Assembly (NCBI RefSeq): GCF_037447015.1
Contig: NZ_JBBIHK010000005.1
Location: forward strand, 15,437-79,436
DNA: 64,000 nt
Direction: 5' to 3'
From: Nitrososphaera sp.
GTDB lineage: Archaea > Thermoproteota > Nitrososphaeria > Nitrososphaerales > Nitrososphaeraceae
In this document: positions 1 through 64,000 of the stretch, one piece after another
Layout of the letters: each line of letters begins with the position of its first letter
How positions within the stretch are numbered: position 1 is the first letter of the stretch
Program-made: the position numbers and the translations under genes
Notes under the pieces: generated by a model
The model's database searches: none
What the model saw: the letters and a program-made list of their open reading frames with translations, nothing else
Told to the model about the DNA's origin: nothing

Positions 1-192
1 GACTGAACGATAGACTGCGTTTTCAACTGCCAGGTCGTCCTCTTTTGAAAGGTCGCCCAGGTACGTCCCCATCCCGATGCTTGACAGGCGCAGCCCGTCA
101 AACGTCCTGAAATGGCCCGGCGGCCTGCCCTTTGCCGCTGCCGCCTGCACAAATTTCTCCGTGCCCTGCGGCGTGGCAAACCCTTTGATCAC
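1..192 (-). CDS. aldo/keto reductase, N-terminal fragment (gene continues past window start)
   Basis: Absent from the ORF track because it has no stop in the window. Minus-strand translation from GTG at 192 reads MIKGFATPQGTEKFVQAAAAKGRPPGHFRTFDGLRLSSIGMGTYLGDLSKEDDLAVENAVYRSV, an AKR-like N-terminus. There is an alternative in-frame TTG at 264. Confidence 0.55.
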   Translation of the reverse strand, partial: MIKGFATPQGTEKFVQAAAAKGRPPGHFRTFDGLRLSSIGMGTYLGDLSKEDDLAVENAVYRSV

Positions 193-299
193 CGGGTAAT
201 CGTGGCTATCATGACCATCGTTATCATTATCATCACCACCAGTAGCAACGGCATCGGACGGCAATGCATGTGAAAGGGCGGCGACGGCGATAATAAACG

Positions 300-1148
300 A
301 TGTGCTCCCTTCAGGGGAGCAAGCCTTATCTTTCCAGGAGTGGAATTGTATTTGTGGCGCTAGACCCGAACGTGCTCAACCCGTTCGTGCTCTTTTCCCA
401 GCAGTCGCCGGCGCTGGCCCTTGCCGCGGTGGTGGCAGTCACGGCCGCGTCCGCAGCCCTTGCAGTGTCGGGGTCGCGCAGATTTTTCAACTCGTACAGG
501 TTCTCCGGCTTTGGGTACCTTCTCGGCCTGCCGGCGGGGTTCATGTTCCTTGCCGCGTCGTTTGCTTTCGAGCTTGCAAGCTTTGCATACCTGGACTACC
601 CGGTGCTCCACCCAGCCCTCTTTTGGATCCAGCTCCTGCTCCAGTCAGAGGCGTTTGCGCTCATCGCAGTCTCGTACTATTTCAAGGATTCCGGAAAGGA
701 GGGCGGGGCGCACAGCCGCAGGCGCGTCAGGCCAAGGGACGTGGGGATGGTCCTGCTGCCGCTTGCGATGGTTGCCATACCGTTCATGCTGCCCACCTCG
801 GAGCTTGCGTCCAAGCCCTACTTTAACTATGCAAGCCTGGCAGATTTCAGCCTCTACATGCGCATATTCAACATGGTGGTGCTAGGATACATATTCAAGA
901 GCGCGATATTCTCTCTTGCCAAGGCAGGTAGCGCAAGGATGCTGTATGTGCCTGCCGCGTTTGCGCTCCTGTGGCTTGAGCAGTACTCGCTTGTGATGAC
1001 GTACTTTGACAATAGCGCAGTCGCGTTTGCCGGCTCGCTTGTGGCAAGGATCGGCGGCCTGGCCCTGTTTGCCTACGCCATGCACCACGCAGTAGCCAGG
1101 AGGAAGAAGGAGGGGATTGGAGAGATTGAAGCAGGAAAAGCGGCATAA
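300..1148 (+). CDS. polytopic membrane protein, unknown function
   Basis: 282-aa ORF with several hydrophobic helices (AVVAVTAASAALAV, GYLLGLPAGFMFLAASFAF, VLLPLAMVAIPFML). The start is uncertain. Confidence 0.55.
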   Translation: MCSLQGSKPYLSRSGIVFVALDPNVLNPFVLFSQQSPALALAAVVAVTAASAALAVSGSRRFFNSYRFSGFGYLLGLPAGFMFLAASFAFELASFAYLDYPVLHPALFWIQLLLQSEAFALIAVSYYFKDSGKEGGAHSRRRVRPRDVGMVLLPLAMVAIPFMLPTSELASKPYFNYASLADFSLYMRIFNMVVLGYIFKSAIFSLAKAGSARMLYVPAAFALLWLEQYSLVMTYFDNSAVAFAGSLVARIGGLALFAYAMHHAVARRKKEGIGEIEAGKAA

Positions 1149-1398
1149 GCTCCAGCTGTTCTACGAGATACTCTGTGCGATAGAGGAGGACTGCGTGCGC
1201 AACGAGGTGGCAAGGCCGACCCACGTGCAGCATTTCACGCGCCTGTCGTACGACAAGATGATGAACCACCTGTCCGAGCTTGAGGAAAAGGGCATGATCC
1301 ACAGGGTGAGCGGCCTTGTGGCGATAACCGCCAAGGGAAAAAAGTTCATCGAGCAGTACGACGACCTGACGCGCCTTATCGAGAGCGCGGGCCTGTAG
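1117..1398 (+). CDS. small winged-helix DNA-binding protein
   Basis: 93 aa. LFYEILCAIEED...THVQHFTRLSYDKMMNHLSELEEKGMIHR is a wHTH-like pattern. It overlaps the upstream membrane gene by 32 nt. Confidence 0.65.
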   Translation: MERLKQEKRHKLQLFYEILCAIEEDCVRNEVARPTHVQHFTRLSYDKMMNHLSELEEKGMIHRVSGLVAITAKGKKFIEQYDDLTRLIESAGL

Positions 1399-1589
1399 CA
1401 AGAGGCTTGGCACCGCCATTGCCGCTCCCTCCCACCCCACCACCATCATCATCACGACAGGTCAGCCGTATGTAGCGCCAAGGAACAGGCGCGCAGCATA
1501 ACGACAAGAATGTTCCGGAAAACACGCACAGCGGCAGTGCGCTGCAAAGCAATCCCCATGTTATAATACGACGGCTGCGTAATGCACGC

Positions 1590-2126
1590 ATGGCTTCACT
1601 GGATTCAAAAGATCAGCATGAACCGGGCCAGGTACCGGAGGTTGTGCTGGCCAGGTGGGGGACGAGGTTCTGGGCATGGCTAGTGGATTTCATCATAGTA
1701 ACGACTGCGGCAGAGATACTCTTTGCAATAGCGTATTCTCCGCTTGCCTTCCTGCAGGGCGCCGGGGAAGAGGGTGTCAACCCGGCGCTGGGGGCGGCAA
1801 GGTACGCTGTGCAGAGCCTGATGTTCTTTGCATACTGGACATACTTTGAGTCGGCGGCCGCCGGCGCGACAGGGCAGTCAATAGGCAAAAAGCTGCTAAA
1901 GATAAAGACGACTGACCTGTCAGGCAGCAAGGCGCCGGACGTAAAGAGCGCGGCAATCCAGAGCTTTGGCAAGGCGTTCCTGCTGCCAATAGACGTGCTC
2001 CTCGGGTGGATATTCACAAACGACAAGAGGCAGAGGCTGCTGAGCAGGGCTGCAAACACCATAGTGGTCAAGGTTCCTGCAGAAGACGCAGGGACAGGAA
2101 ACGTCAGGTACAGGAAAGACAAGTAA
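1590..2126 (+). CDS. RDD family membrane protein
   Basis: 178 aa. The N-terminal RWGTRFWAWLVDFIIV and two to three TM helices are typical of RDD domain proteins. Confidence 0.7.
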   Translation: MASLDSKDQHEPGQVPEVVLARWGTRFWAWLVDFIIVTTAAEILFAIAYSPLAFLQGAGEEGVNPALGAARYAVQSLMFFAYWTYFESAAAGATGQSIGKKLLKIKTTDLSGSKAPDVKSAAIQSFGKAFLLPIDVLLGWIFTNDKRQRLLSRAANTIVVKVPAEDAGTGNVRYRKDK

Positions 2127-2149
2127 AAAGTAGCAGAGGAGTGGCCGAA

Positions 2150-2341
2150 ATGAAAAGGGCGCTCGTCCTGTTTGACACGGTCTTTGGCAACACCGAGAAA
2201 ATAGCCCGCAGCCTGGCAAAGGGGCTGCAGCAAGCAGGAGTCTAGGCTGAAGCAGTCAGCATCAGGACGGCAGGCATTGAAGAACGGCTTGCGGCAAAGG
2301 ACTATGACCTCTTGGCAGTCGGGGCTCCCACCAGTACTTGA
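2150..2341 (+). pseudogene. flavodoxin-like gene remnant (in-frame stops, 3' part missing)
   Basis: MKRALVLFDTVFGNTEKIARSLAKGLQQAGV is followed by TAG (2243-2245), then AEAVSIRTAGIEERLAAKDYDLLAVGAPTST and TGA (2339-2341). This is the flavodoxin N-terminal FMN-loop pattern (FxTxxGNT ... GxPT). The rest of the fold is absent and vapC ends at 2463. Confidence 0.55.
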
Positions 2342-2462
2342 CTGCCTACAGGCCTTCTTCTGTTGCTCGCCGTCCGTATATCCCGTTTCTGCTCTTTAGC
2401 AGGACGCGGCGGGGCATTCTGATGCCATTTATTGCAGCCTTTATGACCCCGTCTCGCCCTCA

Positions 2463-2846
2463 TTACCAGCCTTCTACGCGCAGTCCAGGCATACGCTCAA
2501 AGTGCTTTTTGTTTCTGGTTACCAGCGTCTGCTTGTTTGCAAGGGCAATGCTTGCTATCAGAAGGTCAGATTCACCGACAGGGTTTGACCCGTTGTTGAG
2601 GGCCCCTGCCATCCTTGCAGGGTCTCTGTCAAGTACAAGTAAAAAGAAGGCGTCCAAAAGTGCGTCAACTTTAGCAAGTTCTCTCTTAGGGTCTGTTGAT
2701 TTATACGCCCCCTTGTACAATTCAAAGGCGTTTATCATCGTGGTATGCAGCGGCTCCTGCATCGATTCCAGCTCTTCTAACTTGCTTTTTGCTGCAGAGT
2801 CTTTTCTCAGGTAAGCAACCAAAAAGTCGGTGTCAAGGCAGGCCAT
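2463..2846 (-). CDS. vapC: PIN-domain toxin VapC
   Basis: MACLDTDFLVAYLR ... ESDLLIASIALANKQTLVTRNKKHF contains the PIN acidic residues (D..E..D). It lies directly downstream of a small antitoxin-like gene. ATG at 2846 was chosen over the track start at 2873. Confidence 0.85.
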   Translation of the reverse strand: MACLDTDFLVAYLRKDSAAKSKLEELESMQEPLHTTMINAFELYKGAYKSTDPKRELAKVDALLDAFFLLVLDRDPARMAGALNNGSNPVGESDLLIASIALANKQTLVTRNKKHFERMPGLRVEGW

Positions 2847-2880
2847 TATTTCTTTTTCTCCAGACACAACCACACTACTG

Positions 2881-3114
2881 CTAAAGCTCTACGTCTCGGG
2901 TCCGAAAGTTTTTGCGGAATTCCTTGCTTGCCTGTTCGACCCTGTCGGCCAGCTCTGGCGAATGCAGATCATCCATCATCTCTAGCAGCCTTTGAGCGCT
3001 GCCCTTGTTTCCAGTTAGTCGGAGGATGACATCCGTAAACGATTCCCCCTCTTTCTTTGAGGCTTTTAGTGCCTTGTATGCTTTGTCTGTAATTGACAGC
3101 GTCCTTGTTGGCAT
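2881..3114 (-). CDS. vapB: VapB-type antitoxin
   Basis: MPTRTLSITDKAYKALKASKKEGESFTDVILRL resembles archaeal VapB-family antitoxins. It has an 8-nt gap or overlap geometry with vapC. The ATG at 3114 sits about 25 nt downstream of a TATA-like TTTAAATA. Confidence 0.75.
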   Translation of the reverse strand: MPTRTLSITDKAYKALKASKKEGESFTDVILRLTGNKGSAQRLLEMMDDLHSPELADRVEQASKEFRKNFRTRDVEL

Positions 3115-3122
3115 GACAATAT

Positions 3123-3140
3123 AATACACATATGTGTATT
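3123..3140. promoter_or_regulatory. 18-bp perfect palindrome overlapping the vapBC promoter
   Basis: AATACACATATGTGTATT (3123-3140) is its own reverse complement. It abuts the TATA-like box (TTTAAA, 3139-3144) and lies 9 nt upstream of the vapB ATG. Confidence 0.5.
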
Positions 3141-3254
3141 TAAACTTTGAAACCCTACTAAAACTCGAAATTCGTTGCAAGCTCAACGTGAGACTGAAAA
3201 CGTCTTGCAGTCATCTGCTGTGTCCAAAAATAGGAAAAGGCCTTATAATATAAT

Positions 3255-3611
3255 ATGAAACACCGAATGTTTCACATTCCGCAGCAATATTATGAAATCG
3301 TCAACCTAGAGAGGCTGAAGAAAAATAACAAGGACCCGAAGGGCAAGGCGGGCTTTGCCTTTGACACCAAGCTCGAATCGTTCGTGGCGGGAAGCGCGGC
3401 CAAGTTTATCGAAAAGAAGCTCAAAGAGATGGGTCTTGAGATCATCAGGCCCAGAGGCTCTGCCATAGTCATAGGGAAGCAAAAAAAGGAAGAGTCCAAG
3501 CCTGACGACGCGGCGCTCAAGGAGGGCATGGAAGAGCTTTTCGAGTCTGTGGGCAAAGAGCTTGGCAGGCTGTTGTTGCAGAGCAGGGAACAGAGGGCAG
3601 GCATAGCATAG
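3255..3611 (+). CDS. hypothetical protein (Lys/Glu-rich)
   Basis: 118-aa ORF in an otherwise empty interval, with the antisense ORFs being low-complexity. No recognisable motif. Confidence 0.5.
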   Translation: MKHRMFHIPQQYYEIVNLERLKKNNKDPKGKAGFAFDTKLESFVAGSAAKFIEKKLKEMGLEIIRPRGSAIVIGKQKKEESKPDDAALKEGMEELFESVGKELGRLLLQSREQRAGIA

Positions 3612-3653
3612 CGAAGACAACAGTCAAAAGATCTGACCTATCATGCAGCCTGC

Positions 3654-4562
3654 CTAAAAGAGCAGGCTTGCCGCAAGCACAAACCCGGTTATCCTTGAAT
3701 ACGTGACTGTGGCGTCCATCGCAGGCACAAGTCCCTGCACCGTGTCGTGATCTTGGCGCATGCGTGCCACCGCCTTTATCGCAAAAGGCAGCGAGACAAA
3801 GCTTGCAAGCGAGTACACCTTGGTAAAATTGAGCAAAACCCCGGCGGCGATGAGCACGTACGCCGCCACCATGAAAAGCGGGAGCGCCTTTGCACCCTTT
3901 TCCCTGCCGATCACAATCACGAGCGTGCGCCTCCCCTTTGACCTGTCAGCCTCAAAGTCAGGGAACGAGTTTACAAACAGCACGGTGGCAGACAGCAGAC
4001 CGACTATTATGCCGACAAACAGAGCAGCAGCGTCGATGACGCCGGTCTGCACGTAGAACGTGCCGAGCACTATCATTGCCCCCTTGATCCCGACGAACAG
4101 CTCGCCAAGGCCCGAGTTCACTATCGAGGTAGAGTAAAAGTAGATGGCGACGACTGCAAATCCGAGTATAACTGCTATCGTTATGCCGCGCACTGCCACA
4201 AAGTAGGCGCCTACGAGGACGCCAAGCACAAGGAACGCTACGCCGGCTGCGTAGACGGCCTTGGGGGTCAGGACATTTTCCGGCAGAACGCCGGTTCCGC
4301 CAGAGAATTTCGTCCGGGTTGTTGCCGAGTCTATGCCGCGCTTGTGGTCCCAGTAGTCGTTGAGCAGGTCGACGCTTGCGTGCAAAAAGGCGACGCCGGC
4401 GTAGGTGAGCCCCGCATAGAGCGGGTCAAACTGCCCGTACTTCCAGTAGGCTATGGCAAGGCCGTTGCTGACTGCAATGACTGACGCCAGCAGGAACCGT
4501 ATGCGGATCGCCCGCAGCCAGCTTGAAAGGATGAGAGTCGCCTTCACCACCACCACCGCCAC
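3654..4562 (-). CDS. UbiA-family prenyltransferase (MenA-like)
   Basis: 302 aa and polytopic. The first Asp-rich motif LNDYWDHKRGID and a second acidic region FPDFEADR are typical of UbiA/MenA enzymes. Confidence 0.85.
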   Translation of the reverse strand: MAVVVVKATLILSSWLRAIRIRFLLASVIAVSNGLAIAYWKYGQFDPLYAGLTYAGVAFLHASVDLLNDYWDHKRGIDSATTRTKFSGGTGVLPENVLTPKAVYAAGVAFLVLGVLVGAYFVAVRGITIAVILGFAVVAIYFYSTSIVNSGLGELFVGIKGAMIVLGTFYVQTGVIDAAALFVGIIVGLLSATVLFVNSFPDFEADRSKGRRTLVIVIGREKGAKALPLFMVAAYVLIAAGVLLNFTKVYSLASFVSLPFAIKAVARMRQDHDTVQGLVPAMDATVTYSRITGFVLAASLLF

Positions 4563-4584
4563 TCCTACCAGACGCTAGCAGTGC

Positions 4585-5982
4585 ATGGAGGCTTGTAACT
4601 CTTTTGAAGAGAAGATTAGGATAAAAGCTCAAAAGGCCGGCGCCTTTTTGACTGACGTGGCAGCAACTGTCAGCAGCAACCGCTCTGCAATCCTTGTGTC
4701 TGTGTTGGTGATGGGCGTGCTGTTTTCGTTCCTTTACCTTTCGGAATACATTATCGAGCAGGGCGAGGAGCTGCAGAGACAAGAGCTTCTCGGGGCAGCA
4801 AGGACGACTGCATGGATGGCCCACATCCCAAAACAGGACAAGGTCTGCTTTGCGATAGACGATGAGTTTCTTGTAAAACATAAAACGATTGCATCGTCGC
4901 TTGCAGACATGGAAGACATGGTCAGGCAGAGACAGGTGGTGTCAGACGAGCCGGTGGCAAGCACAGTAATACCGCTTGACAAGAAGGAAATGCTCAATAT
5001 CGCCAAGGCATACAGCTTCAACATGACTTCGGGCGTGGGCAAGAGCATCGACGGGATCTTTACAAACCGCGAGACGAGGTTTACCTGCACCGTGACGCAC
5101 GGCGGCAACTATTACGAGATCGTATTCTGGTTCACGTCGACGGAGCAGGTTAATGGAGACAGGGGATACGTGCCTGTCAGGATTGTCGACGGCCCTAGGC
5201 GGAGTTCAGAAACGCCTGTCACCTACGTCCCGTTCAACAACACTGCCCTCTTTATCAACGAACTCGCTTTCCCGGTCACGATAGAGATAACGTCAAACGC
5301 GCAGCACAGAGATAGCCGGACAATACTTCCGGGCAAGATGACGGCTTTTCACCTTACGCCAAACTGGTCAAGCCTCGACGACACCGTCTACCACTACTAC
5401 ATCAAAGAGACCGGGATTGAAGGGGATCTGGTCTCGTCGCTGAAATACTATGTAGGCTGCATCGACGGCAGGATTGCAGAGTCGCTGTACCGGGAGAGGA
5501 ACTTTGAACTTGCTTTTCCTTCTTATCTCCCGGCCGGCTTCAAGCCCGTGTGCTATGCCGAGTTCTCGACCGAGGCCGTGAGCTATGTCTATGCGAACCA
5601 GACTGCGATAGACCACTACGAGAAAAAATTGCAAGGATACAGGCCGTATCCAAATTACAACCCCTACCCTGATTCCATTTATGACCTGGTGCCGGACGAA
5701 GAGTCGCAGGGTCTGGTGCCTGTCTTGGGGATGAAATACTATGACCGCGATTCGGCTCCTTCTTTACGCGACAGTTATAACGAACTCGTCGAGGGGCAGT
5801 TTCCCGTGATAACAGAGATAAAGCTGACAGAGCTTGACGGTAGCGAAGACCTGATTCTATCTTATTACGAAGGAGAGAGGGCAGTAGCCATCCGCGCCTT
5901 TGCAGAAGAAAACACTGCTTACCGGTTCTCGGGTTTTGTTCAGCTCGACGAGCTTGTAAAAATGGCCCGGAGCATGGACTAG
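4585..5982 (+). CDS. membrane-anchored extracytoplasmic protein, unknown function
   Basis: 465 aa with a single N-terminal TM (ILVSVLVMGVLFSFLYL) followed by a long non-repetitive domain. Confidence 0.65.
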   Translation: MEACNSFEEKIRIKAQKAGAFLTDVAATVSSNRSAILVSVLVMGVLFSFLYLSEYIIEQGEELQRQELLGAARTTAWMAHIPKQDKVCFAIDDEFLVKHKTIASSLADMEDMVRQRQVVSDEPVASTVIPLDKKEMLNIAKAYSFNMTSGVGKSIDGIFTNRETRFTCTVTHGGNYYEIVFWFTSTEQVNGDRGYVPVRIVDGPRRSSETPVTYVPFNNTALFINELAFPVTIEITSNAQHRDSRTILPGKMTAFHLTPNWSSLDDTVYHYYIKETGIEGDLVSSLKYYVGCIDGRIAESLYRERNFELAFPSYLPAGFKPVCYAEFSTEAVSYVYANQTAIDHYEKKLQGYRPYPNYNPYPDSIYDLVPDEESQGLVPVLGMKYYDRDSAPSLRDSYNELVEGQFPVITEIKLTELDGSEDLILSYYEGERAVAIRAFAEENTAYRFSGFVQLDELVKMARSMD

Positions 5983-6029
5983 TAGATGGTTTGAAAAGGT
6001 TCATTAATGATGGAATTGAAGGCATTCCA

Positions 6030-6269
6030 ATGGCAGAGGCATATATTCTCATAAACTGCGAGCTTGGATCCGAGGACAACGTCATAAAGGAGCTGAAGGC
6101 GATACCAGGGGTTGCCGAAGTCAAGGGCGTGTTCGGGGTCTACGACATCATCGCAAGGGTCAACGCCGGGAACGACGAAGACCTGAAAAAGGCCGTTGCC
6201 AAGATCCGCTCCCACCAAGGAATAAAATCGAGCCTGACAATGATGGTCATAGAGGGTCAGGGGTCGTAA
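6030..6269 (+). CDS. stand-alone Lrp/AsnC ligand-binding (RAM) domain protein
   Basis: MAEAYILINCELGSEDNVIKELKAIPGVAEVKGVFGVYDIIARV is the classic RAM-domain pattern without an HTH. ATG at 6030 is preferred over the track start at 5991. Confidence 0.7.
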   Translation: MAEAYILINCELGSEDNVIKELKAIPGVAEVKGVFGVYDIIARVNAGNDEDLKKAVAKIRSHQGIKSSLTMMVIEGQGS

Positions 6270-6280
6270 GGAAACCGCCG

Positions 6281-6321
6281 TACCCCCTCCCTCCCCCCCA
6301 TAGTGCTCCACTCCTTTTAAG
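6281..6321 (+). repeat. C-rich intergenic module, copy A
   Basis: TACCCCCTCCCTCCCCCCCATAGTGCTCCACTCCTTTTAAG shares a 16-mer CCCCCTCCCTCCCCCC, an 8-mer GTGCTCCA and a terminal TATA-like box with 13386-13427. Confidence 0.7.
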
Positions 6322-6469
6322 TGCCACTCGTTTTACGTTGGCTGCCTGCGGGTCGTTGCCAACAACAACACAAGGTCTTTTGATTTGCAAGCCTGCAGGC
6401 ACTCTCCCCCTCCCTCTCGCTCTGTTTTGGAAATGAAAAAAGAAGAAAGGTTGGTTGGTGGTAGAAAAA

Positions 6470-6490
6470 GAGGCAGCGTCAGGCTGCCTC
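6470..6490. terminator. 8-bp stem hairpin between convergent genes
   Basis: GAGGCAGC-gtcag-GCTGCCTC. It overlaps the stop codon of the minus-strand gene ending at 6479. A terminator role is inferred from position only. Confidence 0.35.
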
Positions 6491-7429
6491 TGAGAAGGAA
6501 GAGGCGCGCTTTTCCGTCAGCGCCTCCTGCGTCTCGGGGCTTGGGCCCGACTCGATCACTATCGGCCTGTCTGCCAGGTTCTTTGTCGGCATCACCACCG
6601 TCTTGCCCTGCTCGTCCTTGAGAATGACGCTAAAGGCGCCCACCTGCTGCACCGTGCCGGCAAACCCGTCGTACGATATCTTTTGCCCAGGCTTCATGGC
6701 AGGCTGCACCACCATGCTGCCCTTTATCCAGGCAGGGAACGCCTCACGCAGGCCGTAGGCAAGCCCGGCGCCAAAGCCGATTGCGATTGCGGCTGCCAGG
6801 CCCCAGACGAGGGCAGAGATGACAGAGTTCAGTATCTGCTCGCCTATCCTCAGCTGCGAAGTCGCCACCACGAGCACGATTGCATAGAGCACTCCGGTCA
6901 TGACCAGCCCTATCGTCTTGCCGCCCATGACGCCCCTTGCAGGGAGCTCGCGCTGCATCCACGAGCCGACAAAGTCTGCTATGAGCGAGCCTATCACCAG
7001 GATTATCAGGAACGCTATAACGTTTGGCACCCACAGCCAGACAGAGTTTATCGCCTGGGACACCTGCTCGAACTGGAGCACGTTTACTGCTGCGGATATG
7101 AAGAACAGGTAGATGAACCACTTGGTGGCAGTCGAGAATATCTTGGTCATGTTCCACCCAGAGCGCGACGCGGCCTTGCCTATGCCGGTTTTGCCCCAGT
7201 ACGAATCGAGGTTGAGCGCGCGTGACACCTTTTTTACGGCCCAGCCGGCGACCTTGCCCACCAGGTACCCGATGCCAAGCAGTATCAGCGCCGCTATCAC
7301 CAGCGGCAGGGCGTTTGCCACGGTGGTGCCAAATTCGGTTAATGCATCAGTGACAGGCTCTGTTACGCCCTGGCCGGCCGTCTGCAATGCGGTCAGGAGC
7401 AACACGACGTCAACAAATCCAAGGTTCAT
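6479..7429 (-). CDS. mechanosensitive-channel-like membrane protein (TM-helix repeat plus beta domain)
   Basis: 316 aa with repeated TM helices bearing GxxVG(K/S) motifs. The C-terminal soluble segment (GQKISYDGFAGTVQQVGAFSVILKDEQGKTVVMPTKNL) resembles the MscS beta domain. Confidence 0.65.
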   Translation of the reverse strand: MNLGFVDVVLLLTALQTAGQGVTEPVTDALTEFGTTVANALPLVIAALILLGIGYLVGKVAGWAVKKVSRALNLDSYWGKTGIGKAASRSGWNMTKIFSTATKWFIYLFFISAAVNVLQFEQVSQAINSVWLWVPNVIAFLIILVIGSLIADFVGSWMQRELPARGVMGGKTIGLVMTGVLYAIVLVVATSQLRIGEQILNSVISALVWGLAAAIAIGFGAGLAYGLREAFPAWIKGSMVVQPAMKPGQKISYDGFAGTVQQVGAFSVILKDEQGKTVVMPTKNLADRPIVIESGPSPETQEALTEKRASSFSEAA

Positions 7430-7463
7430 GCATACAGAGACGTAACTATTGCTTTAATGACTT

Positions 7464-9518
7464 TCAGCGGCCTGCAATGCGGGAGTGGTAGTACGCAGTC
7501 ACCACCGCAACACTGTGCCCACCTCCTGACTCTGTCTGCACGACCCTTGTCCTCTCTGTCGTCCCGTCCTCCCAGTGGTCAAATGCAAGCTCCTTGTAGT
7601 TGTGGACGGTGACTGTGTACTTGTTGGGCCCTGCTGGCTCGATTATCGCCCACATTGCAAGCTGCTGTTCCTTCGCGCTGCCACTGCTGGCACTACCACT
7701 ACCGCCACCGCCATCGTCGCCGGAAAGCAACACGGCCCGGACCTGAAGCGGCGGCTCGCCGGCGTATGCAAGCGGAGTGAACCCGCGCTTGGATGCCCCA
7801 GACACCTTGTAGTATGCGGTGATTTCAGATTCGGACGTGGCCGGTGAATTTGTAGCCGTGCTGCTGATTGTGCGCGTCCGGGCCTTGCTCCCGTCCTCCC
7901 AGTGGTCAAAGAGTATGTTACGATAGTCGTGCGCAGTCACAGAGTATGTTTGCGGCCCCCTACTGCCGCTGCCGCCGTTTCCTCCCGCCGCCCCTCCAAG
8001 GACAAAGGAGGCGGGCGTGAACTTGGACTGCGCCACTATTGCAGCTGATGCTCCTCCCCCTTCTCCTGACGGCCTGGACTTTACCGTGCTCCACATCCCT
8101 GCGATTGGGTTGCCTCCAAGGTCCACCGACTTGACTGTCAGCGTCAGCTGCGTGTCGTCGTCGTTGTTATTGTTGTTGTTATTGCCGGCCGCGCCTCCTA
8201 GCGCCCCATGCGCATCAAGGCGTGCAGATCCTGCGACAAGGCCGTCAAGCCCGCTCACCCTGTCGGCGCCCTCCAGTATCCGGCGCTTTACTTCAAGGTA
8301 GCCAAGGCTCGGGTCGTGAGACGCCACAAGGGCCGCCACGCCAGAGACATAGGGAGCGGCCATCGACGTGCCGCTGAGCTCTTCGTAGCCCTGCCTGCCA
8401 GATCGTGAATAGGTACTCAGGATGCCCACGCCAGGAGCCGCCATATCGACGCTCTTGGCGCCCCTGTTTGAAAACGACGCCAGCATGTCGTTGTTGTCGC
8501 TTGCAGCCACGGAGATGATGTTGTCAAGGTCATAGCCTGACGGGTAGTTTGGCACCCCGTCATTGTCCAGCCTCTCGTTGCCGGCAGAGGCGACTACCAG
8601 TATCCCTGCATCCCGGAGCGCCCTGAGGGCATCATATTCGGCCTGGCTGTAGTCCTTGCCGCCAAACGACATGTTCACCACGCGGATGTCGGCCCCCCTC
8701 TCCTTCAGCCGGACTATTCTGTCGACTGCGTCCACCACGTCGCTCGTGCTCCCGGCGCCGCTTGCGTCGAACACTTTGAAGGCGACAATCCGTGCGTCCC
8801 AGCACACGCCCGAGACCCCGACCCCGTTGTCGCCGGTAGCGCCCATTATGCCTGCAACGTGCGTTCCGTGGCCGTTGTCATCCATCGGGTCGTCGTCGCC
8901 GTTAACCAGGTCAAGCCCGCCCGCTGCATAGCTTCCTTTCAGGTCCTCGTGCATATAGTCCATCCCCGTGTCGACTGTTGCCACTATGACGCCGGAGCAG
9001 TCTTTGGCAATCTCCCAGGCTTCGGGCGCGTCGATGTCGTGGTTGCCTCCGCTGGCATCATCAAGCCCCCACTGTCTTGCAAAGTCAGGATCCCGGGGTA
9101 TGGCAGATATCTTGCGCACGGCAGGAGCCTCGGCATACTCGGCCAGGCCAGAGCTTTCATAGTGCTCGGCCGCCTCGCCTGCGGTGTAACCGTCAGGCAC
9201 CGCCACCACGTCTATCCCGAGTTCCGGAAAGGTGTCCACCACGGACGCGTTGATAGACCTGTGGACGGCCCTCTCGCTTGAAAGCCGCACGCCGTCTTTG
9301 AACTTGACCAGAAGCTCCTGCTCGTTGTTGCCGCCATCTCCGTCGTCATCATCATCGTTGCCGCTTGCTGCGCTTGCAGCAGGCAGGAAGGTGACGGCAG
9401 TGCTGCTGGCAAGCGCCGCCGCCAGGAGCAACGCCGCCAGGACAAGTGTACAAGAAATTTTTCGCTTTTTCTCGCAGCGGTTCTCGTTATTGTTGCTGTT
9501 GTCTTTTCTGTCGGACAA
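7464..9518 (-). CDS. secreted subtilisin-like serine protease (S8) with duplicated C-terminal domain
   Basis: Signal/anchor CTLVLAALLLAAALASS. Catalytic triad contexts are VATVDTGMD (Asp), HGTHVAGIMG (His) and SGTSMAAPYVSG (Ser). Two C-terminal repeats end in FDHWEDG. Confidence 0.9.
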   Translation of the reverse strand: MSDRKDNSNNNENRCEKKRKISCTLVLAALLLAAALASSTAVTFLPAASAASGNDDDDDGDGGNNEQELLVKFKDGVRLSSERAVHRSINASVVDTFPELGIDVVAVPDGYTAGEAAEHYESSGLAEYAEAPAVRKISAIPRDPDFARQWGLDDASGGNHDIDAPEAWEIAKDCSGVIVATVDTGMDYMHEDLKGSYAAGGLDLVNGDDDPMDDNGHGTHVAGIMGATGDNGVGVSGVCWDARIVAFKVFDASGAGSTSDVVDAVDRIVRLKERGADIRVVNMSFGGKDYSQAEYDALRALRDAGILVVASAGNERLDNDGVPNYPSGYDLDNIISVAASDNNDMLASFSNRGAKSVDMAAPGVGILSTYSRSGRQGYEELSGTSMAAPYVSGVAALVASHDPSLGYLEVKRRILEGADRVSGLDGLVAGSARLDAHGALGGAAGNNNNNNNDDDTQLTLTVKSVDLGGNPIAGMWSTVKSRPSGEGGGASAAIVAQSKFTPASFVLGGAAGGNGGSGSRGPQTYSVTAHDYRNILFDHWEDGSKARTRTISSTATNSPATSESEITAYYKVSGASKRGFTPLAYAGEPPLQVRAVLLSGDDGGGGSGSASSGSAKEQQLAMWAIIEPAGPNKYTVTVHNYKELAFDHWEDGTTERTRVVQTESGGGHSVAVVTAYYHSRIAGR

Positions 9519-9657
9519 AAAATATCGTCCTAGTGGGGCTATTCGCAGAATAAAGCGATATAGTCCACTTTGTTATCCCAGTACGGTATTTTTCTCTCAA
9601 CAGCGCTCTGCTTTGGCAAAAGCATGGCGCAGGACTGCCAAAGTTGGCAGCCAGCGC

Positions 9658-10158
9658 TCAGGCAGCAGCCGTATCTCCCCTTGCTGTACCGTGGCTGAGG
9701 CTCTTGCCAAAGAACGCCTTGACGTGCGGCCTGTACATGTAGTAGATGATGACACCGCTTATGATGATGCTGATTATCGCTGCCCAGTTCCCAGCCACGA
9801 GCGATATGGCGTTCATCACTATGCTTATCACTGCAAGTACTACGGTGGCGGTCCAGGCCCAGCCCCTGCCCTTGAGCAGGCCCCATGCGACTACGAATGA
9901 AAAGATGGCAAGCCCTATCATCACGGCTCCAACCACGATTGCACCCCCGCCAAGGAGCGAGGTCGAGATGTTTGACAGCTCTGGCGTCCCCGTCCCGGGC
10001 ACGCCGGTCTGCCCCAGCGTGCCGCCCATCATCGGGAGGACGGCGCCGGCAGTCAATGCGGATATACCGCCTACCAGCATTATTATCCCTCCTATTATGT
10101 TCAGGATGGCGATTATCGTGACGCCCGTAGGACGGCTCTGGGATGATTGCATGGGCAC
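9658..10158 (-). CDS. small polytopic membrane protein
   Basis: 166 aa with four hydrophobic helices (e.g. VTIIAILNIIGGIIMLVGGI). The other ORFs in this interval are antisense and low-complexity. Confidence 0.6.
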   Translation of the reverse strand: MPMQSSQSRPTGVTIIAILNIIGGIIMLVGGISALTAGAVLPMMGGTLGQTGVPGTGTPELSNISTSLLGGGAIVVGAVMIGLAIFSFVVAWGLLKGRGWAWTATVVLAVISIVMNAISLVAGNWAAIISIIISGVIIYYMYRPHVKAFFGKSLSHGTARGDTAAA

Positions 10159-10264
10159 GTTTTGTGCGCATTGTATTAATGGTTTGCAGACACAATGAGG
10201 GAATTTTCATGCAGAGAAATCAAATTCATTGGCTGCCTGGTTGGTTGTTGCCCCTGCATGCTTT

Positions 10265-10666
10265 TCAGGGCTCGATTATGCCTGTGCTCTCCAGCGGCTT
10301 GCGGCCCATGAACCCCTCGTCCCTGCCGTGCCAGAACTTGATCTCGTCCTCGCCTGCCTTCCAGCACAGCCAGACCTCCTCGTCAAACCTCTTTGAGGGA
10401 AAGTCAAGCAGCCCCTCGTCCACGCTCTTTATCATGACTCCCATCGCCTCAAGCGCCTCGATGGCCTTGTACAGGCCAGTCACGGCCGTGTTCAGCTCCT
10501 GCTTTTTCTTCATAAAGCGCTCAAAGTCGCCCCCCGACTCTACTATGGCCTGGAGCTCGCTCTGCAGCACCATCACCCGGTTTTTTTGCGCCACGATTGC
10601 GGCAAACATGCGCTTTACCTCCGGCAGCGCCTTGTTAGCAGTCTGGGGAGTATAGATGGTGAACAT
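10265..10666 (-). CDS. DUF2203-like protein
   Basis: 133 aa. N-terminal coiled segment plus LLDFPSKRFDEEVWLCWKAGEDEIKFWHG, a pattern I associate with the DUF2203 family (recollection only). Confidence 0.6.
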   Translation of the reverse strand: MFTIYTPQTANKALPEVKRMFAAIVAQKNRVMVLQSELQAIVESGGDFERFMKKKQELNTAVTGLYKAIEALEAMGVMIKSVDEGLLDFPSKRFDEEVWLCWKAGEDEIKFWHGRDEGFMGRKPLESTGIIEP

Positions 10667-10734
10667 AGCCTATCAGCATTCGAGGGGCACCAGCATTAAT
10701 TTATGCCTAGCGCAGTTGCCTGGCTAGTGGCAGA

Positions 10735-12018
10735 CTAGACCTCGTACGCCGCCTTGCCGCCGCTGCCACCGTCCCGCCCGTCGCCGCCCCCCTCTTCCAC
10801 TGCGACTGCCTGGCCGTCATGCGTCTTGGCCCGGACTACAAACGGCCTGGCCGTCACAGGCGCCATGAGTGTGGTGGCAAAGCCAATGGCGACTGCAATC
10901 GAGAACAGGGTAAGGTCGATTATCCCGGCGGCAAAGCCGATAGACGCGATGACCAGCTCCACCATGCCCCTGCCGTTCATCAGAAAGCCTATCGCAAGGC
11001 TGGTGTCGTTCTTGAACTTGACGATGCGGGCGCCCAGGTAGCCGCCGCCTATCTTTGTCGCTACGGCGACTGCCAGCAGCGCGGCAAAGAACGGGATAGA
11101 GCTTGCAATCGACTGCAGGTTTATCTCTATGCCGATGATGGCAAAGAACATGGGCGCAAAGAACCCAAACGTTATCGCAGATATTATGCCATAGACGCGG
11201 TCAAAGTTCTGCTTGCCAATTATCTCCTTGTAGATGACAAGTCCGGAGAAGAAGGTGCCTATGATGAAGTGGAGCCCTATCTCCTGCGCCACCAGCGATA
11301 TGGCGATGGTGATTATGAGCAGTATGCCAAACGCGGCCTCCTTGGTCTGCAGTTTTTTAAAGTATGGCTCGACGCGCGCAGGCAGCCAGTGGCTCGTCCC
11401 ACGCAGCAAAAAGTCAAAGAAGAATATGCCGGCCAGGAACGCGCCTATCTTGACTGCAGACCACGCCACGCCGCCAAAGTCGAGCTGGGCGCCAGCCTCG
11501 GCCTGGCCGACCTGCAGCACTATAGAGAGCACGACGAGCGAGATGATGTCGTTTATCACAGCCGACGTGATGACGGTGTTGCCAAGCTTGCTCCGCAGTA
11601 TCCCAAACTGCATGAGCACTATGGCGCTTACCGGGACTGCGGTTATCGAGAGCAAAAGGCCCATGAACAGCGATTGCTCTAGCGCAAGGCCAAACAAATG
11701 AGACACGGCAGTCCCGGCCGCAAAGGGCACTACAAACGCAATCAGCGATATCACCATTGCGTACCGGCCGGCCTTTCGTATCTCCCGGGGGTCCATCTCC
11801 AGGCCGGCAAGCAGCATCAGGAAAAAGACCGCAAGGTCGGACAGCACGCCAAGATCCGAATTAAAGTGGATGATGCCGAAAAGCGAGGGGCCGAGGATCA
11901 CGCCTGCCAGGATCTCGCCCACGAGCGGCGGCTGCTTTATCCGCTGGAAGAGCTCGCCCAGCACCCGCGCCGCTACGAGGATGATGATGACGCTTACAAA
12001 AAGTTCCTCGGCGGCCAT
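10735..12018 (-). CDS. cation:proton antiporter (CPA2, Kef/NapA-like)
   Basis: 427 aa with about 12 TM helices. The N-terminus ILVAARVLGELFQRIKQPPLVGEILAGVILGPS is typical of Na+/H+ exchanger family proteins. Confidence 0.9.
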   Translation of the reverse strand: MAAEELFVSVIIILVAARVLGELFQRIKQPPLVGEILAGVILGPSLFGIIHFNSDLGVLSDLAVFFLMLLAGLEMDPREIRKAGRYAMVISLIAFVVPFAAGTAVSHLFGLALEQSLFMGLLLSITAVPVSAIVLMQFGILRSKLGNTVITSAVINDIISLVVLSIVLQVGQAEAGAQLDFGGVAWSAVKIGAFLAGIFFFDFLLRGTSHWLPARVEPYFKKLQTKEAAFGILLIITIAISLVAQEIGLHFIIGTFFSGLVIYKEIIGKQNFDRVYGIISAITFGFFAPMFFAIIGIEINLQSIASSIPFFAALLAVAVATKIGGGYLGARIVKFKNDTSLAIGFLMNGRGMVELVIASIGFAAGIIDLTLFSIAVAIGFATTLMAPVTARPFVVRAKTHDGQAVAVEEGGGDGRDGGSGGKAAYEV

Positions 12019-12141
12019 GGCTCCGGTGAGCAGAGCCGCAAGATAACCCTTGTGTGCTTTTACACCATGTGTGCACGGGCAGGGGCCGCAGGAAAAAAAT
12101 AGTTACATAACTTTTTTAAATTTTTGGCGTCCACAGTTGAC

Positions 12142-13350
12142 GTGAAGCTGGATTTTCCCAGGTATACCGAGAGGCTGGGCGCGGCTAGCATCCACGCCGT
12201 GCAGCGCATATACGAGCTGGACTCGGGCAAGTCCAAGGGTTTCCTCTCGTCGCACCAGACCATCAAGAAATTCGACTATGACGAGATATCCAACATCCTG
12301 CACGAGATGGCCATAGTGGTGCCTGTCAAGGAGGAAAAGCTAAAGCTCTTGGAGGGAGTACTCTCGGGCATCCCAAACGAATGCCTCGTGATAATAGTGT
12401 CAAACAGCCCCCGGGGCCCCGTAGACCGCTTTGCGATGGAGGCAGAGACGGTCCGCCAGCTTGACAGGTTCATGGACAAGCGAATCGCCATCATACACCA
12501 GCGCGACCCTGCCCTTGGCGAGCTGTTCAAAAAGATAGGATACACCTCCATTCTTGATTCGTCAGGCAGCGTGAGGAACGGCAAGGCGGAAGGGATGGTG
12601 ATAGGCCTGCTTCTTGCCAAGATGTACGACAAGGACTATGTCGGGTTCATAGACAGCGACAACTATGTGCCCGGCGCCGTTAACGAATACGTCAAGATAT
12701 TTGCTGCAGGGTTTGGCATGGCATCCACGCCATACACAAACGTCCGCGTCTCGTGGGTCTTCAAGCCCAAGGTGCGCAACAACTCGCTCCAGTTCTCAAA
12801 GTGGGGCAGGGTGTCAGAGATAACGAACAGGAACCTCAACGCCCTGCTTGCAGGCATCACAGGCTTTGAGACGGAGGTTATCAAGACGGGCAACTCGGGC
12901 GAGCACGCCCTCTCCATGCCCCTTGCAGAGTGCCTGCACTTTTCAAGCGGGTACTCGGTCGAGCCGTACGAGATAGTGGACATTTTCGAAAAGTTCGGAG
13001 GCCTCATCCCGACCAACTTTACGCGGATGGGCGAAAAGGGCGTCGAGATATTCCAGATAGAGACCCGCAACCCCCACTTTCACGAGGACAAGGGCAAGTC
13101 GCACCTCAACCACATGCTTGAGGCGTCGCTTGGCATCATAGCTGCAAGCAAGATCTGCCCCGACGACCTTCGCGAGTCGATACAGGCCCAGATGGCGCAG
13201 ATATCCGACTCGGCAGGCAGCGGCAAGAACACGGACTGGCGCAAACGCTACCCCCTCATAGAGCCGGTATGCTCGGTGCCCATGGCCGAGTTTGCCAAGG
13301 GCGTGAGGGAAAAGGCAGAGACGTTCTTCCGCCACGGCGGCCTAAAGTAG
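12142..13350 (+). CDS. mpgS: mannosyl-3-phosphoglycerate synthase (GT55)
   Basis: KLDFPRYTERLGAASIHAVQRIYELD ... MAIVVPVKEEKLKLLEGVLSGIPNECLVIIVSNS matches the MPGS N-terminus and catalytic region as I remember them from Pyrococcus. GTG at 12142 lies about 26 nt after the TTTTTTAAATTTTT box, whereas the track TTG at 12124 lies inside that box. Confidence 0.85.
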   Translation: MKLDFPRYTERLGAASIHAVQRIYELDSGKSKGFLSSHQTIKKFDYDEISNILHEMAIVVPVKEEKLKLLEGVLSGIPNECLVIIVSNSPRGPVDRFAMEAETVRQLDRFMDKRIAIIHQRDPALGELFKKIGYTSILDSSGSVRNGKAEGMVIGLLLAKMYDKDYVGFIDSDNYVPGAVNEYVKIFAAGFGMASTPYTNVRVSWVFKPKVRNNSLQFSKWGRVSEITNRNLNALLAGITGFETEVIKTGNSGEHALSMPLAECLHFSSGYSVEPYEIVDIFEKFGGLIPTNFTRMGEKGVEIFQIETRNPHFHEDKGKSHLNHMLEASLGIIAASKICPDDLRESIQAQMAQISDSAGSGKNTDWRKRYPLIEPVCSVPMAEFAKGVREKAETFFRHGGLK

Positions 13351-13385
13351 GGCGGCGGCCCCTTCTCCCGGCCCGTCCACCCACC

Positions 13386-13427
13386 TACTCCCCCTCCCTC
13401 CCCCCACCGTGCTCCAGCCTTTAAAAG
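13386..13427 (+). repeat. C-rich intergenic module, copy B (contains the promoter TATA of the next gene)
   Basis: TACTCCCCCTCCCTCCCCCCACCGTGCTCCAGCCTTTAAAAG has the same blocks as 6281-6321. Its TTTAAAAG box is centred about 26 nt upstream of the GTG at 13450. Confidence 0.7.
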
Positions 13428-13449
13428 AACTATTTGCAGCATAGCTTGT

Positions 13450-13671
13450 GTGTCTGAAACTAGGCTTGAAGAAGAAAGCGCGGCATTGGAGGCCGGGGCA
13501 GTAGAAGAAGAAATAGAGGGACAAGAGGAGCAGCAGCGACAGGTCGAAATCCTTGAACATGAGATCGAGTGCCCAAGGTGCAGGGACTCGATGACGCTGT
13601 GCTCCGACTTTGACAGCCTGTATTACTTTTGCAAAGAGTGCGACTTTTGTCTCTACACCATAAAGAAATAG
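13450..13671 (+). CDS. small zinc-ribbon protein with acidic N-terminus
   Basis: 73 aa with CPRC ... CKEC spaced for a 4-Cys zinc ribbon. Leaderless geometry relative to the TATA box at 13419-13426. Confidence 0.6.
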   Translation: MSETRLEEESAALEAGAVEEEIEGQEEQQRQVEILEHEIECPRCRDSMTLCSDFDSLYYFCKECDFCLYTIKK

Positions 13672-13756
13672 CAGTAGCAGGCAGAGAGCAGTCACGGCAG
13701 CCGGCAGACGGCAGACACAACAACAATATTTAGGCCCGGCCGCCCAGAAAAGGCGC

Positions 13757-13924
13757 ATGAAAGTCTGGGTCGTCTTCAAGACCACGCCTTACGGCAACGC
13801 GACGGACATTTTCGGCGTCTTTGATTCGCAGGACGGTGCAGAAAAGGCCAGAAAACAGGTCAGTGACAGGGGCCACTGGGGCGGCCGCATCATAGAGCGC
13901 GAGCTCAACCAGCTAAGCCTTTGA
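13757..13924 (+). CDS. 55-aa hypothetical protein (below the ORF-track size cutoff)
   Basis: MKVWVVFKTTPYGNATDIFGVFDSQDGAEKARKQVSDRGHWGGRIIERELNQLSL. The ATG lies about 26 nt downstream of AATATTTA (13725-13732). Confidence 0.45.
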   Translation: MKVWVVFKTTPYGNATDIFGVFDSQDGAEKARKQVSDRGHWGGRIIERELNQLSL

Positions 13925-14043
13925 CAAGAAAAGTCCGTTAATTTTCTGGCGGCTGCATAGCAGAAACATTTTGTGATTCAGCATGTTTTTCAATACAGCA
14001 AGCAATATAGAGAAATATCAGCAGACCTCGAATCAAAAGTTGC

Positions 14044-15447
14044 TTGATAAGAAACCGCGCCGAGCTGGAGGAGTTCCACGGCAGAGAGGCAGGAATCGTC
14101 CTTGGCGCGCTTGACGCCGCGATAAAGAGCGTCGAGCCGGGCAGGCTTGTCAGGCGCGCCATGAAATTCGACGGCACCAATGGCCACCTTGTCGTACGAG
14201 ACATCGCAGGCGACAGCGTCCGCAGGTTCGAGGGATTCAAGGACGTATACATTGTAGGGGCAGGCAAGGCTACTGCGGCCATGGCCGACGCGGCGTGCTC
14301 CATCCTGAAAGGCAGGGTGGCAGGAGGCGCGATAAACGTGCCCCGCGACGGCGCAGGCGACAGGATAAACGACAGGCGCATACAGGTGACCCACGCGTCG
14401 CACCCCATCCCGGACAGGAGCGGACTGAAAGGGGCGAAAAGGATTGTCGACGTTGTCAGAAGTGCAGGCGACGACGACCTTGTGCTCGTGCTGATTTCCG
14501 GCGGAGGCTCGGCGCTGATGCCGCTCCCTGCAAAGGGCCTGACCATAGCAGACAAGCAAGAGATGACGTCTCGCCTGCTTGCTTCCGGCGTGTCGATCCA
14601 GGAGGTGAACGTCGTTCGCAAGCACCTTTCGGCTGTCAAGGGCGGCAGGCTGGTGCAGGGCGCAAGGTGCACGATAGTCTCGCTTGTCCTGTCCGACGTG
14701 ATAGGCGACGACCTTGGCTCGATAGCCTCGGGCCCGACGTCGCCTGACCCGTCAACGTTTGCAGACGCCGCCAGGATAATCAAAAAATACAGGATAGCAG
14801 GGCCGGCGGCTGCCATCCGGCACCTGTCAAAAGGCGCCGGCGGGCTGATAGAGGAGACGCCCAAGCCCGGCGACCCGGCATTCGGCAGGGTGCACAATTT
14901 CATAATAGGCAACAACGAGCTGGCATGCAGGGCCGCTGTCGCGTATCTGAAGCGCAGGGGCGTCAACGCCAGGTACCTCGGCTCGGATTTTGCGGGCGAC
15001 GCCGCCAGGTTTGGAAGGCAGATGGCAGGCATTGCCTGCCCGGCGGTGGCAGGAGGCGAGACCACGGTGCGCCTTGGCCGCCAGAAAAAGCGCGGAAAAG
15101 GCGGCCGCAACCAGGAGGCGGCCCTTGCCTTTGCACTTGCAGGCAGAAGAAAGAAAGGCAGTGAGGCGATAGCAGGCTTTATCGGGACCGACGGCATCGA
15201 CGGCAACTCGGACGCGGCAGGCGCCATAATATCGAAGAGGTCGATGCTGCTATCAGAAAAGATAGACGCCAAGAAGTTCCTAGCAGAACACGACAGCTAC
15301 CACGCGCTAAAAAAGATAAAGTCGCTGATATTCACCGGCAGGACTGGCACCAACGTGAACGACGTTGCAGCGGTGGTATTACTGCGACGTGCTGACACCG
15401 CCACTACTACTACTACTGCTGCCGCCGGCGACCATGACATCGCCTGA
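14044..15447 (+). CDS. glycerate kinase / hydroxypyruvate reductase family (DUF4147 + MOFRL)
   Basis: 467 aa. VYIVGAGKATAAMA, LISGGGSALM, RKHLSAVKGGRL, GGETTV and GTDGIDG are hallmarks of the MOFRL-type glycerate 2-kinase family. Confidence 0.85.
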   Translation: MIRNRAELEEFHGREAGIVLGALDAAIKSVEPGRLVRRAMKFDGTNGHLVVRDIAGDSVRRFEGFKDVYIVGAGKATAAMADAACSILKGRVAGGAINVPRDGAGDRINDRRIQVTHASHPIPDRSGLKGAKRIVDVVRSAGDDDLVLVLISGGGSALMPLPAKGLTIADKQEMTSRLLASGVSIQEVNVVRKHLSAVKGGRLVQGARCTIVSLVLSDVIGDDLGSIASGPTSPDPSTFADAARIIKKYRIAGPAAAIRHLSKGAGGLIEETPKPGDPAFGRVHNFIIGNNELACRAAVAYLKRRGVNARYLGSDFAGDAARFGRQMAGIACPAVAGGETTVRLGRQKKRGKGGRNQEAALAFALAGRRKKGSEAIAGFIGTDGIDGNSDAAGAIISKRSMLLSEKIDAKKFLAEHDSYHALKKIKSLIFTGRTGTNVNDVAAVVLLRRADTATTTTTAAAGDHDIA

Positions 15448-16452
15448 CACTACGCGGATCTCTTTTTCTCCGTTCTCCACTCTGACGACTAGCGAACCGT
15501 CGCCGGCGACATCCACTGCCGTGCCGCGTATAGGCTTTTTGCCCTGCTGCTGCGATATAGTCACCTGTTTGCCCAGCATGTCAGACCTCTTTTTCCATTC
15601 CTCCATCACGGCCCGCTGTCCCCCCTCTCCCTCCTTCTCATTTTCTTCCAGCATCAGAAAGTAATAGTGCTCTAGCTTTTCAAGGAGCGCCCCTGTCAGG
15701 CGGAGCCTGTTTATGTCGTGGCCGGCCTCCTGCGCAAGCGAGGTTATCCCCGGCCTCCCTTCCCTGCCCTCGATTTTCAGTTTCGACGTATCGACGTTTG
15801 CGTTTATGCCGATGCCCACGACGGCGTAGTTGACGGTCTCGGCCTCGGCGCTCAGGTCAAGCAATATCCCGGCCACCTTTTTGCCTGCGACCATCACGTC
15901 GTTTGGCCACTTTAGCGTGGCGTTGATTTTTGCCTCTTGGCGGATGGCGTCGCACACTGCCACTGCCGCAGCAAACGGCAGCATCGTGCTTGCCGCAGTC
16001 GGTATCGGCGGCCGCAGCACGACAGACAGCCATATCCCGCCCCTTGGCGAGACCCAGCGCCGCTTCATCCTCCCACGGCCGCCGCTCTGCTGCTCGGCAA
16101 TGACCACCAGCCCCTCGTCTTCGCCCTTTTCTGCAAGCGCAATTGCAATCGCCTGGGTCGAAGTCGCCATCTCGCGGTAGACTATTTTCTTTTTGCCAAG
16201 GACCTTGTTAGTATGCAAGAGCCGTCCAAGCTCCCACGGCACAGGATACTCGGTGCCGCCTGCCAGCCTGTAGCCCTTGCCGTGCAGCGACTGGATATCG
16301 TAGCCGCATCTGCGCAGCCTGCGTATGTGCTTCCAGACTGCGCTCCTTGAAATCCCCGCTTTTCTGGCAAGCGTCTGGCCCGACGAGTAGCCGGCCGAGT
16401 CCTGCAGGACCGAAATAAAGTCTTCCAGCCTGTCAGCAGAAGTTCTTGGCAT
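15379..16452 (-). CDS. birA: bifunctional biotin-protein ligase / repressor BirA
   Basis: N-terminal HTH (GQTLARKAGISRSAVWKHIRRLRRCGYDI). Ligase motif QQSGGRGRMKRRWVSP and KWPNDV. Confidence 0.9.
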   Translation of the reverse strand: MPRTSADRLEDFISVLQDSAGYSSGQTLARKAGISRSAVWKHIRRLRRCGYDIQSLHGKGYRLAGGTEYPVPWELGRLLHTNKVLGKKKIVYREMATSTQAIAIALAEKGEDEGLVVIAEQQSGGRGRMKRRWVSPRGGIWLSVVLRPPIPTAASTMLPFAAAVAVCDAIRQEAKINATLKWPNDVMVAGKKVAGILLDLSAEAETVNYAVVGIGINANVDTSKLKIEGREGRPGITSLAQEAGHDINRLRLTGALLEKLEHYYFLMLEENEKEGEGGQRAVMEEWKKRSDMLGKQVTISQQQGKKPIRGTAVDVAGDGSLVVRVENGEKEIRVVSGDVMVAGGSSSSSSGGVSTSQ

Positions 16453-16744
16453 GCATGCACATTATTTCGTGCGGTATAATAATCAATTAATTATTTGAGA
16501 ATATCGCTTCTACCAAGCGTCTAATGCAACAAAAGCGTTGCATAACTTGTTGCACAAGCGCGGAGCTTCGAGCTAGTCCCGAAAATCCACAGACACTAAA
16601 CTTCTTTGCAAAGATTCATCAAGTATTACTAACAATTTTTCCGACTTTATTATCTGTTATTTGGTATATCTATCCCCCTACCACGTCACTGTTTCTTCTG
16701 TCAGTTCTTGGTGATGCTACAATCAAGGAGATGATGGATACCTA

Positions 16745-18088
16745 GTGGCTCAGTCATTTGTACAGAGAAAGAAGAGCCGCCTGCGTGTCAAGGGTCTGAA
16801 AGTAAAGGACAGAGAGAAGATCAAAGAAGCTATTGCAATTAGCGTCCAGAACGGCAACTATACAACTAGGGAAATAGGCTTGGACATTGGCAAGGATCAC
16901 ACCACCGTCTCACGCTATCTGACAGAGATGGAAAAGGAAGAAGGTAAATGGGGCATCAGACGCGATGCCAATGGCAACATCGTCATCTCGCTGCAAAAGC
17001 AGCTGGCACAGGAATACAGGCGCCTTGAAAGAGGCGGCGAACCATTCAACCAGCTGCCATCTATACAGAAATGGATAACGTATCTAAAGTCGGGCGGCAT
17101 ACCAGCAACGCGCATCCAGTACATGGTAAACGTCATTCACGGAATCTCGGACCAGCTGATGGTCATGCCAGAGACACTGGTCAGCCACGGAGTACCAATT
17201 GACTCGGCAAGGAGAAAAGAGATAGCTATAGAGTATTGGCGCAATTTCCTTGCATGGTTTAATAGCGCGTATCCTCGGATGCAAAAAACAGGCGCCATCA
17301 ATGTTTATAGAAGCTTTTTGTCAGCTCACAGCGTCAACTTTGCCCATGGCGAAGGCAAGAGGTACGGTCTGTCAACGACTCCTGAGAGGCTCGGAGAATA
17401 CAAAGAAATTATGCTCACGCCAGAGCAGATTGCTGCCATAAACAAACGCCTTGAAAAAGAGAGTGACTGGGAATCCTGGTCGTTTATGAACATCGACCTG
17501 CACACTGGAGCCAGGGCATTTGCAATGGCGTCGATGAACTGGGACAGGATAGCTTTCTCACCTTTATTCAGAGTAGAGCAGTTTGAACCGAAGGTAAAGC
17601 GTGGTGACTGGTACCTGACAAAGGAAGGCAAGTGGTGGGTCAAGTATCCTACAGAAGAGTGCAGGGCTGTTGTCGAGACCGCGCATGACAGGCTGCCAAA
17701 GAAAGAGAGATTTCTGTTTTTTGATGATGCCGGCAGCGACAAGGCAAATGCCCTGCAAGCTTCTTATGTCATGTCAAGGATGGCTGTCAAGTTCAAAAAG
17801 GTATTTTCGGAGCTCGACAAAGCAAGTTGGATTAATGAAAAGACTAGAATATACGCACTAGGGGACGAAGTATACTTTAACGGACACCCTTTGCATTTGT
17901 TAAGGCATACAATGGCACAGTACTATTTGGTAGCCACGAATTGGTCGTTAGCTTATGTGGCAAGCTTGGGCGGGTGGGAGAACACGGAAGTATTGAACAA
18001 GTGTTATGGTGGCATTCCAGAGCACGTTAAAGCACAGATGGCAAAGTCTATTCATGCCAGATTTGATGTTCTTCTTAACCTTCAATAA
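16745..18088 (+). CDS. tyrosine recombinase / phage-type integrase with N-terminal wHTH
   Basis: 447 aa. Catalytic signature elements are DLHTGARAFA (Arg), HLLRHTMAQY (His-x-x-Arg) and LGGWENTEVLNKCYGG (Trp/His ... Tyr). N-terminal HTH is TTREIGLDIGKDHTTVSRYL. Confidence 0.85.
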   Translation: MAQSFVQRKKSRLRVKGLKVKDREKIKEAIAISVQNGNYTTREIGLDIGKDHTTVSRYLTEMEKEEGKWGIRRDANGNIVISLQKQLAQEYRRLERGGEPFNQLPSIQKWITYLKSGGIPATRIQYMVNVIHGISDQLMVMPETLVSHGVPIDSARRKEIAIEYWRNFLAWFNSAYPRMQKTGAINVYRSFLSAHSVNFAHGEGKRYGLSTTPERLGEYKEIMLTPEQIAAINKRLEKESDWESWSFMNIDLHTGARAFAMASMNWDRIAFSPLFRVEQFEPKVKRGDWYLTKEGKWWVKYPTEECRAVVETAHDRLPKKERFLFFDDAGSDKANALQASYVMSRMAVKFKKVFSELDKASWINEKTRIYALGDEVYFNGHPLHLLRHTMAQYYLVATNWSLAYVASLGGWENTEVLNKCYGGIPEHVKAQMAKSIHARFDVLLNLQ

Positions 18089-18583
18089 CCAACGTTGATG
18101 GATATTGATATTGTAGGTTCTATTCATAGACAGGAGCGGTCTTGCATGCTGTAGCCGCTGGTTATCTTGTGCCTTATCTTGTCGAGTTTTGTGCCAGTTC
18201 TCAACCTGCATTTTATGCATCAAAATTACTGGTGCTTCTGTGAGCGAAAAGCCGCAAAAACCGGCAGATTTTGAAATAATAACATTGTTAGTTGCAGGGA
18301 CATCTATCACCCGCAATTTCTGAGTAGTAAGGCGAAGCTCATGGCATTGGGCCTCTATCTCTTGACTGTGTAAAGGGCTGCCAGAAGGACCAAGAAAGAG
18401 ACGACGAAAAGGCACAGAAAATGTTCGAGTCAGGAGCGTTTACGCTGCCAGATGCGCCCACAGGTCAAGCTGACGGCAAATTAAACTAATTTTATTGCTA
18501 GACTCTGCTGTTTGAGCTCTTGCTTTTTCCGGTCCTGAGGAAACAGTCAAAATCTTGCTCTCAATGAAAAACCACGACTAGAT

Positions 18584-19024
18584 TCAGTATTTCAGTATTT
18601 CAATAGTTGCAGCTTCCAAAATAGACTCAAAGCCCTTGCTTACCGACTGGTTCCTCAGGTACTTGGCAAAATCAGTATTAGTGATGATTCCGACTATCTC
18701 TTTAGAGACCGGATCCTTGACCAGAAGGTGACGGACTTTATTTTTCAGCATGATGTCAGAAGCCTGTTCCATGGGTGTATTGGCATCGACATATACTAGT
18801 GGCGGAGATATGGCAATAATCCTATCAGGCTGCAGATCGCGCGAGATAATCCTCACGATATCGCGTTCTGTGAAAATTCCTATGATGTCGTTATTGTCAT
18901 CCGTTATCAGTACTGAGCTGACGTTGTTCTTGTCCATCAATTTCGCTATATCTTTAGCAGTGCTCCTGATATTGATTGTAACCAGCCGTTCATTCATGTA
19001 CCGTTCAACAGTAGTTTGGTTCAT
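18584..19024 (-). CDS. CBS-pair domain protein
   Basis: Two CBS motifs (VSSVLITDDNNDIIGIFTERDIVR and VRHLLVKDPVSKEIVGIITNTDFAK). ATG at 19024 is preferred over the track start at 19069. Confidence 0.8.
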   Translation of the reverse strand: MNQTTVERYMNERLVTINIRSTAKDIAKLMDKNNVSSVLITDDNNDIIGIFTERDIVRIISRDLQPDRIIAISPPLVYVDANTPMEQASDIMLKNKVRHLLVKDPVSKEIVGIITNTDFAKYLRNQSVSKGFESILEAATIEILKY

Positions 19025-19286
19025 GATAGCTAGTACTGAGAGTATCCGTGCATATAAGCTGAATAGCATATGTTTCGTCGCAGGTCATCATTCTTTTTGC
19101 AACCACAGTAGAAGATGGTGGGATGTATACCGAGGAAATTTAGCGAATAAGTAACACGCGTATATATCATGATAGAAAATCAAGATAGGGACTATTGCGT
19201 ATTATCAGGTTTCTTGATAACGACAAGCTTTTACCTTACAAAAAAAGAAAGGAGATGGCAAATTCTGTTACATTAGGCTAAATTTC

Positions 19287-19829
19287 TCATTTTACTTCTA
19301 CTTTGGTGCTTTCTTCTTCCACTTTTGTAGGAGTCTTCTTTGGCAGCTTTACGTTCAGGATTCCGTTACTCATTTTGGCTTCTATTTTTGACGGCACTAT
19401 CTCTTCAGGTATCGGAACTCTGCGGTAAAATGATCTATACGACCTTTCATTATAGACGTAATTCTTTGCCTTTTCTTCTGTCTTTTCCTTCTGTTCGCCA
19501 GTAATCTCGATAGAATGCTTTGTGGCTTTGACATCGATCTTTTCTTTTTCAATTCCTGGCACTTCGACTGATAGCTCATAGTGATCTCCCTTGTCCACCA
19601 TGTCGCACAATGCCTTTCTTATTGCTGTCTGGCCTTCCTCGAACAGGGATGGGAATTCAAAATTCCAATCAAACGGTGAGGACCATGGACGCACGAGTGT
19701 TCTTTCTACTTCACGTCTAAAGTTGTCAAAAATGCTGTCCAGTCTTCTTAGGGCCAAAAATCTGTTTTCCTCTGCTACTTTTGACTCGTTTCTTTTGGAG
19801 ATATCATCAGTTTTTTCGGACGATGTCAT
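19287..19829 (-). CDS. small heat-shock protein (Hsp20/alpha-crystallin)
   Basis: Alpha-crystallin domain: DMVDKGDHYELSVEVPGIEKEKIDVKA ... ERSYRSFYRRVPIPEE ... AKMSNGILNVKLPKK. Confidence 0.9.
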   Translation of the reverse strand: MTSSEKTDDISKRNESKVAEENRFLALRRLDSIFDNFRREVERTLVRPWSSPFDWNFEFPSLFEEGQTAIRKALCDMVDKGDHYELSVEVPGIEKEKIDVKATKHSIEITGEQKEKTEEKAKNYVYNERSYRSFYRRVPIPEEIVPSKIEAKMSNGILNVKLPKKTPTKVEEESTKVEVK

Positions 19830-19880
19830 ATGCAGAGAGAGAAATGCTCGTTGTTATTTTAGTTCTAAGAACATAGTGCA

Positions 19881-19891
19881 ATGCAGTGCAT
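19881..19891. promoter_or_regulatory. palindrome ATGCAGTGCAT in the sHsp/USP divergent promoter
   Basis: ATGC-N3-GCAT, preceded by GTGCA. It lies 52 nt from the sHsp start (19829) and 40 nt from the USP ATG (19931), between two TATA-like boxes. Confidence 0.55.
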
Positions 19892-19930
19892 ACATATTGC
19901 ACATATACGCAGGGTTTGAAAAATTGCAAC

Positions 19931-20431
19931 ATGTCTAAAACAGCTACTTCTACAAAAGCTCAAACCGTAGCTGGGGTGTCCAAGATTCTCGTGCCTCATG
20001 ACGGCTCAGAAGCATCAGACAAGGCACTCGACAAGGCCATAGAATTTGCCAAGGCACTGGGCTCGGAAATAATCCTTCTCAATGTGGTCGACGACCGCTT
20101 CGTGCCGCCCAGCACAACACTTGCGTTTCTGAGCGAAAAGTCCTCTTTGGAAGACGCCAAGACGCAGATAGTCAGACTGCTAAAGCAGGCTGCAGAGGGC
20201 ATGCTGAAGGACAGGATTCAAAAAGTCACCAATCAGGGCATAAAGATGCGGCACATACTGGCGGTAGGGTCGCCGGCAGAGGAGATAGTGGCCATAGCAG
20301 ACAACGAAAAAGCAAGCCTGATAATTATGGGTTCCAGGCGGCTCTCGACAAAGGAAAAGATAAAGGCACTTGGCAGCGTCGCAAGGAGGGTTTCAGAGAC
20401 ATCCTCCATTCCTGTAATGATAGTGAATTAG
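19931..20431 (+). CDS. universal stress protein (UspA family)
   Basis: KILVPHDGSEASDKALDKAIEFA ... IIMGSRRLSTKEKIKALGSVARRVSETSSIPVMIV contains the ATP-binding G-x2-G-x9-GS motif. ATG at 19931 is about 26 nt after a TATA-like box. Confidence 0.85.
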   Translation: MSKTATSTKAQTVAGVSKILVPHDGSEASDKALDKAIEFAKALGSEIILLNVVDDRFVPPSTTLAFLSEKSSLEDAKTQIVRLLKQAAEGMLKDRIQKVTNQGIKMRHILAVGSPAEEIVAIADNEKASLIIMGSRRLSTKEKIKALGSVARRVSETSSIPVMIVN

Positions 20432-20606
20432 TAGGGACATTTACTACTCAGCAACAACAACAATAACAGCAGAGCAGTGCCAGTCATTTTTTAAAAACAA
20501 TTTTTTGGTTTTTACTCTCAATCAAAGCATGGCGCAAAAAGAAAGAGGGTAAAAGGAGGAAGGAGAGAATAAGAAACAGCAGAGCCTCTGCTTGTTTGTT
20601 TCTTTC

Positions 20607-21248
20607 TTACTCGACCCTTATTTCCTTCCCTTTGGGCTGCTTTTTCTTCCCAAAAGTTATTTCCAGTATGCCGTTGTTGAAGGTTGACTTGGCAGTATCG
20701 GTGTCAGCCTCAGGAGGCAGCTCTATCGTTCGGCGGTACTTTCTCTGCGGCGTTTCTGCCTTTACCTCAATAGACTTGTCGTAGACATTCACCTTGACAC
20801 TGTCTTTGGTGACGCCGGGCATTTCCACAACCACCTTGATGTCTTTGTCTGACGTAACGACGTCTGCAAGTGGCTCCCTCTCAGAAGTAAGCTCTGGTGT
20901 CGTCCCAACACCGCCTGCACCTCCAAGAGACTTGACGTTTCCAAACTCTCTTACCCTTGGCTTTCCATCCGGCCCTATAGTGACAGAATACCCATAGACT
21001 ATCGGGCCTACTTCTCTTACTTTTCCGCCGCCCTCTGTTTCGTACTCACGAACAAGGTCCTTTGGAAGTTTTTCTGTGTCACGGAATGCGTCTTCGAACA
21101 TCTTTTCCATTTCTCTGCGCATTTCTTCAAATTCGCTAAATATGCTGCCGCTTCCTTCCCTTCCAAAGCCAAACCTTGTCATCCTGGCTGGAAAGAATCT
21201 CCTGAACCATTCATCAAATTCTTTATCTTTAGAGCTCATCAAATTCAC
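20607..21248 (-). CDS. small heat-shock protein (Hsp20 family) with long N-terminal arm
   Basis: 213 aa. ADVVTSDKDIKVVVEMPGVTKDSVKVNVYDKSIEVKAE ... KSTFNNGILEITFGKK is an alpha-crystallin domain. The GTG at 21248 fits leaderless geometry, and an alternative ATG lies at 21239. Confidence 0.85.
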   Translation of the reverse strand: MNLMSSKDKEFDEWFRRFFPARMTRFGFGREGSGSIFSEFEEMRREMEKMFEDAFRDTEKLPKDLVREYETEGGGKVREVGPIVYGYSVTIGPDGKPRVREFGNVKSLGGAGGVGTTPELTSEREPLADVVTSDKDIKVVVEMPGVTKDSVKVNVYDKSIEVKAETPQRKYRRTIELPPEADTDTAKSTFNNGILEITFGKKKQPKGKEIRVE

Positions 21249-21299
21249 CTAGCTCAATTGATGCCGCTGTTTGCTCTTAAGCATTTCCAACGCGGTGCC

Positions 21300-21310
21300 A
21301 TGCACAGCAT
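21300..21310. promoter_or_regulatory. palindrome ATGCACAGCAT in the sHsp / small-TM-Cdc48 divergent promoter
   Basis: ATGC-N3-GCAT, preceded by GTGCC. It lies 52 nt from the sHsp start (21248) and 39 nt from the ATG at 21349. Confidence 0.55.
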
Positions 21311-21348
21311 GCGCGTTCTTTTTTTATTCTAATGAACAGGATAATCCT

Positions 21349-21582
21349 ATGAACAAGAGGACACTAGATGCCTTGACAAGATGGGTTCCGCTGAGCGCAG
21401 TAGCATCAGGCCTGTCATTGGCTATTGGCTCAATACTCAACATCCCACAGATGAGCACGGTTATGGCAGCAACTGTCGCAGGAGTTACAGTATTTGCGGG
21501 CTTTGCCATGAGGTCTTATGGTAAGGGATCCAAAGAGTACTATGAAGGTGCTCAAGAGAAACAGGGCACGATTAGCTCCTAG
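21349..21582 (+). CDS. small membrane protein (two predicted TM helices)
   Basis: MNKRTLDALTRWVPLSAVASGLSLAIGSILNIPQMSTVMAATVAGVTVFAGFAM plus a charged tail. The ATG is about 26 nt after the T-rich TATA box, and the gene ends 39 nt upstream of Cdc48. Confidence 0.55.
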   Translation: MNKRTLDALTRWVPLSAVASGLSLAIGSILNIPQMSTVMAATVAGVTVFAGFAMRSYGKGSKEYYEGAQEKQGTISS

Positions 21583-21621
21583 TTATTAGTGAGAGAATAG
21601 TAGGAGGAGATGTAAACTATC

Positions 21622-23895
21622 ATGCCAGACAATAACAATAATAACGCGGATAAACAGAAAGGAAGTAAAACGAGTTTTTCTTTACGCGTGGCTGAAGCTT
21701 CTGGAAAAGATGTCGGAAGAAAAATCGCCAGAATAGATCCAAAAGTTACGGAAGAACTTGGAATTGCTACAGGCGACGCAGTAGAGATATCTTCTGCCGG
21801 CGGTGGCCGCAAAACCACAGTTCTAAACTGGCCTGCATACCAGCAGGATCGTGGTAAAGGCCTAATCCGCATCGACGGCTATGTAAGAAACAAGCTTGGC
21901 GTGGGAATCAACGACACTGTCGAGGTCAAAAAGGTGGCCGCAAGGCAAGCCGGAAAAGTCACTCTGGCTCCTACCGAGCCTCTCCGAATAGTCGGGGCCG
22001 AGGAATACTTGACAGGGTTTCTAAGCGGGCAGCTTGTAACAAAGGGCGACACCATTCCTCTGAACATCATGGGCCGGCGCGTCGACTTGGTGGTCATTTC
22101 AACCAATCCGTCAGGTCCTGTAATAATATCTGACTCTACAGAAGTAATGATTTCAGAAGAATCCGCCAAGGCCGCGGCGGCTTTGAAGGAAGGCGGCATG
22201 CCGTCCATAACTTATGAGGACATTGGCGGCTTGAAGAACGAGGTCGCCAAAGTGCGCGAAATGATCGAGCTTCCGCTAAGACACCCGGAGCTGTTCAAAA
22301 GGTTGGGCGTCGAGGCACCAAAGGGAGTCATTCTCCACGGTCCTCCTGGAACGGGCAAGACCCTGCTGGCAAAAGCCGTTGCAAATGAAACGAACGCCAG
22401 CTTTTACACCATCGGCGGACCTGAAATCATGAGCAAGTACTATGGCGAAAGCGAGGAACGATTAAGGAGCATCTTCCAAGAAGCCGAAAAGAATGCCCCC
22501 TCAATCATATTCATTGATGAGCTGGACTCGATCGCCCCAAAGAGGGAAGAAGTGTCCGGCGAGGTGGAAAGGAGAGTGGTAGCGCAGCTGCTGTCGCTGA
22601 TGGACGGACTTGCCTCGCGCGGCAAGGTTGTAGTTATTGGAGCCACCAACAGGATAAATGCAATCGATCCAGCCCTTAGGAGGCCAGGAAGGTTCGACAG
22701 GGAAATAGAGATAGGTGTCCCTGACAGGGACGGCCGTCTAGAAATACTGCAGATCCACACGCGCGGCATGCCCTTTGCAGAAGACGTGAACTTGGAAAAG
22801 CTTGCAGACATCTCGCATGGCTTTGTCGGCGCGGACCTCCAAGCTCTGGCCAGAGAGGCGGCCATGCGCGCGCTACGCAGGGTGCTTCCCGAAATCGACC
22901 TGTCTGCCGAAAGCATTCCCGGCGAGACTCTCAGCAAGATAGTAGTCAAGATGCAGGACTTTATGGACGTCATAAAGGAGATGGAGCCCTCTGCAATGAG
23001 GGAAGTGTTTGTAGAAGTCCCAGATGTCAAGTGGGAAGACATCGGCGGCCTAGAAGACGTAAGGCAGGAGCTCATGGAAGCCGTTGAATGGCCCCTGAAG
23101 TACCAGGGCGTGTTTTCCTATGCAGATGCAACGCCGCCAAAGGGGATCCTGCTCTATGGTCCGCCTGGAACCGGCAAGACTCTGCTGGCAAAAGCGGCAG
23201 CAAACGAAAGCGAGGCCAACTTTATCAGCATCAAGGGCCCAGAGCTTTTGAGCAAGTGGGTTGGCGAGTCAGAAAAGGGAGTGAGGGAGGTATTCAGAAA
23301 AGCAAGGCAGGCAGCTCCTTGCATAATATTCTTTGACGAAATAGATGCCATAGCGCCTACGAGGGGCGGGGCGGGACTTGGAGGAGACTCGCACGTTACA
23401 GAGCGCGTGATCAGCCAGATGCTGACCGAGCTTGATGGCCTCGAAGTGCTGACAAACGTGGTAGTAATTGCCGCAACCAACAGACCGGACATTGTAGATC
23501 CTGCGCTGCTGAGACCGGGCAGGTTCGACAGGCTGCTGTACATCGCCCCACCAGACCGAAACGCAAGGCTTCAAATAATAAAAATCCACACGAGAAAGAA
23601 ACCCTTGGCCGCGGATTTCGACATTGAAAAGCTGGCATCCATGACTGACGGGTACACGGGGGCCGACATTGCGGCTCTGTCTTCTGCTGCCGTGATGCTT
23701 GCCCTCAGAGAACACATCTCAAAATACAAAGACCCAAAAGAAGCCGAGAAGAACGCCAAAGAGCTCAAGATACACATGAAGCATTTTGAAGAGGCAATGA
23801 AAAAGATAAGGCCGCTGTCAGCGCAAGAGCTTGAAATGTACAAGAATGTTGCAGAGAGGTTCAGCAACGTAAAGCCCTCGTCTTATCAAAGATGA
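21622..23895 (+). CDS. cdc48: Cdc48/VCP-type AAA+ ATPase (copy 1, low-GC)
   Basis: 757 aa. It has an N-domain, two Walker A motifs ([13 protein letters not shown] twice), Walker B motifs ([16 protein letters not shown]) and second-region-of-homology arginines ([22 protein letters not shown]). Confidence 0.95.
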
Positions 23896-23957
23896 GGGCG
23901 CGCAAGCTAGCAAACGTCGGATCGCATAGAAATTTCTGACCTGCCACTGATGATAGA

Positions 23958-24185
23958 GTGAGCAAAGAAATTATGTCTGCGGACAAAGAAGCAGCCGAAC
24001 GTCACCGAAATAGGAGTAATCTGCTCCTAGCAGGACTGGGGTTCATGGCGGCAGTTATGTTATGGAGGGCGGCGTGGGAGATCACTGCAGAATTGATGTC
24101 TCCATATGAGAGTCTGATCATTGGTCTGGTCCTGCTTGCCGGAATTGCCTATATCGAAAGAGACTTTATCTACAGGCTATTCTAG
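23958..24185 (+). CDS. small membrane protein (two predicted TM helices)
   Basis: 75 aa. LLLAGLGFMAAVMLWRAAW and LIIGLVLLAGIAYI. Co-oriented with and 62 nt downstream of Cdc48. Confidence 0.5.
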   Translation: MSKEIMSADKEAAERHRNRSNLLLAGLGFMAAVMLWRAAWEITAELMSPYESLIIGLVLLAGIAYIERDFIYRLF

Positions 24186-24303
24186 GTCTGCCCTACTGAC
24201 TTGCTCATTCCGACATGGCATTTCTTGCTAACCGCAGAGGCAGGCAGGGAGGACGCAGGCGTATATGATGCGGAAGCAATTTTAGACATCTGAGAAATGG
24301 GCA

Positions 24304-24576
24304 TTATCGTTCAATGTACTCGTCTACCTCTTCGATAACCTTTACGACTCTTGCAGTTTTGAACAAATGCCAATGCGTCAGAAAATACTCCTTGGCGCGG
24401 TCCTTTGATAGGAATAAAAAAGGCCCAAAATCGCGCCATTCATTCCTGTTGTCAATGTACTGGATCTTGTACCTTACAGAGATTATTTTTTCATTTTGAG
24501 ACTCCAATGATGCTATGCGCTTTATGCTACTAGAAATATTTTCTGTAGAACACAGGGTAATAATGCTGATTATCAA
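24304..24576 (-). CDS. hypothetical protein
   Basis: 90-aa ORF in an A+T-rich stretch where long ORFs are not expected by chance. No motif recognised. Confidence 0.4.
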   Translation of the reverse strand: MIISIITLCSTENISSSIKRIASLESQNEKIISVRYKIQYIDNRNEWRDFGPFLFLSKDRAKEYFLTHWHLFKTARVVKVIEEVDEYIER

Positions 24577-24678
24577 ATACCGGATAGTGCATCGCGCGAG
24601 CTATCCGCCAACTTATTAGAATGCACTCCATCATATTTTCTGAGAATGAAAAAATCTCCTTTGCAGGTAGGCTAGTAT

Positions 24679-25050
24679 ATGACATCCAAAATTGTTTCTG
24701 CAGACTATGATCTACCTTTCAAAGATGCTGTAACTATCATGGCCAAGAGTACGATAGGAAACCTTGTGATAAAAAATGGCGGAGGTAATGTAGTAGTAGG
24801 CTTGCTAACAGAACGCGAAATCTTGGCACATCTGTACAGGTACAAGAAAATTCCTGACCTTCAATGCAGGGCAATCAAACTCACGGGATTTACGAAAATA
24901 TCACCTGAAACAACCATAGAAGAAGCTGCGCGAAGAATGATCCTTTCAAAACATCGTCTGCTAGTTTATGACAATTTGGATCAAAAGGATGAAAGGGTGG
25001 CAGGCATTATTACAGCATCCGATCTTGTCAGAGCATTTTTTACTGCGTGA
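24679..25050 (+). CDS. CBS-pair domain protein
   Basis: 123 aa with two CBS motifs (IGNLVIKNGGGNVVVGLLTEREIL and KHRLLVYDNLDQKDERVAGIITASDLVRAF). Confidence 0.75.
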   Translation: MTSKIVSADYDLPFKDAVTIMAKSTIGNLVIKNGGGNVVVGLLTEREILAHLYRYKKIPDLQCRAIKLTGFTKISPETTIEEAARRMILSKHRLLVYDNLDQKDERVAGIITASDLVRAFFTA

Positions 25051-25075
25051 CAAAAACCCTGACTTGGATAAGGTA

Positions 25076-25440
25076 ATGTCAAAAAGGGTGGCCACCCTTC
25101 AAGATTGGGCATCAATAAACGACGCCGTCAGAGTATTGCACAGGAGAAGAATAGGTAGCGTGATAGTTACGACTTGGGATGGATTCTACCAAGGGATTTT
25201 CACTGAACGTGACCTCCTCAGCAAGGTCTTGGTGGAGGACAAGCTTCTGGACAAGAGGGTAGGAGAATATTGTTCGTGGTTCATGCTGACTGCGCAGAGT
25301 GGCATACGTGCGAGGGGTGCTGCAAAGCTAATGTTTGCGAATGACATAAAACGGTTACCTATCACAAGGATGGCAGAATTATTGGGATCGTCACAGCAAG
25401 GGATTTAGTTGAAGCGTATTCTTTGCCGGCTGCTCATTGA
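25076..25440 (+). pseudogene. CBS-pair gene with a 1-nt frameshift near the 3' end
   Basis: The frame from ATG 25076 gives RIGSVIVTTWDGFYQGIFTERDLL ... NDIKRLPIT, then derails into RMAELLGSSQQGI and a stop. The +1 frame from 25366 reads KDGRIIGIVTARDLVEAYSLPAAH with a stop at 25438-25440, which is the expected end of the second CBS motif. The shift is in ACAAGG at 25364-25369. Confidence 0.7.
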
Positions 25441-25562
25441 CATGCAGCTACTTGTTTTAGAGCAAATTGGCTTGCCAGTCTGCATCAAAATTGGCTTTGG
25501 AACGGGCTGCTCAGGCTCCAAGTTGCCATGTGTAGAAGAATTGAATCATATATCATCCTAGT

Positions 25563-26126
25563 TTACTTGATCCTTGAAACAGAGAATCTACTATATGATA
25601 GCAGGAATCCCATTCCGCCTGCCAATATTCCTGCTATCAATACCAATATTGCTATCGCAATGGGTTCCACAAAAGGTGCCATCAACGCATGTACCTGGGC
25701 AGGATCAAATCCCTTGCCGCCTACTGTTTCTGGCAATGCAGCTGCTCCTCCAAAATAACCTGCATACATCATTAACCCCGAGGCGGCTGACACTCCGGTG
25801 TTCATGAGAACTAGGTGCGACCACGCGAGCGATTTGGGAATCTTCGATCCAACATCGCTGCCACCCAGAAAGTGATAAAAAATGGCAGATACCGCGACAG
25901 CTATTACTCCTACTGTTATGTATATGATATAACCGAATGTGAACCAGGTGCCGGCTCCACCTGCAGCGATCACCCTAGACACCTCTGGCTTCATGAATGT
26001 TGCCTGTCCAAGAACTAGAACTGCAGTAAGTCCTACGATTATTGCCCCTTGGATTATGGCTGCAATTATGAACCTCTTTGCCCACAAGTTGGCTTGCTCC
26101 GCCATAGTTTTTCCTTCCATGTACAA
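25563..26126 (-). CDS. polytopic membrane protein, unknown function
   Basis: 187 aa with about 5 TM helices (IIAAIIQGAIIVGLTAVLVL, TFGYIIYITVGVIAVAVSAIF, and others). The start could be ATG at 26120 or 26105. Confidence 0.65.
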   Translation of the reverse strand: MYMEGKTMAEQANLWAKRFIIAAIIQGAIIVGLTAVLVLGQATFMKPEVSRVIAAGGAGTWFTFGYIIYITVGVIAVAVSAIFYHFLGGSDVGSKIPKSLAWSHLVLMNTGVSAASGLMMYAGYFGGAAALPETVGGKGFDPAQVHALMAPFVEPIAIAILVLIAGILAGGMGFLLSYSRFSVSRIK

Positions 26127-26129
26127 CCA

Positions 26130-26333
26130 TTAGTCGACTTCAGTTTTTATTATCCGGGTGTACTTTGCAATGCACTGAATTAGTCTGATGATATGCGATA
26201 ACGTCTTTTCCAGAGTCACTTCTCTGTACGGCACAGAACAGAATATGGAATCCAAGAAAGATGGATTCCTAGCTAAATGCATCTGACCAAATGGCACATC
26301 CTGATTCAATTTGTATTCTAAATTGCAGAGCAT
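26130..26333 (-). CDS. hypothetical small protein
   Basis: 67-aa ORF ending 3 nt before the next gene start. No motif, so support is weak. Confidence 0.3.
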   Translation of the reverse strand: MLCNLEYKLNQDVPFGQMHLARNPSFLDSIFCSVPYREVTLEKTLSHIIRLIQCIAKYTRIIKTEVD

Positions 26334-26512
26334 TGCAGAAAAATCGCACTAGTAAATAGGATCATGGCACCTTGGTGTTATGAAAAAGAAAGATTGCTTC
26401 GCCACGAAGCTCCCAAGATCGGCAGATAGAATATGAAAACCCGGAATGAATCTGAAGCTAGAAGGATAATGATTGGAATTTTGACAGTACTTGCGATTGC
26501 CATATAATTGCA

Positions 26513-26722
26513 GTGCTCATGTTTCTTGGAATACTTGCGGTAGCGATGTTGCTCTTTAATCCCTTGATATTTGTACTAATTGCTATCGTTATAGTACTCG
26601 CCTATTACATGAATAAAGAGCGAAAGAATTGGCATTCTCGTACACGCGCAAGCCAGAACAGATCATCATATTCTGCTGACCGCTCCTCTTCATATGCGCA
26701 ATACGCTTGCAGAGCAGATTAA
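26513..26722 (+). CDS. small membrane protein
   Basis: 69 aa. MLMFLGILAVAMLLFNPLIFVLIAIVIVLAYYM followed by a basic/Ser-rich tail. Confidence 0.4.
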   Translation: MLMFLGILAVAMLLFNPLIFVLIAIVIVLAYYMNKERKNWHSRTRASQNRSSYSADRSSSYAQYACRAD

Positions 26723-26816
26723 CAATAATCGTTACTTCTAGTAGCATGAGTATTTGTATGTCATACAAGAGGTATATATTGAGAATTGTAAAACAATAGC
26801 TGATCATGAGAACACG

Positions 26817-28235
26817 ATGACCCAACACATGAAGACCACTCCCTCATTTCCGCAGATATTTCCAGCAATGTTTGAGCTGTACGTCAATAGCATCAAGGTA
26901 AATCAGTTCTACGCAGACTTGTTCGCAAGGACATTCCGGCAAGCAGTAGATATTGTGTCGTCACAGCAAGAAAAAGCACAAGAGAAGGGTAATAATATTA
27001 GCCTGTACGAAGTCTGGCTTAAATTAACGGACGCCGAGCTTGAAAAGGATCTCCGGTCAGAACCGTTCCTGACCCTTATCTCCAACCTCACAAAAGCTGG
27101 TGTGAACCTGAGGAAGGATATGAGAGAAGCAGGATTCCCTGTCCTTTTTCTCGATTGGCTCTTTGATACGTACGTAAGAAGTTTTATGGTATTTGCCTCA
27201 ATACCAAAGGATTACGACTTTGCAGCATTTGACATAGTATGGGCCAAGGGCAAGACAAGGCTTCTCCACTATCGGGCGACACCTGCTGACCGCTATGACA
27301 AATCTACTAGCAGGCCCCCTTTGCTTGTGGTATATGCCCCGATAAACAAATTCCACATCATGGACATAAGCCCCGACAGGAGCGTGGTGAGGAATCTCAT
27401 GTCACACGGCATCGACGTATACTTGCTTGATTGGGGATTTCCTGATTGGTCGGACTCTGAAATGTCTCTGGGCGACTATGTCAGGCATATCGGGAGTGCG
27501 ATTGAAGCAATAAAGAAGGAGAGTGGTCATGAAAAAATATCGATATTGGGATATTGCTGGGGCGGAATAATCTCTCTGATATATTCTGCACTGAACGACA
27601 ACAAGAACGTAAAGAAGCTGATTCTGATGGCCCAGCCAGTTGACTTTAGCAAGGACAAGACAATCCTTGCAACGTGGGCAAGAGCTGTAGACGTGGACAA
27701 GATGATGGACGAATTTGGCCACATGGATGGTGCAGTGCTGGACATTGCTTTCCTGATGCGCAACCCTCCGCGATATACGTTTGACAAATATTTGAAATTC
27801 TTTCAGAAAGTTGGTGACGCAAAGTTCGTAAGCAACTTTTTTGCTGTAGAGAACTGGCTCCATGATACACCAATGCTTCCCGGCAGGATGTACAGCCAGA
27901 TCATCAATGACTGCTACAAGAACAATCTCCTTATCTCGGGAAACATGCAAGTCGATGTTGTTGGCGGTGATGGGAGTGAGGGGGTTGTTAATAGCGAAGC
28001 TGAAAAGAAGAAGATTGACCTCAAGAAGATAGAGATGCCAATACTGACTATTGTGGCAGAGCAAGACGATCTGGTATCGCCAGAATCGACTCTTGCTATT
28101 AACGAGCACGTGTCAAGCAGTGACAAAACTGTTCTTAAAATGCCGGGCGGCCACGTTGGTCTGTGCATCAGTTCTCATGCACACTCGAAGCTGTGGCCAG
28201 AAGTGGCAAAGTGGATACTGCATTCAAATACATAG
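26817..28235 (+). CDS. phaC: poly(3-hydroxyalkanoate) synthase, class III PhaC-like, with N-terminal extension
   Basis: Lipase-box variant ISILGYCWGGIISL (G-x-C-x-G), alpha/beta-hydrolase core and C-terminal GGHVGL, similar to class III PhaC as I remember Allochromatium PhaC. The region before the conserved core is roughly 90-100 aa longer. Confidence 0.85.
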   Translation: MTQHMKTTPSFPQIFPAMFELYVNSIKVNQFYADLFARTFRQAVDIVSSQQEKAQEKGNNISLYEVWLKLTDAELEKDLRSEPFLTLISNLTKAGVNLRKDMREAGFPVLFLDWLFDTYVRSFMVFASIPKDYDFAAFDIVWAKGKTRLLHYRATPADRYDKSTSRPPLLVVYAPINKFHIMDISPDRSVVRNLMSHGIDVYLLDWGFPDWSDSEMSLGDYVRHIGSAIEAIKKESGHEKISILGYCWGGIISLIYSALNDNKNVKKLILMAQPVDFSKDKTILATWARAVDVDKMMDEFGHMDGAVLDIAFLMRNPPRYTFDKYLKFFQKVGDAKFVSNFFAVENWLHDTPMLPGRMYSQIINDCYKNNLLISGNMQVDVVGGDGSEGVVNSEAEKKKIDLKKIEMPILTIVAEQDDLVSPESTLAINEHVSSSDKTVLKMPGGHVGLCISSHAHSKLWPEVAKWILHSNT

Positions 28236-28564
28236 CAATAGATGCGCACATTGTAGCTCCTTTACTGCAGAAGGAAGATGTAGGAGGTGGAGAGAAGGGT
28301 GTATTGTTATCTTTTGACATTCTTGTATACGCCAAGGACATGCACGCATTGGGGTAATGCAATGTACCTGTGTGCTCAATGTATTTTTGGATGCTCCCTT
28401 GTCGACCATCCCGACGACACTTCTAGAACATAAATTGGCACATGCATCAAAAAATCGCTTTTGGTCAGTCCACGCATACTTACCTAGTTAGTACGGCGTT
28501 ACTACCGGGTTTATCTTCTTCGTATGTTTTTCTTTCCATAACCCAAGAGAAGGTAGAAGACAAC

Positions 28565-28765
28565 ATGGCAAGACTAGTAAAAAAAGAGGACAAAGGACCG
28601 CTGGCAGTCAAGGTAGGTAACGAGACAAAATGGGTCTGCATGTGCGGGCTTTCTGCAAATCAGCCCTTCTGTGATGGCTCGCATAAGAAGACTCTTGACG
28701 AACAGGAAGGCAAGGTATACATCTACAACAAGGACGGTACGAGGACAGAAGCCAAGGTGGAGTAG
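28565..28765 (+). CDS. CDGSH iron-sulfur domain protein
   Basis: 66 aa. CMCGLSANQPFCDGSH matches the C-x-C-x2-S-x3-P-x-CDGSH signature. ATG at 28565 is preferred over the track start at 28442. Confidence 0.85.
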   Translation: MARLVKKEDKGPLAVKVGNETKWVCMCGLSANQPFCDGSHKKTLDEQEGKVYIYNKDGTRTEAKVE

Positions 28766-29125
28766 TTTTGGTTCCAAAAGGTCAGGCGGTATATATCCTG
28801 AACAGACGTGCGAGGAAAGGCAGAAAGGATCATTCATTTACCAAACTTACTTGCAAGTCTGAGCGCAAGCCACCTTCGGATTATACCGAGAAAAATTATG
28901 AAATGAAGTGATATAAGTCAGTGACATCAAAGAAGCCTCGACATATTTCCAATCATGACGGTCTTTTTATTTTAATTTGATGATTTTGATGAAACTATCG
29001 ATAACGATGTCACTTCTTATTGACATATTGTATTTGGGTTGCGTATGAAAGATACATTTGCAAGGCCCTCCCACACAATGCAACGGAGCGCAGAATGAGT
29101 GACGATGGTGAGGTGCCTGCGAGCG

Positions 29126-29180
29126 ATAACGGACGTAAACGGACGTCAAGTCTTCACCCAACATACACGTATAACGGACG
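29126..29180 (+). repeat. three copies of AACGGACG (two as ATAACGGACG) within 55 nt
   Basis: ATAACGGACGT at 29126-29136, AAACGGACGT at 29137-29146 and ATAACGGACG at 29171-29180. These iteron-like sites sit in a non-coding gap 45 nt from the direct repeat at 29224. Confidence 0.6.
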
Positions 29181-29223
29181 GAACCGCCCGCAGGCAGGTA
29201 TTGTAATATCAAATAGAGTATTT

Positions 29224-29239
29224 TAATTTTGCAGTCAGC
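29224..29239 (+). repeat. 16-nt direct repeat, inner copy (TAATTTTGCAGTCAGC)
   Basis: Identical to 29397-29412. It is followed by an 8-bp stem hairpin, AGACGACC (29242-29249) pairing with GGTCGTCT (29262-29269). Confidence 0.75.
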
Positions 29240-29393
29240 AAAGACGACCAGCTATTGATGCGGTCGTCTGAAGACCTAGAACATTTGGATGATATATCCT
29301 TGCTACACAAGCATAGTTTCTGCTGTTGTTGCATATAATATTGCACCCGGTCTGTCCGCAACTTCTTGTGCAACAAAATCGAAAGATAATTAA

Positions 29394-30005
29394 TTATAAT
29401 TTTGCAGTCAGCGCCTTGACGCCTTCACAGGCTGCACTTTTGCCGCCCGTGGCCTTGCACAAAAGGGCAGTGATGTTGTCTATCTCGGCGTTCATGGCCT
29501 TGCCTATGGCAGAGTTTGGGTTGCCAAGCTCTTTCAGCACGTCGGCGTGCGACTTTTCCTGTATCAGCTCGGGGCTGAACCCTGCGCCCACCTGCATGTA
29601 CTGGCCGTCTATCAGGAGAAAAGGGATCATCTGGTCGGGGTTGTACATGTCCAGTATCTCGTAATCCTTGTCGTCCAGCTCTTGCAGCGGCTCAAAGTTG
29701 CGGTCTGCAGTCTCTTTGCCCATGAACTCGACGGTATCGCTCTCGAACCTGGCACGTGCCAGGTTGAACGTCGGGACGTTGAGGTACTTTTCGTCGTGGC
29801 CGGCGCTCTTGTCCTCCACCAGGCCGTCCCACTTGCCAAACCGCTCCAATGCTTTCACGATTGCCCACCGCTCGGCCGCGCAGAACGGGCAGAACCCTGC
29901 GCCCATGAAATACACGAGAGACTTGCCGCCGGGCCTCTTTAACGGTTGATCGGTAACGTGCATGAACTTGCCAAGGACCCTTTTTGGAACGAAATTGCTG
30001 CTCAC
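29394..30005 (-). CDS. DUF929-like thioredoxin-fold protein (CPFC motif)
   Basis: 203 aa. VYFMGAGFCPFCAAERWAIVKAL has the CxxC in a thioredoxin-like context. It is GC-rich like the core genome. Confidence 0.75.
   Translation of the reverse strand: MSSNFVPKRVLGKFMHVTDQPLKRPGGKSLVYFMGAGFCPFCAAERWAIVKALERFGKWDGLVEDKSAGHDEKYLNVPTFNLARARFESDTVEFMGKETADRNFEPLQELDDKDYEILDMYNPDQMIPFLLIDGQYMQVGAGFSPELIQEKSHADVLKELGNPNSAIGKAMNAEIDNITALLCKATGGKSAACEGVKALTAKL
29397..29412 (+). repeat. 16-nt direct repeat, outer copy (last five codons of the gene at 29394-30005)
   Basis: TAATTTTGCAGTCAGC lies immediately next to the stop codon (29394-29396) of the minus-strand DUF929-like gene. Confidence 0.75.
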
Positions 30006-30164
30006 GTCCGGCAGAGGGTGCGGATTTTTATTAAATGTTTTTAGTGGTAATACTAAAGAAACATTCTACTACGATATTGCCAATTAACCCACCATTTTCG
30101 CCAATAGAGGAATCTAGCAGAAGAATCTTATGCTTTAAAAACACCGTGAAGCATATGGAAGATA

Positions 30165-30881
30165 ATGTCTAGGAAGATTTTGATAGGCATTGCAGGCATC
30201 ATTATCGCGGTTTCTTCTCTAACAGCAATATTACTTTGGGCTGCAGAAGAATATTCTGCCAGAGACGTTCGTATGACCACAGGAGAAACTATAACGTTAC
30301 AAGGAAAGCTTTACCCCTCTGACATGGAATTTGACGGTTCCGGCAATCTGTGGGTCGCAAATGGAACAAGAAAATCCCTGCTCATGTACGAGCCCAGGTA
30401 CAAAGGTCAGGATGTCACTTTCGATTTTTCCAGACCGCTGGTAGAATTTAGTGCGAGCAGACCTAATCATGATCGTATGCTCAGCGCAGTCACCATAGAA
30501 TTTGATCGTGTCGGCAATCTGTGGGCTGCCGATTCTGGCATAGGTGTAATTCAGATGTTCTCAGATGGCGACCACGACCCTCTTACATCAAGGTTTTCAA
30601 ATGCTCAGAGTCCCTTGTTGACGTTGAACGCCACTGTCACTTTAGATGATGTCTCAAGAGTTCCCTATGACGCAAAGATAACGGACAAAGGATCGTACTG
30701 GCCGATCTCCGTTGCGATAGACCCCAGAGGGAATCTCTGGGCAGATGACCTCTACGGGAGGCGCATACTCATGTTCTCTGACGGGGATGGCGACCCTTCC
30801 ACGACAAATTTTGTGAGCGGGCAAAACGCTACCAGCGTCTACATAGTTTCACAGCCCCAATTAATTTGGGAATCCGGCTAG
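30165..30881 (+). CDS. membrane-anchored beta-propeller (NHL-like) repeat protein
   Basis: N-terminal anchor ILIGIAGIIIAVSSLTAILLW. Repeated (S/V/R)GNLW(V/A)A(N/D) blades: GSGNLWVANG, VGNLWAADSG, RGNLWADDLYG. Confidence 0.7.
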   Translation: MSRKILIGIAGIIIAVSSLTAILLWAAEEYSARDVRMTTGETITLQGKLYPSDMEFDGSGNLWVANGTRKSLLMYEPRYKGQDVTFDFSRPLVEFSASRPNHDRMLSAVTIEFDRVGNLWAADSGIGVIQMFSDGDHDPLTSRFSNAQSPLLTLNATVTLDDVSRVPYDAKITDKGSYWPISVAIDPRGNLWADDLYGRRILMFSDGDGDPSTTNFVSGQNATSVYIVSQPQLIWESG

Positions 30882-31147
30882 CCAAGCTCTGCGGTTTTCT
30901 ATTCCCGCCGCACTTTGCCGCGCATACAATGGAAGAGATATAAAAGAACAATTGTTTTGGCAGTTTTCCACTGGAAACACGCGCTCGCGGTCCACAACAA
31001 GAGAGGCAGTAGGGAGGAAATACGCTGCTGCCACACGCATCCACAAATCCGCTCCACGGTAGCAACATTACCACAATAATCCTGTTCTAGTGGCATACTC
31101 GTAAAGATACATTAACCCCCTGACGTTTTACCGGACTGTCAAAAAAG

Positions 31148-32356
31148 TTGGCCTCCTCTCTCAGGACGTTATCCGACATCGAAGACGCAAGGTTTGACGG
31201 CAGGCGCGTTCTTGTGCGGGTCGATTTCAACGTGAGCATAAGCAACGGGTCGGTAGGCGAGGACTATCGCATCCGCATGGCCATACCCACGATAGAGTAC
31301 CTGGCAAAGAGGGGCGCCAAGGTGATACTTGCGTCGCACCTTGGCCGGCCGGAAGGCTTTGATTCCGATTACACGCTTGCGCCGGTTGCAAAGCGCCTGT
31401 CCGAGATCGTGGACAGAAAGATGGCGGTGCGGTTTGCCTCAGACTGCGTCGGGCCGGCGGTGGCAAACGAGGTGAGCCAGATGAACAGGGGCGACATCCT
31501 GCTTTTGGAGAACCTGCGCTTCCACAAGGAGGAGGAGGCAAACGACGCCGAGTTTTGCAAGCAGCTTGCCGCGATAGCGGACATTTACGTCAACGACGCG
31601 TTCTCTACCTCGCACAGAAAGCACGCCTCGACCTACGGGGCCGCCAGACTGTTTGACACCCGGCTTGCCGGCTTTAACCTGAAAAAAGAGGTCGAGTATC
31701 TGTCGATGATGCGCGAGAACCCGCCCAAGCCGTTCAAGGTGGTCGTCGGCGGGGTAAAGATAAAGGACAAGATAGGCGCGCTTGAGCACCTTTTGCCAAA
31801 GGCAGACAAGGTGATAATCGGAGGCGCCGCTGCGTATACTTTCTTGAAGGCCAAGGGGGTCAAGACTGGCAAGTCGCTCATCGACCACGAGCACCTGCCG
31901 TGGGTCACAAAGGCCCTGACCGCCTTTGGCGACAAGATAATGCTCCCCACGGACCATGTGGCGGCGGTGTCGCCGGCAGACACTTCGATAAGCATGGTCA
32001 AGGGCGACATACCGGACGGCATGGCCGGCTTTGACATTGGGAGCGAGACGATAGAGCGTTATTCAGCAGAGGTCGCAGGCACGAACGGCAGCGGCATGAT
32101 ATTCTGGAACGGGCCGATGGGCATGTTCGAGGTCAGGGCGTTTGCAAACGGCACGGTCAACATAGCCAAGAGCATGGCCCTTGCCTACTGGCGCGGGGCC
32201 AAGACCCTCATAGGCGGAGGCGACACGCTGGAGGCGATGAAAAAGTCGGGCGTGAATGAGAACGAGGTCAGCCACGTGTCGACCGGCGGAGGGGCGACCC
32301 TGCGCTACCTGGCAGGCGACGAGATGCCCGGCGTGTCGGTGCTCAACGGCGCCTAA
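31148..32356 (+). CDS. pgk: phosphoglycerate kinase
   Basis: 402 aa. RVLVRVDFNV, ILASHLGRP, DAFSTSHRKHAST, WNGPMGMFE and STGGGATL are canonical PGK motifs. TTG start. Confidence 0.95.
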   Translation: MASSLRTLSDIEDARFDGRRVLVRVDFNVSISNGSVGEDYRIRMAIPTIEYLAKRGAKVILASHLGRPEGFDSDYTLAPVAKRLSEIVDRKMAVRFASDCVGPAVANEVSQMNRGDILLLENLRFHKEEEANDAEFCKQLAAIADIYVNDAFSTSHRKHASTYGAARLFDTRLAGFNLKKEVEYLSMMRENPPKPFKVVVGGVKIKDKIGALEHLLPKADKVIIGGAAAYTFLKAKGVKTGKSLIDHEHLPWVTKALTAFGDKIMLPTDHVAAVSPADTSISMVKGDIPDGMAGFDIGSETIERYSAEVAGTNGSGMIFWNGPMGMFEVRAFANGTVNIAKSMALAYWRGAKTLIGGGDTLEAMKKSGVNENEVSHVSTGGGATLRYLAGDEMPGVSVLNGA

Positions 32357-32359
32357 TGA

Positions 32360-32521
32360 TCAGTCGCCCAAAAGCCGCGTCCTCATTTTCAGCAGTATGA
32401 TGGCAAGCATCAGGGCAGCCCCCGCAGCGGCCACGTACTGGCCGCTGCCTTCAGGCGCAGAGAAATAGTAGGCGGCGCCGGCCAGCACGACGACGAGGGG
32501 CACGAGTATGAAAGGGTGCAT
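32360..32521 (-). CDS. small membrane protein
   Basis: MHPFILVPLVVVLAGAAYYFSAPEGSGQYVAAAGAALMLAIILLKMRTRLLGD has two hydrophobic helices. The upstream part of the track ORF (to 32650) overlaps the dinB promoter region and was trimmed. Confidence 0.4.
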   Translation of the reverse strand: MHPFILVPLVVVLAGAAYYFSAPEGSGQYVAAAGAALMLAIILLKMRTRLLGD

Positions 32522-32727
32522 CGCGTTATAGAAGATGCCTTTGAGGATTGCGCCAAGAGGCGGCCTCACCGTGCCATCGCCATGTACATACGCTTCCAAA
32601 AATGGTCCATCCCCTCCCCCTAATAACGTTGTACGGGGAGGCAGCCTCATCAGGTTTTAATTACTTGCAGCCACAACATCTGCCGTTGGTGGCCGCAGGC
32701 AGCGCGGTGGCAGGAGGAACGGCGGCG

Positions 32728-33822
32728 ATGGTGGTCATGCACGTGGATTTTGACTACTTTTTCGCCCAGTGCGAGGAGCTGCGCCGGCCGGAGATAAAGG
32801 ACCGGCCCGTGGTCGTGTGCGTCTTTTCAGGCAGGACCGGGGACTCGGGCGTCGTGAGCACGGCCAACTATGTCGCAAGGAGGTACGGGGTAAAGTCGGG
32901 CATGCCCATCAGGGTTGCAAAGGCCAGGCTTGCAGGCGTCCCAGAAGCGCTCCTGCTGCCCCTCGACGCCCCATATTACAGGCAGGTGTCGGAAAAGGCG
33001 ATGGCCGCCATCAAAAATTACACCGACGTTTTCGAGTACGTCGGCATCGACGAGTGCTACCTGGACGCGTCGGCAAGGACAGGAAACGATTTTGACGTTG
33101 CCAGCAGCCTTGCACAAGAGATCAAGGGCGCAGTCAGGGCGCAGGCAGGGATCAGCTGCTCGATAGGCGTCGCCCCAAACAAGATGCTTGCCAAGGTCGC
33201 CTCGGACATGCACAAGCCTGACGGGCTCACGGTGACAAGGCCGCAGGACGCCGCGGCCTTTATGGCGGCGCTTGAAGTGGACAGGATACCGGGCATCGGC
33301 CCCAAGACGCGTGGCAGGCTTGCCGAGCTTGGCATAAGGACTGCCGGCGACCTTGCGTCATTCGACCTCTTCAGGCTCATAGAGGAGTTTGGCAGGAAAA
33401 ACGGAACCTACATGCACAACGCTGCAAGGGGCATCGACGACGAGCCTGTCGCAGAGTCAGGAGCCGGCGAGCACAGGCAGCAGCTGATGCGCATAGTCAC
33501 GTTGAAAAAGGACGCGGCGGCAAGCGCCGAGATGTACGGCGAGCTGGAACAGGTCTGCAGGTCCGTCCATGAAAGCGCAAAAGCAAAGGGCCTTGCGTTC
33601 CGCACGGTCGGCATAATCCTGATACTGAAAGACCTTGAAAGCGTCACCCGGTCAAGGACTCTAAAGTCGCATACTGCCAGCTACGACCAGCTGCATCTGA
33701 CGGCAAGGGCCATCCTGGACGGAGCAATGGCAGAGGGAAAAAGGGAGGTGCGCCGGCTGGGCGTCAGGATATCGGACTTTCAGGACAGCACCGGCCAGGG
33801 CACCCTGTCAGACTTTTTATGA
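32728..33822 (+). CDS. dinB: Y-family DNA polymerase IV (Dpo4/DinB)
   Basis: MVVMHVDFDYFFAQCEELRRPEIKDRPVVVCV, GIDECYLD and SIGVAPNKMLAKVASD are typical Y-family motifs. ATG at 32728 was chosen. Confidence 0.9.
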   Translation: MVVMHVDFDYFFAQCEELRRPEIKDRPVVVCVFSGRTGDSGVVSTANYVARRYGVKSGMPIRVAKARLAGVPEALLLPLDAPYYRQVSEKAMAAIKNYTDVFEYVGIDECYLDASARTGNDFDVASSLAQEIKGAVRAQAGISCSIGVAPNKMLAKVASDMHKPDGLTVTRPQDAAAFMAALEVDRIPGIGPKTRGRLAELGIRTAGDLASFDLFRLIEEFGRKNGTYMHNAARGIDDEPVAESGAGEHRQQLMRIVTLKKDAAASAEMYGELEQVCRSVHESAKAKGLAFRTVGIILILKDLESVTRSRTLKSHTASYDQLHLTARAILDGAMAEGKREVRRLGVRISDFQDSTGQGTLSDFL

Positions 33823-34947
33823 CGGCGGAGAGGGGGCTGCGGGAGGGGACGGGACGGTAGGAGAAGAGGAAGAGCCTCCGGCGGCGCTGCTCTGCATCTT
33901 TTTCCTCAAGCGCTTGCGCTCTGTGAACATTACGATTGCAAGGTAGACGCCAAGCCAGGGCAGGAACATTATCTCGCCTGCCACCGAGTGGAAAGCCTCC
34001 CACTCCTTGACGTTCGTGGTCACGACGAGCGCGTAGAACGACAGGGCGATGATGCGTACCACGTTCACCATGGCCGTCCCAAACGTGCCTATTGCAAAGT
34101 AGACCAGCTTGCGGCGGAGCGGGATCTCCATCTTTAGGAGGAACGCAAGCATGACCAGCGTGTAGATTATCATGCTGTGCACGCCGGCCGAAGGCCAGAA
34201 CACCTGCAGGGCAAACGGCCCCTTGAGCCCGTTGAGGACTAGCATGTTGTCCCGGGCTGTCGCTACGGAACCTTTGCCGATGTCCATGATGTTCTGGTCC
34301 ACAAACCGGATCACGGCCTGGTCTATCTGCAGATAGATGGGCACGATGAACTGGAGCGGGCCCAGAGTGTCGTACGGAAAGAACGCGTCAAGCGACAGTA
34401 TGACTGCAGTCCCTGCCAGGTACAGGACGCCGGCAGGGGCAATCTTGTACCACTTTTTGCCAAAGAGCACGGCAAGCGACGTGCCGGCGAACAGGGCCAT
34501 CACAAGATAGTCCCACATCCACACCCAGCTGCCAATGACTTCTTTGCGTATGTCGTACGACAGCCCCACCTCCCTTATGGAATCCCGCAGGCCATAAGGC
34601 AGGGCGGCAAAATACGCTATAGCGATTGCGGCAAGTGCCACCACTATCAGGAACTTTTTCTGGCTGACAGGCTGCCTGATCCCTATCAGCTCGGCCGCAA
34701 TGAACGCCATGGCAAAGATAAAGCCGCCCCTGCCCTCGTTCCATGCGAGCTCGAACGTGTCAGAGTAGAGGACGAGCGTGAAAATTATGGGCGAAATGAG
34801 CACCAGCGTGACTGCGACGCTGGAGTTGAGCCCAAATATCGTAGTAGTGGTGGTGGTGTTGCCGGGCGCCGGGACTGTCTTTTCCTCTCTGCCTCCTGTT
34901 GCCGATACCAACTGCGTGTACTGGTATGCAGTGTGCTGGCACCGCAT
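33817..34947 (-). CDS. exosortase/archaeosortase-family membrane protein (Ser at the expected Cys position)
   Basis: Polytopic. The family Arg (MVNVVRIIAL) and His (FHSVAGEIMF) contexts are present, but the expected C-x-G context reads FWPSAGVHSM. Ser/Pro-rich C-terminal tail. Confidence 0.6.
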   Translation of the reverse strand: MRCQHTAYQYTQLVSATGGREEKTVPAPGNTTTTTTIFGLNSSVAVTLVLISPIIFTLVLYSDTFELAWNEGRGGFIFAMAFIAAELIGIRQPVSQKKFLIVVALAAIAIAYFAALPYGLRDSIREVGLSYDIRKEVIGSWVWMWDYLVMALFAGTSLAVLFGKKWYKIAPAGVLYLAGTAVILSLDAFFPYDTLGPLQFIVPIYLQIDQAVIRFVDQNIMDIGKGSVATARDNMLVLNGLKGPFALQVFWPSAGVHSMIIYTLVMLAFLLKMEIPLRRKLVYFAIGTFGTAMVNVVRIIALSFYALVVTTNVKEWEAFHSVAGEIMFLPWLGVYLAIVMFTERKRLRKKMQSSAAGGSSSSPTVPSPPAAPSPPS

Positions 34948-34987
34948 AAAAACGTTCTAGGGTTTCTCTCTTACCCCTATCATATCC

Positions 34988-36703
34988 TTACTTTTGGACG
35001 ATGGCTTCGCTGAACCACCTAGGCACCATGTCCTGTGCGCTCTTGAGCAAAAAGCTGACGCTCTCGTCCAGTATGTACGTCTTGGCGTGGTCGTCCTTGG
35101 ACCGCACGCTGCGGCCGTACGACTGGACAAGCCTGAGCACAGTGTACCACGTGTACCACCTGGGGTCGCGCTCTTTCATCTTGGACACCTTTTTGTCAGT
35201 CAGGTCTGGATAGGGCACCTTGACAATTATCTGAAAGCGCGACAGGTCGTCCTTCAGGTCGACCCCCTGGTGCATCGAAGGCGATATGAGGACTGTCGGC
35301 CTCTTGCTCTGCCTGTGCTTTTCAAGCACCTCCTCCCTGCCAAGCGCCGAGCCCGTCTCTATCAGCCGCGACCGGTTTTCAGGGCTGACGCCGTCGCGGA
35401 TGCGCTGCAGCTGCGAATACGACGTGGTGTGGATGATGCCCTTGTCGTTTTTGTGCATCATCAGGATGCTGTCGACTGCCTTGACTATCTTGGGCATGCT
35501 CTCTTCCATGCTGCGGGCGTTGAGCCAGGCCACGTTCATCATGTGGATCGGCCTGTTCTTGACCGGAAAGTCCGACTCGCCCACCCTGACGAACTTGACC
35601 TGGTCAGGTTTGAGCCCTGTCACCTTGCACAGATATTCCTTGCTCAGGATGGTGGCGCTCATGAAAAACGAGATCGTGCCCTTGTCCAGTATCTCGCCAA
35701 AATAGCCGGAGGTCTCTAGCGGCGTCATGGTAGCCCGCACAAGCTCGTTGCTGTGGTGCGGGTCGCGCTGGACGCTTGACACTATCCAGTTCTTTTTGCT
35801 CGACCGCATGTCGTGCAATACAGACGCCAGGTTCTTTTCCCGCGCAATGGCGTCTATCAGGTTGCGCTCGGTGTACGGCTCGGCTATCCGCCCGCGCTCG
35901 ATTGCATCTGTGGCCTGCTCTATGAATTTCAGCAGCTTGTCGTGCAGGTTGGAGCAAAAGTCGATCCAGGTGTCGATCTCCTCGACGTTCTTGCCATCAG
36001 GCATCTGCACCCGGGGCAGGAAGCGCAGCGCGCTCTTGTGGACAGTGAAACTCCTAAAGTCGCCGACCTCTGACTCGATCTGGTGCGCCTCGTCAAGCAC
36101 CAGGAGCTTGCGGCGGGGCGTCGTCCCCGTGTAGAATATGTCTGACAGAAAGTAGCGGTAGTTGTAGACTGCATGGCTGGCCTTTGCCCCGATCCATCGC
36201 TGGTGGAAATAGTGGCAGGGCCGCCATTGCAGCTCCACCAGCTTGGACTTTTTCTGCAGGTTCTTGACGTACTCGCGCTCTGCAAGCGGGTCGAGCTGCA
36301 CAAGCTCGCCGGGCGTGCCTTCGCCGACCACCTTGTAGTCGAGCAGGCGGGTCTTGAACGCGCAGTCGTAGCTGTCGTCCTGCACGCACGGGCCGTACTC
36401 GCAGCTCTCGTCAAGGCCCATGTCCTCCTTGACGACGCACGGAAAGTTGCCCCGCCCCTTTACCTCAAAGACGAACGGAAAGTCGCGCCTGTACTGCGCC
36501 TGCAGGTCCTTGGTAGCCGTGCATATGTGCGAGCTGCCAAGGTAGCGGGCCAGGGCTATTGCTACCGGCGTCTTGCCAAATCCGGTGGGCGCCTCCAGAA
36601 ATATCGTCCTGTACCCTGATTTGAGCGCCGACTCGATCTCTAGCAGGACGGTGCGCTGCCTGTCGCGCATCTGGTCAAACGGAAAGTACGAGAGTATCGA
36701 CAA
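34988..36703 (-). CDS. XPD/Rad3/DinG-family FeS DNA helicase
   Basis: Walker A EAPTGFGKT, DEAH box LVLDEAHQIE, and a 4-Cys cluster region (FPCVV...SCEYGPCVQDDSYDC) between motifs I and II. Confidence 0.85.
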   Translation of the reverse strand: MSILSYFPFDQMRDRQRTVLLEIESALKSGYRTIFLEAPTGFGKTPVAIALARYLGSSHICTATKDLQAQYRRDFPFVFEVKGRGNFPCVVKEDMGLDESCEYGPCVQDDSYDCAFKTRLLDYKVVGEGTPGELVQLDPLAEREYVKNLQKKSKLVELQWRPCHYFHQRWIGAKASHAVYNYRYFLSDIFYTGTTPRRKLLVLDEAHQIESEVGDFRSFTVHKSALRFLPRVQMPDGKNVEEIDTWIDFCSNLHDKLLKFIEQATDAIERGRIAEPYTERNLIDAIAREKNLASVLHDMRSSKKNWIVSSVQRDPHHSNELVRATMTPLETSGYFGEILDKGTISFFMSATILSKEYLCKVTGLKPDQVKFVRVGESDFPVKNRPIHMMNVAWLNARSMEESMPKIVKAVDSILMMHKNDKGIIHTTSYSQLQRIRDGVSPENRSRLIETGSALGREEVLEKHRQSKRPTVLISPSMHQGVDLKDDLSRFQIIVKVPYPDLTDKKVSKMKERDPRWYTWYTVLRLVQSYGRSVRSKDDHAKTYILDESVSFLLKSAQDMVPRWFSEAIVQK

Positions 36704-36725
36704 TGGCGATGCATGCGCGTTAGAG

Positions 36726-37919
36726 CTACGTACTTTTTAAGGTTGGGTCTTTCTTTTCGCCTTTTTCTCTTCCTCCTTCTTCTCCCTCGAGCCAGCACCG
36801 GACATAGCCTGTCGGCGTCTCGAATTCCGGCGGGTCTTTTTTGCACACTTCCATCGCGTGCGGGCACCGGGGATAGAACCGGCAGCCAGCAGGAGGGTCA
36901 AGCAGGCTCGGCGGGCTGCCGGGGATGAACCTGATGCGCTTTTCCATTCCGCCGCCACCGGCCGGACGCAGGCGCGGGACTGCGGCCAGCAGGGCCTGCG
37001 TGTAGGGGTGCCGGGGGTTTTTGTAGATCTCTTCCCTTGACCCAAGCTCGACCAGCTGGCCGGCGTACATTATCCCTATCTTGGTCGCAATCTGCGACAC
37101 GAGGGCAAGGTCGTGCGTTATCAGTATGACGGTTACGCCTTTTTCCCTGCGCAGCCTGTTCAGCAGGGAAATAATCTGCGACTGGACTAGTACGTCAAGA
37201 GCAGTCGTCGGCTCGTCTGCCACCAGGATGTCTGGCTCGAGCAGGAGTGCCATGGCTATCACGACGCGCTGCTTCATGCCGCCGGACAGCTCGTGCGGGT
37301 ACCGCCGCGCTATCGACGGGTCGAGGCCGACCTGCGCAAGCGACTCTGACACCTTGGCCTCCCTGTCGCCCTCAAAGCCGTGCTCGTCCAGTATCTCCTT
37401 CAGCTGGTCGCCGATGGTATAGACCGGGTCGAGCGCGTTCATCGCCCCCTGAAAGACCATCGCGATCTTTTTCCACCGAACCTGACGGTCAAAGTCACGG
37501 TCTGAAAGCGCGGCCACGTCTTTGCCGTCAAGCACTATCTGCCCTGCCACTATCCTGCCGGGCGCCTGCATCGAGCGCATGAGGGCGGCGCCAAGCGTGC
37601 TCTTGCCGCAGGCAGACTCGCCCACGATGCCAAGCGAGTCGCCTTCTTCTTCCAGCTCAAAGTTTACGCCGTCTACCGCCTTGACCATTCCGCGCTCTGT
37701 AGCATAGTAGGCGGCAAGCCCTGTCACCGACAGCTTGCCTTTTTTCCCAACATCGCCTCTGTCGTCAGGGTTGGACTTGCGAGATGATCGGGATTGGGAC
37801 GGCGGGGGTGTGGGCGATGGCACGGCGGTGCGCTGATCCCGCTTGTACAAGTTGATATAAGAGGTTTTGTTGCGTGTGTGTGTATGTGTCTGTGCTACTG
37901 TTTTTTCGATGTGTAGCAC
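36726..37919 (-). CDS. ABC transporter ATP-binding protein, OppD/DppD type (no partner genes nearby)
   Basis: Walker A GESACGKST, signature LSGGMKQRV, Walker B ILVADEPTTALD, and the oligopeptide-type C-terminal domain (GCRFYPRCPHAMEVC). The start is uncertain, with an in-frame TTG at 37850. Confidence 0.85.
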   Translation of the reverse strand: MLHIEKTVAQTHTHTRNKTSYINLYKRDQRTAVPSPTPPPSQSRSSRKSNPDDRGDVGKKGKLSVTGLAAYYATERGMVKAVDGVNFELEEEGDSLGIVGESACGKSTLGAALMRSMQAPGRIVAGQIVLDGKDVAALSDRDFDRQVRWKKIAMVFQGAMNALDPVYTIGDQLKEILDEHGFEGDREAKVSESLAQVGLDPSIARRYPHELSGGMKQRVVIAMALLLEPDILVADEPTTALDVLVQSQIISLLNRLRREKGVTVILITHDLALVSQIATKIGIMYAGQLVELGSREEIYKNPRHPYTQALLAAVPRLRPAGGGGMEKRIRFIPGSPPSLLDPPAGCRFYPRCPHAMEVCKKDPPEFETPTGYVRCWLEGEEGGREKGEKKDPTLKST

Positions 37920-38287
37920 AGTATTGCGCCCAGCAGCACCAGCAGGCCCCCGACGTTTGAGCTCAGAAAGAGCATCAGCACTCCAAGTATTATCGCATGC
38001 ATTATCCTGCTGCTCTTGCCGGCCGCAATTTCCCGGTAAAAGTACAGGGCGACTACTGCAAAGACAAACCCGAGTATGATGAACGAGCTGAATATCGCAG
38101 TGATGCCAGAGCCTACTCCTGGAGGGCCTGAAAGCAGCGGTATCCCGGTCCAGCTGATGCCGGCAAGGATCAGTAGCGGGATGACGAACGAGACTATGGC
38201 GCCCACCTTGATGAGCAGGAGGCCCAGCTTGAAGTGGTCACGCCCCGGAGCGCCCTGCGGCATGGCAGGCTCTGGCGCGCCGGCCAC
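37895..38287 (-). CDS. polytopic membrane protein; in-frame upstream zinc-ribbon segment lacks a canonical start
   Basis: 130-aa track ORF with 4 TM helices. The frame stays open upstream to the TGA at 38408-38410 and encodes YCPNCGSPLPGDDALYCGRCG, with no ATG, GTG or TTG in frame. Confidence 0.6.
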   Translation of the reverse strand: MAGAPEPAMPQGAPGRDHFKLGLLLIKVGAIVSFVIPLLILAGISWTGIPLLSGPPGVGSGITAIFSSFIILGFVFAVVALYFYREIAAGKSSRIMHAIILGVLMLFLSSNVGGLLVLLGAILCYTSKKQ

Positions 38288-38596
38288 CCGGAAGCCGCAC
38301 CTGCCGCAATAGAGCGCATCATCGCCGGGAAGCGGCGAGCCGCAGTTCGGGCAGTACCTTGCACCATTACTGTTATTGCCGGCACTCAGAAGCGTTCTCC
38401 TCCCATCTCAATCGCAATGGCGTCCTTGTATCTCCAGATAGTAGTGGTAGTAGTAGGTAAGCAGATCGCTTATGCAGGACGGCAGTTGTGACGCGCACAG
38501 AGCAATTCTCCGGCCGGTACTGGTGTGCCCAGGCAAGTGTGCAATCCCCTCATGCATTATATAACCGTGGACCAAAACTAATGGAGCTTTACGGCT

Positions 38597-39124
38597 TTGA
38601 AGACTCCCATATGCTCCTTTGACGCCAAGACCGGCGTGCTGTGCGCCAAGTGCGAGGAAAAGCTGCGCTCGGGCCAGATAACCCAGGACGACGTCGACGC
38701 GTCTGTCAAGCTTACAAAGGCGGCAGGCAAGAGCCAGGAAATTGACAGGTTCACGCTCACCAAGGGTGCGCAGGTGGAAGGCGAGTTCGTGCTTGCGCTC
38801 AGGGGCCCGGACGTCCTTGCGATCAGGAGCAACCCTGCGCTTGCAGAAAAAGTAGAGAAAGAGTTCCGCCAGAAAGTCTGGTTCCTCGACTCTGAGGCGT
38901 CAGAGCGGGGCTTTATAGAAGGGCTGTTCCACCCGGCAAAGATAACGACTGTCAACCAGTTCTGGATGCCCGACGGCAGCAAGGTGACCAGGGTCATAGT
39001 GGCAGGCAGGGCCCCTTCTGCCGCTGCTGGTGGCCAGCAGAAAAAGCTGGACATCGAAAAGGTTCAAAAGATAGCCAGGGCAGTCAGGAACATGGAACTC
39101 TTGGTAGAGTTTGAGCAAAAGTAG
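38597..39124 (+). CDS. NusA-like KH-domain protein with N-terminal Cys pairs
   Basis: 175 aa. PICSFDAKTGVLCAKCEEKL followed by KH-like segments, resembling archaeal NusA-type KH proteins (recollection only). Confidence 0.55.
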   Translation: MKTPICSFDAKTGVLCAKCEEKLRSGQITQDDVDASVKLTKAAGKSQEIDRFTLTKGAQVEGEFVLALRGPDVLAIRSNPALAEKVEKEFRQKVWFLDSEASERGFIEGLFHPAKITTVNQFWMPDGSKVTRVIVAGRAPSAAAGGQQKKLDIEKVQKIARAVRNMELLVEFEQK

Positions 39125-39140
39125 AGGAATGTAGCAGGAC

Positions 39141-40460
39141 ATGGCAGAACAGCAGGACATACACAGGACCCATTTTGCGCGCCAGCTTGACGAGGGCCTG
39201 ATCGGCCAGCAGGTCAGGATAGGCGGCTGGATAGAAGACGTAAGGGACATCGGCAAGCTGGCGTTTGTTACGGTGCGCGACGCCACCGGCACGTGCCAGG
39301 CAATAGTGACAGGCGACATGGTGCAAAAGGCGGTGCAGGCGCCAAGGCAGAGCGCAGTCATACTTGCAGGCACGGTGCAAAAGAGCAGGGCAAAGGGCCT
39401 GCCTGTGGAAGTCAAGGTATCCGAGTTTACGGTATTGACAAGGGCGGTGCACCCGCTTCCCATAGACCCGACAGGGAGGGTCGAGTCGGCGTTTGACAAG
39501 CGCTTGGACGCCCGGGCGCTTGACCTGCGCAACCCCCGCGTGGCCGCGGTATTCCGGCTGCGCTCGGCCGGCCTTCAGGTGATCAGGGACACGCTTCGTG
39601 CAGAGGGTTTCATAGAGGTCAACACGCCCAAGATAATCGGGAGCGCAAGCGAGGGCGGCGCAAACCTCTTTGGGTTTGACTACTTCAAGCGCAAGGCGTA
39701 CCTTGCCCAGAGCCCGCAGCTGTACAAGGAGCAGCTCACCCTCGGGCTGGACAGGGTGTTCGAGATAGGGCCCTATTTCAGGGCCGAAAACTCGCACACC
39801 GTGCGCCACCTGTCAGAGTTTACAAGCGTCGATGTCGAGGCAGCGTTCCTCGACTATGAAGACGTGATGGACCTGGTCGAAAAGGTGGTGAGAAACGTCA
39901 TCTCTGCGTTCCAGGAAAAGCACGGGGTGGACCTGGAGCTGGCAACAGGCGGCAGTAATAATAATAGAATAGACCTCGCCCTTGGCGACAAAAAAATAGA
40001 CCGCCTGACGTACGAGCAGTGCCTCGACGAGCTTGCCAGAGAGGGCGAAAAGCTCTCCTTTGGCGACGACCTGTCAGATGCTGCCCTGCGCAAGCTGGGC
40101 GAGCTGCACAGGGGCTTTTACTTTATCATGGACTGGCCGCTCAAGCTCAAGCCGTTCTACATACACGAAAAGGAGAGCGACCCGCGCCTGTCCAAGTCGT
40201 TTGACCTGCAGCATGGATACCTGGAGCTTGCGTCAGGCGGCCGCAGGCTGCACGACCCGGAAAAGCTGAGGGCCCGGCTCGCAGAGCAGGGGCTCAACCC
40301 GGCCAGCTTTTCAGAGCACCTCAAGGTGTTTGACTGGGGCATGCCGCCACACTCTGGGTGGGGGCTTGGCTTTGACAGGCTGATGATGGTGCTCACAGGC
40401 TCGCAGAACGTGCGCGACGTGGTGCTCTATCCCCGCGACACGGACAGGCTCACGCCCTAA
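39141..40460 (+). CDS. aspS: aspartyl-tRNA synthetase (archaeal type, class IIb)
   Basis: OB-fold N-domain (VRIGGWIEDVRDIGKLAFVTVRD), motif 2 FRAENSHTVRHLSEFTSVDVE and motif 3 GLGFDRLMMVLTG. Confidence 0.95.
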   Translation: MAEQQDIHRTHFARQLDEGLIGQQVRIGGWIEDVRDIGKLAFVTVRDATGTCQAIVTGDMVQKAVQAPRQSAVILAGTVQKSRAKGLPVEVKVSEFTVLTRAVHPLPIDPTGRVESAFDKRLDARALDLRNPRVAAVFRLRSAGLQVIRDTLRAEGFIEVNTPKIIGSASEGGANLFGFDYFKRKAYLAQSPQLYKEQLTLGLDRVFEIGPYFRAENSHTVRHLSEFTSVDVEAAFLDYEDVMDLVEKVVRNVISAFQEKHGVDLELATGGSNNNRIDLALGDKKIDRLTYEQCLDELAREGEKLSFGDDLSDAALRKLGELHRGFYFIMDWPLKLKPFYIHEKESDPRLSKSFDLQHGYLELASGGRRLHDPEKLRARLAEQGLNPASFSEHLKVFDWGMPPHSGWGLGFDRLMMVLTGSQNVRDVVLYPRDTDRLTP

Positions 40461-40466
40461 CAAACA

Positions 40467-40895
40467 TCAGGGCGAGCCGGTGACAATCTCTACCTTTTTT
40501 ATGGCGCCGTCGTCGTCAAACACCCACGCGGAAAACCGGTTCTCTGTCGTCGAGTAGATGACCCAGACGACGGGGTTCACCTCCATAAAGCGCGCGTCCG
40601 TGCCAGAAGGCGAGGGCACAGACGGGTGAGAATGGAATATGCCCACCACGCCAAGGCCGCGCTCTTCTGCAGCCTGGTAAGCGCGCAGGACGTCGTCGGG
40701 GGCCATCGTAAACGAGACCCGGGACCTGTCGATGTTTTCCACCGGCAGCACCTCCCTGACTGCGATTGCTGCTGTTGCTTCATCCGCACCTGCCCCCAGC
40801 AGGAACGCGCACGACTCGGCGGGCAGCGACCTCTCGGCCAGCTCTTCCAGCTCGGCGAGCTGCTCTGCAGAAATCGAGATTGTTCGGGCTGTCAA
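40467..40895 (-). CDS. JAMM/MPN+ metalloprotease
   Basis: ESCAFLLG (Glu) plus FHSHPSVPSPSGTD, i.e. H-x-H-x7-S-x2-D. Confidence 0.85.
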   Translation of the reverse strand: MTARTISISAEQLAELEELAERSLPAESCAFLLGAGADEATAAIAVREVLPVENIDRSRVSFTMAPDDVLRAYQAAEERGLGVVGIFHSHPSVPSPSGTDARFMEVNPVVWVIYSTTENRFSAWVFDDDGAIKKVEIVTGSP

Positions 40896-40897
40896 GG

Positions 40898-42184
40898 TCA
40901 GCTGACGACGACTTTGCCGGTCATGAACGGGTGCAGCTGGCAGTAATAGTCGTATTCGCCGGCTTTCTCAAACACGAATGAGTACGACTGGCCCTTCTTC
41001 AAAAAGCCCGAGTCAAACACGCCGTCCGGTTTGACCGCCTTGGCGTCGCCAGAAGTCGCCGTGTGCAGCGCCGTGTCGTTGTTGGTCCACGTGACCATGC
41101 CGCCGACCACTGTCTCTACCTCTGCCGGCGAAAAGAACTCGCCGTTTGTGGGCGCAGACGCGCCAACCGGTATCGAGACGGCAGTCACCAGGTCTTCAGG
41201 TGCGTTTTCGCTGCCGCTTGTGCCGGCAGTGGTGGTGGCGGTGGCGGCAGCGCCACCTTCAGTTGCGTTGGCTTCGCCCTCTGCGGCAGCAGTGGTAGAG
41301 TTGCCTTCAGCCGCCTGGCCGCCGCTGGCAGGAGCTCCTCCCGCTGCTGCCCCTTCTACCACCTGCAGCGCTGCCCTCATGAAGGGGTGAAGTGTGCAAT
41401 AGTACTCGTATTCGCCCTCTTCAAGCGTCGAAGTGTCGAGCAGGTACGTCTTGCCGGCACTGATTATACTGGAATCGAAAAGCGGGTTTTCCTGAACATT
41501 GTGGGTGACCGTGTGCGGGGCGTTGTCGTTGTTGGTCCACTCTACCCCGTCGCCCTTGGTCACCACCACGGGATCGGGCGCATAGTCGGGGTTGTCCTGC
41601 GAGGACGCGCCTGCAAGGATCTCGGCCTTGACGATGTTTGCTGGCGCGGCTGCCGGCCCTTCACCGCCGGATGTCGCGTTCTGTCCTCCTCCTCCTGCTC
41701 CGCCCTCTGCCGCCGGCTCTTCTTCAGCGGGGGGCTTGGGCGCAACGAGGCCAAACGCGTAGAACGTGATGCCGGCCACTATTGCACCGCCGATGAATAT
41801 TGCTCCCATTGCCTTGACATACTGGGGCTTGCGGTACGCGATAAAAGCAAGGACGGAAGCCGGGATGCCAATGATCGTCATCAGGCCAATGTACGCAAAG
41901 ATTGACGGCACCTGGGTGCTGACCGTCACCGCCGCGGCCACGCCGAATGTTACGAGAAAGCCGAGCGTGAGAAATGTGGCAGACTTGGCCCTGCCCGAAG
42001 TTGGAAAGCCGTCTTTGAACAGGCCGGAGGCCAGAAAGATCATGCCAATAAACATGGTAAGGAGCGAGACGGCGTGCATCCCGTCGATAAACGTCTTGGC
42101 AATGCCAGAGAGGGAGATGCCGACGCCGGTGATTCCGATTGACGTGAGACCGATACCCGGGGTTAGCAGGTCCCAATCAGTCAT
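40898..42184 (-). CDS. polytopic membrane protein with two C-terminal cupredoxin (plastocyanin-like) domains
   Basis: Starts at ATG 42184 (MTDWDLLTPGIG). About 6 TM helices, then two type-1 copper sites (APHTVTH ... YYCTLHPFM and ALHTATS ... YYCQLHPFM). The upstream 265 aa of the 693-aa track ORF is antisense to the gene at 42276-43040 and was discarded. Confidence 0.85.
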   Translation of the reverse strand: MTDWDLLTPGIGLTSIGITGVGISLSGIAKTFIDGMHAVSLLTMFIGMIFLASGLFKDGFPTSGRAKSATFLTLGFLVTFGVAAAVTVSTQVPSIFAYIGLMTIIGIPASVLAFIAYRKPQYVKAMGAIFIGGAIVAGITFYAFGLVAPKPPAEEEPAAEGGAGGGGQNATSGGEGPAAAPANIVKAEILAGASSQDNPDYAPDPVVVTKGDGVEWTNNDNAPHTVTHNVQENPLFDSSIISAGKTYLLDTSTLEEGEYEYYCTLHPFMRAALQVVEGAAAGGAPASGGQAAEGNSTTAAAEGEANATEGGAAATATTTAGTSGSENAPEDLVTAVSIPVGASAPTNGEFFSPAEVETVVGGMVTWTNNDTALHTATSGDAKAVKPDGVFDSGFLKKGQSYSFVFEKAGEYDYYCQLHPFMTGKVVVS

Positions 42185-42275
42185 GTTTGAGTATGTGGAC
42201 TTTTTTGGCATAAATAATCTTTGCGCTGCAAACACGGCAGGCAAGCCGTCCACAGCAAAAGCATGGAAATAACCT

Positions 42276-43040
42276 GTGATCGGCTGCAACAAATGTTTAA
42301 ATATAGATTTAAATTCATACTCGGTGCTTTTGGGTCTGAAGGAAGAGGCGATTGAGAGCAGAGAGGAGGTCGTCTCCTCGAGGAACCGGGTCCTAAACGC
42401 CCTTTCGCAGCTTGGCGTCAACGTTACAGCGTTTGAAGGGCTCACCCTTGACCAGCTGACAGGCATATACATCGGCCTGCTGAGGGCCCAGCTCCCCGGC
42501 CCAAAAGATAGGCGGCAGCAACTTGATCCGGATGCGGGCCTCCTTTCTTTCAAGGACAGGCAGATACTTGGTATGATCGTTTCGTCAAAAAGGCCCGTTT
42601 CTTCCGTCCAGATTTCCCGCAAGCTTGGCATGCCGCTGACCACTGTCCAGAGGCGCAGGAAAAAGCTTGAAGAGGTATACCTGGAAAGCAGGCACGAGCT
42701 CAGGATCGATAGGCTTGGCTGGAAGACCGGCCACGTCTTTGTATCTGTTGCAGCAGCAAGCCCGGCAGAGGTGGGCAAGGCAATCCTTGGCATGCCCGGC
42801 GTGATCTCGGCGGTGCGCGTGATCTCTGGCAACAAGATAGACATCATAGCGATGGTGGCGTTCCGCAGCACGGCCGAGCTTGCAGAAATAATCGGCAGGA
42901 TCAGGTCTACGGCCGGCGTGCAGGAAGTGTCGTGGAGCGAGGTGATCGGGCCGATCGGCACAAACAGCGACTTTATCATCCAGACGAGAATAGACGGAGG
43001 AAAGCAAGAAGGGGTAACATCAGCTGCGGCAGCCAGGTAA
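42276..43040 (+). CDS. Lrp/AsnC-family regulator with N-terminal extension of about 90 aa
   Basis: HTH LSFKDRQILGMIVSSKRPVSSVQISRKLGMPLTTVQRRRKKLEE followed by a RAM-like domain. Paralogous to 43675-44451. Confidence 0.75.
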   Translation: MIGCNKCLNIDLNSYSVLLGLKEEAIESREEVVSSRNRVLNALSQLGVNVTAFEGLTLDQLTGIYIGLLRAQLPGPKDRRQQLDPDAGLLSFKDRQILGMIVSSKRPVSSVQISRKLGMPLTTVQRRRKKLEEVYLESRHELRIDRLGWKTGHVFVSVAAASPAEVGKAILGMPGVISAVRVISGNKIDIIAMVAFRSTAELAEIIGRIRSTAGVQEVSWSEVIGPIGTNSDFIIQTRIDGGKQEGVTSAAAAR

Positions 43041-43074
43041 CGCCTGTTGCGACATTGCCGCCTCTGCGCTGCCG

Positions 43075-43314
43075 CTATTTCTGCCGCTGTTGTTGCTGTA
43101 TGTATCTGCGCATCAGGTAGACCAGAGGGTCGGAGCCGGCATGAAAGCTCTCCCAGAGCAAGGCCCGGACAGACTGCAAAGAGTATGACTGCGATTTTTC
43201 AAAGACAATGCCCTTTGATTCCAGGTAGCTGACGATGTTTTTTGCGTTTGACGGGCCAAGCACCGTTTCTAGGCCAAGGACTGCCTGCTTTAAAACAGCG
43301 CCGTCTACCACCAT
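43075..43314 (-). CDS. small hypothetical protein
   Basis: MVVDGAVLKQAVLGLETVLGPSNAKNIVSYLESKGIVFEKSQSYSLQSVRALLWESFHAGSDPLVYLMRRYIQQQQRQK. The track ORF was trimmed to the ATG at 43314. Confidence 0.5.
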   Translation of the reverse strand: MVVDGAVLKQAVLGLETVLGPSNAKNIVSYLESKGIVFEKSQSYSLQSVRALLWESFHAGSDPLVYLMRRYIQQQQRQK

Positions 43315-43674
43315 GTCTGCTGGTGCAGGTCCGCTGTCGCCCCGTCCCACGTCGTTGATTTTTCCAGCAGCTATTTTAACAATTGCGAATAGACAGCAAT
43401 AAAGATCGCCTTTTTTTGCACGCCAGCTTGTTTTTTGCCACATAGGCCCGATTTTGATGCAGATTTTTTGCGCTAACAAGCGCCCTCTGGCAGCGTGTGT
43501 CTTGAGTGAGGAATTTGTTACTAGTCTTGAGCAGCGTGCGCCACATCGGTTAAAACCGGTTTAATTGCCCACACCGAATGCGCTGCATAGCAAACAGCCT
43601 CACAGTATTTGCAGAACGAGGGCAGCTTGCCTATATGAGAATCTTCTATTTTTCATAGATAGAAGGTGAAGTAA

Positions 43675-44451
43675 GTGGAAGCATCACTAAAATCATTACA
43701 AGGAAAAAGCGCAGAAGAAAGTGGAGCAGACGAAGAAAGCCAAGAATTCGACGCAGGAATGCAGGCAACAGCAGCGACAGGGAATAACAGACACCATGAA
43801 TACCATTCAAGGAGCGAGATGATAGACGAGCTAGAGATCATGGGCGTGGACACGGACGCGCTGGAGCCGCTTTCGATGGAGGCGATAGGGACGCTCCTCA
43901 ACGGCCTGCGCAACCTTGTTGCTGCGCACCAGCACCAGCACGACAGAAAGCGCGGCAGGCCCCGCTCCACAGGCGAGTTTGTGCCGATCCTTTCAAGCGC
44001 GGATAAAAAGATCATCCACCACCTGTTCTCGTCCGAGGGCCATGTGACTTCCCTTACCCTGGCAAAAGAGCTCGACATACCGCTGAGCACCATCCAGAGG
44101 AGGAGGAAGAGGCTCGAGTCGAACCTGATAGAGAGGAACTACTCGCTCAGGGTCGAAAGGCTCGGCTACAGGGCTGCGACCCTCTTTATCTCGACCTCCG
44201 ACGGCAAGACTGCCGCAGTCGGAAAGGAGATACTCGACATGGACCAGATGGTGACCTGCGTCACCAAGACGCTTGGCGAAAACGCGATGGACCTCAAGGC
44301 AGACGTCATCTTCAAGACAAACGCAGAGCTGCTGTCGCTCATAGAGCGCATCAAGGCGACTGATGGCGTCAGGGACATCTCGTGGAGCGAGTCTATCGAA
44401 GTAATAGGCAGGAGCAGCAAGCCGTACCAGCTGCTCATCGAGTCCCAGTGA
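43675..44451 (+). CDS. Lrp/AsnC-family regulator with N-terminal extension (paralogue)
   Basis: HTH LSSADKKIIHHLFSSEGHVTSLTLAKELDIPLSTIQRRRKRLES plus a RAM-like domain. The extension contains the same L-x2-(L/M)-GV-x5-E-x-L pattern as the gene at 42276. Confidence 0.75.
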   Translation: MEASLKSLQGKSAEESGADEESQEFDAGMQATAATGNNRHHEYHSRSEMIDELEIMGVDTDALEPLSMEAIGTLLNGLRNLVAAHQHQHDRKRGRPRSTGEFVPILSSADKKIIHHLFSSEGHVTSLTLAKELDIPLSTIQRRRKRLESNLIERNYSLRVERLGYRAATLFISTSDGKTAAVGKEILDMDQMVTCVTKTLGENAMDLKADVIFKTNAELLSLIERIKATDGVRDISWSESIEVIGRSSKPYQLLIESQ

Positions 44452-44683
44452 CCCAAAGGAAAGAGAAAGCAGGCACGACGGCAGGGGCCGCTTTCTCCTT
44501 TTCCCCTCTCTCTTCAGAACTGCAGCCAGCCTGCGAATCCTGGCTCCGGCGTGCACGATACGACATGCAATAACGACGTGACGACGATGGCGACGAGCCG
44601 GGGCTCGACAGGCTCTGCTGCTTTTGCACGGCCGTGGTGACGACGGAACTGGCTATCCGTGGCGTCCCTTAACTTTTCAATCT

Positions 44684-45195
44684 GTGAACCAGAAAGTTGT
44701 GGACAGGCTGTACGCGATCGGTGGTGCAATTGTCGCAGTGGCAATAACGGCAGTAATTGCGATAGCACTTGTGTCTTCTATCTGACGTATTCTGCAACTA
44801 TGTCGCAAGTGGTAGTGATTGTGCTCCAGGAGGACGTAGAGGGAGGAGGGAAAGGAGGCGTTGCGATACCGGCCAAATTTTCAACAGTGCAGATAAGCGC
44901 GGCCCCGCAGTCTGGCCCGCCTGGCGGCCAAGTCACTGTGCAAGGAAGCGACTTGGCCCGATCAGCAGGCAAGGGTCGCAATTGCTGGCAATGGCAACTA
45001 TCCTGATGGACGGTTCCGGAAATAGCCACCACCAGCCCTATCGGCGATTTTGAGGCTACGATAACCCTGCCTGACAGTGAGGGCAGTTACCAGCTGTCAG
45101 CTGCAAACGAATCTGGCACGACGGCAGTCACCACGGTCAGCGTCGTAGCTGATTCACTTGCGCGTTCCCTGTGCATGACATGTATGCGTGCATAG
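44684..45195 (+). pseudogene. decayed paralogue of the gene at 45261-45797 (at least three frameshifts)
   Basis: The pieces lie in different frames. The anchor VNQKVVDRLYAIGGAIVAVAITAVIAIALVSSI ends in a stop. The remaining pieces are AIPAKFSTVQISAAPQSGPPGGQVTVQG, then EATWPDQQARVAIAGNGNYPDG, then MDGSGN, then IATTSPIGDFEATITLPDSEGSYQLSAANESGTTAVTTVSVV. Together they mirror the architecture of the downstream intact gene. Confidence 0.6.
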
Positions 45196-45260
45196 AGGTG
45201 GGTGAAACCAGGTATCCACAGCGTCCCTTAACTTGCCAGCTTGTGCAAAAAAGAGTACAG

Positions 45261-45797
45261 ATGAGCAGTAATAATAGCAATAGCGGCAGTAGCAATAGCA
45301 ATAGCAACTTCAAGAGGTATGCCATCATCGGAGCAGTAGGTGTGGCCGCAGTCGCAGTGATACTGCTGGCACTCGGCGCGGCCCAGGCGCCCGCCATTCC
45401 AAGCAGCACGCCCGGCAGCTCGCAAGAGAGGCTGCCTGGCGAGATCCCTTACGAACCAGAGAAGACGCCGACGCCCGGGGCAGGGTCGGCCGACACGGTC
45501 GAGCAGCCAATACCAGACGTAGCCCCTACAGCGTCGGTGGCGGTGGGGCCCAACCCGGCCCGGCCGGGCGATACGGTCACAGTCTCTGGTGACGGATTTG
45601 GGCGCAACCAGCAAGTCACCATCACGCTCGGGAACAGCGTGGTCGAGACAGAGCCTCCCACAGTCATGACCGACGGCACGGGCAAGTTCAGCGCGCAGGT
45701 AACCCTGCCGGAGGACGCGCAGCAGGGTGAGGAGTACAACGTGACTGCTGCCGACCAGGCAAACAGGGCGGCCACGATAACCGTGCTGATCCGCTAG
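45261..45797 (+). CDS. membrane-anchored Ig-like (IPT/TIG-like) surface protein
   Basis: Ser/Asn-rich N-terminus, anchor YAIIGAVGVAAVAVILLALGAA, Pro-rich linker, then PGDTVTVSGDGFGRNQQVTITLGN ... DGTGKFSAQVTLPEDAQQGEEYNVTAAD. An in-frame GTG at 45243 is an alternative start. Confidence 0.75.
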   Translation: MSSNNSNSGSSNSNSNFKRYAIIGAVGVAAVAVILLALGAAQAPAIPSSTPGSSQERLPGEIPYEPEKTPTPGAGSADTVEQPIPDVAPTASVAVGPNPARPGDTVTVSGDGFGRNQQVTITLGNSVVETEPPTVMTDGTGKFSAQVTLPEDAQQGEEYNVTAADQANRAATITVLIR

Positions 45798-45900
45798 CCG
45801 AGTTTTTTCTTCTCCTCTTCCTTCTCCTCTTTCTTTTTCTTTTGTTAAAGGAAAAAATCCTCCGCTGCGCCTCTAAAATTGTTGACATGCGGCCTTAACG

Positions 45901-46314
45901 TTGCGGCCGCTGCAAAAAAGATGCATAATCTTGCCATCATCACCATCACCACTATCATCACCGCCGCCCTCTTCTTTGCCGCCTCCACCGCCGCACTCGT
46001 ACATTTCAGACGCGTTCGAGGTAGGCGACGACGACAGCGTGTGGGACGCGTGGCTGACTGCCGTGAACCTGCTCGACATGCTGGAGCAGTCGCAGAGGCT
46101 TGCAGGGCTGTACGACTTTGGCGGCGCCCGGGACAGGATAGCGCAGGTGAGGTCGGTCGCGGAGGCGCACGGCCTAGACAAAAGAGAGAAAGAAGAAGGA
46201 GAAGGCGAGAAATGCCGGTGCGGCCTCTCAGACGCAGAGCACGCCCTTTTGAGGCGCAAAGTCCTGACGTTTTTCAAGCTGCAGGTGGCAAACATGAAAC
46301 ATTTCCTTGCCTGA
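45901..46314 (+). CDS. hypothetical protein
   Basis: Of three overlapping ORFs this frame has the least low-complexity C-terminal half (WDAWLTAVNLLDMLEQSQRLAGLYDFGGARDRIAQVRSVAEAHGL ... LLRRKVLTFFKLQVANMKHFLA). The start is uncertain. Confidence 0.4.
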   Translation: MRPLQKRCIILPSSPSPLSSPPPSSLPPPPPHSYISDAFEVGDDDSVWDAWLTAVNLLDMLEQSQRLAGLYDFGGARDRIAQVRSVAEAHGLDKREKEEGEGEKCRCGLSDAEHALLRRKVLTFFKLQVANMKHFLA

Positions 46315-46374
46315 CTGCGGCCCAGCGAATAAATTAAATGCAAGCAAGGCTAGAACTCTTTCGAGGCATTCTTA

Positions 46375-47265
46375 GTGACCGCACGGGACTTTATCGAAGT
46401 TTCAAAGCCAAGAATAGTCGTGGTCCTTGTGATAACGGCGGTCACCTCGTACCTTGCAGCCACCCGGTTTGATGCGACGCCCGAAGTGGCGTGGGACATC
46501 AGCTGGTGGCACCTCGGGTTTTTGACGCTCTCTGGCGCCCTGGCCTCGATGGGCGCAAGCGCGCTCAACCATTACTACGACAGGGACATCGACAAGGTGA
46601 TGGACAGGACGGCCGGGAGGCCGATACCTGCCGGCAGGCTCAAACCCAGCTCTGTGCTGGCGTACGGCCTGGCAGTCAGCGCAGCGTCCGTCATAATCGC
46701 CCTGCTCACGCTCAACCCAGTTGCGACGGGCATGATAGCCCTTGGCATCTTTTTCTACGTGATAATATACACGGCCTGGCTCAAGCGCAGCAACGCCTCC
46801 AACATAGTCATTGGCGGGTTTGCCGGCAGCGCCGCGTCGATGGCAGGGTGGGCTGCAGCTACTGGCTCGATAGACCTGCTCGGCTTTCTTGTCGGGTGGA
46901 TAGTGTTCATGTGGACGCCGCCCCACTTTTGGTGCCTTGCCATCAGGGCAAGAGAAGAGTACGCCAGCGTGCGCGTCCCGATGCTCCCGGTGCTCATCGG
47001 CAACGAAAAGACAGCAAGCTATATCCTTGCAAACACTGCGATACTGTTGCCGTACTCGGTGGCGCTGTACTTTTTCGGCCTCGGGCTTTTGTACACAGTA
47101 GTCGCGGCGGTTTCAGGCTCGCTGATGCTTGCATACCACTACAAGCTGACCAAGAACCCGACGCCGGAATTTGCGTGGAAGGCGTACAAGGTGACCGCGC
47201 CGTACCTCGTGGTCGTCTTCATAGCCCTTGCGTTTGATGCCCTCTACTACTACAGGCCGTTCTAG
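46375..47265 (+). CDS. ctaB: protoheme IX farnesyltransferase (heme O synthase)
   Basis: UbiA-family polytopic protein with ALNHYYDRDIDKVMDRTAGRPIPAG, the second motif region, and PPHFWCLAI typical of CtaB/CyoE. GTG start. Confidence 0.9.
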   Translation: MTARDFIEVSKPRIVVVLVITAVTSYLAATRFDATPEVAWDISWWHLGFLTLSGALASMGASALNHYYDRDIDKVMDRTAGRPIPAGRLKPSSVLAYGLAVSAASVIIALLTLNPVATGMIALGIFFYVIIYTAWLKRSNASNIVIGGFAGSAASMAGWAAATGSIDLLGFLVGWIVFMWTPPHFWCLAIRAREEYASVRVPMLPVLIGNEKTASYILANTAILLPYSVALYFFGLGLLYTVVAAVSGSLMLAYHYKLTKNPTPEFAWKAYKVTAPYLVVVFIALAFDALYYYRPF

Positions 47266-47267
47266 AA

Positions 47268-47489
47268 TCAGCCGGTCTTTTCAGAGACGAGCTCGACCCT
47301 GCGCTTTTCCTTTGTGACCCACGATACGCGTACGAGCCCATAGATCTCCAGGTCGAGCAGGATCTTGTTAAAGTCGGCCTCGGCCAGCGTCACGCCGTCC
47401 TTGGCAAGCGCGTTCAGGAGGTCCGAGTCGGTGGTGGTGCCTGCCTGCCGTATTTTTTCATATACCAGGTTACGTAGTGGATACTTCAT
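47268..47489 (-). CDS. small conserved-looking protein (possible winged helix), downstream of Cdc48 copy 2
   Basis: 73 aa. LVYEKIRQAGTTTDSDLLNALAKDGVTLAEADFNKILLDLEIYGLVRV. There is an 8-nt gap after the Cdc48 stop on the same strand. Confidence 0.6.
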   Translation of the reverse strand: MKYPLRNLVYEKIRQAGTTTDSDLLNALAKDGVTLAEADFNKILLDLEIYGLVRVSWVTKEKRRVELVSEKTG

Positions 47490-47497
47490 GTCTTATC

Positions 47498-49699
47498 TCA
47501 ACCATAGAACGACTTGTCGATGGCCTTTGGCACCGCGTATGTGAGGTTCTTTTTCATCGACTCGTACCATTCCTCGACCTCTTTTGTTATCGACGGCCTT
47601 GCCACCTTGAGCGCTGCTGCAAAGTCGGCGTTTGAGACCTTGGCGGAGCCGCGCTGCATGGCGTTCACGGCGGCCTCGCGGCACACTGCCTGCAGGTCGG
47701 CGCCGGAAAAGTTCTTGGTAGTCTGCGCTATCGCGGCCAGGTCGACGTCGGCGTCAAGCGGCATCGGCTGCGTTATTATTTTTAGTATCTCATAGCGCGC
47801 CTTCTCGTCAGGCTGGCCGACGTATATTATCAGGTCAAGACGGCCGGGGCGCAGGAGTGACGGGTCGATGAGGTCCGGCCTGTTCGTGATGCCAAGCACA
47901 ATGACGCCCGAGTTGCCGGCATCGTCTATCTCTGTCAGGAGCTGGCTCACCACCCGCTCGTTGCCAGACATGTCGTCGCTCTGGCCCCTTGGGCGGGCAA
48001 GCGAGTCCAGCTCGTCAAACACCACGATGCACGGCGACGAGGTCTTGGCCTTCCGAAATATCTCCCTTATGGCTTTTTCAGACTCGCCGACCCACTTGCT
48101 CAGCACTTCTGGGCCGCGGACCACTATGATGTTGGCGTTGCTCTCTGTCGCAAGCGCCTTTGCAATCAGCGTCTTGCCCGTGCCAGACGGCCCGTAGAGC
48201 AGCGCCCCCTTGGGCGCCCTGATGCCCATCTTTGAGAAGCTGTCAGGGTCGCGGATGGCCGTGATGAGGTTGTCGTGCAGTATCCTCTTGGCGTCGTACA
48301 GCCCGCCCACGTCGCTCCACTTTACACGAGCGACTTCGACGTAAAACTCGCGCATGGCGGTGGGCACTATCTCCTTTATGCCGTCGCGGAAATCGCGGGT
48401 CGTTATCACCATCTGCTCGAGTATGTCAGGCGATATCTTTTCGCCCTCCACGTCGATGTCGGGCAGGTAGCGGCGCAGGGCGCGCATTGCCGCCTCCCTG
48501 CACAGAGCCTTGATGTCCGCGCCCGTATAGCCATGAAGCTCGCCGGCCAGCTCTTGCAGGTTGATGTCGTCTGCAAGGGGCATGCCCCTCGTGTGTATCT
48601 GGAGGATCTCCAGCCTCCCCTCGGCGTTTGGAACGCCTATCTCTATCTCCCTGTCAAAGCGACCGGGGCGCCTCAGCGCCGGGTCGAGGCTCTCCGGCCT
48701 GTTGGTCGCGCCAAGCACGATGACCTGGCCGCGCTCTGACATGCCGTCCATGAGGGCGAGGAGCTGCGCCACGACGCGCTTTTCAACGTCGCCAAACGCC
48801 TCCTCCCTCTTTGGGGCGATTGCGTCTATCTCGTCGATGAATATTATCGAAGGCGCCGAGTCGCGAGCTTCCTTGAATATATCGCGAAGGCGCGCTTCGG
48901 TCTCGCCATAGTACTTGTTCATGATCTCGGGCCCGTTTATTATGAAAAAGTTGGCCTCCGACTCGGACGCAAGCGCCTTTGCAATCAGCGTTTTGCCCGT
49001 CCCCGGCGGCCCGTACATCAGGATGCCCGAGTGGGGCTCGATGCCAAGGCGCGCAAAGACCTCAGGGTGGCGCATCGGCAGCTCCACTATCTCCCGCAAG
49101 CGCCTTATCTGCTCCTTCATCCCCCCGATCTCTTCGTACGTGACGCGGGGCTTGCGGTCAGTCGTCGTCTCGGCCATTATGGAGAGTTTCGTGGACCGCT
49201 CTATCCTGACGATTGCCTTTGGCGACACCTTTTCGACTTTAAAGTCCATAGGGTTTCCAAGGATGACGACAGACACCTCGTCGCCCTCGCTCACCGGAAA
49301 GCCCTTGAGCCTGCTCTTGACAAACTCGCAAAACTCTTTGTCCACAGTTATGCTGCTGTCGCCTATTGGAGATAGTGTGACGCTCTTGGCCGCCTTGCTT
49401 TCGGCCTTTGAAACCGTCAACAGGTCGTTGAGGCCGACGCCGGCGTTCTTTCTCGTCTGGCCGTCGATGCGTATGATGTCACTCTCGCTCTCCTCGTCGT
49501 CTGCCGGCCACGCGGTGACCGCAGTAGCGCGCTTGCCTGCCAGCTCGACTATCTCGCCGGGCTGGACGCCCAGCTGCTCCATGTGGTGAGAGTCAAGGCG
49601 CGCCCTGCGCTTGCCCACGTCGCGGTGCTTGGCCTCTGCCACCCTCAGCTGCACCTGCGGGGACTCGCCGCCGCTGCTTCCCGCCTTGGCCTTTTTCAA
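47498..49699 (-). CDS. cdc48: Cdc48/VCP-type AAA+ ATPase (copy 2, GC-rich)
   Basis: 733 aa. Two Walker A motifs ([26 protein letters not shown]), Walker B motifs ([16 protein letters not shown]) and the [11 protein letters not shown] motif. TTG start. Confidence 0.95.
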
Positions 49700-49746
49700 G
49701 TTAGAACCTCCGCTGCTGACGGGGGAAGGAAGATCATCAACAACTG

Positions 49747-50028
49747 TTATTTCATCTTGACCGACGCGCGGCTGATGTTCATGACTTCGATTTCGCCGAC
49801 GCCTGCGACGCCCTTGACGGCGTCTTCGAGCTTCTCCATCTGCCCTTCGGCGTCATCGAGGTAAAAGTCGCCAATGAGGGCGTTGAGCCCAAACGCAATC
49901 GGCTCCTTGGCATAGCCTTTGAGTTCCATTCCTTGCGGGACGCTCTTTTTCAGCCCCTCTATCACGCTGTCGAGGTTGATGTCGGCGTCTGCCGGCAGGA
50001 GCTTTATCCTTGCAATGAGACGGGCCAT
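49747..50028 (-). CDS. translation elongation factor aEF-1 beta
   Basis: MARLIARIKLLPADADINLDSVIEGLKK ... AFGLNALIGDFYLDDAEGQMEKLEDAVKGVAGVGEIEV has typical aEF-1beta length and pattern. ATG at 50028. Confidence 0.85.
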   Translation of the reverse strand: MARLIARIKLLPADADINLDSVIEGLKKSVPQGMELKGYAKEPIAFGLNALIGDFYLDDAEGQMEKLEDAVKGVAGVGEIEVMNISRASVKMK

Positions 50029-50029
50029 T

Positions 50030-50209
50030 TTACGGACCCTCAAAGCCGCAGCCCACGCACTTGTAGGGGCGGGCAAACTCCCTGCACGATTCGCAGCGCC
50101 ACATCAGGACATAGCCGCAGTTGGGGCAATAGTATTTTACGCATTCATCGTTAGGCATGATCGGCCTGCTGCAAGAGGTGCAGACCGGCAGCTGCAGTGG
50201 TTTGGACAT
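50030..50209 (-). CDS. Zn-ribbon protein commonly found upstream of aEF-1 beta
   Basis: MSKPLQLPVCTSCSRPI...YYCPNCGYVLMWRCESCREFARPYKCVGCG carries four CxxC pairs. It abuts the aEF-1beta start. Confidence 0.75.
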   Translation of the reverse strand: MSKPLQLPVCTSCSRPIMPNDECVKYYCPNCGYVLMWRCESCREFARPYKCVGCGFEGP

Positions 50210-50240
50210 AGATTTTTGACGCAAATATCCGAATTTATAT

Positions 50241-51395
50241 CTATCCGTTGTCGACCAGCCGGCGGATTTCGTTGCCCAAGAGCGCCTTTGCCATCCTTGC
50301 CGCGCCCTTGGCGCTCAGCATCTTTGTCAATGCGGCCGAGTGAAAGTCAAAGTCGCCTGTCGACGCGGCCTCTTCCAGCTTCTCTTTCGGGATGGCGGCA
50401 AACAGGTCGTCTATTGCCCTGTTGTCCAGCCTCTCAAGAAGGCGCCGGGCAAGGAGCATCTTGTCAAACTCGTCTTTGAAAAGCGACTCCCACGCCGGCG
50501 GGTAGCCTGCCGGGTCGCCGGCTGCAATTGCCCTGCCTGCCAGGATGCCCCCCATGCCGCAGGTATAGATGCCGCCGGCAGTCGTCGGCTTGGTCTGGCC
50601 GGCAGCGTCGCCCACGTAGACAGTGTTGTTGTCGTCGTCGACAAAGTTTTTCGCCGGCCCGCTCACCCATATCGGGGCGTACACCTTCCTCACCACAGAA
50701 TACTTGGTCCCCTTTGAATCCATGTACGATTTCAGGGCGCTTGCCGCGTTTATCCCCTTGCCGGCTACGCCCACCTTGCCCTGCCCGTCGCCTGCCGGGA
50801 TCACCCAGGCAAAAAAGCCAGGATACCTCTCGCTGTCGAACGCGACTTCGATGGTGTCCCGCGCTATCCAGTCTGCGTACACTTCGTACTGTGCAGACAA
50901 GAGCACGCCTTCCCTGTTCCTCGATATTATCGAGGCGACACCCCTTGCGTCGACGAAATGGCGGCAGGTCAGGTCGCCTTCAGACGTTTTGATTGTACAG
51001 AGTTTCCTGTCGCTGTCAAAAGCCGCCGAGCGGACCGAGCATTTCACCCTTATCTCCGCGCCGGCCCGCTGGGCCTGGAGCGCCGCCTGCTTGTCAAGCT
51101 CCCGCCTGTCAAGCACGACAACCCTTTGCCTTTCAGCCGAGATTTCAAAGCCGTTGTTTTTTGAGGGCGGGAGTATCCTCGCCTTTTTTATCCTGCTGTT
51201 CTCAATGACGGCAGGGATTATCCCCAGGTTCTTTACGCCTTCCATGCTGACCAGACCGCCGCAGTGCTCCGGCGTCCCTATCTCGGCGTCCTCTTCGAGC
51301 ACGGCTACAGAGAGGCCGCCGGCCCTCGCCGCCTCGCGGGCCGCAAGCAGGCCCGAGATGCTCCCGCCGGCCACGACGACGTCAAAATCTGGCAT
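50241..51395 (-). CDS. geranylgeranyl reductase family flavoprotein
   Basis: FAD motif DVVVAGGSISGLLAAREAARAG, then PEHCGGLVS and the GDAAGQTKPTTAGGI motif typical of archaeal geranylgeranyl reductases. Confidence 0.9.
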   Translation of the reverse strand: MPDFDVVVAGGSISGLLAAREAARAGGLSVAVLEEDAEIGTPEHCGGLVSMEGVKNLGIIPAVIENSRIKKARILPPSKNNGFEISAERQRVVVLDRRELDKQAALQAQRAGAEIRVKCSVRSAAFDSDRKLCTIKTSEGDLTCRHFVDARGVASIISRNREGVLLSAQYEVYADWIARDTIEVAFDSERYPGFFAWVIPAGDGQGKVGVAGKGINAASALKSYMDSKGTKYSVVRKVYAPIWVSGPAKNFVDDDNNTVYVGDAAGQTKPTTAGGIYTCGMGGILAGRAIAAGDPAGYPPAWESLFKDEFDKMLLARRLLERLDNRAIDDLFAAIPKEKLEEAASTGDFDFHSAALTKMLSAKGAARMAKALLGNEIRRLVDNG

Positions 51396-51449
51396 GTGAG
51401 AGAAAGACCAGCAACGTATTTCTCGGCCTGATAATTAAACTAATGCGCA

Positions 51450-51812
51450 GTGAGCTCTTCTGAATTCAAGCAGGTGATGGTCGTTCGGCGCGACCTGGGA
51501 ATGGGCACGGGCAAGATAGCCGCGCAGGTGGCCCACGCAGCCGTGATGGCGGCAGAAAAGAGCAGGGAGAAAAAGCCAGAGTGGTTCTACGAATGGTTCG
51601 AAGGCGGCCAGGCCAAGGTCGTGGTCAAGGTGCAGAGCTTTGAAGAGCTGATGGAGGTAAGAAAGCATGCAGAGAGCCTGAAGCTGGTGGTGGCGCAGGT
51701 GAACGACAGCGGCCTCACCCAGATACCGCCCGGCACCACTACTTGCATCGGCATCGGCCCGGCACCCTCCGAGCTTGTGGACAAGGTCACAAACAGGCTA
51801 AAGCTTCTCTAG
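51450..51812 (+). CDS. pth2: peptidyl-tRNA hydrolase, archaeal type (Pth2)
   Basis: 120 aa. KQVMVVRRDLGMGTGKIAAQVAHAAV ... DSGLTQIPPGTTTCIGIGP matches the PTH2 family. Confidence 0.9.
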   Translation: MSSSEFKQVMVVRRDLGMGTGKIAAQVAHAAVMAAEKSREKKPEWFYEWFEGGQAKVVVKVQSFEELMEVRKHAESLKLVVAQVNDSGLTQIPPGTTTCIGIGPAPSELVDKVTNRLKLL

Positions 51813-52705
51813 CGCCGGCTTACCAGCAGTATGCCGGTCACAACGAGGCCGGTCGCTATTATTTGAAAAATACTTATCGACTCGCCCAGTGCGACAGCCG
51901 CTATCGCAATTCCAAAGATCGGCGTCGTCGAAAATACAGACATGGTCTTGATCGTCCCTATGCGCCTGATACCTTCCAGGAAAAAGAGCAGGGCTGCGCC
52001 AAAGCCTGAGACGGACATGGCTATTATGATGGCCCAGAGGTCTGCAGGTATCGCAGCGACTGCCTGCCACCTTCCCGTAGCGGCAACTGCTGCAAGCAAA
52101 AGCAGGCCGCCAAAGAGCGACTTTATCATCGCCATCTTGGACGCGCTGATGGCCGAAAAAGTGGTCAAGCGCCGGCTGACGTTGTTGTCTATGGCCCACA
52201 GGAACATCGAGCCAAGTATCATGATGTTGCCTGCGTTGAACTGGATGATGGTTTCTGAAAACTGCATGTTTGTAGTCGCCATAAAGAGGCCGGCCACCAC
52301 CAGCGCGACAGCAAAGAGCCCGAGCCGCCCTTTCGGCCTCTCGCCGAAAAAGAGCGACGAAAGTATTATGGTAAAGAGCACCTCGCCGTTTGTCAGTATC
52401 GACGCGTCCGACGCCTGCGTCTGCTGCAGGCCGTACAGCAAGAGCACCGGCGCTGCCACGGCGCCAAAGAGCGTTATCAGTGCCATGTAGCGCAGCTCGC
52501 GCCGGCTGCCCAGCCGGAACGACGCCCGGGCAAACGGCACAAGGGCCAAGCCGGCTACTAGGTACGTGAGGGCCGAGAGCGCAAGCGGGTCTATGGTGGC
52601 AAGCGGCACCTTGGCGACTGTAAAGACAGAGCCAAAGAGCGCCGAGGCAAGGAGCACCGACAGGTAGCCCAGATGCCCCTTTCTGTGCTGCTCCAGCTCT
52701 GTCAT
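51809..52705 (-). CDS. EamA/DMT-family transporter
   Basis: 298 aa with 10 TM helices in two EamA-like halves. Confidence 0.8.
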   Translation of the reverse strand: MTELEQHRKGHLGYLSVLLASALFGSVFTVAKVPLATIDPLALSALTYLVAGLALVPFARASFRLGSRRELRYMALITLFGAVAAPVLLLYGLQQTQASDASILTNGEVLFTIILSSLFFGERPKGRLGLFAVALVVAGLFMATTNMQFSETIIQFNAGNIMILGSMFLWAIDNNVSRRLTTFSAISASKMAMIKSLFGGLLLLAAVAATGRWQAVAAIPADLWAIIIAMSVSGFGAALLFFLEGIRRIGTIKTMSVFSTTPIFGIAIAAVALGESISIFQIIATGLVVTGILLVSRR

Positions 52706-52855
52706 TCCACGGTATTGCAGGCGCCCTGCCTATTTTATCCATCCCGCGGCGGCATAGCCAGACAAGAGATTATATTGGGAAAAACAGGATTTTTGCGCGT
52801 GTCAGGCAAGGCTGGCAGCGGCAGTAGCAGTAGTAGTACAGGTAAAAGGCGCTTG

Positions 52856-54469
52856 ATGTTTTATGTGGCGATCGGCATCCTTGCCATTGTCGCGGTTTCG
52901 ATCACTTTGATCCCGAGGGGCTCGCCAGGGCTACAGTCTGGAAGCCCCTTTGGAAACTTGGGAAACTCTGAAAACCCCGCCGTAGACAACTCGAAGGAGC
53001 AGTCGATAAAGGCGTTCAAGGAAAGGTTCTGCGGCGACGGCAGGGCAAACTCCAATTCATACGTGACAGAGCTCGTGCTGCCGTCAGAGTGCGAGCTGCC
53101 GCTTGGCATTACCGTTGGCGACGGCAGGGTGTGGTACGTGTCCACCAAGCACGGCACCCTTGGCAGCTACAACCTGTCTGACAAAAAGTTTGAAGAGTAT
53201 CTGATACCGGCGTGGCCGGCGCGCTCTGACCCGACGGACTTTAACATGGCCTGGGCGGCCAAGGCGGACGGCAGGGGCAACGTCTGGTTCACAGACGACA
53301 GGCAGGGGCTGCTCTGGCGCTTCAACATCGCCAACGGCACCTTTGACTCTTTCAAGTCCCCTGCCAGCAATCCCATCTCGTTTGACTTTGACGCCGACGG
53401 CAACGTGTACCTGGTCGGCGTGAGGAGCAAGGCACTCTACTTTGCAGAAGTATCCAAGATGCAGCCGGGCACCTCTGACGGCTTTACAGAGATCAAGCTG
53501 CCTCTTGACGCCTTTGCAAACATTGAACAGTCGCGCGTAAGCTCTGGCTCTGTCGCAGTAGACAGGGAGCGCGACGCGGTGTGGACGACGGTCCTTGCGT
53601 TCCAGCAAAAGGGCCAGGTGTTCAGGTACGACGTCGCAACCAAAGACATCAGGGTGTTCGACCTGCCGCAGGAGCTCAACTCGCCGGTGGGCACCACGGT
53701 GGACGCAGGCGGCAACCTGTGGGTCACCGACCACGGCACAAACATCTTTTTCAAGGTGGACGCCGGCGATGGCTCGATGACGAGGTACGTGACCTCCATC
53801 GCGTCGCCAAGGATCTATGGAGGCGAATCGACCCCGCCAAACGCCTACACCCTTCCCTACTGGATAGGCCTGGACTCGCAGGGCAACATCTGGTTCAACC
53901 AGCACACCGGCAACAAGATAAGCAGGTTCGACCCGTCCACAGAGACCACCACAGAGTACTGGGTGCCCACCCAGAACGAGCTGTGGGCCAACTGCCCAGA
54001 AGGCGCCCAGATCTGCGGCCTTGCAAATGTGCTGCAGATGTCGGTGGCGCCGGACGGCGGCAGAGTCTGGTTTACAGAGTGGAGCGAGAACAAGATAGGC
54101 TATGTCGACGCAGGCAGGCAGGTGCCGTTCTCCGTGGCCGCTCCCCAGGACGAGATAACCGTGAAAAGGGGAGACAGCGCCGAGATAAAGCTCGACGTCA
54201 GCTCTTCTTCTTCGTCCAACGGCGCAGGCAGCTCGCCGTCGGCGGCAAGGATGATCGCTTCAAGCAACATCACCCCCACCGGCGGCCTCGGAGACTCGAC
54301 AGGCATATTCAGCCAGCAGTCAGTCGAGCTCCCGGCAGGCGGATCCAGGCAGGTGTCGTACGTCTTTACCCCGGCAGCAAGCCTCCCGGCAGGCCAGTAC
54401 ATACTGATGCTTGGCGCCGAGAACGACGAGGTGTCGGTGCTAAAGGCAGTCAGGGTCAACGTGGTATAA
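52856..54469 (+). CDS. secreted/anchored beta-propeller repeat protein (NHL / virginiamycin-B-lyase-like)
   Basis: Anchor MFYVAIGILAIVAVSITLI. Repeated blades GRVWYVS, GNVWFTDD, GNVYLVG, GNLWVTDHG, GNIWFNQH, GRVWFTEW. ATG at 52856 was chosen. Confidence 0.8.
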   Translation: MFYVAIGILAIVAVSITLIPRGSPGLQSGSPFGNLGNSENPAVDNSKEQSIKAFKERFCGDGRANSNSYVTELVLPSECELPLGITVGDGRVWYVSTKHGTLGSYNLSDKKFEEYLIPAWPARSDPTDFNMAWAAKADGRGNVWFTDDRQGLLWRFNIANGTFDSFKSPASNPISFDFDADGNVYLVGVRSKALYFAEVSKMQPGTSDGFTEIKLPLDAFANIEQSRVSSGSVAVDRERDAVWTTVLAFQQKGQVFRYDVATKDIRVFDLPQELNSPVGTTVDAGGNLWVTDHGTNIFFKVDAGDGSMTRYVTSIASPRIYGGESTPPNAYTLPYWIGLDSQGNIWFNQHTGNKISRFDPSTETTTEYWVPTQNELWANCPEGAQICGLANVLQMSVAPDGGRVWFTEWSENKIGYVDAGRQVPFSVAAPQDEITVKRGDSAEIKLDVSSSSSSNGAGSSPSAARMIASSNITPTGGLGDSTGIFSQQSVELPAGGSRQVSYVFTPAASLPAGQYILMLGAENDEVSVLKAVRVNVV

Positions 54470-54497
54470 ATACGGCCGGCGCCCACCATTTTCCGAG

Positions 54498-54803
54498 ATG
54501 TCTGGCGGCGACGGCGGCGATGATGATGATGACAACAGAGATAGCAGTGGCCTGGTCGTCATCAACCAAAACCCCGGCGAATACCCGATCTCTATAAACG
54601 AAGAGGGCATCAAGATCAACAAGGACAGGATGGAGCAGGAAAAGCTGTACTACTGCTTTTACGAAGACAAGGCATACCTTTTCTTCAAGGACGACTTTGA
54701 GTCGCTCAACTGCTATGAAATAGAGGATCCTGCCGTGGTGGCAGAGGTAAAGGCTGACCCCGCCAAAATGGAACAGGTCCTCAAAAGGCGCGCAGGCATG
54801 TAA
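54498..54803 (+). CDS. hypothetical protein with acidic N-terminus
   Basis: 101-aa ORF. The non-repetitive C-terminal two thirds read LYYCFYEDKAYLFFKDDFESLNCYEIEDPAVV. Confidence 0.5.
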   Translation: MSGGDGGDDDDDNRDSSGLVVINQNPGEYPISINEEGIKINKDRMEQEKLYYCFYEDKAYLFFKDDFESLNCYEIEDPAVVAEVKADPAKMEQVLKRRAGM

Positions 54804-54840
54804 TCATCAAAAAGTCGCAGAGGCAAAAGCGCGCTCTCGC

Positions 54841-55044
54841 TCAGGTACTGCCAGCGTTTTCACCGCTTGCCGGCGAACTGCTGCGCCTGGACTGTTTGCA
54901 CATCCACTCAAGGAGGTCTGCCAGCTCTTCCAGATCCTTTTGGGGCAACTGCAATTTCTGAAGCTCGCCAATGTCGGCCCCCAGCCTCTCCAGCTGCTCG
55001 TACAGCAGGCGTTCCCTGTCAATCTCGCTAAATTTTGACCCCAT
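54841..55044 (-). CDS. small hypothetical protein
   Basis: MGSKFSEIDRERLLYEQLERLGADIGELQKLQLPQKDLEELADLLEWMCK is helical and charged. The track ORF was trimmed to the ATG at 55044. Confidence 0.45.
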   Translation of the reverse strand: MGSKFSEIDRERLLYEQLERLGADIGELQKLQLPQKDLEELADLLEWMCKQSRRSSSPASGENAGST

Positions 55045-55447
55045 TGTATCTCCCCTATTCATTTTTCTCCACATACACACGCACAGATGCACGATCACCA
55101 TCTTGCGGATCCACCCCCTCCCTCCTTCCATCCACATCCTTCTTTCCTGCCATGCAGCACGCAGGTGAACCTTTTTTCTGGAAGGAAGGAGGGCATAGGA
55201 TCACGCTGACTTGGGCATATGCAACAGTTTTTCCCATAAACCGGAGTATAAACAGGCGGGGTACAATGTGTACAACCGCTGCGGAAACTGACGGTATGCT
55301 CCAAAAAATGCTAATGGAATTCCAGTCTTCTAAAATAGAAGCTGATTATAGATACGAATTTAACTGTTATGATAGTATCTAGTCATATTCTACAAAAGAT
55401 AATAACACGGTCTAAATGCCGATACAAGAGGCTGAATATAATAATAT

Positions 55448-55981
55448 ATGAAAGAGTCGACGGAGGCTGCGACGTTCCGCTTTGACAGAGCTATCCTTGA
55501 GCAGCTAAAGCTGGAAGCGCGGCACAAGCAGATCAGCCTCAACACGCTGCTGAACCAGATAGTCAGGGCGCATTTGGAATGGCACTCCAACGCGGCCAGG
55601 GCAGGATTTGTCCCGGTGCGCAAGACCGTGATCACCAAACTGTTTGACTCGCTCACCCCCGAGCAGATAGACGTGTTGGCCCGCAACGGTGCGCGCGGCC
55701 TGGCCGACGAGACCCTCCTGATAATGTCCAAGAAACGCTCAGGAGCGTCGATCCTTGAAGTCACGGAGAGGTGGATACGGGTCGCAGGATTTAGCTACCA
55801 CCACGAAGTGGGCCCGGACAATAACAACAACCACATGTACGTGATACAGCACAACATGGGCAGGAACTGGTCCTACTACTTGGCCAGGCTTTTTGAGGAA
55901 GCCACGTCGGAATTTGTTGCCGCAAGGCCAGACGTTGAGGCCACCGAGAACGCGCTCTATATCACAGTCGCCTTCAAGTGA
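55448..55981 (+). CDS. ribbon-helix-helix (CopG/Arc-like) protein with uncharacterised C-terminal domain
   Basis: N-terminus TFRFDRAILEQLKLEARHKQISLNTLLNQIVRAHLEW fits a beta-strand plus two helices RHH pattern. 177 aa in total. Confidence 0.6.
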   Translation: MKESTEAATFRFDRAILEQLKLEARHKQISLNTLLNQIVRAHLEWHSNAARAGFVPVRKTVITKLFDSLTPEQIDVLARNGARGLADETLLIMSKKRSGASILEVTERWIRVAGFSYHHEVGPDNNNNHMYVIQHNMGRNWSYYLARLFEEATSEFVAARPDVEATENALYITVAFK

Positions 55982-56125
55982 TGCAAGAGTAGGGAAAGCA
56001 ATTCATTTGCAGGGATTTCTGGTGCGGCTGCGAGTGCAGGCATTGTGCTTGCAAGAAGCATGGATCAATCGTCTACGCCATTGCCAACAAACATTATATT
56101 CTACTGTGCTCAATAGACTGCACCA

Positions 56126-56455
56126 TTGTCTACCAGCAGTACCAACAACAACAGCAGCACAGGCGCGCCAAGGCCAGGCAAGGCTAGCAACGAAATATTC
56201 ATCGGCAAAAAACCACTCATGACCTACGTCACGGCAACATTGGTCCAGCTGGCAAACGAACCGACCGTCCTGATAAAGGCAAGGGGCAAGAGCATCACAC
56301 GCGCAGTAGATGTGGCCCAGATCATTGTAAAGAGGATGGACACCATAGGCTACAAGATAGGCCCGATCAAGCTAGGCTCGGAGCAGGTGACGTCCGAAGA
56401 CGGCAAGGTGCGCAACGTCTCCACCATCGAAGTCCCGATCTCACGGACCAAGTAA
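56126..56455 (+). CDS. albA: Alba (Sac10b) DNA/RNA-binding protein
   Basis: IFIGKKPLMTYVTATLVQL ... VLIKARGKSITRAVDVAQIIVKR ... VSTIEVPI is the Alba fold signature. The TTG start lies about 27 nt after the TTATATT box at 56093-56099. Confidence 0.85.
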   Translation: MSTSSTNNNSSTGAPRPGKASNEIFIGKKPLMTYVTATLVQLANEPTVLIKARGKSITRAVDVAQIIVKRMDTIGYKIGPIKLGSEQVTSEDGKVRNVSTIEVPISRTK

Positions 56456-57157
56456 CGGCAGCAGCTCTTTTGCCCCGTTCATGATCGACTGGACGCCATA
56501 GTAAGCCAGCGCGGCTGCAAGCCCGGCCAGCATCATGCGATAGTATTTTGACGACTGCAGCAGGCGATGGCCTCCCTTTGCCGCAAGGTAAGCAGTGGCG
56601 CCAAGCCACGCATAGTCCATCCAGACGTGCAGCGAAAACAGCAGCGCAACGCCTGCTGCAGGCGACGGCGGGCCAAACGCCGCCGAGTCGGAGATCAGCT
56701 TCAGGCCGGCCGTGAGCCACCAAGCAATGAAAAAGGGGTTGAACGCGGTGAGCACGGCCCCCACCCCGAATGGGCCCCGGCCTGCTGCTGCAGCAGGCCA
56801 GAAGCCCCCTTCTTTTGCCATGCTGCCACCGGTTTTTTTCAGCCTCCCTTCAGATGCCGCAGTCGCAATCTGGAGCGCGGCAAAGCCGAGCATGGCAGCC
56901 CCGCCGGCCAGCGCAATCATGCCCTTCAGGCTGGAGGCAAAGGCAGACGCGGTAAAGAGGCCGGCCGCAATGGCGATGATAACGGCCAGCTCTACGGCCG
57001 CGTGGCCGTGCGCCATCCTTATACCGGACAGCCTGCCACCCTTTGCCCCGTACAGTACGTTTGCCACAAACAGCGGCCCCGGCGCAAGGACGCCGGATGC
57101 AGAGACTGCCACCACTTCTGCTGCAAACTGCAACACGTCGCCTTCTGCCATAGGCAA
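56441..57157 (-). CDS. LysE/RhtB-family amino-acid exporter
   Basis: 238 aa with 6 TM helices. The N-terminal SGVLAPGPLFVANVLYG resembles the LysE-family PGP motif. Confidence 0.7.
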   Translation of the reverse strand: MPMAEGDVLQFAAEVVAVSASGVLAPGPLFVANVLYGAKGGRLSGIRMAHGHAAVELAVIIAIAAGLFTASAFASSLKGMIALAGGAAMLGFAALQIATAASEGRLKKTGGSMAKEGGFWPAAAAGRGPFGVGAVLTAFNPFFIAWWLTAGLKLISDSAAFGPPSPAAGVALLFSLHVWMDYAWLGATAYLAAKGGHRLLQSSKYYRMMLAGLAAALAYYGVQSIMNGAKELLPLLGP

Positions 57158-57270
57158 GATATGGGCACTTTTGCCCGGCTATTAAAAACATGTACATGCA
57201 CACATGCTACAGGCACACATAACGCAGAAATACTGCCGGCCCGGCAACAACAGCAGGCGCACAAAAAAAG

Positions 57271-58353
57271 ATGGTACAGGTAGACACCATCCGCACGCTC
57301 AAGCTGCTTGGCAAGTGGGGCGCAAACCGCGCGGTGGGCAGGCGCAGGCCGGTGATAGCCGTTTTCAGCCTTACCCACTATTGCAACTTTTACTGCCCGA
57401 TGTGCCCGTTTGGAGACGCCGACAAGGAGGGCCAGATGGCGGCTGCGCGCAGGCGTGACCTTACAACCGAGCAGTGGAAGACGATTTTTGACAAGGTCGC
57501 AGGCCACTGCGTCTGGTCCATAGTCGAAGGCGGCGAGCCCACCAGCAGGCCGGACTTTATGGAACTGGTAAGATACCTGCACGGGATCAGGATGCCAGTC
57601 ACGCTCATCTCAAACTGCTCGCTCCTGCACACCATCGACCTTGACGAGCTGAAAAAATACATCCAGTTTGTCACGTGCAGCATCGACTCTGTGTTCCAGG
57701 AGCCTTACTGCCGCGTAAGGGGCGTAAACGAGCACATCTACAGGCGCGTCATGGAAAATCTGAATTTGCTGACAGAGCACAACGTTCCGCACTATTTCAA
57801 CTCGGTGATCACGAAATACAACACGCAAGAGTTCATAGACGGCTCGTATTTTGGCAGGGCAAAGGAGCTTGGCGCAAACGCGGTATCGTTCACGTTTGTC
57901 GAAGACAGGTCGGACGTGGACTATTCTCTGCTCCCTGCCAGAGAAGAAATGGCAAAGGTCTGTAGGAGCATCCTTGCGCACATCGAGTCAAAGAGGGAGC
58001 CGCAGGTTATGATACCGCCAGAGTATTTCCGGCAGATACTGGAGCACGGCAGGGGCGTCTTTGACGAGTGCGGCGTGTGGAAGAGCGTCTTTGTCAACGG
58101 CGACGGGACGGTGATGGTGCCATGCTGGAAGTTCAACAGCCCGCAGAACACGTACAGCCTCCTTGAAAAGAGCGTGGACGAGATATGGGAGGCGCCGCAG
58201 TGGGACATTGCCCGCACGTGCCACGACTGCGAAGTGCTGGGCTGCATCTGGTACTCGTCGCAGCCGGTATCCACTTTTGCCAAAAACTACATGCGCGGCC
58301 TGGGCAAGATGATAAGCCAGAAGAACCCGGAGCTGGCAGAAGCAGTCCCCTAG
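57271..58353 (+). CDS. radical SAM protein with Cys-rich (SPASM-like) C-terminus
   Basis: CNFYCPMC is the CxxxCxxC motif. The C-terminal region carries additional Cys residues (DECGVWKS...VPCWKF...CHDCEVLGC). Confidence 0.8.
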   Translation: MVQVDTIRTLKLLGKWGANRAVGRRRPVIAVFSLTHYCNFYCPMCPFGDADKEGQMAAARRRDLTTEQWKTIFDKVAGHCVWSIVEGGEPTSRPDFMELVRYLHGIRMPVTLISNCSLLHTIDLDELKKYIQFVTCSIDSVFQEPYCRVRGVNEHIYRRVMENLNLLTEHNVPHYFNSVITKYNTQEFIDGSYFGRAKELGANAVSFTFVEDRSDVDYSLLPAREEMAKVCRSILAHIESKREPQVMIPPEYFRQILEHGRGVFDECGVWKSVFVNGDGTVMVPCWKFNSPQNTYSLLEKSVDEIWEAPQWDIARTCHDCEVLGCIWYSSQPVSTFAKNYMRGLGKMISQKNPELAEAVP

Positions 58354-58408
58354 CCGGCAAAAAACAACTGACAACCCTTATAACTTCATCCCGGGCCTTT
58401 TCCCTTGC

Positions 58409-59590
58409 TTGCCCTTAAAGGTCTACGACACGCGCTCGGGCAAAAAGATCGCGCTCCTGCCCCAAGATGAAAAGAGATCGATCAGGATGTTCCTCTGCGG
58501 CCCGACAGTCTACGACTATTCCCATGCAGGCCACGCTCGCATGGTGCTTGCGTACGACGTGATGGCAAGGCACCTGCGCGCAAGCGGAGCAAAGGTGAGC
58601 GCAGTGGTAAACATCACCGACATCGACCCGAAAATATTTGCAAGGGCGCGGCAGGAAGGCGTGAGCGCAGGCGAACTGGCAGGCAGGTTCATCAAGGAGC
58701 TGCAGCATGACATGGCCGCGCTTGGCGTAGACGGCTTTGCATGGGCCCGCGTCTCTGACCACGTCGGCACGGCGCAGGAGGCAATCAAGCGCCTGCTGCA
58801 AAAGGGAGCAGCGTACGGCGCGGCAGGGAACGTCTACCTCGATGTCACAGGCACGGGCTTTGGCGGACTTGCCGGGATGTCAGGAAAAGAGATAGAGGAC
58901 AGCCGGCTCGACATATCCGAAGGCAAGAGGTCGCCATCAGACATACTGCTCTGGAACGGGGTGGAGCATTTCGACGTTTCCTTTGACGACAGCGTCCTTG
59001 GGAGCGGCATACCGTGGTGGCACATGCAGGACACGTCGGTCGCCATCGCAAATTTTGGAGGCAGGTACGACTTGCACGGCGGCGCAAGCGAGCTGGTGTA
59101 CCCGCACCACGAATCGCACAGGGCCCAGCTGCGTGCTATTGCGGCAGAAGACAGACAACGGGAGGAGCCTGTCAGGGTGTGGACGCACACGGGGCTGGTT
59201 TACGCAAAGGGCGGCGAAAAGATGAGCAAGTCGCTTGGCAACGTGGTGAGGATACGCGACCTGCTTGCAAGGCACGGTGCAAACGCAGTCAGGCTATACC
59301 TGCTGTCAAAGCACTACAGGAAGAGGTTTGACTTTGACGAGAGCAAGATAGCAGAATTTGAAGAGCTGAGTGCCAAGATCGCCGGTGCGCTTGCCGGCAG
59401 CGATGGCAATGAGAAAAACAAGCATGTAGGACGGCGGCGTTCCCATTTTCTAAAAGATTTCATGCGGCAGCTTGACGACGACCTTGACACGCCGGGTGCC
59501 ATCAGGGTGATGGAAAAAGCACTCGGTCAAAGGCCGCCAGGAAGAAAAGAACTGGCGGCGATGGTGAAGGTTCTTGGCCTCAGATACTGA
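58409..59590 (+). CDS. cysteinyl-tRNA-synthetase-like class I ligase, short form (MshC-like?)
   Basis: 393 aa. CGPTVYDYSHAGHAR (HIGH), KMSKSLGN (KMSKS) and DDDLDTPGA are present. The protein ends soon after this, without the C-terminal anticodon-binding extension of E. coli-type CysRS. TTG start. Confidence 0.8.
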   Translation: MPLKVYDTRSGKKIALLPQDEKRSIRMFLCGPTVYDYSHAGHARMVLAYDVMARHLRASGAKVSAVVNITDIDPKIFARARQEGVSAGELAGRFIKELQHDMAALGVDGFAWARVSDHVGTAQEAIKRLLQKGAAYGAAGNVYLDVTGTGFGGLAGMSGKEIEDSRLDISEGKRSPSDILLWNGVEHFDVSFDDSVLGSGIPWWHMQDTSVAIANFGGRYDLHGGASELVYPHHESHRAQLRAIAAEDRQREEPVRVWTHTGLVYAKGGEKMSKSLGNVVRIRDLLARHGANAVRLYLLSKHYRKRFDFDESKIAEFEELSAKIAGALAGSDGNEKNKHVGRRRSHFLKDFMRQLDDDLDTPGAIRVMEKALGQRPPGRKELAAMVKVLGLRY

Positions 59591-59603
59591 AGAGAAAGAG
59601 AGG

Positions 59604-60380
59604 ATGGAAGGCAACGAATGGTCCTTCTGCGAGATGTGGGCTGCAGAAAAACATGATTTCGGCGGCTCGAGGGCGCTCCTCAACGCCAAGCTGGCAGGCG
59701 ACTATTTCTTTAACAGGGCGCATGTGAGCGACGCAAAGGACGTCGACAAAATCGCGCGGCTTTTCTGGGAAAAGGGGATGGATTGCTACCTCTACTACCA
59801 CCACGATGATGATGACGACGACAGGCCACCGGCTCTGCAGAGATTTCCTGTTGCAGACAGGATGTTTGTGCTAAAGTCGGTCGAAGGCATCGGCAGCGCG
59901 CCGGGGCAGGCTGAAAACAACGACGGTGGTAGTGGTGGCAGCAATCCACTACTACGCGTTGTTGCAGACGGCGACGTTGACACATGGATCGAAGTATTTA
60001 CAGAATCGTTTGACGCTGCAGACTGGCGGCAGGAAGTGGCAAGGATAATGACTGTGGCGATGGCAAGAGCAGGCACCACCGCGGCTGCCAGGCTTGACCT
60101 CCTGACCTGCTACGCCGGCTCAGAGCCGGCGGGGTGCGGCGCCCTGTTTTTCAAGAATGGCCTTGCAGGGTTGTACTGCCTGGGCACCATCCCGCGCTTT
60201 AGGAGGAGGGGCGTCGCCGGCGCGATATTGAGCGCGGCGCGGCAAAGGTCAGGTGCCCACCATCTCCTTTTCCTGCAGACGCTTGAATCCTACAACCTGC
60301 TTGACTATTACAAAAAGGCAGGGTTTCAGGTCGCGTACCAGAAGACGATATACAGGCTTGAACAGCCCCAGTCCAACTAA
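59604..60380 (+). CDS. GNAT-family N-acetyltransferase
   Basis: The C-terminal half has the acetyl-CoA motif PRFRRRGVAGAILSAA. The N-terminal half is degenerate and contains an Asp run. Confidence 0.75.
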   Translation: MEGNEWSFCEMWAAEKHDFGGSRALLNAKLAGDYFFNRAHVSDAKDVDKIARLFWEKGMDCYLYYHHDDDDDDRPPALQRFPVADRMFVLKSVEGIGSAPGQAENNDGGSGGSNPLLRVVADGDVDTWIEVFTESFDAADWRQEVARIMTVAMARAGTTAAARLDLLTCYAGSEPAGCGALFFKNGLAGLYCLGTIPRFRRRGVAGAILSAARQRSGAHHLLFLQTLESYNLLDYYKKAGFQVAYQKTIYRLEQPQSN

Positions 60381-60413
60381 CAATTATTAAGCAGGTTTTG
60401 ATGCAAAGAGGTA

Positions 60414-61502
60414 ATGCGTAGAAAGGTCAAGGTTGCCATTGCCGGAGTCGGCAACTGTGCTTCTGCCCTGGTGCAAGGAACGCGCTATTACCGCGAGAAC
60501 CCCGACGCGAAAAAGGCCGACAAGGACTGGATAGGCCTGACTGCCTACAACCTGGGCGGCCTCGAGCCGTCGGACATCGAGTTCGTCGCGGCCTTTGACG
60601 TGAACGCCAAAAAGGTGGGCAAGGACCTTTCAGAGGCCATATTTGAAAAGCCAAACAACACGGTCAGGGTAATCAAGGAAATGGACACCACCGGCGTCAA
60701 GGTCATGAAAGGCGAGGTGCACGACGGCATCGGCCGCCACCTGGCGCAAAAGATCAAGATTGCAGACGGCCCCGCCGTGAACGTGGTGCAGGTCTTGAAA
60801 GACACTGGCGCCGAGATGCTCCTCAACTACCTGCCGGTCGGGAGCAGGCGCGGCACGCAGTATTACGCAGAGGCGTGCCTCGACGCAGGCTGCGCGTTTG
60901 TCAACGCCATCCCAGTATTCATAGCCTCGACGCCCAAGTGGCAGCAGGCGTTTGCCGGCAGGGGACTGGCGTGCGCCGGCGACGACGTTATGAGCCAGCT
61001 TGGAGCCACAGTCGTCCACAAGACCCTTGTGAAACTGTTTGTCGATAGAGGCGTCAAGGTGAACGAGACGTACCAGCTGAACATCGGGGGCGACATGGAC
61101 TTTTACAACATGCTCGACGAGGAGCGCCTTGAGGACAAGCGCATAAGCAAGACGTCTGCCGTGGCGGCGATGGCCCCGTACGAGGTGCCCATGAGGATAG
61201 GGCCTTCAGACTATGTCGAGTTCCTGGAAAACGACAAGGTCTGCTACATCTCGATAAAAGGCCAGTATTTCGGCGGCATACCGGTAGAACTGGACTTGAA
61301 GTTAAAGGTGGTGGACGCGTACAACAGCGCAGGGGTCATGATAGACGCGGCCAGGTGCGCCAAGATAGCCATCGAAAGAGGGGTTTCAGGCCCGCTCGAG
61401 AGCATTTCCGCATACTGCTTCAAGCACCCGCCTGTCCAGATGCCCTACTCGGTGGCAAAGGCCAACTTTTTAGAGTTTGTTGAGGGCAAGCGCGAGCGCT
61501 AG
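60414..61502 (+). CDS. ino1: myo-inositol-1-phosphate synthase (archaeal/bacterial short type)
   Basis: KVKVAIAGVGNCASALVQG (NAD site), then LPVGS and GDDVMSQLGATVVHKTLV, with the SKTS region typical of MIPS. Confidence 0.9.
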   Translation: MRRKVKVAIAGVGNCASALVQGTRYYRENPDAKKADKDWIGLTAYNLGGLEPSDIEFVAAFDVNAKKVGKDLSEAIFEKPNNTVRVIKEMDTTGVKVMKGEVHDGIGRHLAQKIKIADGPAVNVVQVLKDTGAEMLLNYLPVGSRRGTQYYAEACLDAGCAFVNAIPVFIASTPKWQQAFAGRGLACAGDDVMSQLGATVVHKTLVKLFVDRGVKVNETYQLNIGGDMDFYNMLDEERLEDKRISKTSAVAAMAPYEVPMRIGPSDYVEFLENDKVCYISIKGQYFGGIPVELDLKLKVVDAYNSAGVMIDAARCAKIAIERGVSGPLESISAYCFKHPPVQMPYSVAKANFLEFVEGKRER

Positions 61503-61605
61503 CCTATAGAGACAGATGATAAAAAATAGTTCGCCAAAAGGTGACGGAATCCGGCGCTAGTACACATAATTAGCCCTGCGTCGATTCTCAAGCCAGAACC
61601 GCCCC

Positions 61606-64000
61606 TTGGTCCACATCAAAAAGCTCGAGGTGTACGGGTTCAAGTCGTTTGGCTTTCGCAACACGGTCATCCACTTTGAGAAGGGGCTCGTGGCGATAAC
61701 GGGCCCAAACGGCTCGGGCAAGAGCAACATACTGGACGCCATCCAGTTTGCGATAGGCGAGAACAGCCCCAAGGCCATGAGGGTAGACAAGTTCCAGTCG
61801 CTCTTCCACGACGCGCAGAACCCAAGCCACAGGCTCGTGCGGGTGAGCGTCAGCTTTGACAATTCGGACAGGGGCATACCGATGGACGAGGACACGGTCA
61901 CCCTCACAAGAGAGATGGAGGGGCTGACCGGCGACTCTCAATATTTATTGAACGGCCGCAAGGTGTCCAAGACGGCCATAATGGAGCTCTTGGAGGTAGT
62001 GCTGTCGGCCCCAAACAAGCTCAACATAGTCCAGCAGGGCATGATAACCCGGATATCCGAGCTCAACTCGGAGGAGAGGCGCAAGATCATCGAAGACATT
62101 GTGGGCCTCTCGTATTTCGACGAGAAAAAGACCGAGGCCATGAAGCAGCTCGACGAGGCAGACAGGAGGCTTGAAGTGGCGTTTGCCCGCATGGGCGAGA
62201 TCCGCAAGCGCATAGACGAGCTGGAGGCCGAGCGCAACGACCAGCTGCGCTACGAGCAGATAGGCGCCGAGCTAAAGAGGTTCAAGGCAGTCAGGCTCTC
62301 AAACGAGATAAGGGCGGTGAGGAGTAAGCTGGCGACCAGCTCCCAGATTCTGGAGGCAAACAACCAGAGGACAGCCGAGCTTGGCAGGCGCCTGGACGGG
62401 CTGCGGCAGGACATAGAGGCCCGCGAAACGGAAAAGGCCAAGTTCATGGAGGAGGTGGACGCGGCAAACAAGGCAAGGGCGCAGGTGTCGACCAGGATAA
62501 CTGCCGCCGTGCATGAATCAGAGCGGGCCAAGGCGATGCTTGGCGAGTCGCAGAGGAGGATAGCCGACATCGAGCGCCGCCTGCCGCAGATAGAGGGCGG
62601 CAAGCAGGCAGTTGCCCAGCGCGCGGAGGGCATGAAGGCAGATTCAGAGAGGCTAAGGGCGTCGCTTGCCCAGAAAAAGGAGGAGCTTGCCGGCCTGCGG
62701 GCCAGGCTTGAATCGATAAACGCAGAGGTAGAGCGGATAAACGGCGTAATCGCAAGGTACGCGGGCGCCCGCCAAAAGCTCGAAGGCAGGGCCCGGCGGC
62801 TTGGAAACCTGAAAAACGCGATAGAGCTTGCGGCGGCGCGGGCAGAGGAGAAGGCCAAGACGGTCGCATACAGGGCCGAGTCGGCAGACTCGCAGGCCCG
62901 CTCGCTCTCGCAAGAGCTCGAGGCGGCAAAGGCAAGGGCGGCAGGGCTGGTACTGTCGCTCGAATCAGACAGGGCGCGCCTGGCAGAGACTGAAACGCTT
63001 GGCGCAAACCTGCACGAGATAAAAACCGGACTGGAGAAAGAGCTTGCCGGCGCGGCCGCGCTCCTTGCCAGGGCAGACACGATGGCGACCAAGTTTGAAG
63101 AGAGGGCAAGCGTCGCAAGGCACGCCATGAACGAGGATTTTGCAATAGCCGAGCTTACAAAGGAAAAAGAGAGGTTTGGGATAAGGGGCATAGTCCACGA
63201 CCTGATAAGGTGGGATCCGCAGTACGAGAGGTCGGTGCTCGCAGCCGGCGCAGAGTGGATGAAGGCGTTCGTCGTCGACGATGTCAAGTCAATGATAGCT
63301 ATGGCCGCGTACGCAAAAGAGAAAAAGCTGCCGCGCCTCCGCATAATCCCCCTTGACATCGTGAACCGGTACAAGCAGGAGCAAAAGGGCGATGATGATG
63401 CGGCAAGCAAAAAAGACGTGAACGTGGTAGGGAGCCTCGCAGATTTCGTGTATTCTGATTTTGAAAAGTTGCCGCAGTTCCTGTTCTCCGACACGCTCGT
63501 GGTGAGGAACTCTAGCTCGGCGTACGGCCTTGCGCGGCAGGGCTACAGGGCCGTGTCTGTCGAGGGCGAGCTGTTCGAGCCGGCAGGGGGCTCGATGGCG
63601 CTTGACTTTGGGTCGCGCTTTTCCGACCTGACAAAGGCGATAATCCTTGGCGACTCGGTCGAAGAGCTGAGGGAGATGCTTGGCAGGCTGGCCGGCATGG
63701 TCCAGAAAAAGAACTCGCAGCTGAAAGAGGCTGCAGAGCGCCTGGCCGCTGCAGAGTCTGACAGGATGAAACTTCAACTTGCAATAGAGGACGGCCAGAG
63801 GAGGCTTGCCGCCGAGCAGGAGACTATAGCCGCAAAAGAGAGGGCGCTTGCAGGGCTTGGCGCGTCGACGCAAGGGCTTGCGGCAGAAAGAGAGTCGCTG
63901 TCAAAAGAGATAGCAGGCCACAGGCGCAGGCTGGACCTCATTGCCCCCACAATTGCAAAGATCGCAGGCAGGCTGCAGAGAATCGACGAATCTTCCGCAA
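61606..64000 (+). CDS. smc: SMC chromosome segregation ATPase (5' part; continues past window end)
   Basis: Not in the ORF track because it has no stop in the window. TTG 61606 gives MVHIKKLEVYGFKSFGFRNTVIHFEKGLVAITGPNGSGKSNILDAIQFAIGE (Walker A). This is followed by a long coiled coil and the hinge (GIRGIVHDLIRWDPQYERSVLAAGAEWMKAFVVDD). Confidence 0.9.
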   Translation, partial: MVHIKKLEVYGFKSFGFRNTVIHFEKGLVAITGPNGSGKSNILDAIQFAIGENSPKAMRVDKFQSLFHDAQNPSHRLVRVSVSFDNSDRGIPMDEDTVTLTREMEGLTGDSQYLLNGRKVSKTAIMELLEVVLSAPNKLNIVQQGMITRISELNSEERRKIIEDIVGLSYFDEKKTEAMKQLDEADRRLEVAFARMGEIRKRIDELEAERNDQLRYEQIGAELKRFKAVRLSNEIRAVRSKLATSSQILEANNQRTAELGRRLDGLRQDIEARETEKAKFMEEVDAANKARAQVSTRITAAVHESERAKAMLGESQRRIADIERRLPQIEGGKQAVAQRAEGMKADSERLRASLAQKKEELAGLRARLESINAEVERINGVIARYAGARQKLEGRARRLGNLKNAIELAAARAEEKAKTVAYRAESADSQARSLSQELEAAKARAAGLVLSLESDRARLAETETLGANLHEIKTGLEKELAGAAALLARADTMATKFEERASVARHAMNEDFAIAELTKEKERFGIRGIVHDLIRWDPQYERSVLAAGAEWMKAFVVDDVKSMIAMAAYAKEKKLPRLRIIPLDIVNRYKQEQKGDDDAASKKDVNVVGSLADFVYSDFEKLPQFLFSDTLVVRNSSSAYGLARQGYRAVSVEGELFEPAGGSMALDFGSRFSDLTKAIILGDSVEELREMLGRLAGMVQKKNSQLKEAAERLAAAESDRMKLQLAIEDGQRRLAAEQETIAAKERALAGLGASTQGLAAERESLSKEIAGHRRRLDLIAPTIAKIAGRLQRIDESSA

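Follow-up and report, generated by a model that had tools for sequence, protein, structure and literature searches.

A low-GC island spans positions 16488-29394 (12.9 kb) of the 64,000-nucleotide stretch of DNA analysed here (the window), which comes from Nitrososphaera, a soil ammonia-oxidising archaeon, and its features are listed in Table 1. GC content dropped right behind the start codon of birA (16452), from 0.62 (16001-16400) to 0.42 (16401-16800), and the tetranucleotide distance between the island and the remaining window was two to three times as large as for any 4-kb window of the core. Median GC3 of long ORFs was 0.52 in the island and 0.72 outside (Mann-Whitney p = 1e-6), with host core genes at 0.71-0.79. 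An earlier sequence-only reading had noted A+T-richer DNA after birA, which all of these measures bore out, and the integrase, CBS, small heat-shock, Usp and small membrane proteins and both Cdc48 copies were present where it had placed them. It had ended the block at 24185 (7.7 kb), whereas the anomalous composition continued through a 90-aa ORF, two CBS-pair genes, a 187-aa membrane protein, a PhaC-like hydrolase and a CDGSH protein. The border lies instead where the DUF929 stop codon, read on the plus strand, has its first base (29394). A 238-aa gene further on (30165-30881) is a separate foreign insertion.

Table 1. Features of the low-GC island and comparison genes in the window
Feature	Positions	Strand	Remarks
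Left end and conserved non-coding region	16488-16744	+	attP-type arm and integrase promoter; motif TAATTATTTGAGAATATCGC
Tyrosine recombinase (integrase), 447 aa, N-terminal HTH	16745-18088	+	Nitrososphaera-specific family
CBS-pair protein	18584-19069	-	Pfam CBS, two domains, E = 1e-23
Small heat-shock protein Hsp20a, 180 aa	19287-19829	-	Pfam HSP20, E = 2e-22
Universal stress protein (UspA family)	19886/19931-20431	+	Pfam Usp, E = 2.5e-32
Small heat-shock protein Hsp20b, 213 aa	20607-21248	-	NCBIfam NF041800 (archaeal Hsp20), 169 bits, cut-off 140
Small membrane protein TM1, 77 aa	21349-21582	+	Two predicted helices (hydropathy)
Cdc48/VAT copy 1, two-ring AAA+ unfoldase, 757 aa	21622-23895	+	TIGR01243, 1107 bits, cut-off 803
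Small membrane protein TM2, 75 aa	23958-24185	+	Two predicted helices (hydropathy)
90-aa ORF	24304-24576	-	83% aa identity to NZ_1224
Two tandem CBS-pair genes	24679-25050; ~25076-25408	+	Pfam CBS
Multi-pass membrane protein, 187 aa	25563-26126	-	At least 3 predicted helices (hydropathy)
PhaC-like alpha/beta hydrolase	26754-28235	+	Pfam Abhydrolase_1 and PhaC_N
CDGSH iron-sulfur domain protein	28442-28765	+	Pfam zf-CDGSH, E = 1e-10
Right end	29368-29394	+	GTGCAACAAAATCGAAAGATAATTAAT; pairs with left-end motif in 8 elements
DUF929 (core gene)	29394-30005	-	Outside element; 3' end is the integration target; GC3 0.75
Cdc48 copy 2	47498-49699	-	For comparison; GC3 0.79

Genes were identified by Pfam and NCBIfam profile matches and membrane helices were predicted from hydropathy, while a MAG of a sister species (NZ_1224) served as the reference for cargo identity and dN/dS values. 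The first CBS-pair gene probably starts at 19024 to give a product of 146 aa, and its protein shared 88% aa identity with the NZ_1224 copy (dN/dS 0.10). Hsp20a was 55-71% identical to hundreds of Nitrososphaera small heat-shock proteins (dN/dS 0.10) and is divergent from the Usp gene across a promoter region of about 100 bp; the Usp start at 19931 was taken from the 168-aa NZ_1224 orthologue (dN/dS 0.14). Hsp20b has a long N-terminal arm (dN/dS 0.10). TM1, for which there was no Pfam or NCBIfam family match, was kept in NZ_1224 (79% aa identity, dN/dS 0.28) and is probably co-transcribed with Cdc48 copy 1, which follows 39 bp downstream on the same strand. TM2 was also kept in NZ_1224 and there has an in-frame stop near its 5' end. 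The 90-aa ORF gave no Pfam match, and the 187-aa membrane protein (83% aa identity, dN/dS 0.43) matched no Pfam or NCBIfam family. The PhaC-like hydrolase (dN/dS 0.20) resembles a class III PHA synthase, with a TIGR01836 score of 313 bits that fell below the curated cut-off of 365. Taken as a whole the cargo forms a functionally coherent set for proteostasis and stress, with two small heat-shock proteins, a Usp, three CBS-pair proteins and Cdc48. A shared promoter motif gave a weak lead, noted post hoc.

A 10-bp direct repeat, AATTAATTAT, was located at 16485-16494 (left) and 29388-29397 (right), the right-hand copy overlapping the DUF929 stop codon (29394-29396). In family members whose left flanks are unrelated (at least 12), homology began exactly at 16488, and the left-end motif occurred once in the window. 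A 73-aa ORF in this region (16524-16745) lacked codon periodicity (0.77/0.76/0.76 versus 0.86/0.89/0.56 for the integrase), indicating that the region is a DNA-level feature. Left-end and right-end motifs were paired in eight delimited elements of 5.8-16 kb with unrelated flanks and a TAATTA core, a short palindrome, at both junctions. The att core, AT-rich and 6-10 bp long, could belong to the element's own termini and not be a target duplication. What stayed invariant across the family was a 1.6-kb left module (left end, approximately 255 bp of non-coding but conserved DNA, and the tyrosine integrase) plus the 27-bp right end, and comparison of its members showed the DNA between these ends to be interchangeable cargo, consisting elsewhere of unrelated genes for ABC transporters, rhodanese, secreted proteases, epimerases and a Mod methylase.

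The integrase had been described as having an intact-looking signature and its residues R257, H384xxR387 and Y421 were indeed invariant across the family, as was W411, although the match to Pfam Phage_integrase was weak (22 bits, cut-off 27, residues 224-419). Its 78 homologues (76-86% identity) were all from Nitrososphaera, several integrases of the family carried frameshifts, and the family had no match in IMG/VR. Capsid, terminase, replication or conjugation domains were not detected in the element by Pfam or NCBIfam. We identify the island at 16488-29394 as a genuine cryptic integrated element (CIE) belonging to a family specific to Nitrososphaera.

DUF929 adjoins pgk in more than 20 relatives, and in every relative examined (>20) the DUF929-pgk locus was without the block and DUF929 abutted L10e, in agreement with the proposal that the block was acquired rather than ancestral at this locus. 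The earlier reading had also asked whether relatives lacking the block carry birA followed directly by the DUF929-like gene and pgk, and they did not: birA, the left flank, was beside DUF929 in none of those examined. The element thus sits on a synteny breakpoint, without a clean before/after comparison, and among the relatives examined no empty-site allele for the DUF929 insertion was found. Both junctions of the element recurred in other, independent assemblies.

In NZ_1224, whose Pgk was 91% identical, the same gene order occurred at a different site, between L15e and ADH/MEDS/DeoC, and homology to the window element ran exactly from 16488 to 29393. The NZ_1224 element carried three IS insertions, one of which (DDE_Tnp_1) was in a CBS gene at the equivalent of ~25165. 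Between the two genomes the cargo had a dS of 0.25-0.8 (Cdc48 0.48, Hsp20b 0.27, PhaC 0.32), far below that of the host core genes pgk (1.28) and DUF929 (1.48), which places the transfer after the host split. The predicted mobility was demonstrated by a second site, conserved ends and low cargo divergence. Cargo dN/dS was 0.04-0.2 as a summary range, with individual values of 0.28 for TM1 and 0.43 for the 187-aa membrane protein, indicating purifying selection that kept the genes functional in two hosts.

The composition of the cargo is of the low-GC Nitrososphaera type. Cdc48 homologues at 84-85% identity were found in chromosomal Cdc48-77aa-Hsp20(210 aa)-Usp-DsbA-AhpC clusters with a GC of 0.45-0.46, and in low-GC Nitrososphaera the chromosomal Hsp20 adjacent to the orthologous Cdc48 was 62-63% identical to Hsp20b. 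Linkage of Hsp20b to Cdc48 has been conserved independently on chromosomes. Given that Hsp20(~210 aa)-Usp-Cdc48 linkage exists on the chromosomes of some low-GC relatives, the element appears to mobilise a pre-existing proteostasis neighbourhood, and the idea of a novel archaeal assembly gave way to that of a captured native one.

Both rings of Cdc48 copy 1 were intact, with Walker A/B motifs, pore loops KYYGESE and KWVGESE and Arg fingers present (dN/dS 0.044, GC3 0.58). Its C-terminus, SSYQR, is without the HbYX motif, which was likewise absent from every one of the 118 clade members sampled. Copy 2, which was 48% identical to copy 1, ends in KSFYG, an HbYX motif (seven orthologues end in KTFYG), and is the presumptive proteasomal ATPase; its placement in core context was corroborated by its GC3 and by synteny near pgk in relatives. 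Archaea that have no PAN, Thaumarchaeota among them, retain a Cdc48 whose tail is a canonical HbYX (Forouzan et al. 2012, PMC3493965), a rule which copy 2 fits, whereas HbYX-less archaeal Cdc48 proteins such as M. mazei CDC48-C fail to activate the 20S proteasome (PMC3493965), and copy 1 and its clade likewise lack the motif.

Copy 1 fell within a large orthologous group conserved in Nitrososphaera (80-85% identity). This group is chromosomal in N. evergladensis SR1 as well as in a 3.2-Mb genome and on a 411-kb contig, and all complete genomes and long contigs that were examined showed it in ordinary chromosomal context. The window and NZ_1224 copies shared a branch of their own. A novel xenologue was considered for the island Cdc48 and rejected, as it belongs to this conserved, normally chromosomal group. 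The suggestion that copy 1 is accessory was consequently upheld for location and composition and not for lineage. This goes partly against the earlier reading, which had named a grouping of copy 1 with the housekeeping orthologue as grounds for dropping its hypothesis.

We consider it likely that a CIE with interchangeable cargo has here captured a proteostasis set that gives transferable quality-control capacity, the functional part of this reading drawing on what is known of the protein families. The integrase would recombine a circular form, in which the right end is joined to the left end, with TAATTA-like chromosomal sites, and the Cdc48-Hsp20b(-Usp) core may have been taken up from a stress cluster that a low-GC Nitrososphaera carried on its chromosome. 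In the recipient the small heat-shock proteins would act as ATP-independent holdases and Cdc48 copy 1, without HbYX docking on the 20S proteasome, as a stand-alone unfoldase or segregase whose substrates may be proteins bound by small heat-shock proteins or membrane proteins. The Usp and CBS proteins are putative nucleotide-sensing regulators. The net outcome would be an extra, transferable capacity for protein quality control.

The cargo might instead be a passenger, picked up by a family that takes arbitrary chromosomal segments and conferring no selectable stress-tolerance phenotype on the recipient. The unrelated cargo of other family members, the frameshifted integrases and the state of the NZ_1224 copy, with its three IS (one in a CBS gene) and the in-frame stop near the TM2 start, are compatible with this, but it is unlikely in view of the functional coherence of the set, the Hsp20b-Cdc48 linkage conserved independently on chromosomes, and cargo dN/dS of 0.04-0.20 at dS 0.25-0.8, as expected of genes functional in two hosts. 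It is also doubtful that the element Cdc48 is the lineage's sole copy of a conserved housekeeping paralogue whose native gene was lost or replaced, making the island an essential relocated locus. A Nitrososphaera-wide group in ordinary chromosomal context wherever examined, and the branching together of the window and NZ_1224 copies, as a host lineage would, point in that direction, and if the host is without a chromosomal copy of this paralogue the island Cdc48 would not be 'extra'. However, its GC3 of 0.58 against 0.71-0.79 for host core genes, and a dS of 0.48 between the two copies against 1.3-1.5 for host genes, indicate that the gene arrived with the element, and recently.

An origin of the block as a chimera of assembly or binning, as a provirus or as an integrated plasmid appears very improbable; the coincidence with a synteny break and the low-GC contigs of other Nitrososphaera in the same samples could hint at it, but the junctions were reproduced in independent assemblies, the integrase family is without an IMG/VR match, and none of the viral, replication or conjugation domains sought was found. 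An ancestral core stress locus, with low GC due to functional or expression constraints rather than mobile DNA, is hardly credible and already contradicted: Cdc48, Hsp20 and Usp homologues are widespread in Nitrososphaera, yet the block was absent here in all relatives examined, occupied a different locus in the sister species, had sharp borders, family-conserved ends and an integrase, and showed dS below that of the host.

Thaumarchaeal integrated elements have been described (Krupovic et al. 2019, PMC6563490), with UspA and CBS among their commonest cargo genes. The window element is within the published size range (median 17 kb), has a short att site and occupies one of the three target types described there, the 3' end of protein-coding genes. 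One member of the present family was nested inside the published NitVie-E5 of N. viennensis, with the same integrase family, left-end and right-end motifs with at most one mismatch, and an integrase (AIC17174/NVIE_RS13845 of strain EN76, annotated as XerC/XerD-like) to which that of the window was 79% aa identical. NitVie-E5 was assigned a tRNA-Lys att site, and neither the nested 5.8-kb element nor a TAATTA-type att site has an entry of its own (PMC6563490). In the part of the published CIE gene tables available to us, Hsp20 appears once and Cdc48-family ORFs only as fragments of ~160-170 aa, whereas the window element combines two small heat-shock proteins with a full-length, intact Cdc48. 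Elements of this kind are already known and, relative to that part of the tables, the chaperone cargo is new.

The block had been put forward as a counterpart of bacterial heat-resistance islands (LHR/tLST), and the resemblance is by analogy only, not homology. Both are horizontally transferred islands with two small heat-shock holdases and a two-ring AAA+ threading ATPase, cargo related to core proteostasis genes, and membrane-associated and redox-type extras. The islands share no homology as units; the ATPase is the Hsp100 ClpG/ClpK in bacteria and a classical AAA Cdc48/VAT here, and Pfam and NCBIfam detected no ClpG/ClpK, dna/orf1, FtsH, YfdX, HdeD, Trx, KefB, DegP or HtpX-like protein in the element. 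The order also differs, both small heat-shock genes being upstream with Usp between them, and mobility comes from the element's own tyrosine integrase. Heat resistance has been demonstrated for the bacterial tLST and is hypothetical for the Nitrososphaera element.

The view that an archaeal Cdc48-based module is uncharacterised stands for this cargo as new among CIEs, within the published material available, and not for its parts, since elements with UspA and CBS (PMC6563490) and the coupling of small heat-shock and AAA+ genes (PMC10653856) are published. The two gene types are co-regulated in the archaeal heat-shock regulons of Phr (Pyrococcus/Thermococcus) and HSR1 (Archaeoglobus) (PMC10653856), a pairing seen again in the element. 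Those regulons differ in being chromosomal, euryarchaeal and under a dedicated wHTH repressor, whereas the Nitrososphaera unit is on a mobile element in which Pfam detected no Phr/HSR1-like wHTH regulator. In A. fulgidus, hsr1, the AAA+ gene and hsp20 reportedly constitute one operon (Rohlin et al. 2005).

The low-GC stretch that follows birA is a genuine and clearly bounded mobile element. It belongs to a known class and has the integrase gene at its left end and a cargo that is coherent, under selection and, as far as the part of the published gene tables consulted goes, new for the class. The sequence-only reading had described the sequence as turning A+T-rich directly after birA, and windowed GC, the tetranucleotide profile and GC3 all bear this out. 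Within 400 bp of the birA start codon (16452) GC had gone from 0.62 down to 0.42, and about 0.60 was regained only at about 31.2 kb. Relative to the remainder of the window, tetranucleotide distance was 0.026-0.040 in the block versus 0.009-0.020 in every other 4-kb window. GC3 was 0.71-0.79 for birA, DUF929, pgk and the second Cdc48 gene (copy 2) and 0.35-0.58 for every gene between the integrase and CDGSH, both included, and the median for long ORFs was 0.52 inside versus 0.72 outside the block (Mann-Whitney p = 1e-6). The genes named in the earlier reading were all matched by Pfam and NCBIfam, while its right border at 24185 proved arbitrary, as the block runs on through a 90-aa ORF, two CBS-pair genes, a 187-aa membrane protein, a PhaC-like hydrolase and the CDGSH protein (Pfam).

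Coordinates of the element, its genes and other features of the window
Feature	Position	Strand	Remark
GC dips within the GC-rich core	2001-4000; 9542-10219		GC 0.50-0.52
Glycerate kinase (DUF4147/MOFRL)	14044-15447	+	
BirA	15379-16452	-	
Rearrangement breakpoint	16453-16487 / 29394		
Direct repeat AATTAATTAT	16485; 29388		bounds the integrase-bearing block
Element	16488-29394		12.9 kb
Integrase module	16488-18191		
Hsp20a	19287-19829	-	
GTGCAATGCAnnGCATAC, Hsp20a/Usp promoter region	19876-19893		
Usp	19931-20431	+	
Closely shared cargo	20599-28256		
Hsp20b	20607-21248	-	
GTGCAATGCAnnGCATAC, Hsp20b/TM1-Cdc48 promoter region	21295-21312		
TM1	21349-21582	+	
Cdc48 copy 1	21622-23895	+	
TM2	23958-24185	+	
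GTGCAATGCAnnGCATAC, 3-mismatch copy	26158-26175		upstream of the 187-aa membrane gene
238-aa gene	30165-30881	+	between DUF929 and pgk
Variable region	42276-46337		about 3 kb longer than in NZ_1224
Low-GC3 ORF of the variable region	45849-46334		GC3 0.46
Cdc48 copy 2	47498-49699	-	

The borders were set only by comparison with a second copy of the element, in the MAG NZ_1224 (GCA_039938615.1) of a sister species, and with the integrase family; a generic repeat search for long att repeats returned nothing convincing. Nucleotide homology to the NZ_1224 copy extended exactly from 16488 to 29393. The left junction reads ...AATTAATTAT followed by TTGAGAATATCGC and the right junction, which overlaps the DUF929 stop codon, reads ...CGAAAGATAATTAAT followed by TAT; both were seen again in independent assemblies. 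In an excised circle the right end would run into the left end as ...CGAAAGATAATTAAT followed by TATTTGAGAATATCGC... A TAATTA core was present at both junctions in eight delimited elements, and the att core of the element measures 6-10 bp, at the low end of the range of 8-26 bp published for thaumarchaeal att sites (Krupovic et al. 2019, PMC6563490). No tRNA gene that could have served as the integration target was found in the window.

The residues R257, H384, R387, W411 and Y421 of the integrase (pattern R...H-x-x-R...(H/W)...Y) were invariant in 14 family members, and on these catalytic residues, instead of a structure match, the protein is assigned to a divergent lineage of the tyrosine recombinase (phage integrase) superfamily. 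Its PF00589 score was 22.4 bits, below the cut-off of 27.1, a precomputed PF00589 match was present in some members of the family, and no PDB match was found with either the single sequence or the family profile as query. The family comprises 78 proteins of 76-86% identity, all from Nitrososphaera, with 29 loci in metagenomes, none of which carried the cargo of the window element beside the integrase. IMG/VR held no relative of the integrase and a viral origin was rejected on this ground; viral, conjugative and casposon hallmark genes were likewise lacking among all element proteins (Pfam and NCBIfam).

Conservation within the family drops sharply directly after the integrase stop codon. On the other side approximately 255 bp 5' of the gene are conserved, starting at an identical TAATTAT(T/G)TGAGAA in at least 12 loci with mutually unrelated left flanks, and a conserved right end, (A/G)TGCAACAAAA(T/C)CGAAA..TAATTA, was matched to the left end in eight elements of 5.8-16 kb. 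Because a 73-aa ORF in the upstream region is without codon periodicity, this region is a DNA feature of the attP or promoter type; it gave no Rfam match to a structured RNA. The cultured N. viennensis EN76 (CP007536) has one family member at about 2,421,609-2,427,378 (positions 9756-15525 of the homologous region L125); it is 5.8 kb long, carries a Mod methylase and falls within the published NitVie-E5, in which its integrase had been annotated as XerC/XerD-like. NitVie-E5 was described as a 24-kb element with its att at tRNA-Lys (Krupovic et al. 2019, PMC6563490), and it is a composite since a full element with its own ends, integrase and Mod methylase is nested inside. By its integrase family, the shared ends and the member within NitVie-E5, the window block belongs to the thaumarchaeal cryptic integrated elements (CIEs) described by Krupovic et al. 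(2019, PMC6563490), among whose commonest cargo genes are UspA and CBS. The EN76 member offers a handle for probing excision and integration in a thaumarchaeon.

The block is foreign to its locus, as the sequence-only reading had supposed: DUF929-pgk is without the element in more than 20 relatives, and the same element sits at another site in NZ_1224, where its left neighbour is L15e and its right flank ADH/response-regulator/MEDS/DeoC. The pgk of NZ_1224 (91% identical) lies on a separate contig with DUF929 directly adjoining. An empty birA-DUF929 allele was not found, exact-protein look-ups of BirA and DUF929 giving the occupied arrangement only. The 3' flank of DUF929 in relatives is L10e/EndA-like/Roadblock/Drg, not birA, and the element therefore coincides with a rearrangement (synteny) breakpoint; recombination between two element copies is one possibility for its origin. 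The L10e, EndA-like, Roadblock and Drg genes are all missing from the window, where birA and glycerate kinase hold that place (homologous regions L001 and L003-L005).

At 95% identity, the Cdc48 nearest to that of the island was found in NZ_1224 and two JGI metagenomes, and there the gene order from integrase to CDGSH is kept. Between the window and NZ_1224 nucleotide identity was about 75% for host core DNA and 77-89% for element DNA, and dS was 0.27 for Hsp20b, 0.32 for PhaC and 0.48 for Cdc48 relative to 1.28 and 1.48 for the core genes pgk and DUF929. Because cargo dS is below core dS, sharing of the cargo post-dates host divergence. The cargo dN/dS of 0.04-0.20 in the same comparison argues against junk DNA. 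The integrase module was only 77% identical to its NZ_1224 counterpart at the nucleotide level, with dS saturated, while the closely shared cargo was 88-93% identical with a dS of 0.25-0.5; with this greater divergence of the integrase module the element is a mosaic, which implies that modules were exchanged within the family. The NZ_1224 copy had also received three IS insertions. Across the NZ_1224 and JGI copies (regions L081/L082/L083) these were a DUF4096 fragment, DDE_Tnp_1 within a CBS gene and IS1595, and an in-frame stop was located close to the TM2 start in the sister copy. Both are signs of early decay outside the Hsp20-Cdc48 core.

Copy 1, the Cdc48 gene of the element, encodes CDC48_N, CDC48_2, two AAA and two AAA_lid_3 domains (Pfam) and scored 1107 bits with TIGR01243 (CDC48), above its cut-off, while the ClpA and ClpX models gave 32-46 bits, far under theirs. 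It is accordingly a CDC48/VAT family AAA ATPase with an N-domain and D1 and D2 rings. Walker A/B, the aromatic pore loops and the Arg fingers were intact in both Cdc48 copies. Copy 1 had been proposed to be an accessory gene, and its GC3 and location agree with this; its lineage does not, as it falls within a widespread Nitrososphaera clade. Hundreds of homologues at 80-85% identity occur across the genus, and in a neighbour-joining tree copy 1 and the NZ_1224 copy formed one branch within this clade, with a long branch lying between the clade and copy 2.

The C-terminus sets the two copies apart. That of copy 1 is ...SSYQR, and HbYX, defined as a penultimate Tyr or Phe with a hydrophobic residue before it, was found in none of 118 clade members, while copy 2 ends in ...SFYG and seven sampled orthologues in ...KTFYG, a canonical HbYX. 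Nitrososphaera Cdc48 proteins are split in this respect by clade, the syntenic copy having an invariant K[ST]FYG and the other clade, with an sHsp neighbour in some genomes, always being without it. Thaumarchaeota are without PAN, the proteasomal ATPase of PAN-less archaea is a retained Cdc48 that has HbYX, and Cdc48 proteins without HbYX do not activate the 20S proteasome (Forouzan et al. 2012, PMC3493965). From the HbYX split and these reports we infer that copy 2 is the presumptive proteasome cap and copy 1 a proteasome-independent unfoldase. Plausible substrates of copy 1 would be sHsp-bound clients or, in partnership with TM1 and TM2, membrane proteins. To our knowledge ClpB-like disaggregase activity is otherwise missing in archaea, and the HbYX-less, repeatedly sHsp-linked Cdc48 clade is a candidate for it.

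Relatives of the cargo were also located in ordinary chromosomal surroundings. An orthologue of copy 1 sits by itself among core genes in N. evergladensis SR1, a 3.2-Mb genome and another MAG. In three low-GC contigs (GC 0.45-0.46, of which one measures 411 kb) the Cdc48 orthologue is the first gene of a chromosomal cluster and is followed by a 77-aa protein, Hsp20 (210 aa), Usp, DsbA and AhpC; this Hsp20 is 62-63% identical to Hsp20b. The 77-aa Cys-rich protein downstream of this Cdc48 was considered as a TM2 homologue and rejected, the two not being homologous. Hsp20a is an ordinary Nitrososphaera sHsp with a 78% homologue within a chromosomal OsmC/Usp/Trx/TrxR/Hsp20/CBS cluster, and the composition of the element is like that of low-GC Nitrososphaera genomes. 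On the simplest reading, a stress neighbourhood native to a low-GC Nitrososphaera was taken up by the element and brought into a GC-rich lineage.

The idea of an archaeal heat-resistance island has as its model the bacterial mobile heat-resistance and protein-quality-control locus (tLST/LHR/TLPQC), which is characterised by resistance to extreme heat, pressure or chlorine. The two are alike in their mobility and in pairing two sHsps with a two-ring AAA+ ATPase, a likeness that is one of analogy only. The ClpG/ClpK (Hsp100) disaggregase of tLST is missing from the element, in which the ATPase is of the CDC48 type, and Hsp20a and Hsp20b both lie at most 2.3 kb upstream of Cdc48, whereas the tLST order is shsp20-clpK-shsp20. 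The FtsH, YfdX, HdeD, Trx, KefB, DegP and HtpX-like envelope and oxidative-stress modules of tLST (PMC8290217) had no counterpart among the element proteins (Pfam, NCBIfam). In the Phr and HSR1 regulons an sHsp gene is already known to be coupled with an AAA+ gene (PMC10653856), but those regulons have a dedicated wHTH heat-shock repressor in or beside the unit, which was not found in the element. In the part of the thaumarchaeal iMGE gene tables consulted, Hsp20 occurs once and Cdc48-family ORFs only as short fragments (PMC6563490), and by that measure the full sHsp and Cdc48 set appears new for such elements.

In its strongest form the analogy would make the element a self-contained, transferable protein-quality-control cassette that spreads stress tolerance, a tLST analogue made of archaeal and eukaryote-type parts. 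Two sHsp holdases would pass clients to the HbYX-less Cdc48, which would act as a proteasome-independent disaggregase or membrane-protein extractor with TM1 and TM2 as dedicated partners; the Usp and CBS proteins would be sensors, and tolerance of heat, desiccation and oxidants would be passed among soil ammonia oxidisers. We consider this unlikely. The heat-resistance island remains an attractive but hypothetical functional analogy, weakened because the module was mobilised as a copy of a neighbourhood that already exists on chromosomes and because the status of Cdc48 as an extra copy is uncertain. If the cargo is functional, it would mark the first record of a module of chaperones and an unfoldase (sHsps with a full-length Cdc48) on an archaeal mobile element. 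Proteostasis capacity would then be exchanged horizontally among soil ammonia-oxidising archaea, as metabolic genes are, with a bearing on the adaptation of nitrogen-cycle archaea to heat and drying.

The motif GTGCAATGCAnnGCATAC, built of tandem [GA]TGCA units, was located in both divergent promoter regions of the sHsp genes. Four matches were counted versus 0.76 expected, a number equalled in 2 of 100 shuffles for a motif defined post hoc, and a shared operator with co-regulation is a possible, weak lead. No regulator domain was detected in the element by Pfam besides the N-terminal HTH of the integrase. A scan for bacterial-type promoters and terminators was set aside as uninformative for an archaeon.

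Other features of the window included the 238-aa gene, which has an N-terminal hydrophobic segment, internal repeats of approximately 57 aa of the GNLW type with a weak Reg_prop match, and a foreign composition (GC3 0.49). It was missing in all relatives, where the DUF929-pgk gap is only about 110 bp, and is a second, independent small insertion without integrase or end motifs. The variable region contains two Lrp/AsnC-like or HTH proteins, an Ig/TIG-like protein and several ORFs without an assigned family. A low-GC3 ORF (0.52) accompanies the GC dips in the GC-rich core. Glycerate kinase and BirA are convergent with 3' ends that overlap by 69 bp (15379-15447), and the Ser-rich C-terminal tail of BirA is unusual.

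Follow-up and report, generated by a model that had tools for sequence, protein, structure and literature searches.

A TGCA array between divergent stress promoters as a probable cis-regulatory site of a lineage-specific stress regulon in Nitrososphaerales

Two divergent intergenic spacers in a small heat-shock protein (sHsp) gene cluster, within the 64-kb stretch of Nitrososphaera DNA analysed here (the window), share an element whose conserved unit is, by comparison of orthologous sites, an array of TGCA tetramers, three in number and one every 5 bp (TGCA-N-TGCA-N-TGCA, the TGCA box). That the two spacers share a functional cis-element co-ordinating several transcription units is strongly supported by related loci, and the box is very probably a genuine cis-regulatory site, belonging to a stress regulon specific to its lineage. 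To the full statement, in which the box is the cis-element of a stress regulon and in addition acts as an upstream activating site, we assign a probability of about 0.45. Among archaea outside the Euryarchaeota, no protein-binding motif was found for the Sulfolobus heat-shock regulon (PMC10653856), and in the literature searched we encountered no motif of the kind described here, nor anything comparable for ammonia-oxidising archaea.

Elements and geometry of the two spacers

The cluster contains two Hsp20 genes, each divergent from its neighbour as the initial annotation had described. sHsp1 (180 aa, 19287..19829, minus strand; Pfam PF00011, E=2e-22), the orthologues of which start with MT(S/T)SEK, is divergent from the gene for a universal stress protein, USP (166 aa, 19931..20431, plus strand; PF00582, E=2e-32). 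sHsp2 (210 aa, 20607..21239, minus strand) is divergent from a gene for a small membrane protein (77 aa, 21349..21582, plus strand), followed on the same strand by an island paralogue of the Cdc48/VCP-type AAA+ ATPase (757 aa, 21622..23895; Pfam CDC48_N, CDC48_2 and two AAA domains). The two sHsps are distant paralogues with separate orthologue sets. The membrane protein gene, the first of the TM-Cdc48 unit, is conserved in the related loci L001 and L081, and its product had no match in a Pfam search. Neither a tRNA nor att-like direct repeats were found at the island boundaries, and an Rfam search of 16-32 kb returned no RNA family.

The ATGC-N3-GCAT palindromes that had been reported are both in place, ATGCAGTGCAT at 19881-19891 following GTGCA and ATGCACAGCAT at 21300-21310 following GTGCC, as are all four TATA-like boxes. 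These are TAAAATAA for sHsp1 (19854-19861, minus strand, centred 28 nt before the ATG at 19829), CATATAC for USP (19902-19908, plus strand, centred 26 nt before the ATG at 19931), GCTTAAGAG for sHsp2 (21274-21282, minus strand), with a CTTAAG core shared by W, L, J and distant orthologues, and TTTTTTTATT for the TM-Cdc48 unit (21319-21328, plus strand, centred 25 nt before the ATG at 21349). The distance from palindrome to start codon is as previously given for sHsp1 (52 nt), USP (40 nt) and the membrane protein gene (39 nt), but that for sHsp2 is 61 nt rather than 52, because this gene starts at ATG 21239 and not at GTG 21248: its homologues, 18 of 18, open with MS(S/I)RDRD, corresponding to the ATG. 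Nor does the leaderless geometry proposed for all four units extend to sHsp2, which is leadered here given the GGTGA Shine-Dalgarno sequence at 21246-21250 (minus strand); judged from the position of this sequence, the 5' leader would be ~10-13 nt long. The same Shine-Dalgarno is present in many sHsp2 orthologues; lineage J lacks it and has a leaderless sHsp2.

The TGCA box of the sHsp1-USP spacer (W1, TGCAATGCAGTGCA, 19877..19890, no strand assigned) matches the array at 12 of 12 positions, occupies the centre of the spacer and lies in a conserved 24-mer, ATAGTGCAATGCAGTGCATACATA (19872-19895). Its counterpart at the centre of the sHsp2-TM-Cdc48 spacer (W2, TGCCATGCACAGCA, 21296..21309, no strand assigned) is degenerate, with 10 of 12 positions matched, and the orthologous sites L2 (TGCAATGCACAGCA) and J2 (TGCACTACACTGCA) are better, each at 11/12. 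The gaps between box and TATA-like box are 15 and 13 nt in the two sHsp promoters, giving the same TATA-relative geometry. Outside the 16-nt box the spacers are 29% identical, the level of random sequence, compared with 13 of 16 matches inside it, which agrees with the weak similarity noted earlier. Both W1 and W2 are seen by eye to lie inside long runs of alternating purine and pyrimidine, GTGCATACATAT and CATGCGCGT.

The palindrome had been taken for the conserved unit, a view that orthologous sites do not sustain: it is broken in two of six, being lost in L1 (GTGC-ATT-GCAT) and J2 (CTAC-ACT-GCAC). The consensus of the box is TGCA-W-TGCA-S-TGCA, often GTGCAATGCAsTGCAT, sometimes with four or five tetramers. 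The match profile of the TGCA unit peaks at offsets -5, 0 and +5, more weakly at +/-10, and in the position weight matrix (PWM) the units carry 1.1-1.7 bits per position. Between W1 and J1 the 24-nt block is identical at 24 of 24 positions, the remaining spacer at 47%. Between W1 and L1, RTGCA-N-TGCAT is kept while the other spacer sequence is highly diverged (~55% identity by eye), too much so for alignment by blastn. In one related locus, L085, a perfect inverted repeat of the form 10-N5-10 lies at the TGCA-box position.

Inside the window alone the 11-nt core occurs three times against 1.75 expected, a count reached in 25 of 100 shuffles, and in 15 of 300 shuffles (p ~0.05) two spacers of this kind match without gaps at 13/16, all registers and both strands being allowed. 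The 16-mer pattern GTGCNATGCNNNGCAT is found in two copies against 0.009 expected, the pattern having been defined post hoc. This evidence is weak, and the significance of the element therefore rests on related genomes.

Distribution of boxes in the window and in related loci

W1 has the best score in the window (22.7) with a PWM trained elsewhere, on related loci, and five scores reach at least 14, against 0.23 expected, all of them intergenic. W2 scores 9.5 and, judged alone, would not be called a box. Two further boxes match at 11/12, with no strand assigned. The first, TGCAATGCACTGAA (26166..26179), lies ~39 nt upstream of a membrane-protein gene (25563-26126, minus strand) with a TATA-like box between them, and the second, TGCAGAGCATTGCA (26324..26337), is intergenic and is followed by a TATA-like box and a 21-codon ORF. 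A candidate box, TGCGCTGCAAAGCA (1538..1551, no strand assigned; 10/12, PWM 16.2), is 38 nt upstream of an RDD-family gene (1590-2126, plus strand), and a weak candidate, TGCGCTGCATAGCA (43579..43592, no strand assigned; 10/12, PWM 12.8), precedes an Lrp/AsnC-like gene (43675-44451, plus strand) in atypical geometry, ~40 nt from the TATA-like box. This gene is one of two Lrp/AsnC-like genes in the window, the other being at 42276-43040. At least two to four further promoters of the window thus carry boxes, and the element is not restricted to the four transcription units to which it had been assigned.

A metagenome scan for sHsp1 relatives yielded at least 13 loci. Among the matches listed, which span many samples and 55-100% amino acid identity, 14 of 16 sHsp1-type promoters have a box (at least 10/12). 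It lies just upstream of the TATA box, its end 33-49 nt (median 40) from the ATG, and the chance of such a box in a shuffled 100-nt promoter is 0.002. Related loci totalling 214 kb have 41 boxes of at least 11/12 where shuffles predict 0.2, and 516 kb of loci anchored on sHsp2 in other Nitrososphaerales lineages have only one, indicating that the TGCA box is no general property of promoters. Six gene-called loci have 19 boxes in their 10.5 kb of intergenic DNA and two in their 48.2 kb of coding DNA, most of them at 27-56 nt from a start codon on one side or on both. In a held-out set, with the PWM trained elsewhere, nine matches fall in 18.4 kb of intergenic DNA, and the 62.7 kb of coding DNA have none; L106 accounts for seven of the nine, which precede CBS, sHsp, USP, DLH, POR and TRAM genes. 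In nearly all cases a TATA-like box separates the TGCA box from the start codon. Cruder ORF-based counts of TGCA-N-TGCA in intergenic and coding DNA of all loci were dropped in favour of properly gene-called loci, being uninformative because the ORF caller left 38% of the DNA 'intergenic'.

The genes flanking boxes encode sHsp, USP, Cdc48, CBS proteins, PRTase/RtcB and small unknown proteins, a composition biased to sHsp neighbourhoods by the choice of loci carrying sHsp genes; many of the box sites come from short metagenome contigs that may be incomplete. The bare motif, with its 14-15 specified bases, is expected to have hundreds to thousands of chance matches in public collections. One Cdc48 gene, in L088, has a box 54 nt upstream, and the housekeeping Cdc48 paralogue examined has none. 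Within 200 nt upstream of sHsp2 orthologues at 80 loci, an exact ATGC-N3-GCAT is carried only by a 93% relative, and in 62 usable sHsp2 upstream regions from other Nitrososphaerales the best TGCA-triple scores are distributed as in shuffles. This lack of enrichment indicates that the box is not ancient in sHsp2 promoters, and that sHsp2 and Cdc48 are therefore recent, lineage-specific members of the regulon. The lineage of the window, the only one in which sHsp2 and Cdc48 have the box, would then show a regulon recruiting members. Of the element shared by four units in the initial annotation, what stands on this comparative evidence is a common cis-element between divergent stress promoters; the specifics of the palindrome do not.

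Regulatory role of the box and alternative readings

Conservation, positional constraint, intergenic restriction and association with stress genes are established by sequence; protein binding, the sense in which the box regulates and the signal that induces it are our inferences. We consider it highly likely that the box works as a regulatory element of one kind or another to which a protein binds. It sits at the mid-point of divergent intergenic regions of ~100 bp, 9-15 bp upstream of each TATA box and with its proximal edge ~40 nt before the start codons, and would mark a stress regulon in a subgroup of the Nitrososphaerales, soil ammonia-oxidising archaea (AOA). The regulon would comprise sHsp1-type Hsp20 (often in an operon with two CBS proteins), USP, further CBS proteins, PRTase/RtcB and small Cys-rich or DUF2171-like proteins, and in the window's lineage would additionally take in sHsp2 and the TM-Cdc48 unit. 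A putative sequence-specific DNA-binding protein, probably a winged-helix oligomer, would contact TGCA units 5 and 10 bp apart, so that one central site could control both divergent promoters at once. A transcription-factor gene was looked for in the cluster and none was found, the small ORFs there having no DNA-binding Pfam match.

Most likely the box would serve as an upstream activating site that aids TBP/TFB recruitment under stress, as on both sides it precedes BRE/TATA, where archaeal activators, and not repressors, classically bind. The archaeal upstream activating sites of Ptr2 and TFB-RF1 are just upstream of BRE/TATA, and the GvpE site is central between divergent gvp promoters. The TGCA box resembles these sites in lying directly upstream of BRE/TATA and centrally between divergent promoters, and differs from them in its motif. 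The assignment of an activating role has against it that both heat-shock regulators known from archaea, Phr and HSR1, repress transcription.

It is possible, if rather doubtful, that the same element is instead the operator of a stress-labile Phr/HSR1-type repressor, which would occlude both BRE/TATA regions through its size or oligomerisation and leave under stress. Phr (Pyrococcus/Thermococcus) and HSR1 (Archaeoglobus), besides which no archaeal heat-shock regulator has been characterised, have a regulon with a core of sHsp plus a Cdc48-like AAA+ ATPase (PMC10653856); the same gene pair is present in the window, where the promoters of the two likewise share a cis-element. Short box-TATA gaps (9-15 bp) could let a bulky oligomer reach the BRE, and arrays of three to five units would permit spreading. 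However, the box is upstream of both TATA boxes and overlaps neither TATA nor the predicted transcription start sites, whereas the usual binding site of an archaeal repressor is the TATA box itself or the sequence downstream of it. At the Phr operator, which overlaps or follows the TATA box or start site, the bound repressor keeps RNA polymerase from being recruited. In its placement the TGCA box is also unlike the Phr and HSR1 operators, as it is in its mesophilic TACK/Thermoproteota host and in a regulon that would include USP and CBS proteins. Their consensus sequences are absent from both spacers: a relaxed regular expression for the Phr operator, reportedly TTTA-N3-AC-N5-GT-N3-AAAA-like, found no match on either strand, and the HSR1 operator CTAAC-N5-GTTAG does not occur. 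No gene for a Phr/HSR1 homologue lies within the window, and we know of no Phr/HSR1-like regulator in the TACK/Thermoproteota. Sister-clade sHsp promoters do have a palindrome, ATTGTAAT-N4-ATTACAAT, between TATA and start codon, and this typical repressor position makes it the model of a repressor site in sHsp promoters of this order; the TGCA box is unlike it.

The near-constant short distance of the box upstream of the TATA box might also suggest a promoter-selectivity element for a stress-specific TFB or TBP paralogue, with no classical transcription factor involved, although we consider this improbable. Several TFB paralogues are encoded by Nitrososphaerales, and a TFIIB gene lies 7 kb from a box cluster in L087. 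The precedent is TFB-directed heat-shock control in haloarchaea; a Halobacterium heat-shock promoter is known to be under general transcription factor control (PMC2396416). The position of the box, at about -40 to -55, is nevertheless beyond the usual BRE; the box is symmetric, a single copy serving two opposite promoters, and the box-TATA gap varies over 6-15 bp where a BRE-type contact would need fixed spacing and orientation.

Very unlikely, in our estimate, is a feature of the DNA itself that works without a dedicated regulator, either a structural or thermal sensor in the form of a cruciform or a tract of alternating purines and pyrimidines, or a cluster of TGCA sites for methylation or restriction. 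The alternating runs around W1 and W2, the self-complementarity of TGCA and the inverted repeat of L085 are in its favour. What is conserved, however, is the TGCA tetramers and their 5-bp phase, and not the flanks or the hairpin potential; TGCA shows no depletion in coding DNA (of 3120 copies in 640 kb, about one third are intergenic), which counts against restriction-site avoidance, and the link to specific gene classes fits a regulon better. A functionless chance resemblance or remnant of a duplicated promoter, for which the unenriched core and the 5% of shuffles with a 13/16 match inside the window might speak, is effectively refuted by the excess of boxes over expectation in related loci, by their distribution (28 intergenic, two coding), by a box-start distance fixed across orthologues down to 55% identity, by the random identity of the flanks of the two spacers, and by the two sHsps being distant paralogues.

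Relation to other elements and use of the motif

The element is sharply defined (14-24 bp), has a fixed place in the promoter and predicts a co-regulated set of sHsp, USP, Cdc48, CBS proteins, RtcB/PRTase and small unknown proteins. It offers a defined bait with which the regulator could be purified by DNA affinity, and would help in annotating the stress islands of soil AOA. It is unrelated to the Cu-limitation motifs of N. viennensis (PMC7785015).

A formal likeness exists to the eukaryotic heat-shock element (HSE), in which contiguous inverted nGAAn pentamers are bound by trimeric HSF. The box, too, is built of three or more adjoining 5-bp units, precedes the TATA box of chaperone genes and tolerates one degenerate unit; its unit, however, is TGCA and not GAA, and the likeness is one of analogy only. 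Taken as one joint claim, it is unlikely that the box is the operator of the first dedicated stress/heat-shock system of the TACK/Thermoproteota. In such a system at least three contiguous 5-bp units upstream of TATA would be read by an oligomeric winged-helix activator, an sHsp and Cdc48 core resembling that of the euryarchaeal Phr/HSR1 regulon would be joined by USP and CBS energy-stress proteins, and the factor, autoregulated, would be either the small winged helix-turn-helix (wHTH) protein of the sHsp1-CBS-CBS operon or an Lrp-like protein. The former is encoded at the end of that operon in L087 (11932-12165) and L106 (10958-11182); it has no homologue in the window, falls below Pfam cut-offs and has no significant PDB relative.

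Among characterised sites the box of Ss-LrpB, an Lrp/AsnC-family protein of Sulfolobus, 5'-TTGCAAAATTTGCAA-3' (PMC1802622), shares with the TGCA box a TGCA half-site, within a 15-bp palindrome, as well as arrayed regular spacing and a TACK host. The half-sites of Ss-LrpB are separated by 5 A/T bp and lie 9 bp apart centre to centre (PMC1802622), whereas the units of the TGCA box are 5 and 10 bp apart and its centre, in place of an A/T tract, is a third TGCA.

A conserved box between divergent stress genes

The TGCA box, three TGCA tetramers at a 5-bp period, is an intergenic element, conserved in sequence and constrained in position, that is associated with stress genes. In the window, which derives from a Nitrososphaera-like ammonia-oxidising archaeon (nearest protein matches named Nitrososphaera sp., nearest genome locus the MAG JBDUUM010000030), site W1 lies between the Hsp20 gene sHsp1 (19287-19829, minus strand) and a universal stress protein gene (USP, 19931-20431, plus), and site W2 between the second Hsp20 gene, sHsp2 (minus, start ATG 21239, within the 19.2-23.9 kb cluster), and the genes for a 77 aa membrane protein (21349-21582, plus) and the AAA+ ATPase Cdc48 (21622-23895, plus). 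Two other lineages share the gene order of this cluster, L (locus L001, sHsp2 93% identical to the window copy) and J (L081-L084, 89%). In window orientation the six sites read ATAGTGCAATGCAGTGCATACATA (W1 and, exactly, J1), ACAGTGTCGTGCATTGCATTCCTA (L1), GCGGTGCCATGCACAGCATGCGCG (W2), ACAGTGCAATGCACAGCATACATA (L2) and GCGGTGCACTACACTGCACGCGTG (J2), and what is kept across them is TGCA-like tetramers at 5-bp steps, at least two intact per site. J1 is identical to W1 at 24/24 positions, the remainder of the spacer at 47%; the rest of the L1 spacer is highly diverged from that of W1 (~55% identity, estimated by eye).

The initial annotation had described the two window sites as an ATGC-N3-GCAT palindrome with the look of a shared operator of a dimeric stress regulator for four transcription units. 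That observation is real and partly mis-measured. Both 11-mers with their GTGC(A/C) prefixes and all four TATA-like boxes are where it placed them, and the two spacers are indeed otherwise only weakly similar (29% identity outside the box). Three of its four palindrome-to-start distances hold (52, 40 and 39 nt), but the fourth, to sHsp2, is 61 and not 52 nt, because 18 homologues begin MS(S/I)RDRD and so place the start at ATG 21239. Nor is sHsp2 leaderless in the window, as had been proposed, since a Shine-Dalgarno GGTGA is present at 21246-21250. In both sHsp promoters the layout relative to the TATA box is nevertheless similar (box-to-TATA gap 15 nt for sHsp1, 13 nt for sHsp2). Judged on the window alone, the statistics are weak: the 11-nt core has three copies vs 1.75 expected, and shuffling two such spacers gives a 13/16 match in 15 of 300 cases. 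The palindrome is disrupted in L1 and J2. A common regulatory site for stress genes stands, but its motif was wrongly defined, and the dimer and the repressor are hypothetical.

In the position weight matrix (PWM) of the box the information is concentrated in the three units (1.1-1.7 bits per position) and absent from the spacers, with a fourth unit weakly present. Some sites keep the outer pair around a degraded middle unit (TGCA-TGGCAC-TGCA in L092, L098 and L101, also J2), in others two neighbouring units are intact (TGCAaTGCAgTGTA), and some have four to five units (L085 1218-1241, L089 1844-1867).

The ~10-nt sHsp2 leader with its GGTGA is seen in the window (21239-21252) and in L001; in lineage J (L081 2680-2710) that segment is missing and the gene is leaderless, a recent switch of initiation mode within one orthologue.

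Distribution and specificity

sHsp1 homologues form a graded series, for several of which contigs were fetched. A box with at least 10/12 matches to TGCANTGCANTGCA is present in 14/16 sHsp1-type promoters (55-100% amino acid identity), ending 33-49 nt (median 40) 5' of the ATG with a TATA-like box between, a score with probability 0.002 in a shuffled promoter. In related loci the box also precedes genes for CBS-domain protein, USP, Cdc48 (54 nt upstream, L088), PRTase-RtcB, NAPRTase, a DLH-MgtE unit, DUF1059, pyridine-nucleotide-disulphide oxidoreductase, pyruvate:ferredoxin oxidoreductase, TRAM protein, and small Cys-rich or DUF2171-like proteins. The central position between divergent genes noted in the initial annotation recurs very often, in spacers of ~100 bp with the box 35-56 nt from both starts. 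Genes divergent from sHsp1 and sharing its box (L087 9736-9948, L088 503-709, L086 5677-5904, L104 9677-9904) encode either a Cys-rich protein of 68-70 aa (CTC..C...C....C.CC) or a 75-aa DUF2171-like one.

In six gene-called loci the intergenic DNA (10.5 kb) holds 19 boxes and the coding DNA (48.2 kb) two; four held-out loci give nine vs none, by a PWM trained on other loci. Across 214 kb of box-bearing loci there are 41 boxes at 11/12 or better vs 0.2 expected; the sHsp2-anchored loci of other Nitrososphaerales and Nitrosopumilales, 516 kb in all, contain one, and the box is not enriched in 62 sHsp2 promoters from other lineages. It is therefore a specific element and no general promoter feature. 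sHsp2 and Cdc48 entered the probable regulon in the W/L/J lineage only.

Scanned with a PWM trained elsewhere, the window gives five matches of at least 14 (0.23 expected); W1 is the top match (22.7) and W2 scores 9.5. Further intergenic matches lie at 26157-26183, 26320-26341, 1534-1555 (16.2; candidate box 1538-1551) and 43575-43596. The candidate box, outside the low-GC island described below, precedes a gene for an RDD-family membrane protein (1590-2126) by 38 nt. At 26324-26430 the only reading frame behind a good box and a TATA-like box is a 21-codon ORF from 26365. A small gene missed by annotation, a non-coding RNA or the remains of a gene may lie there; the equivalent box of L088 is followed by a CBS-PhaC operon. 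A natural negative control is provided by the second Cdc48 (47498-49699, minus, 48% identical to the island copy), which lies in the high-GC part closely behind another gene and has no TGCA box.

Known systems and mode of action

Neither spacer of the window contains the Phr or the HSR1 consensus sequence, although the core of that regulon, sHsp plus AAA+, is the same as here (PMC10653856). The Ss-LrpB box TTGCAAAATTTGCAA has the TGCA half-site in common but differs in its 5-bp A/T centre (PMC1802622), likeness of the 5-bp-unit array to the eukaryotic HSE is formal only, and the published promoter motifs of N. viennensis are different (PMC7785015). No report of the box was found in the literature searched, and it is a well-supported new candidate cis-element. 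A separate clade-specific sHsp operator is suggested by another well-conserved palindrome, ATTGTAAT-N4-ATTACAAT, within 40 nt 5' of the start of Nitrosocosmicus-like sHsp2 orthologues (L037, L039, L046, L056, L061-L064, L071, L072); it sits between TATA box and Shine-Dalgarno or start codon, a repressor-type position.

We infer that a sequence-specific protein would bind the TGCA box and control both divergent units. Archaeal activators such as Ptr2, TFB-RF1 and GvpE act upstream of TATA/BRE, and repressors, Phr included, sit on the TATA box or 3' of it. Because the TGCA box lies upstream of TATA/BRE on both sides, an upstream activating site is favoured, tentatively, at a probability of about 45%. 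A repressor operator, for which this position would be unusual, ranks lower and is rather doubtful. An element specific to a TFB paralogue is unlikely, a purely structural or methylation feature very improbable, and chance is excluded as the source of the matches.

The island and candidate regulators

The stress cluster lies inside a low-GC stretch (~16.5-31 kb, 16500-31000; 40-50% GC vs 55-62% elsewhere) that perhaps represents a stress island integrated long ago. It starts with an ORF (16745-18088) that weakly resembles tyrosine integrases (PF00589, E=1e-4, short of the Pfam cut-off), and its cargo comprises the whole cluster, CBS proteins, a PhaC-like hydrolase, a CDGSH zinc-finger protein and DUF929; a search of the island for tRNA and att-like repeats found none. 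The cluster is accompanied by a conserved 90-aa protein (24304-24576, minus; L085 8436-8708) with the motif RYK(I/V)QY.D.R..EWR.FG and no Pfam match.

The stress cluster itself encodes no regulator gene. A candidate sHsp-linked regulator is a 74-77-aa winged-helix protein, with HTH_45/HTH_20 matches below Pfam cut-offs, encoded by the last gene of an sHsp1-CBS-CBS operon (L087 11932-12165, L106 10958-11182) and absent from the window; it recurs beside sHsp genes in other lineages (L028 1307-1528, L048 4064-4258). A second lead is a tandem pair of paralogous Lrp/AsnC-like wHTH genes in the window (42276-43040 and 43675-44451), the second of which has a weak TGCA-like box upstream (43579-43592) that holds the window's third ATGC-N3-GCAT.
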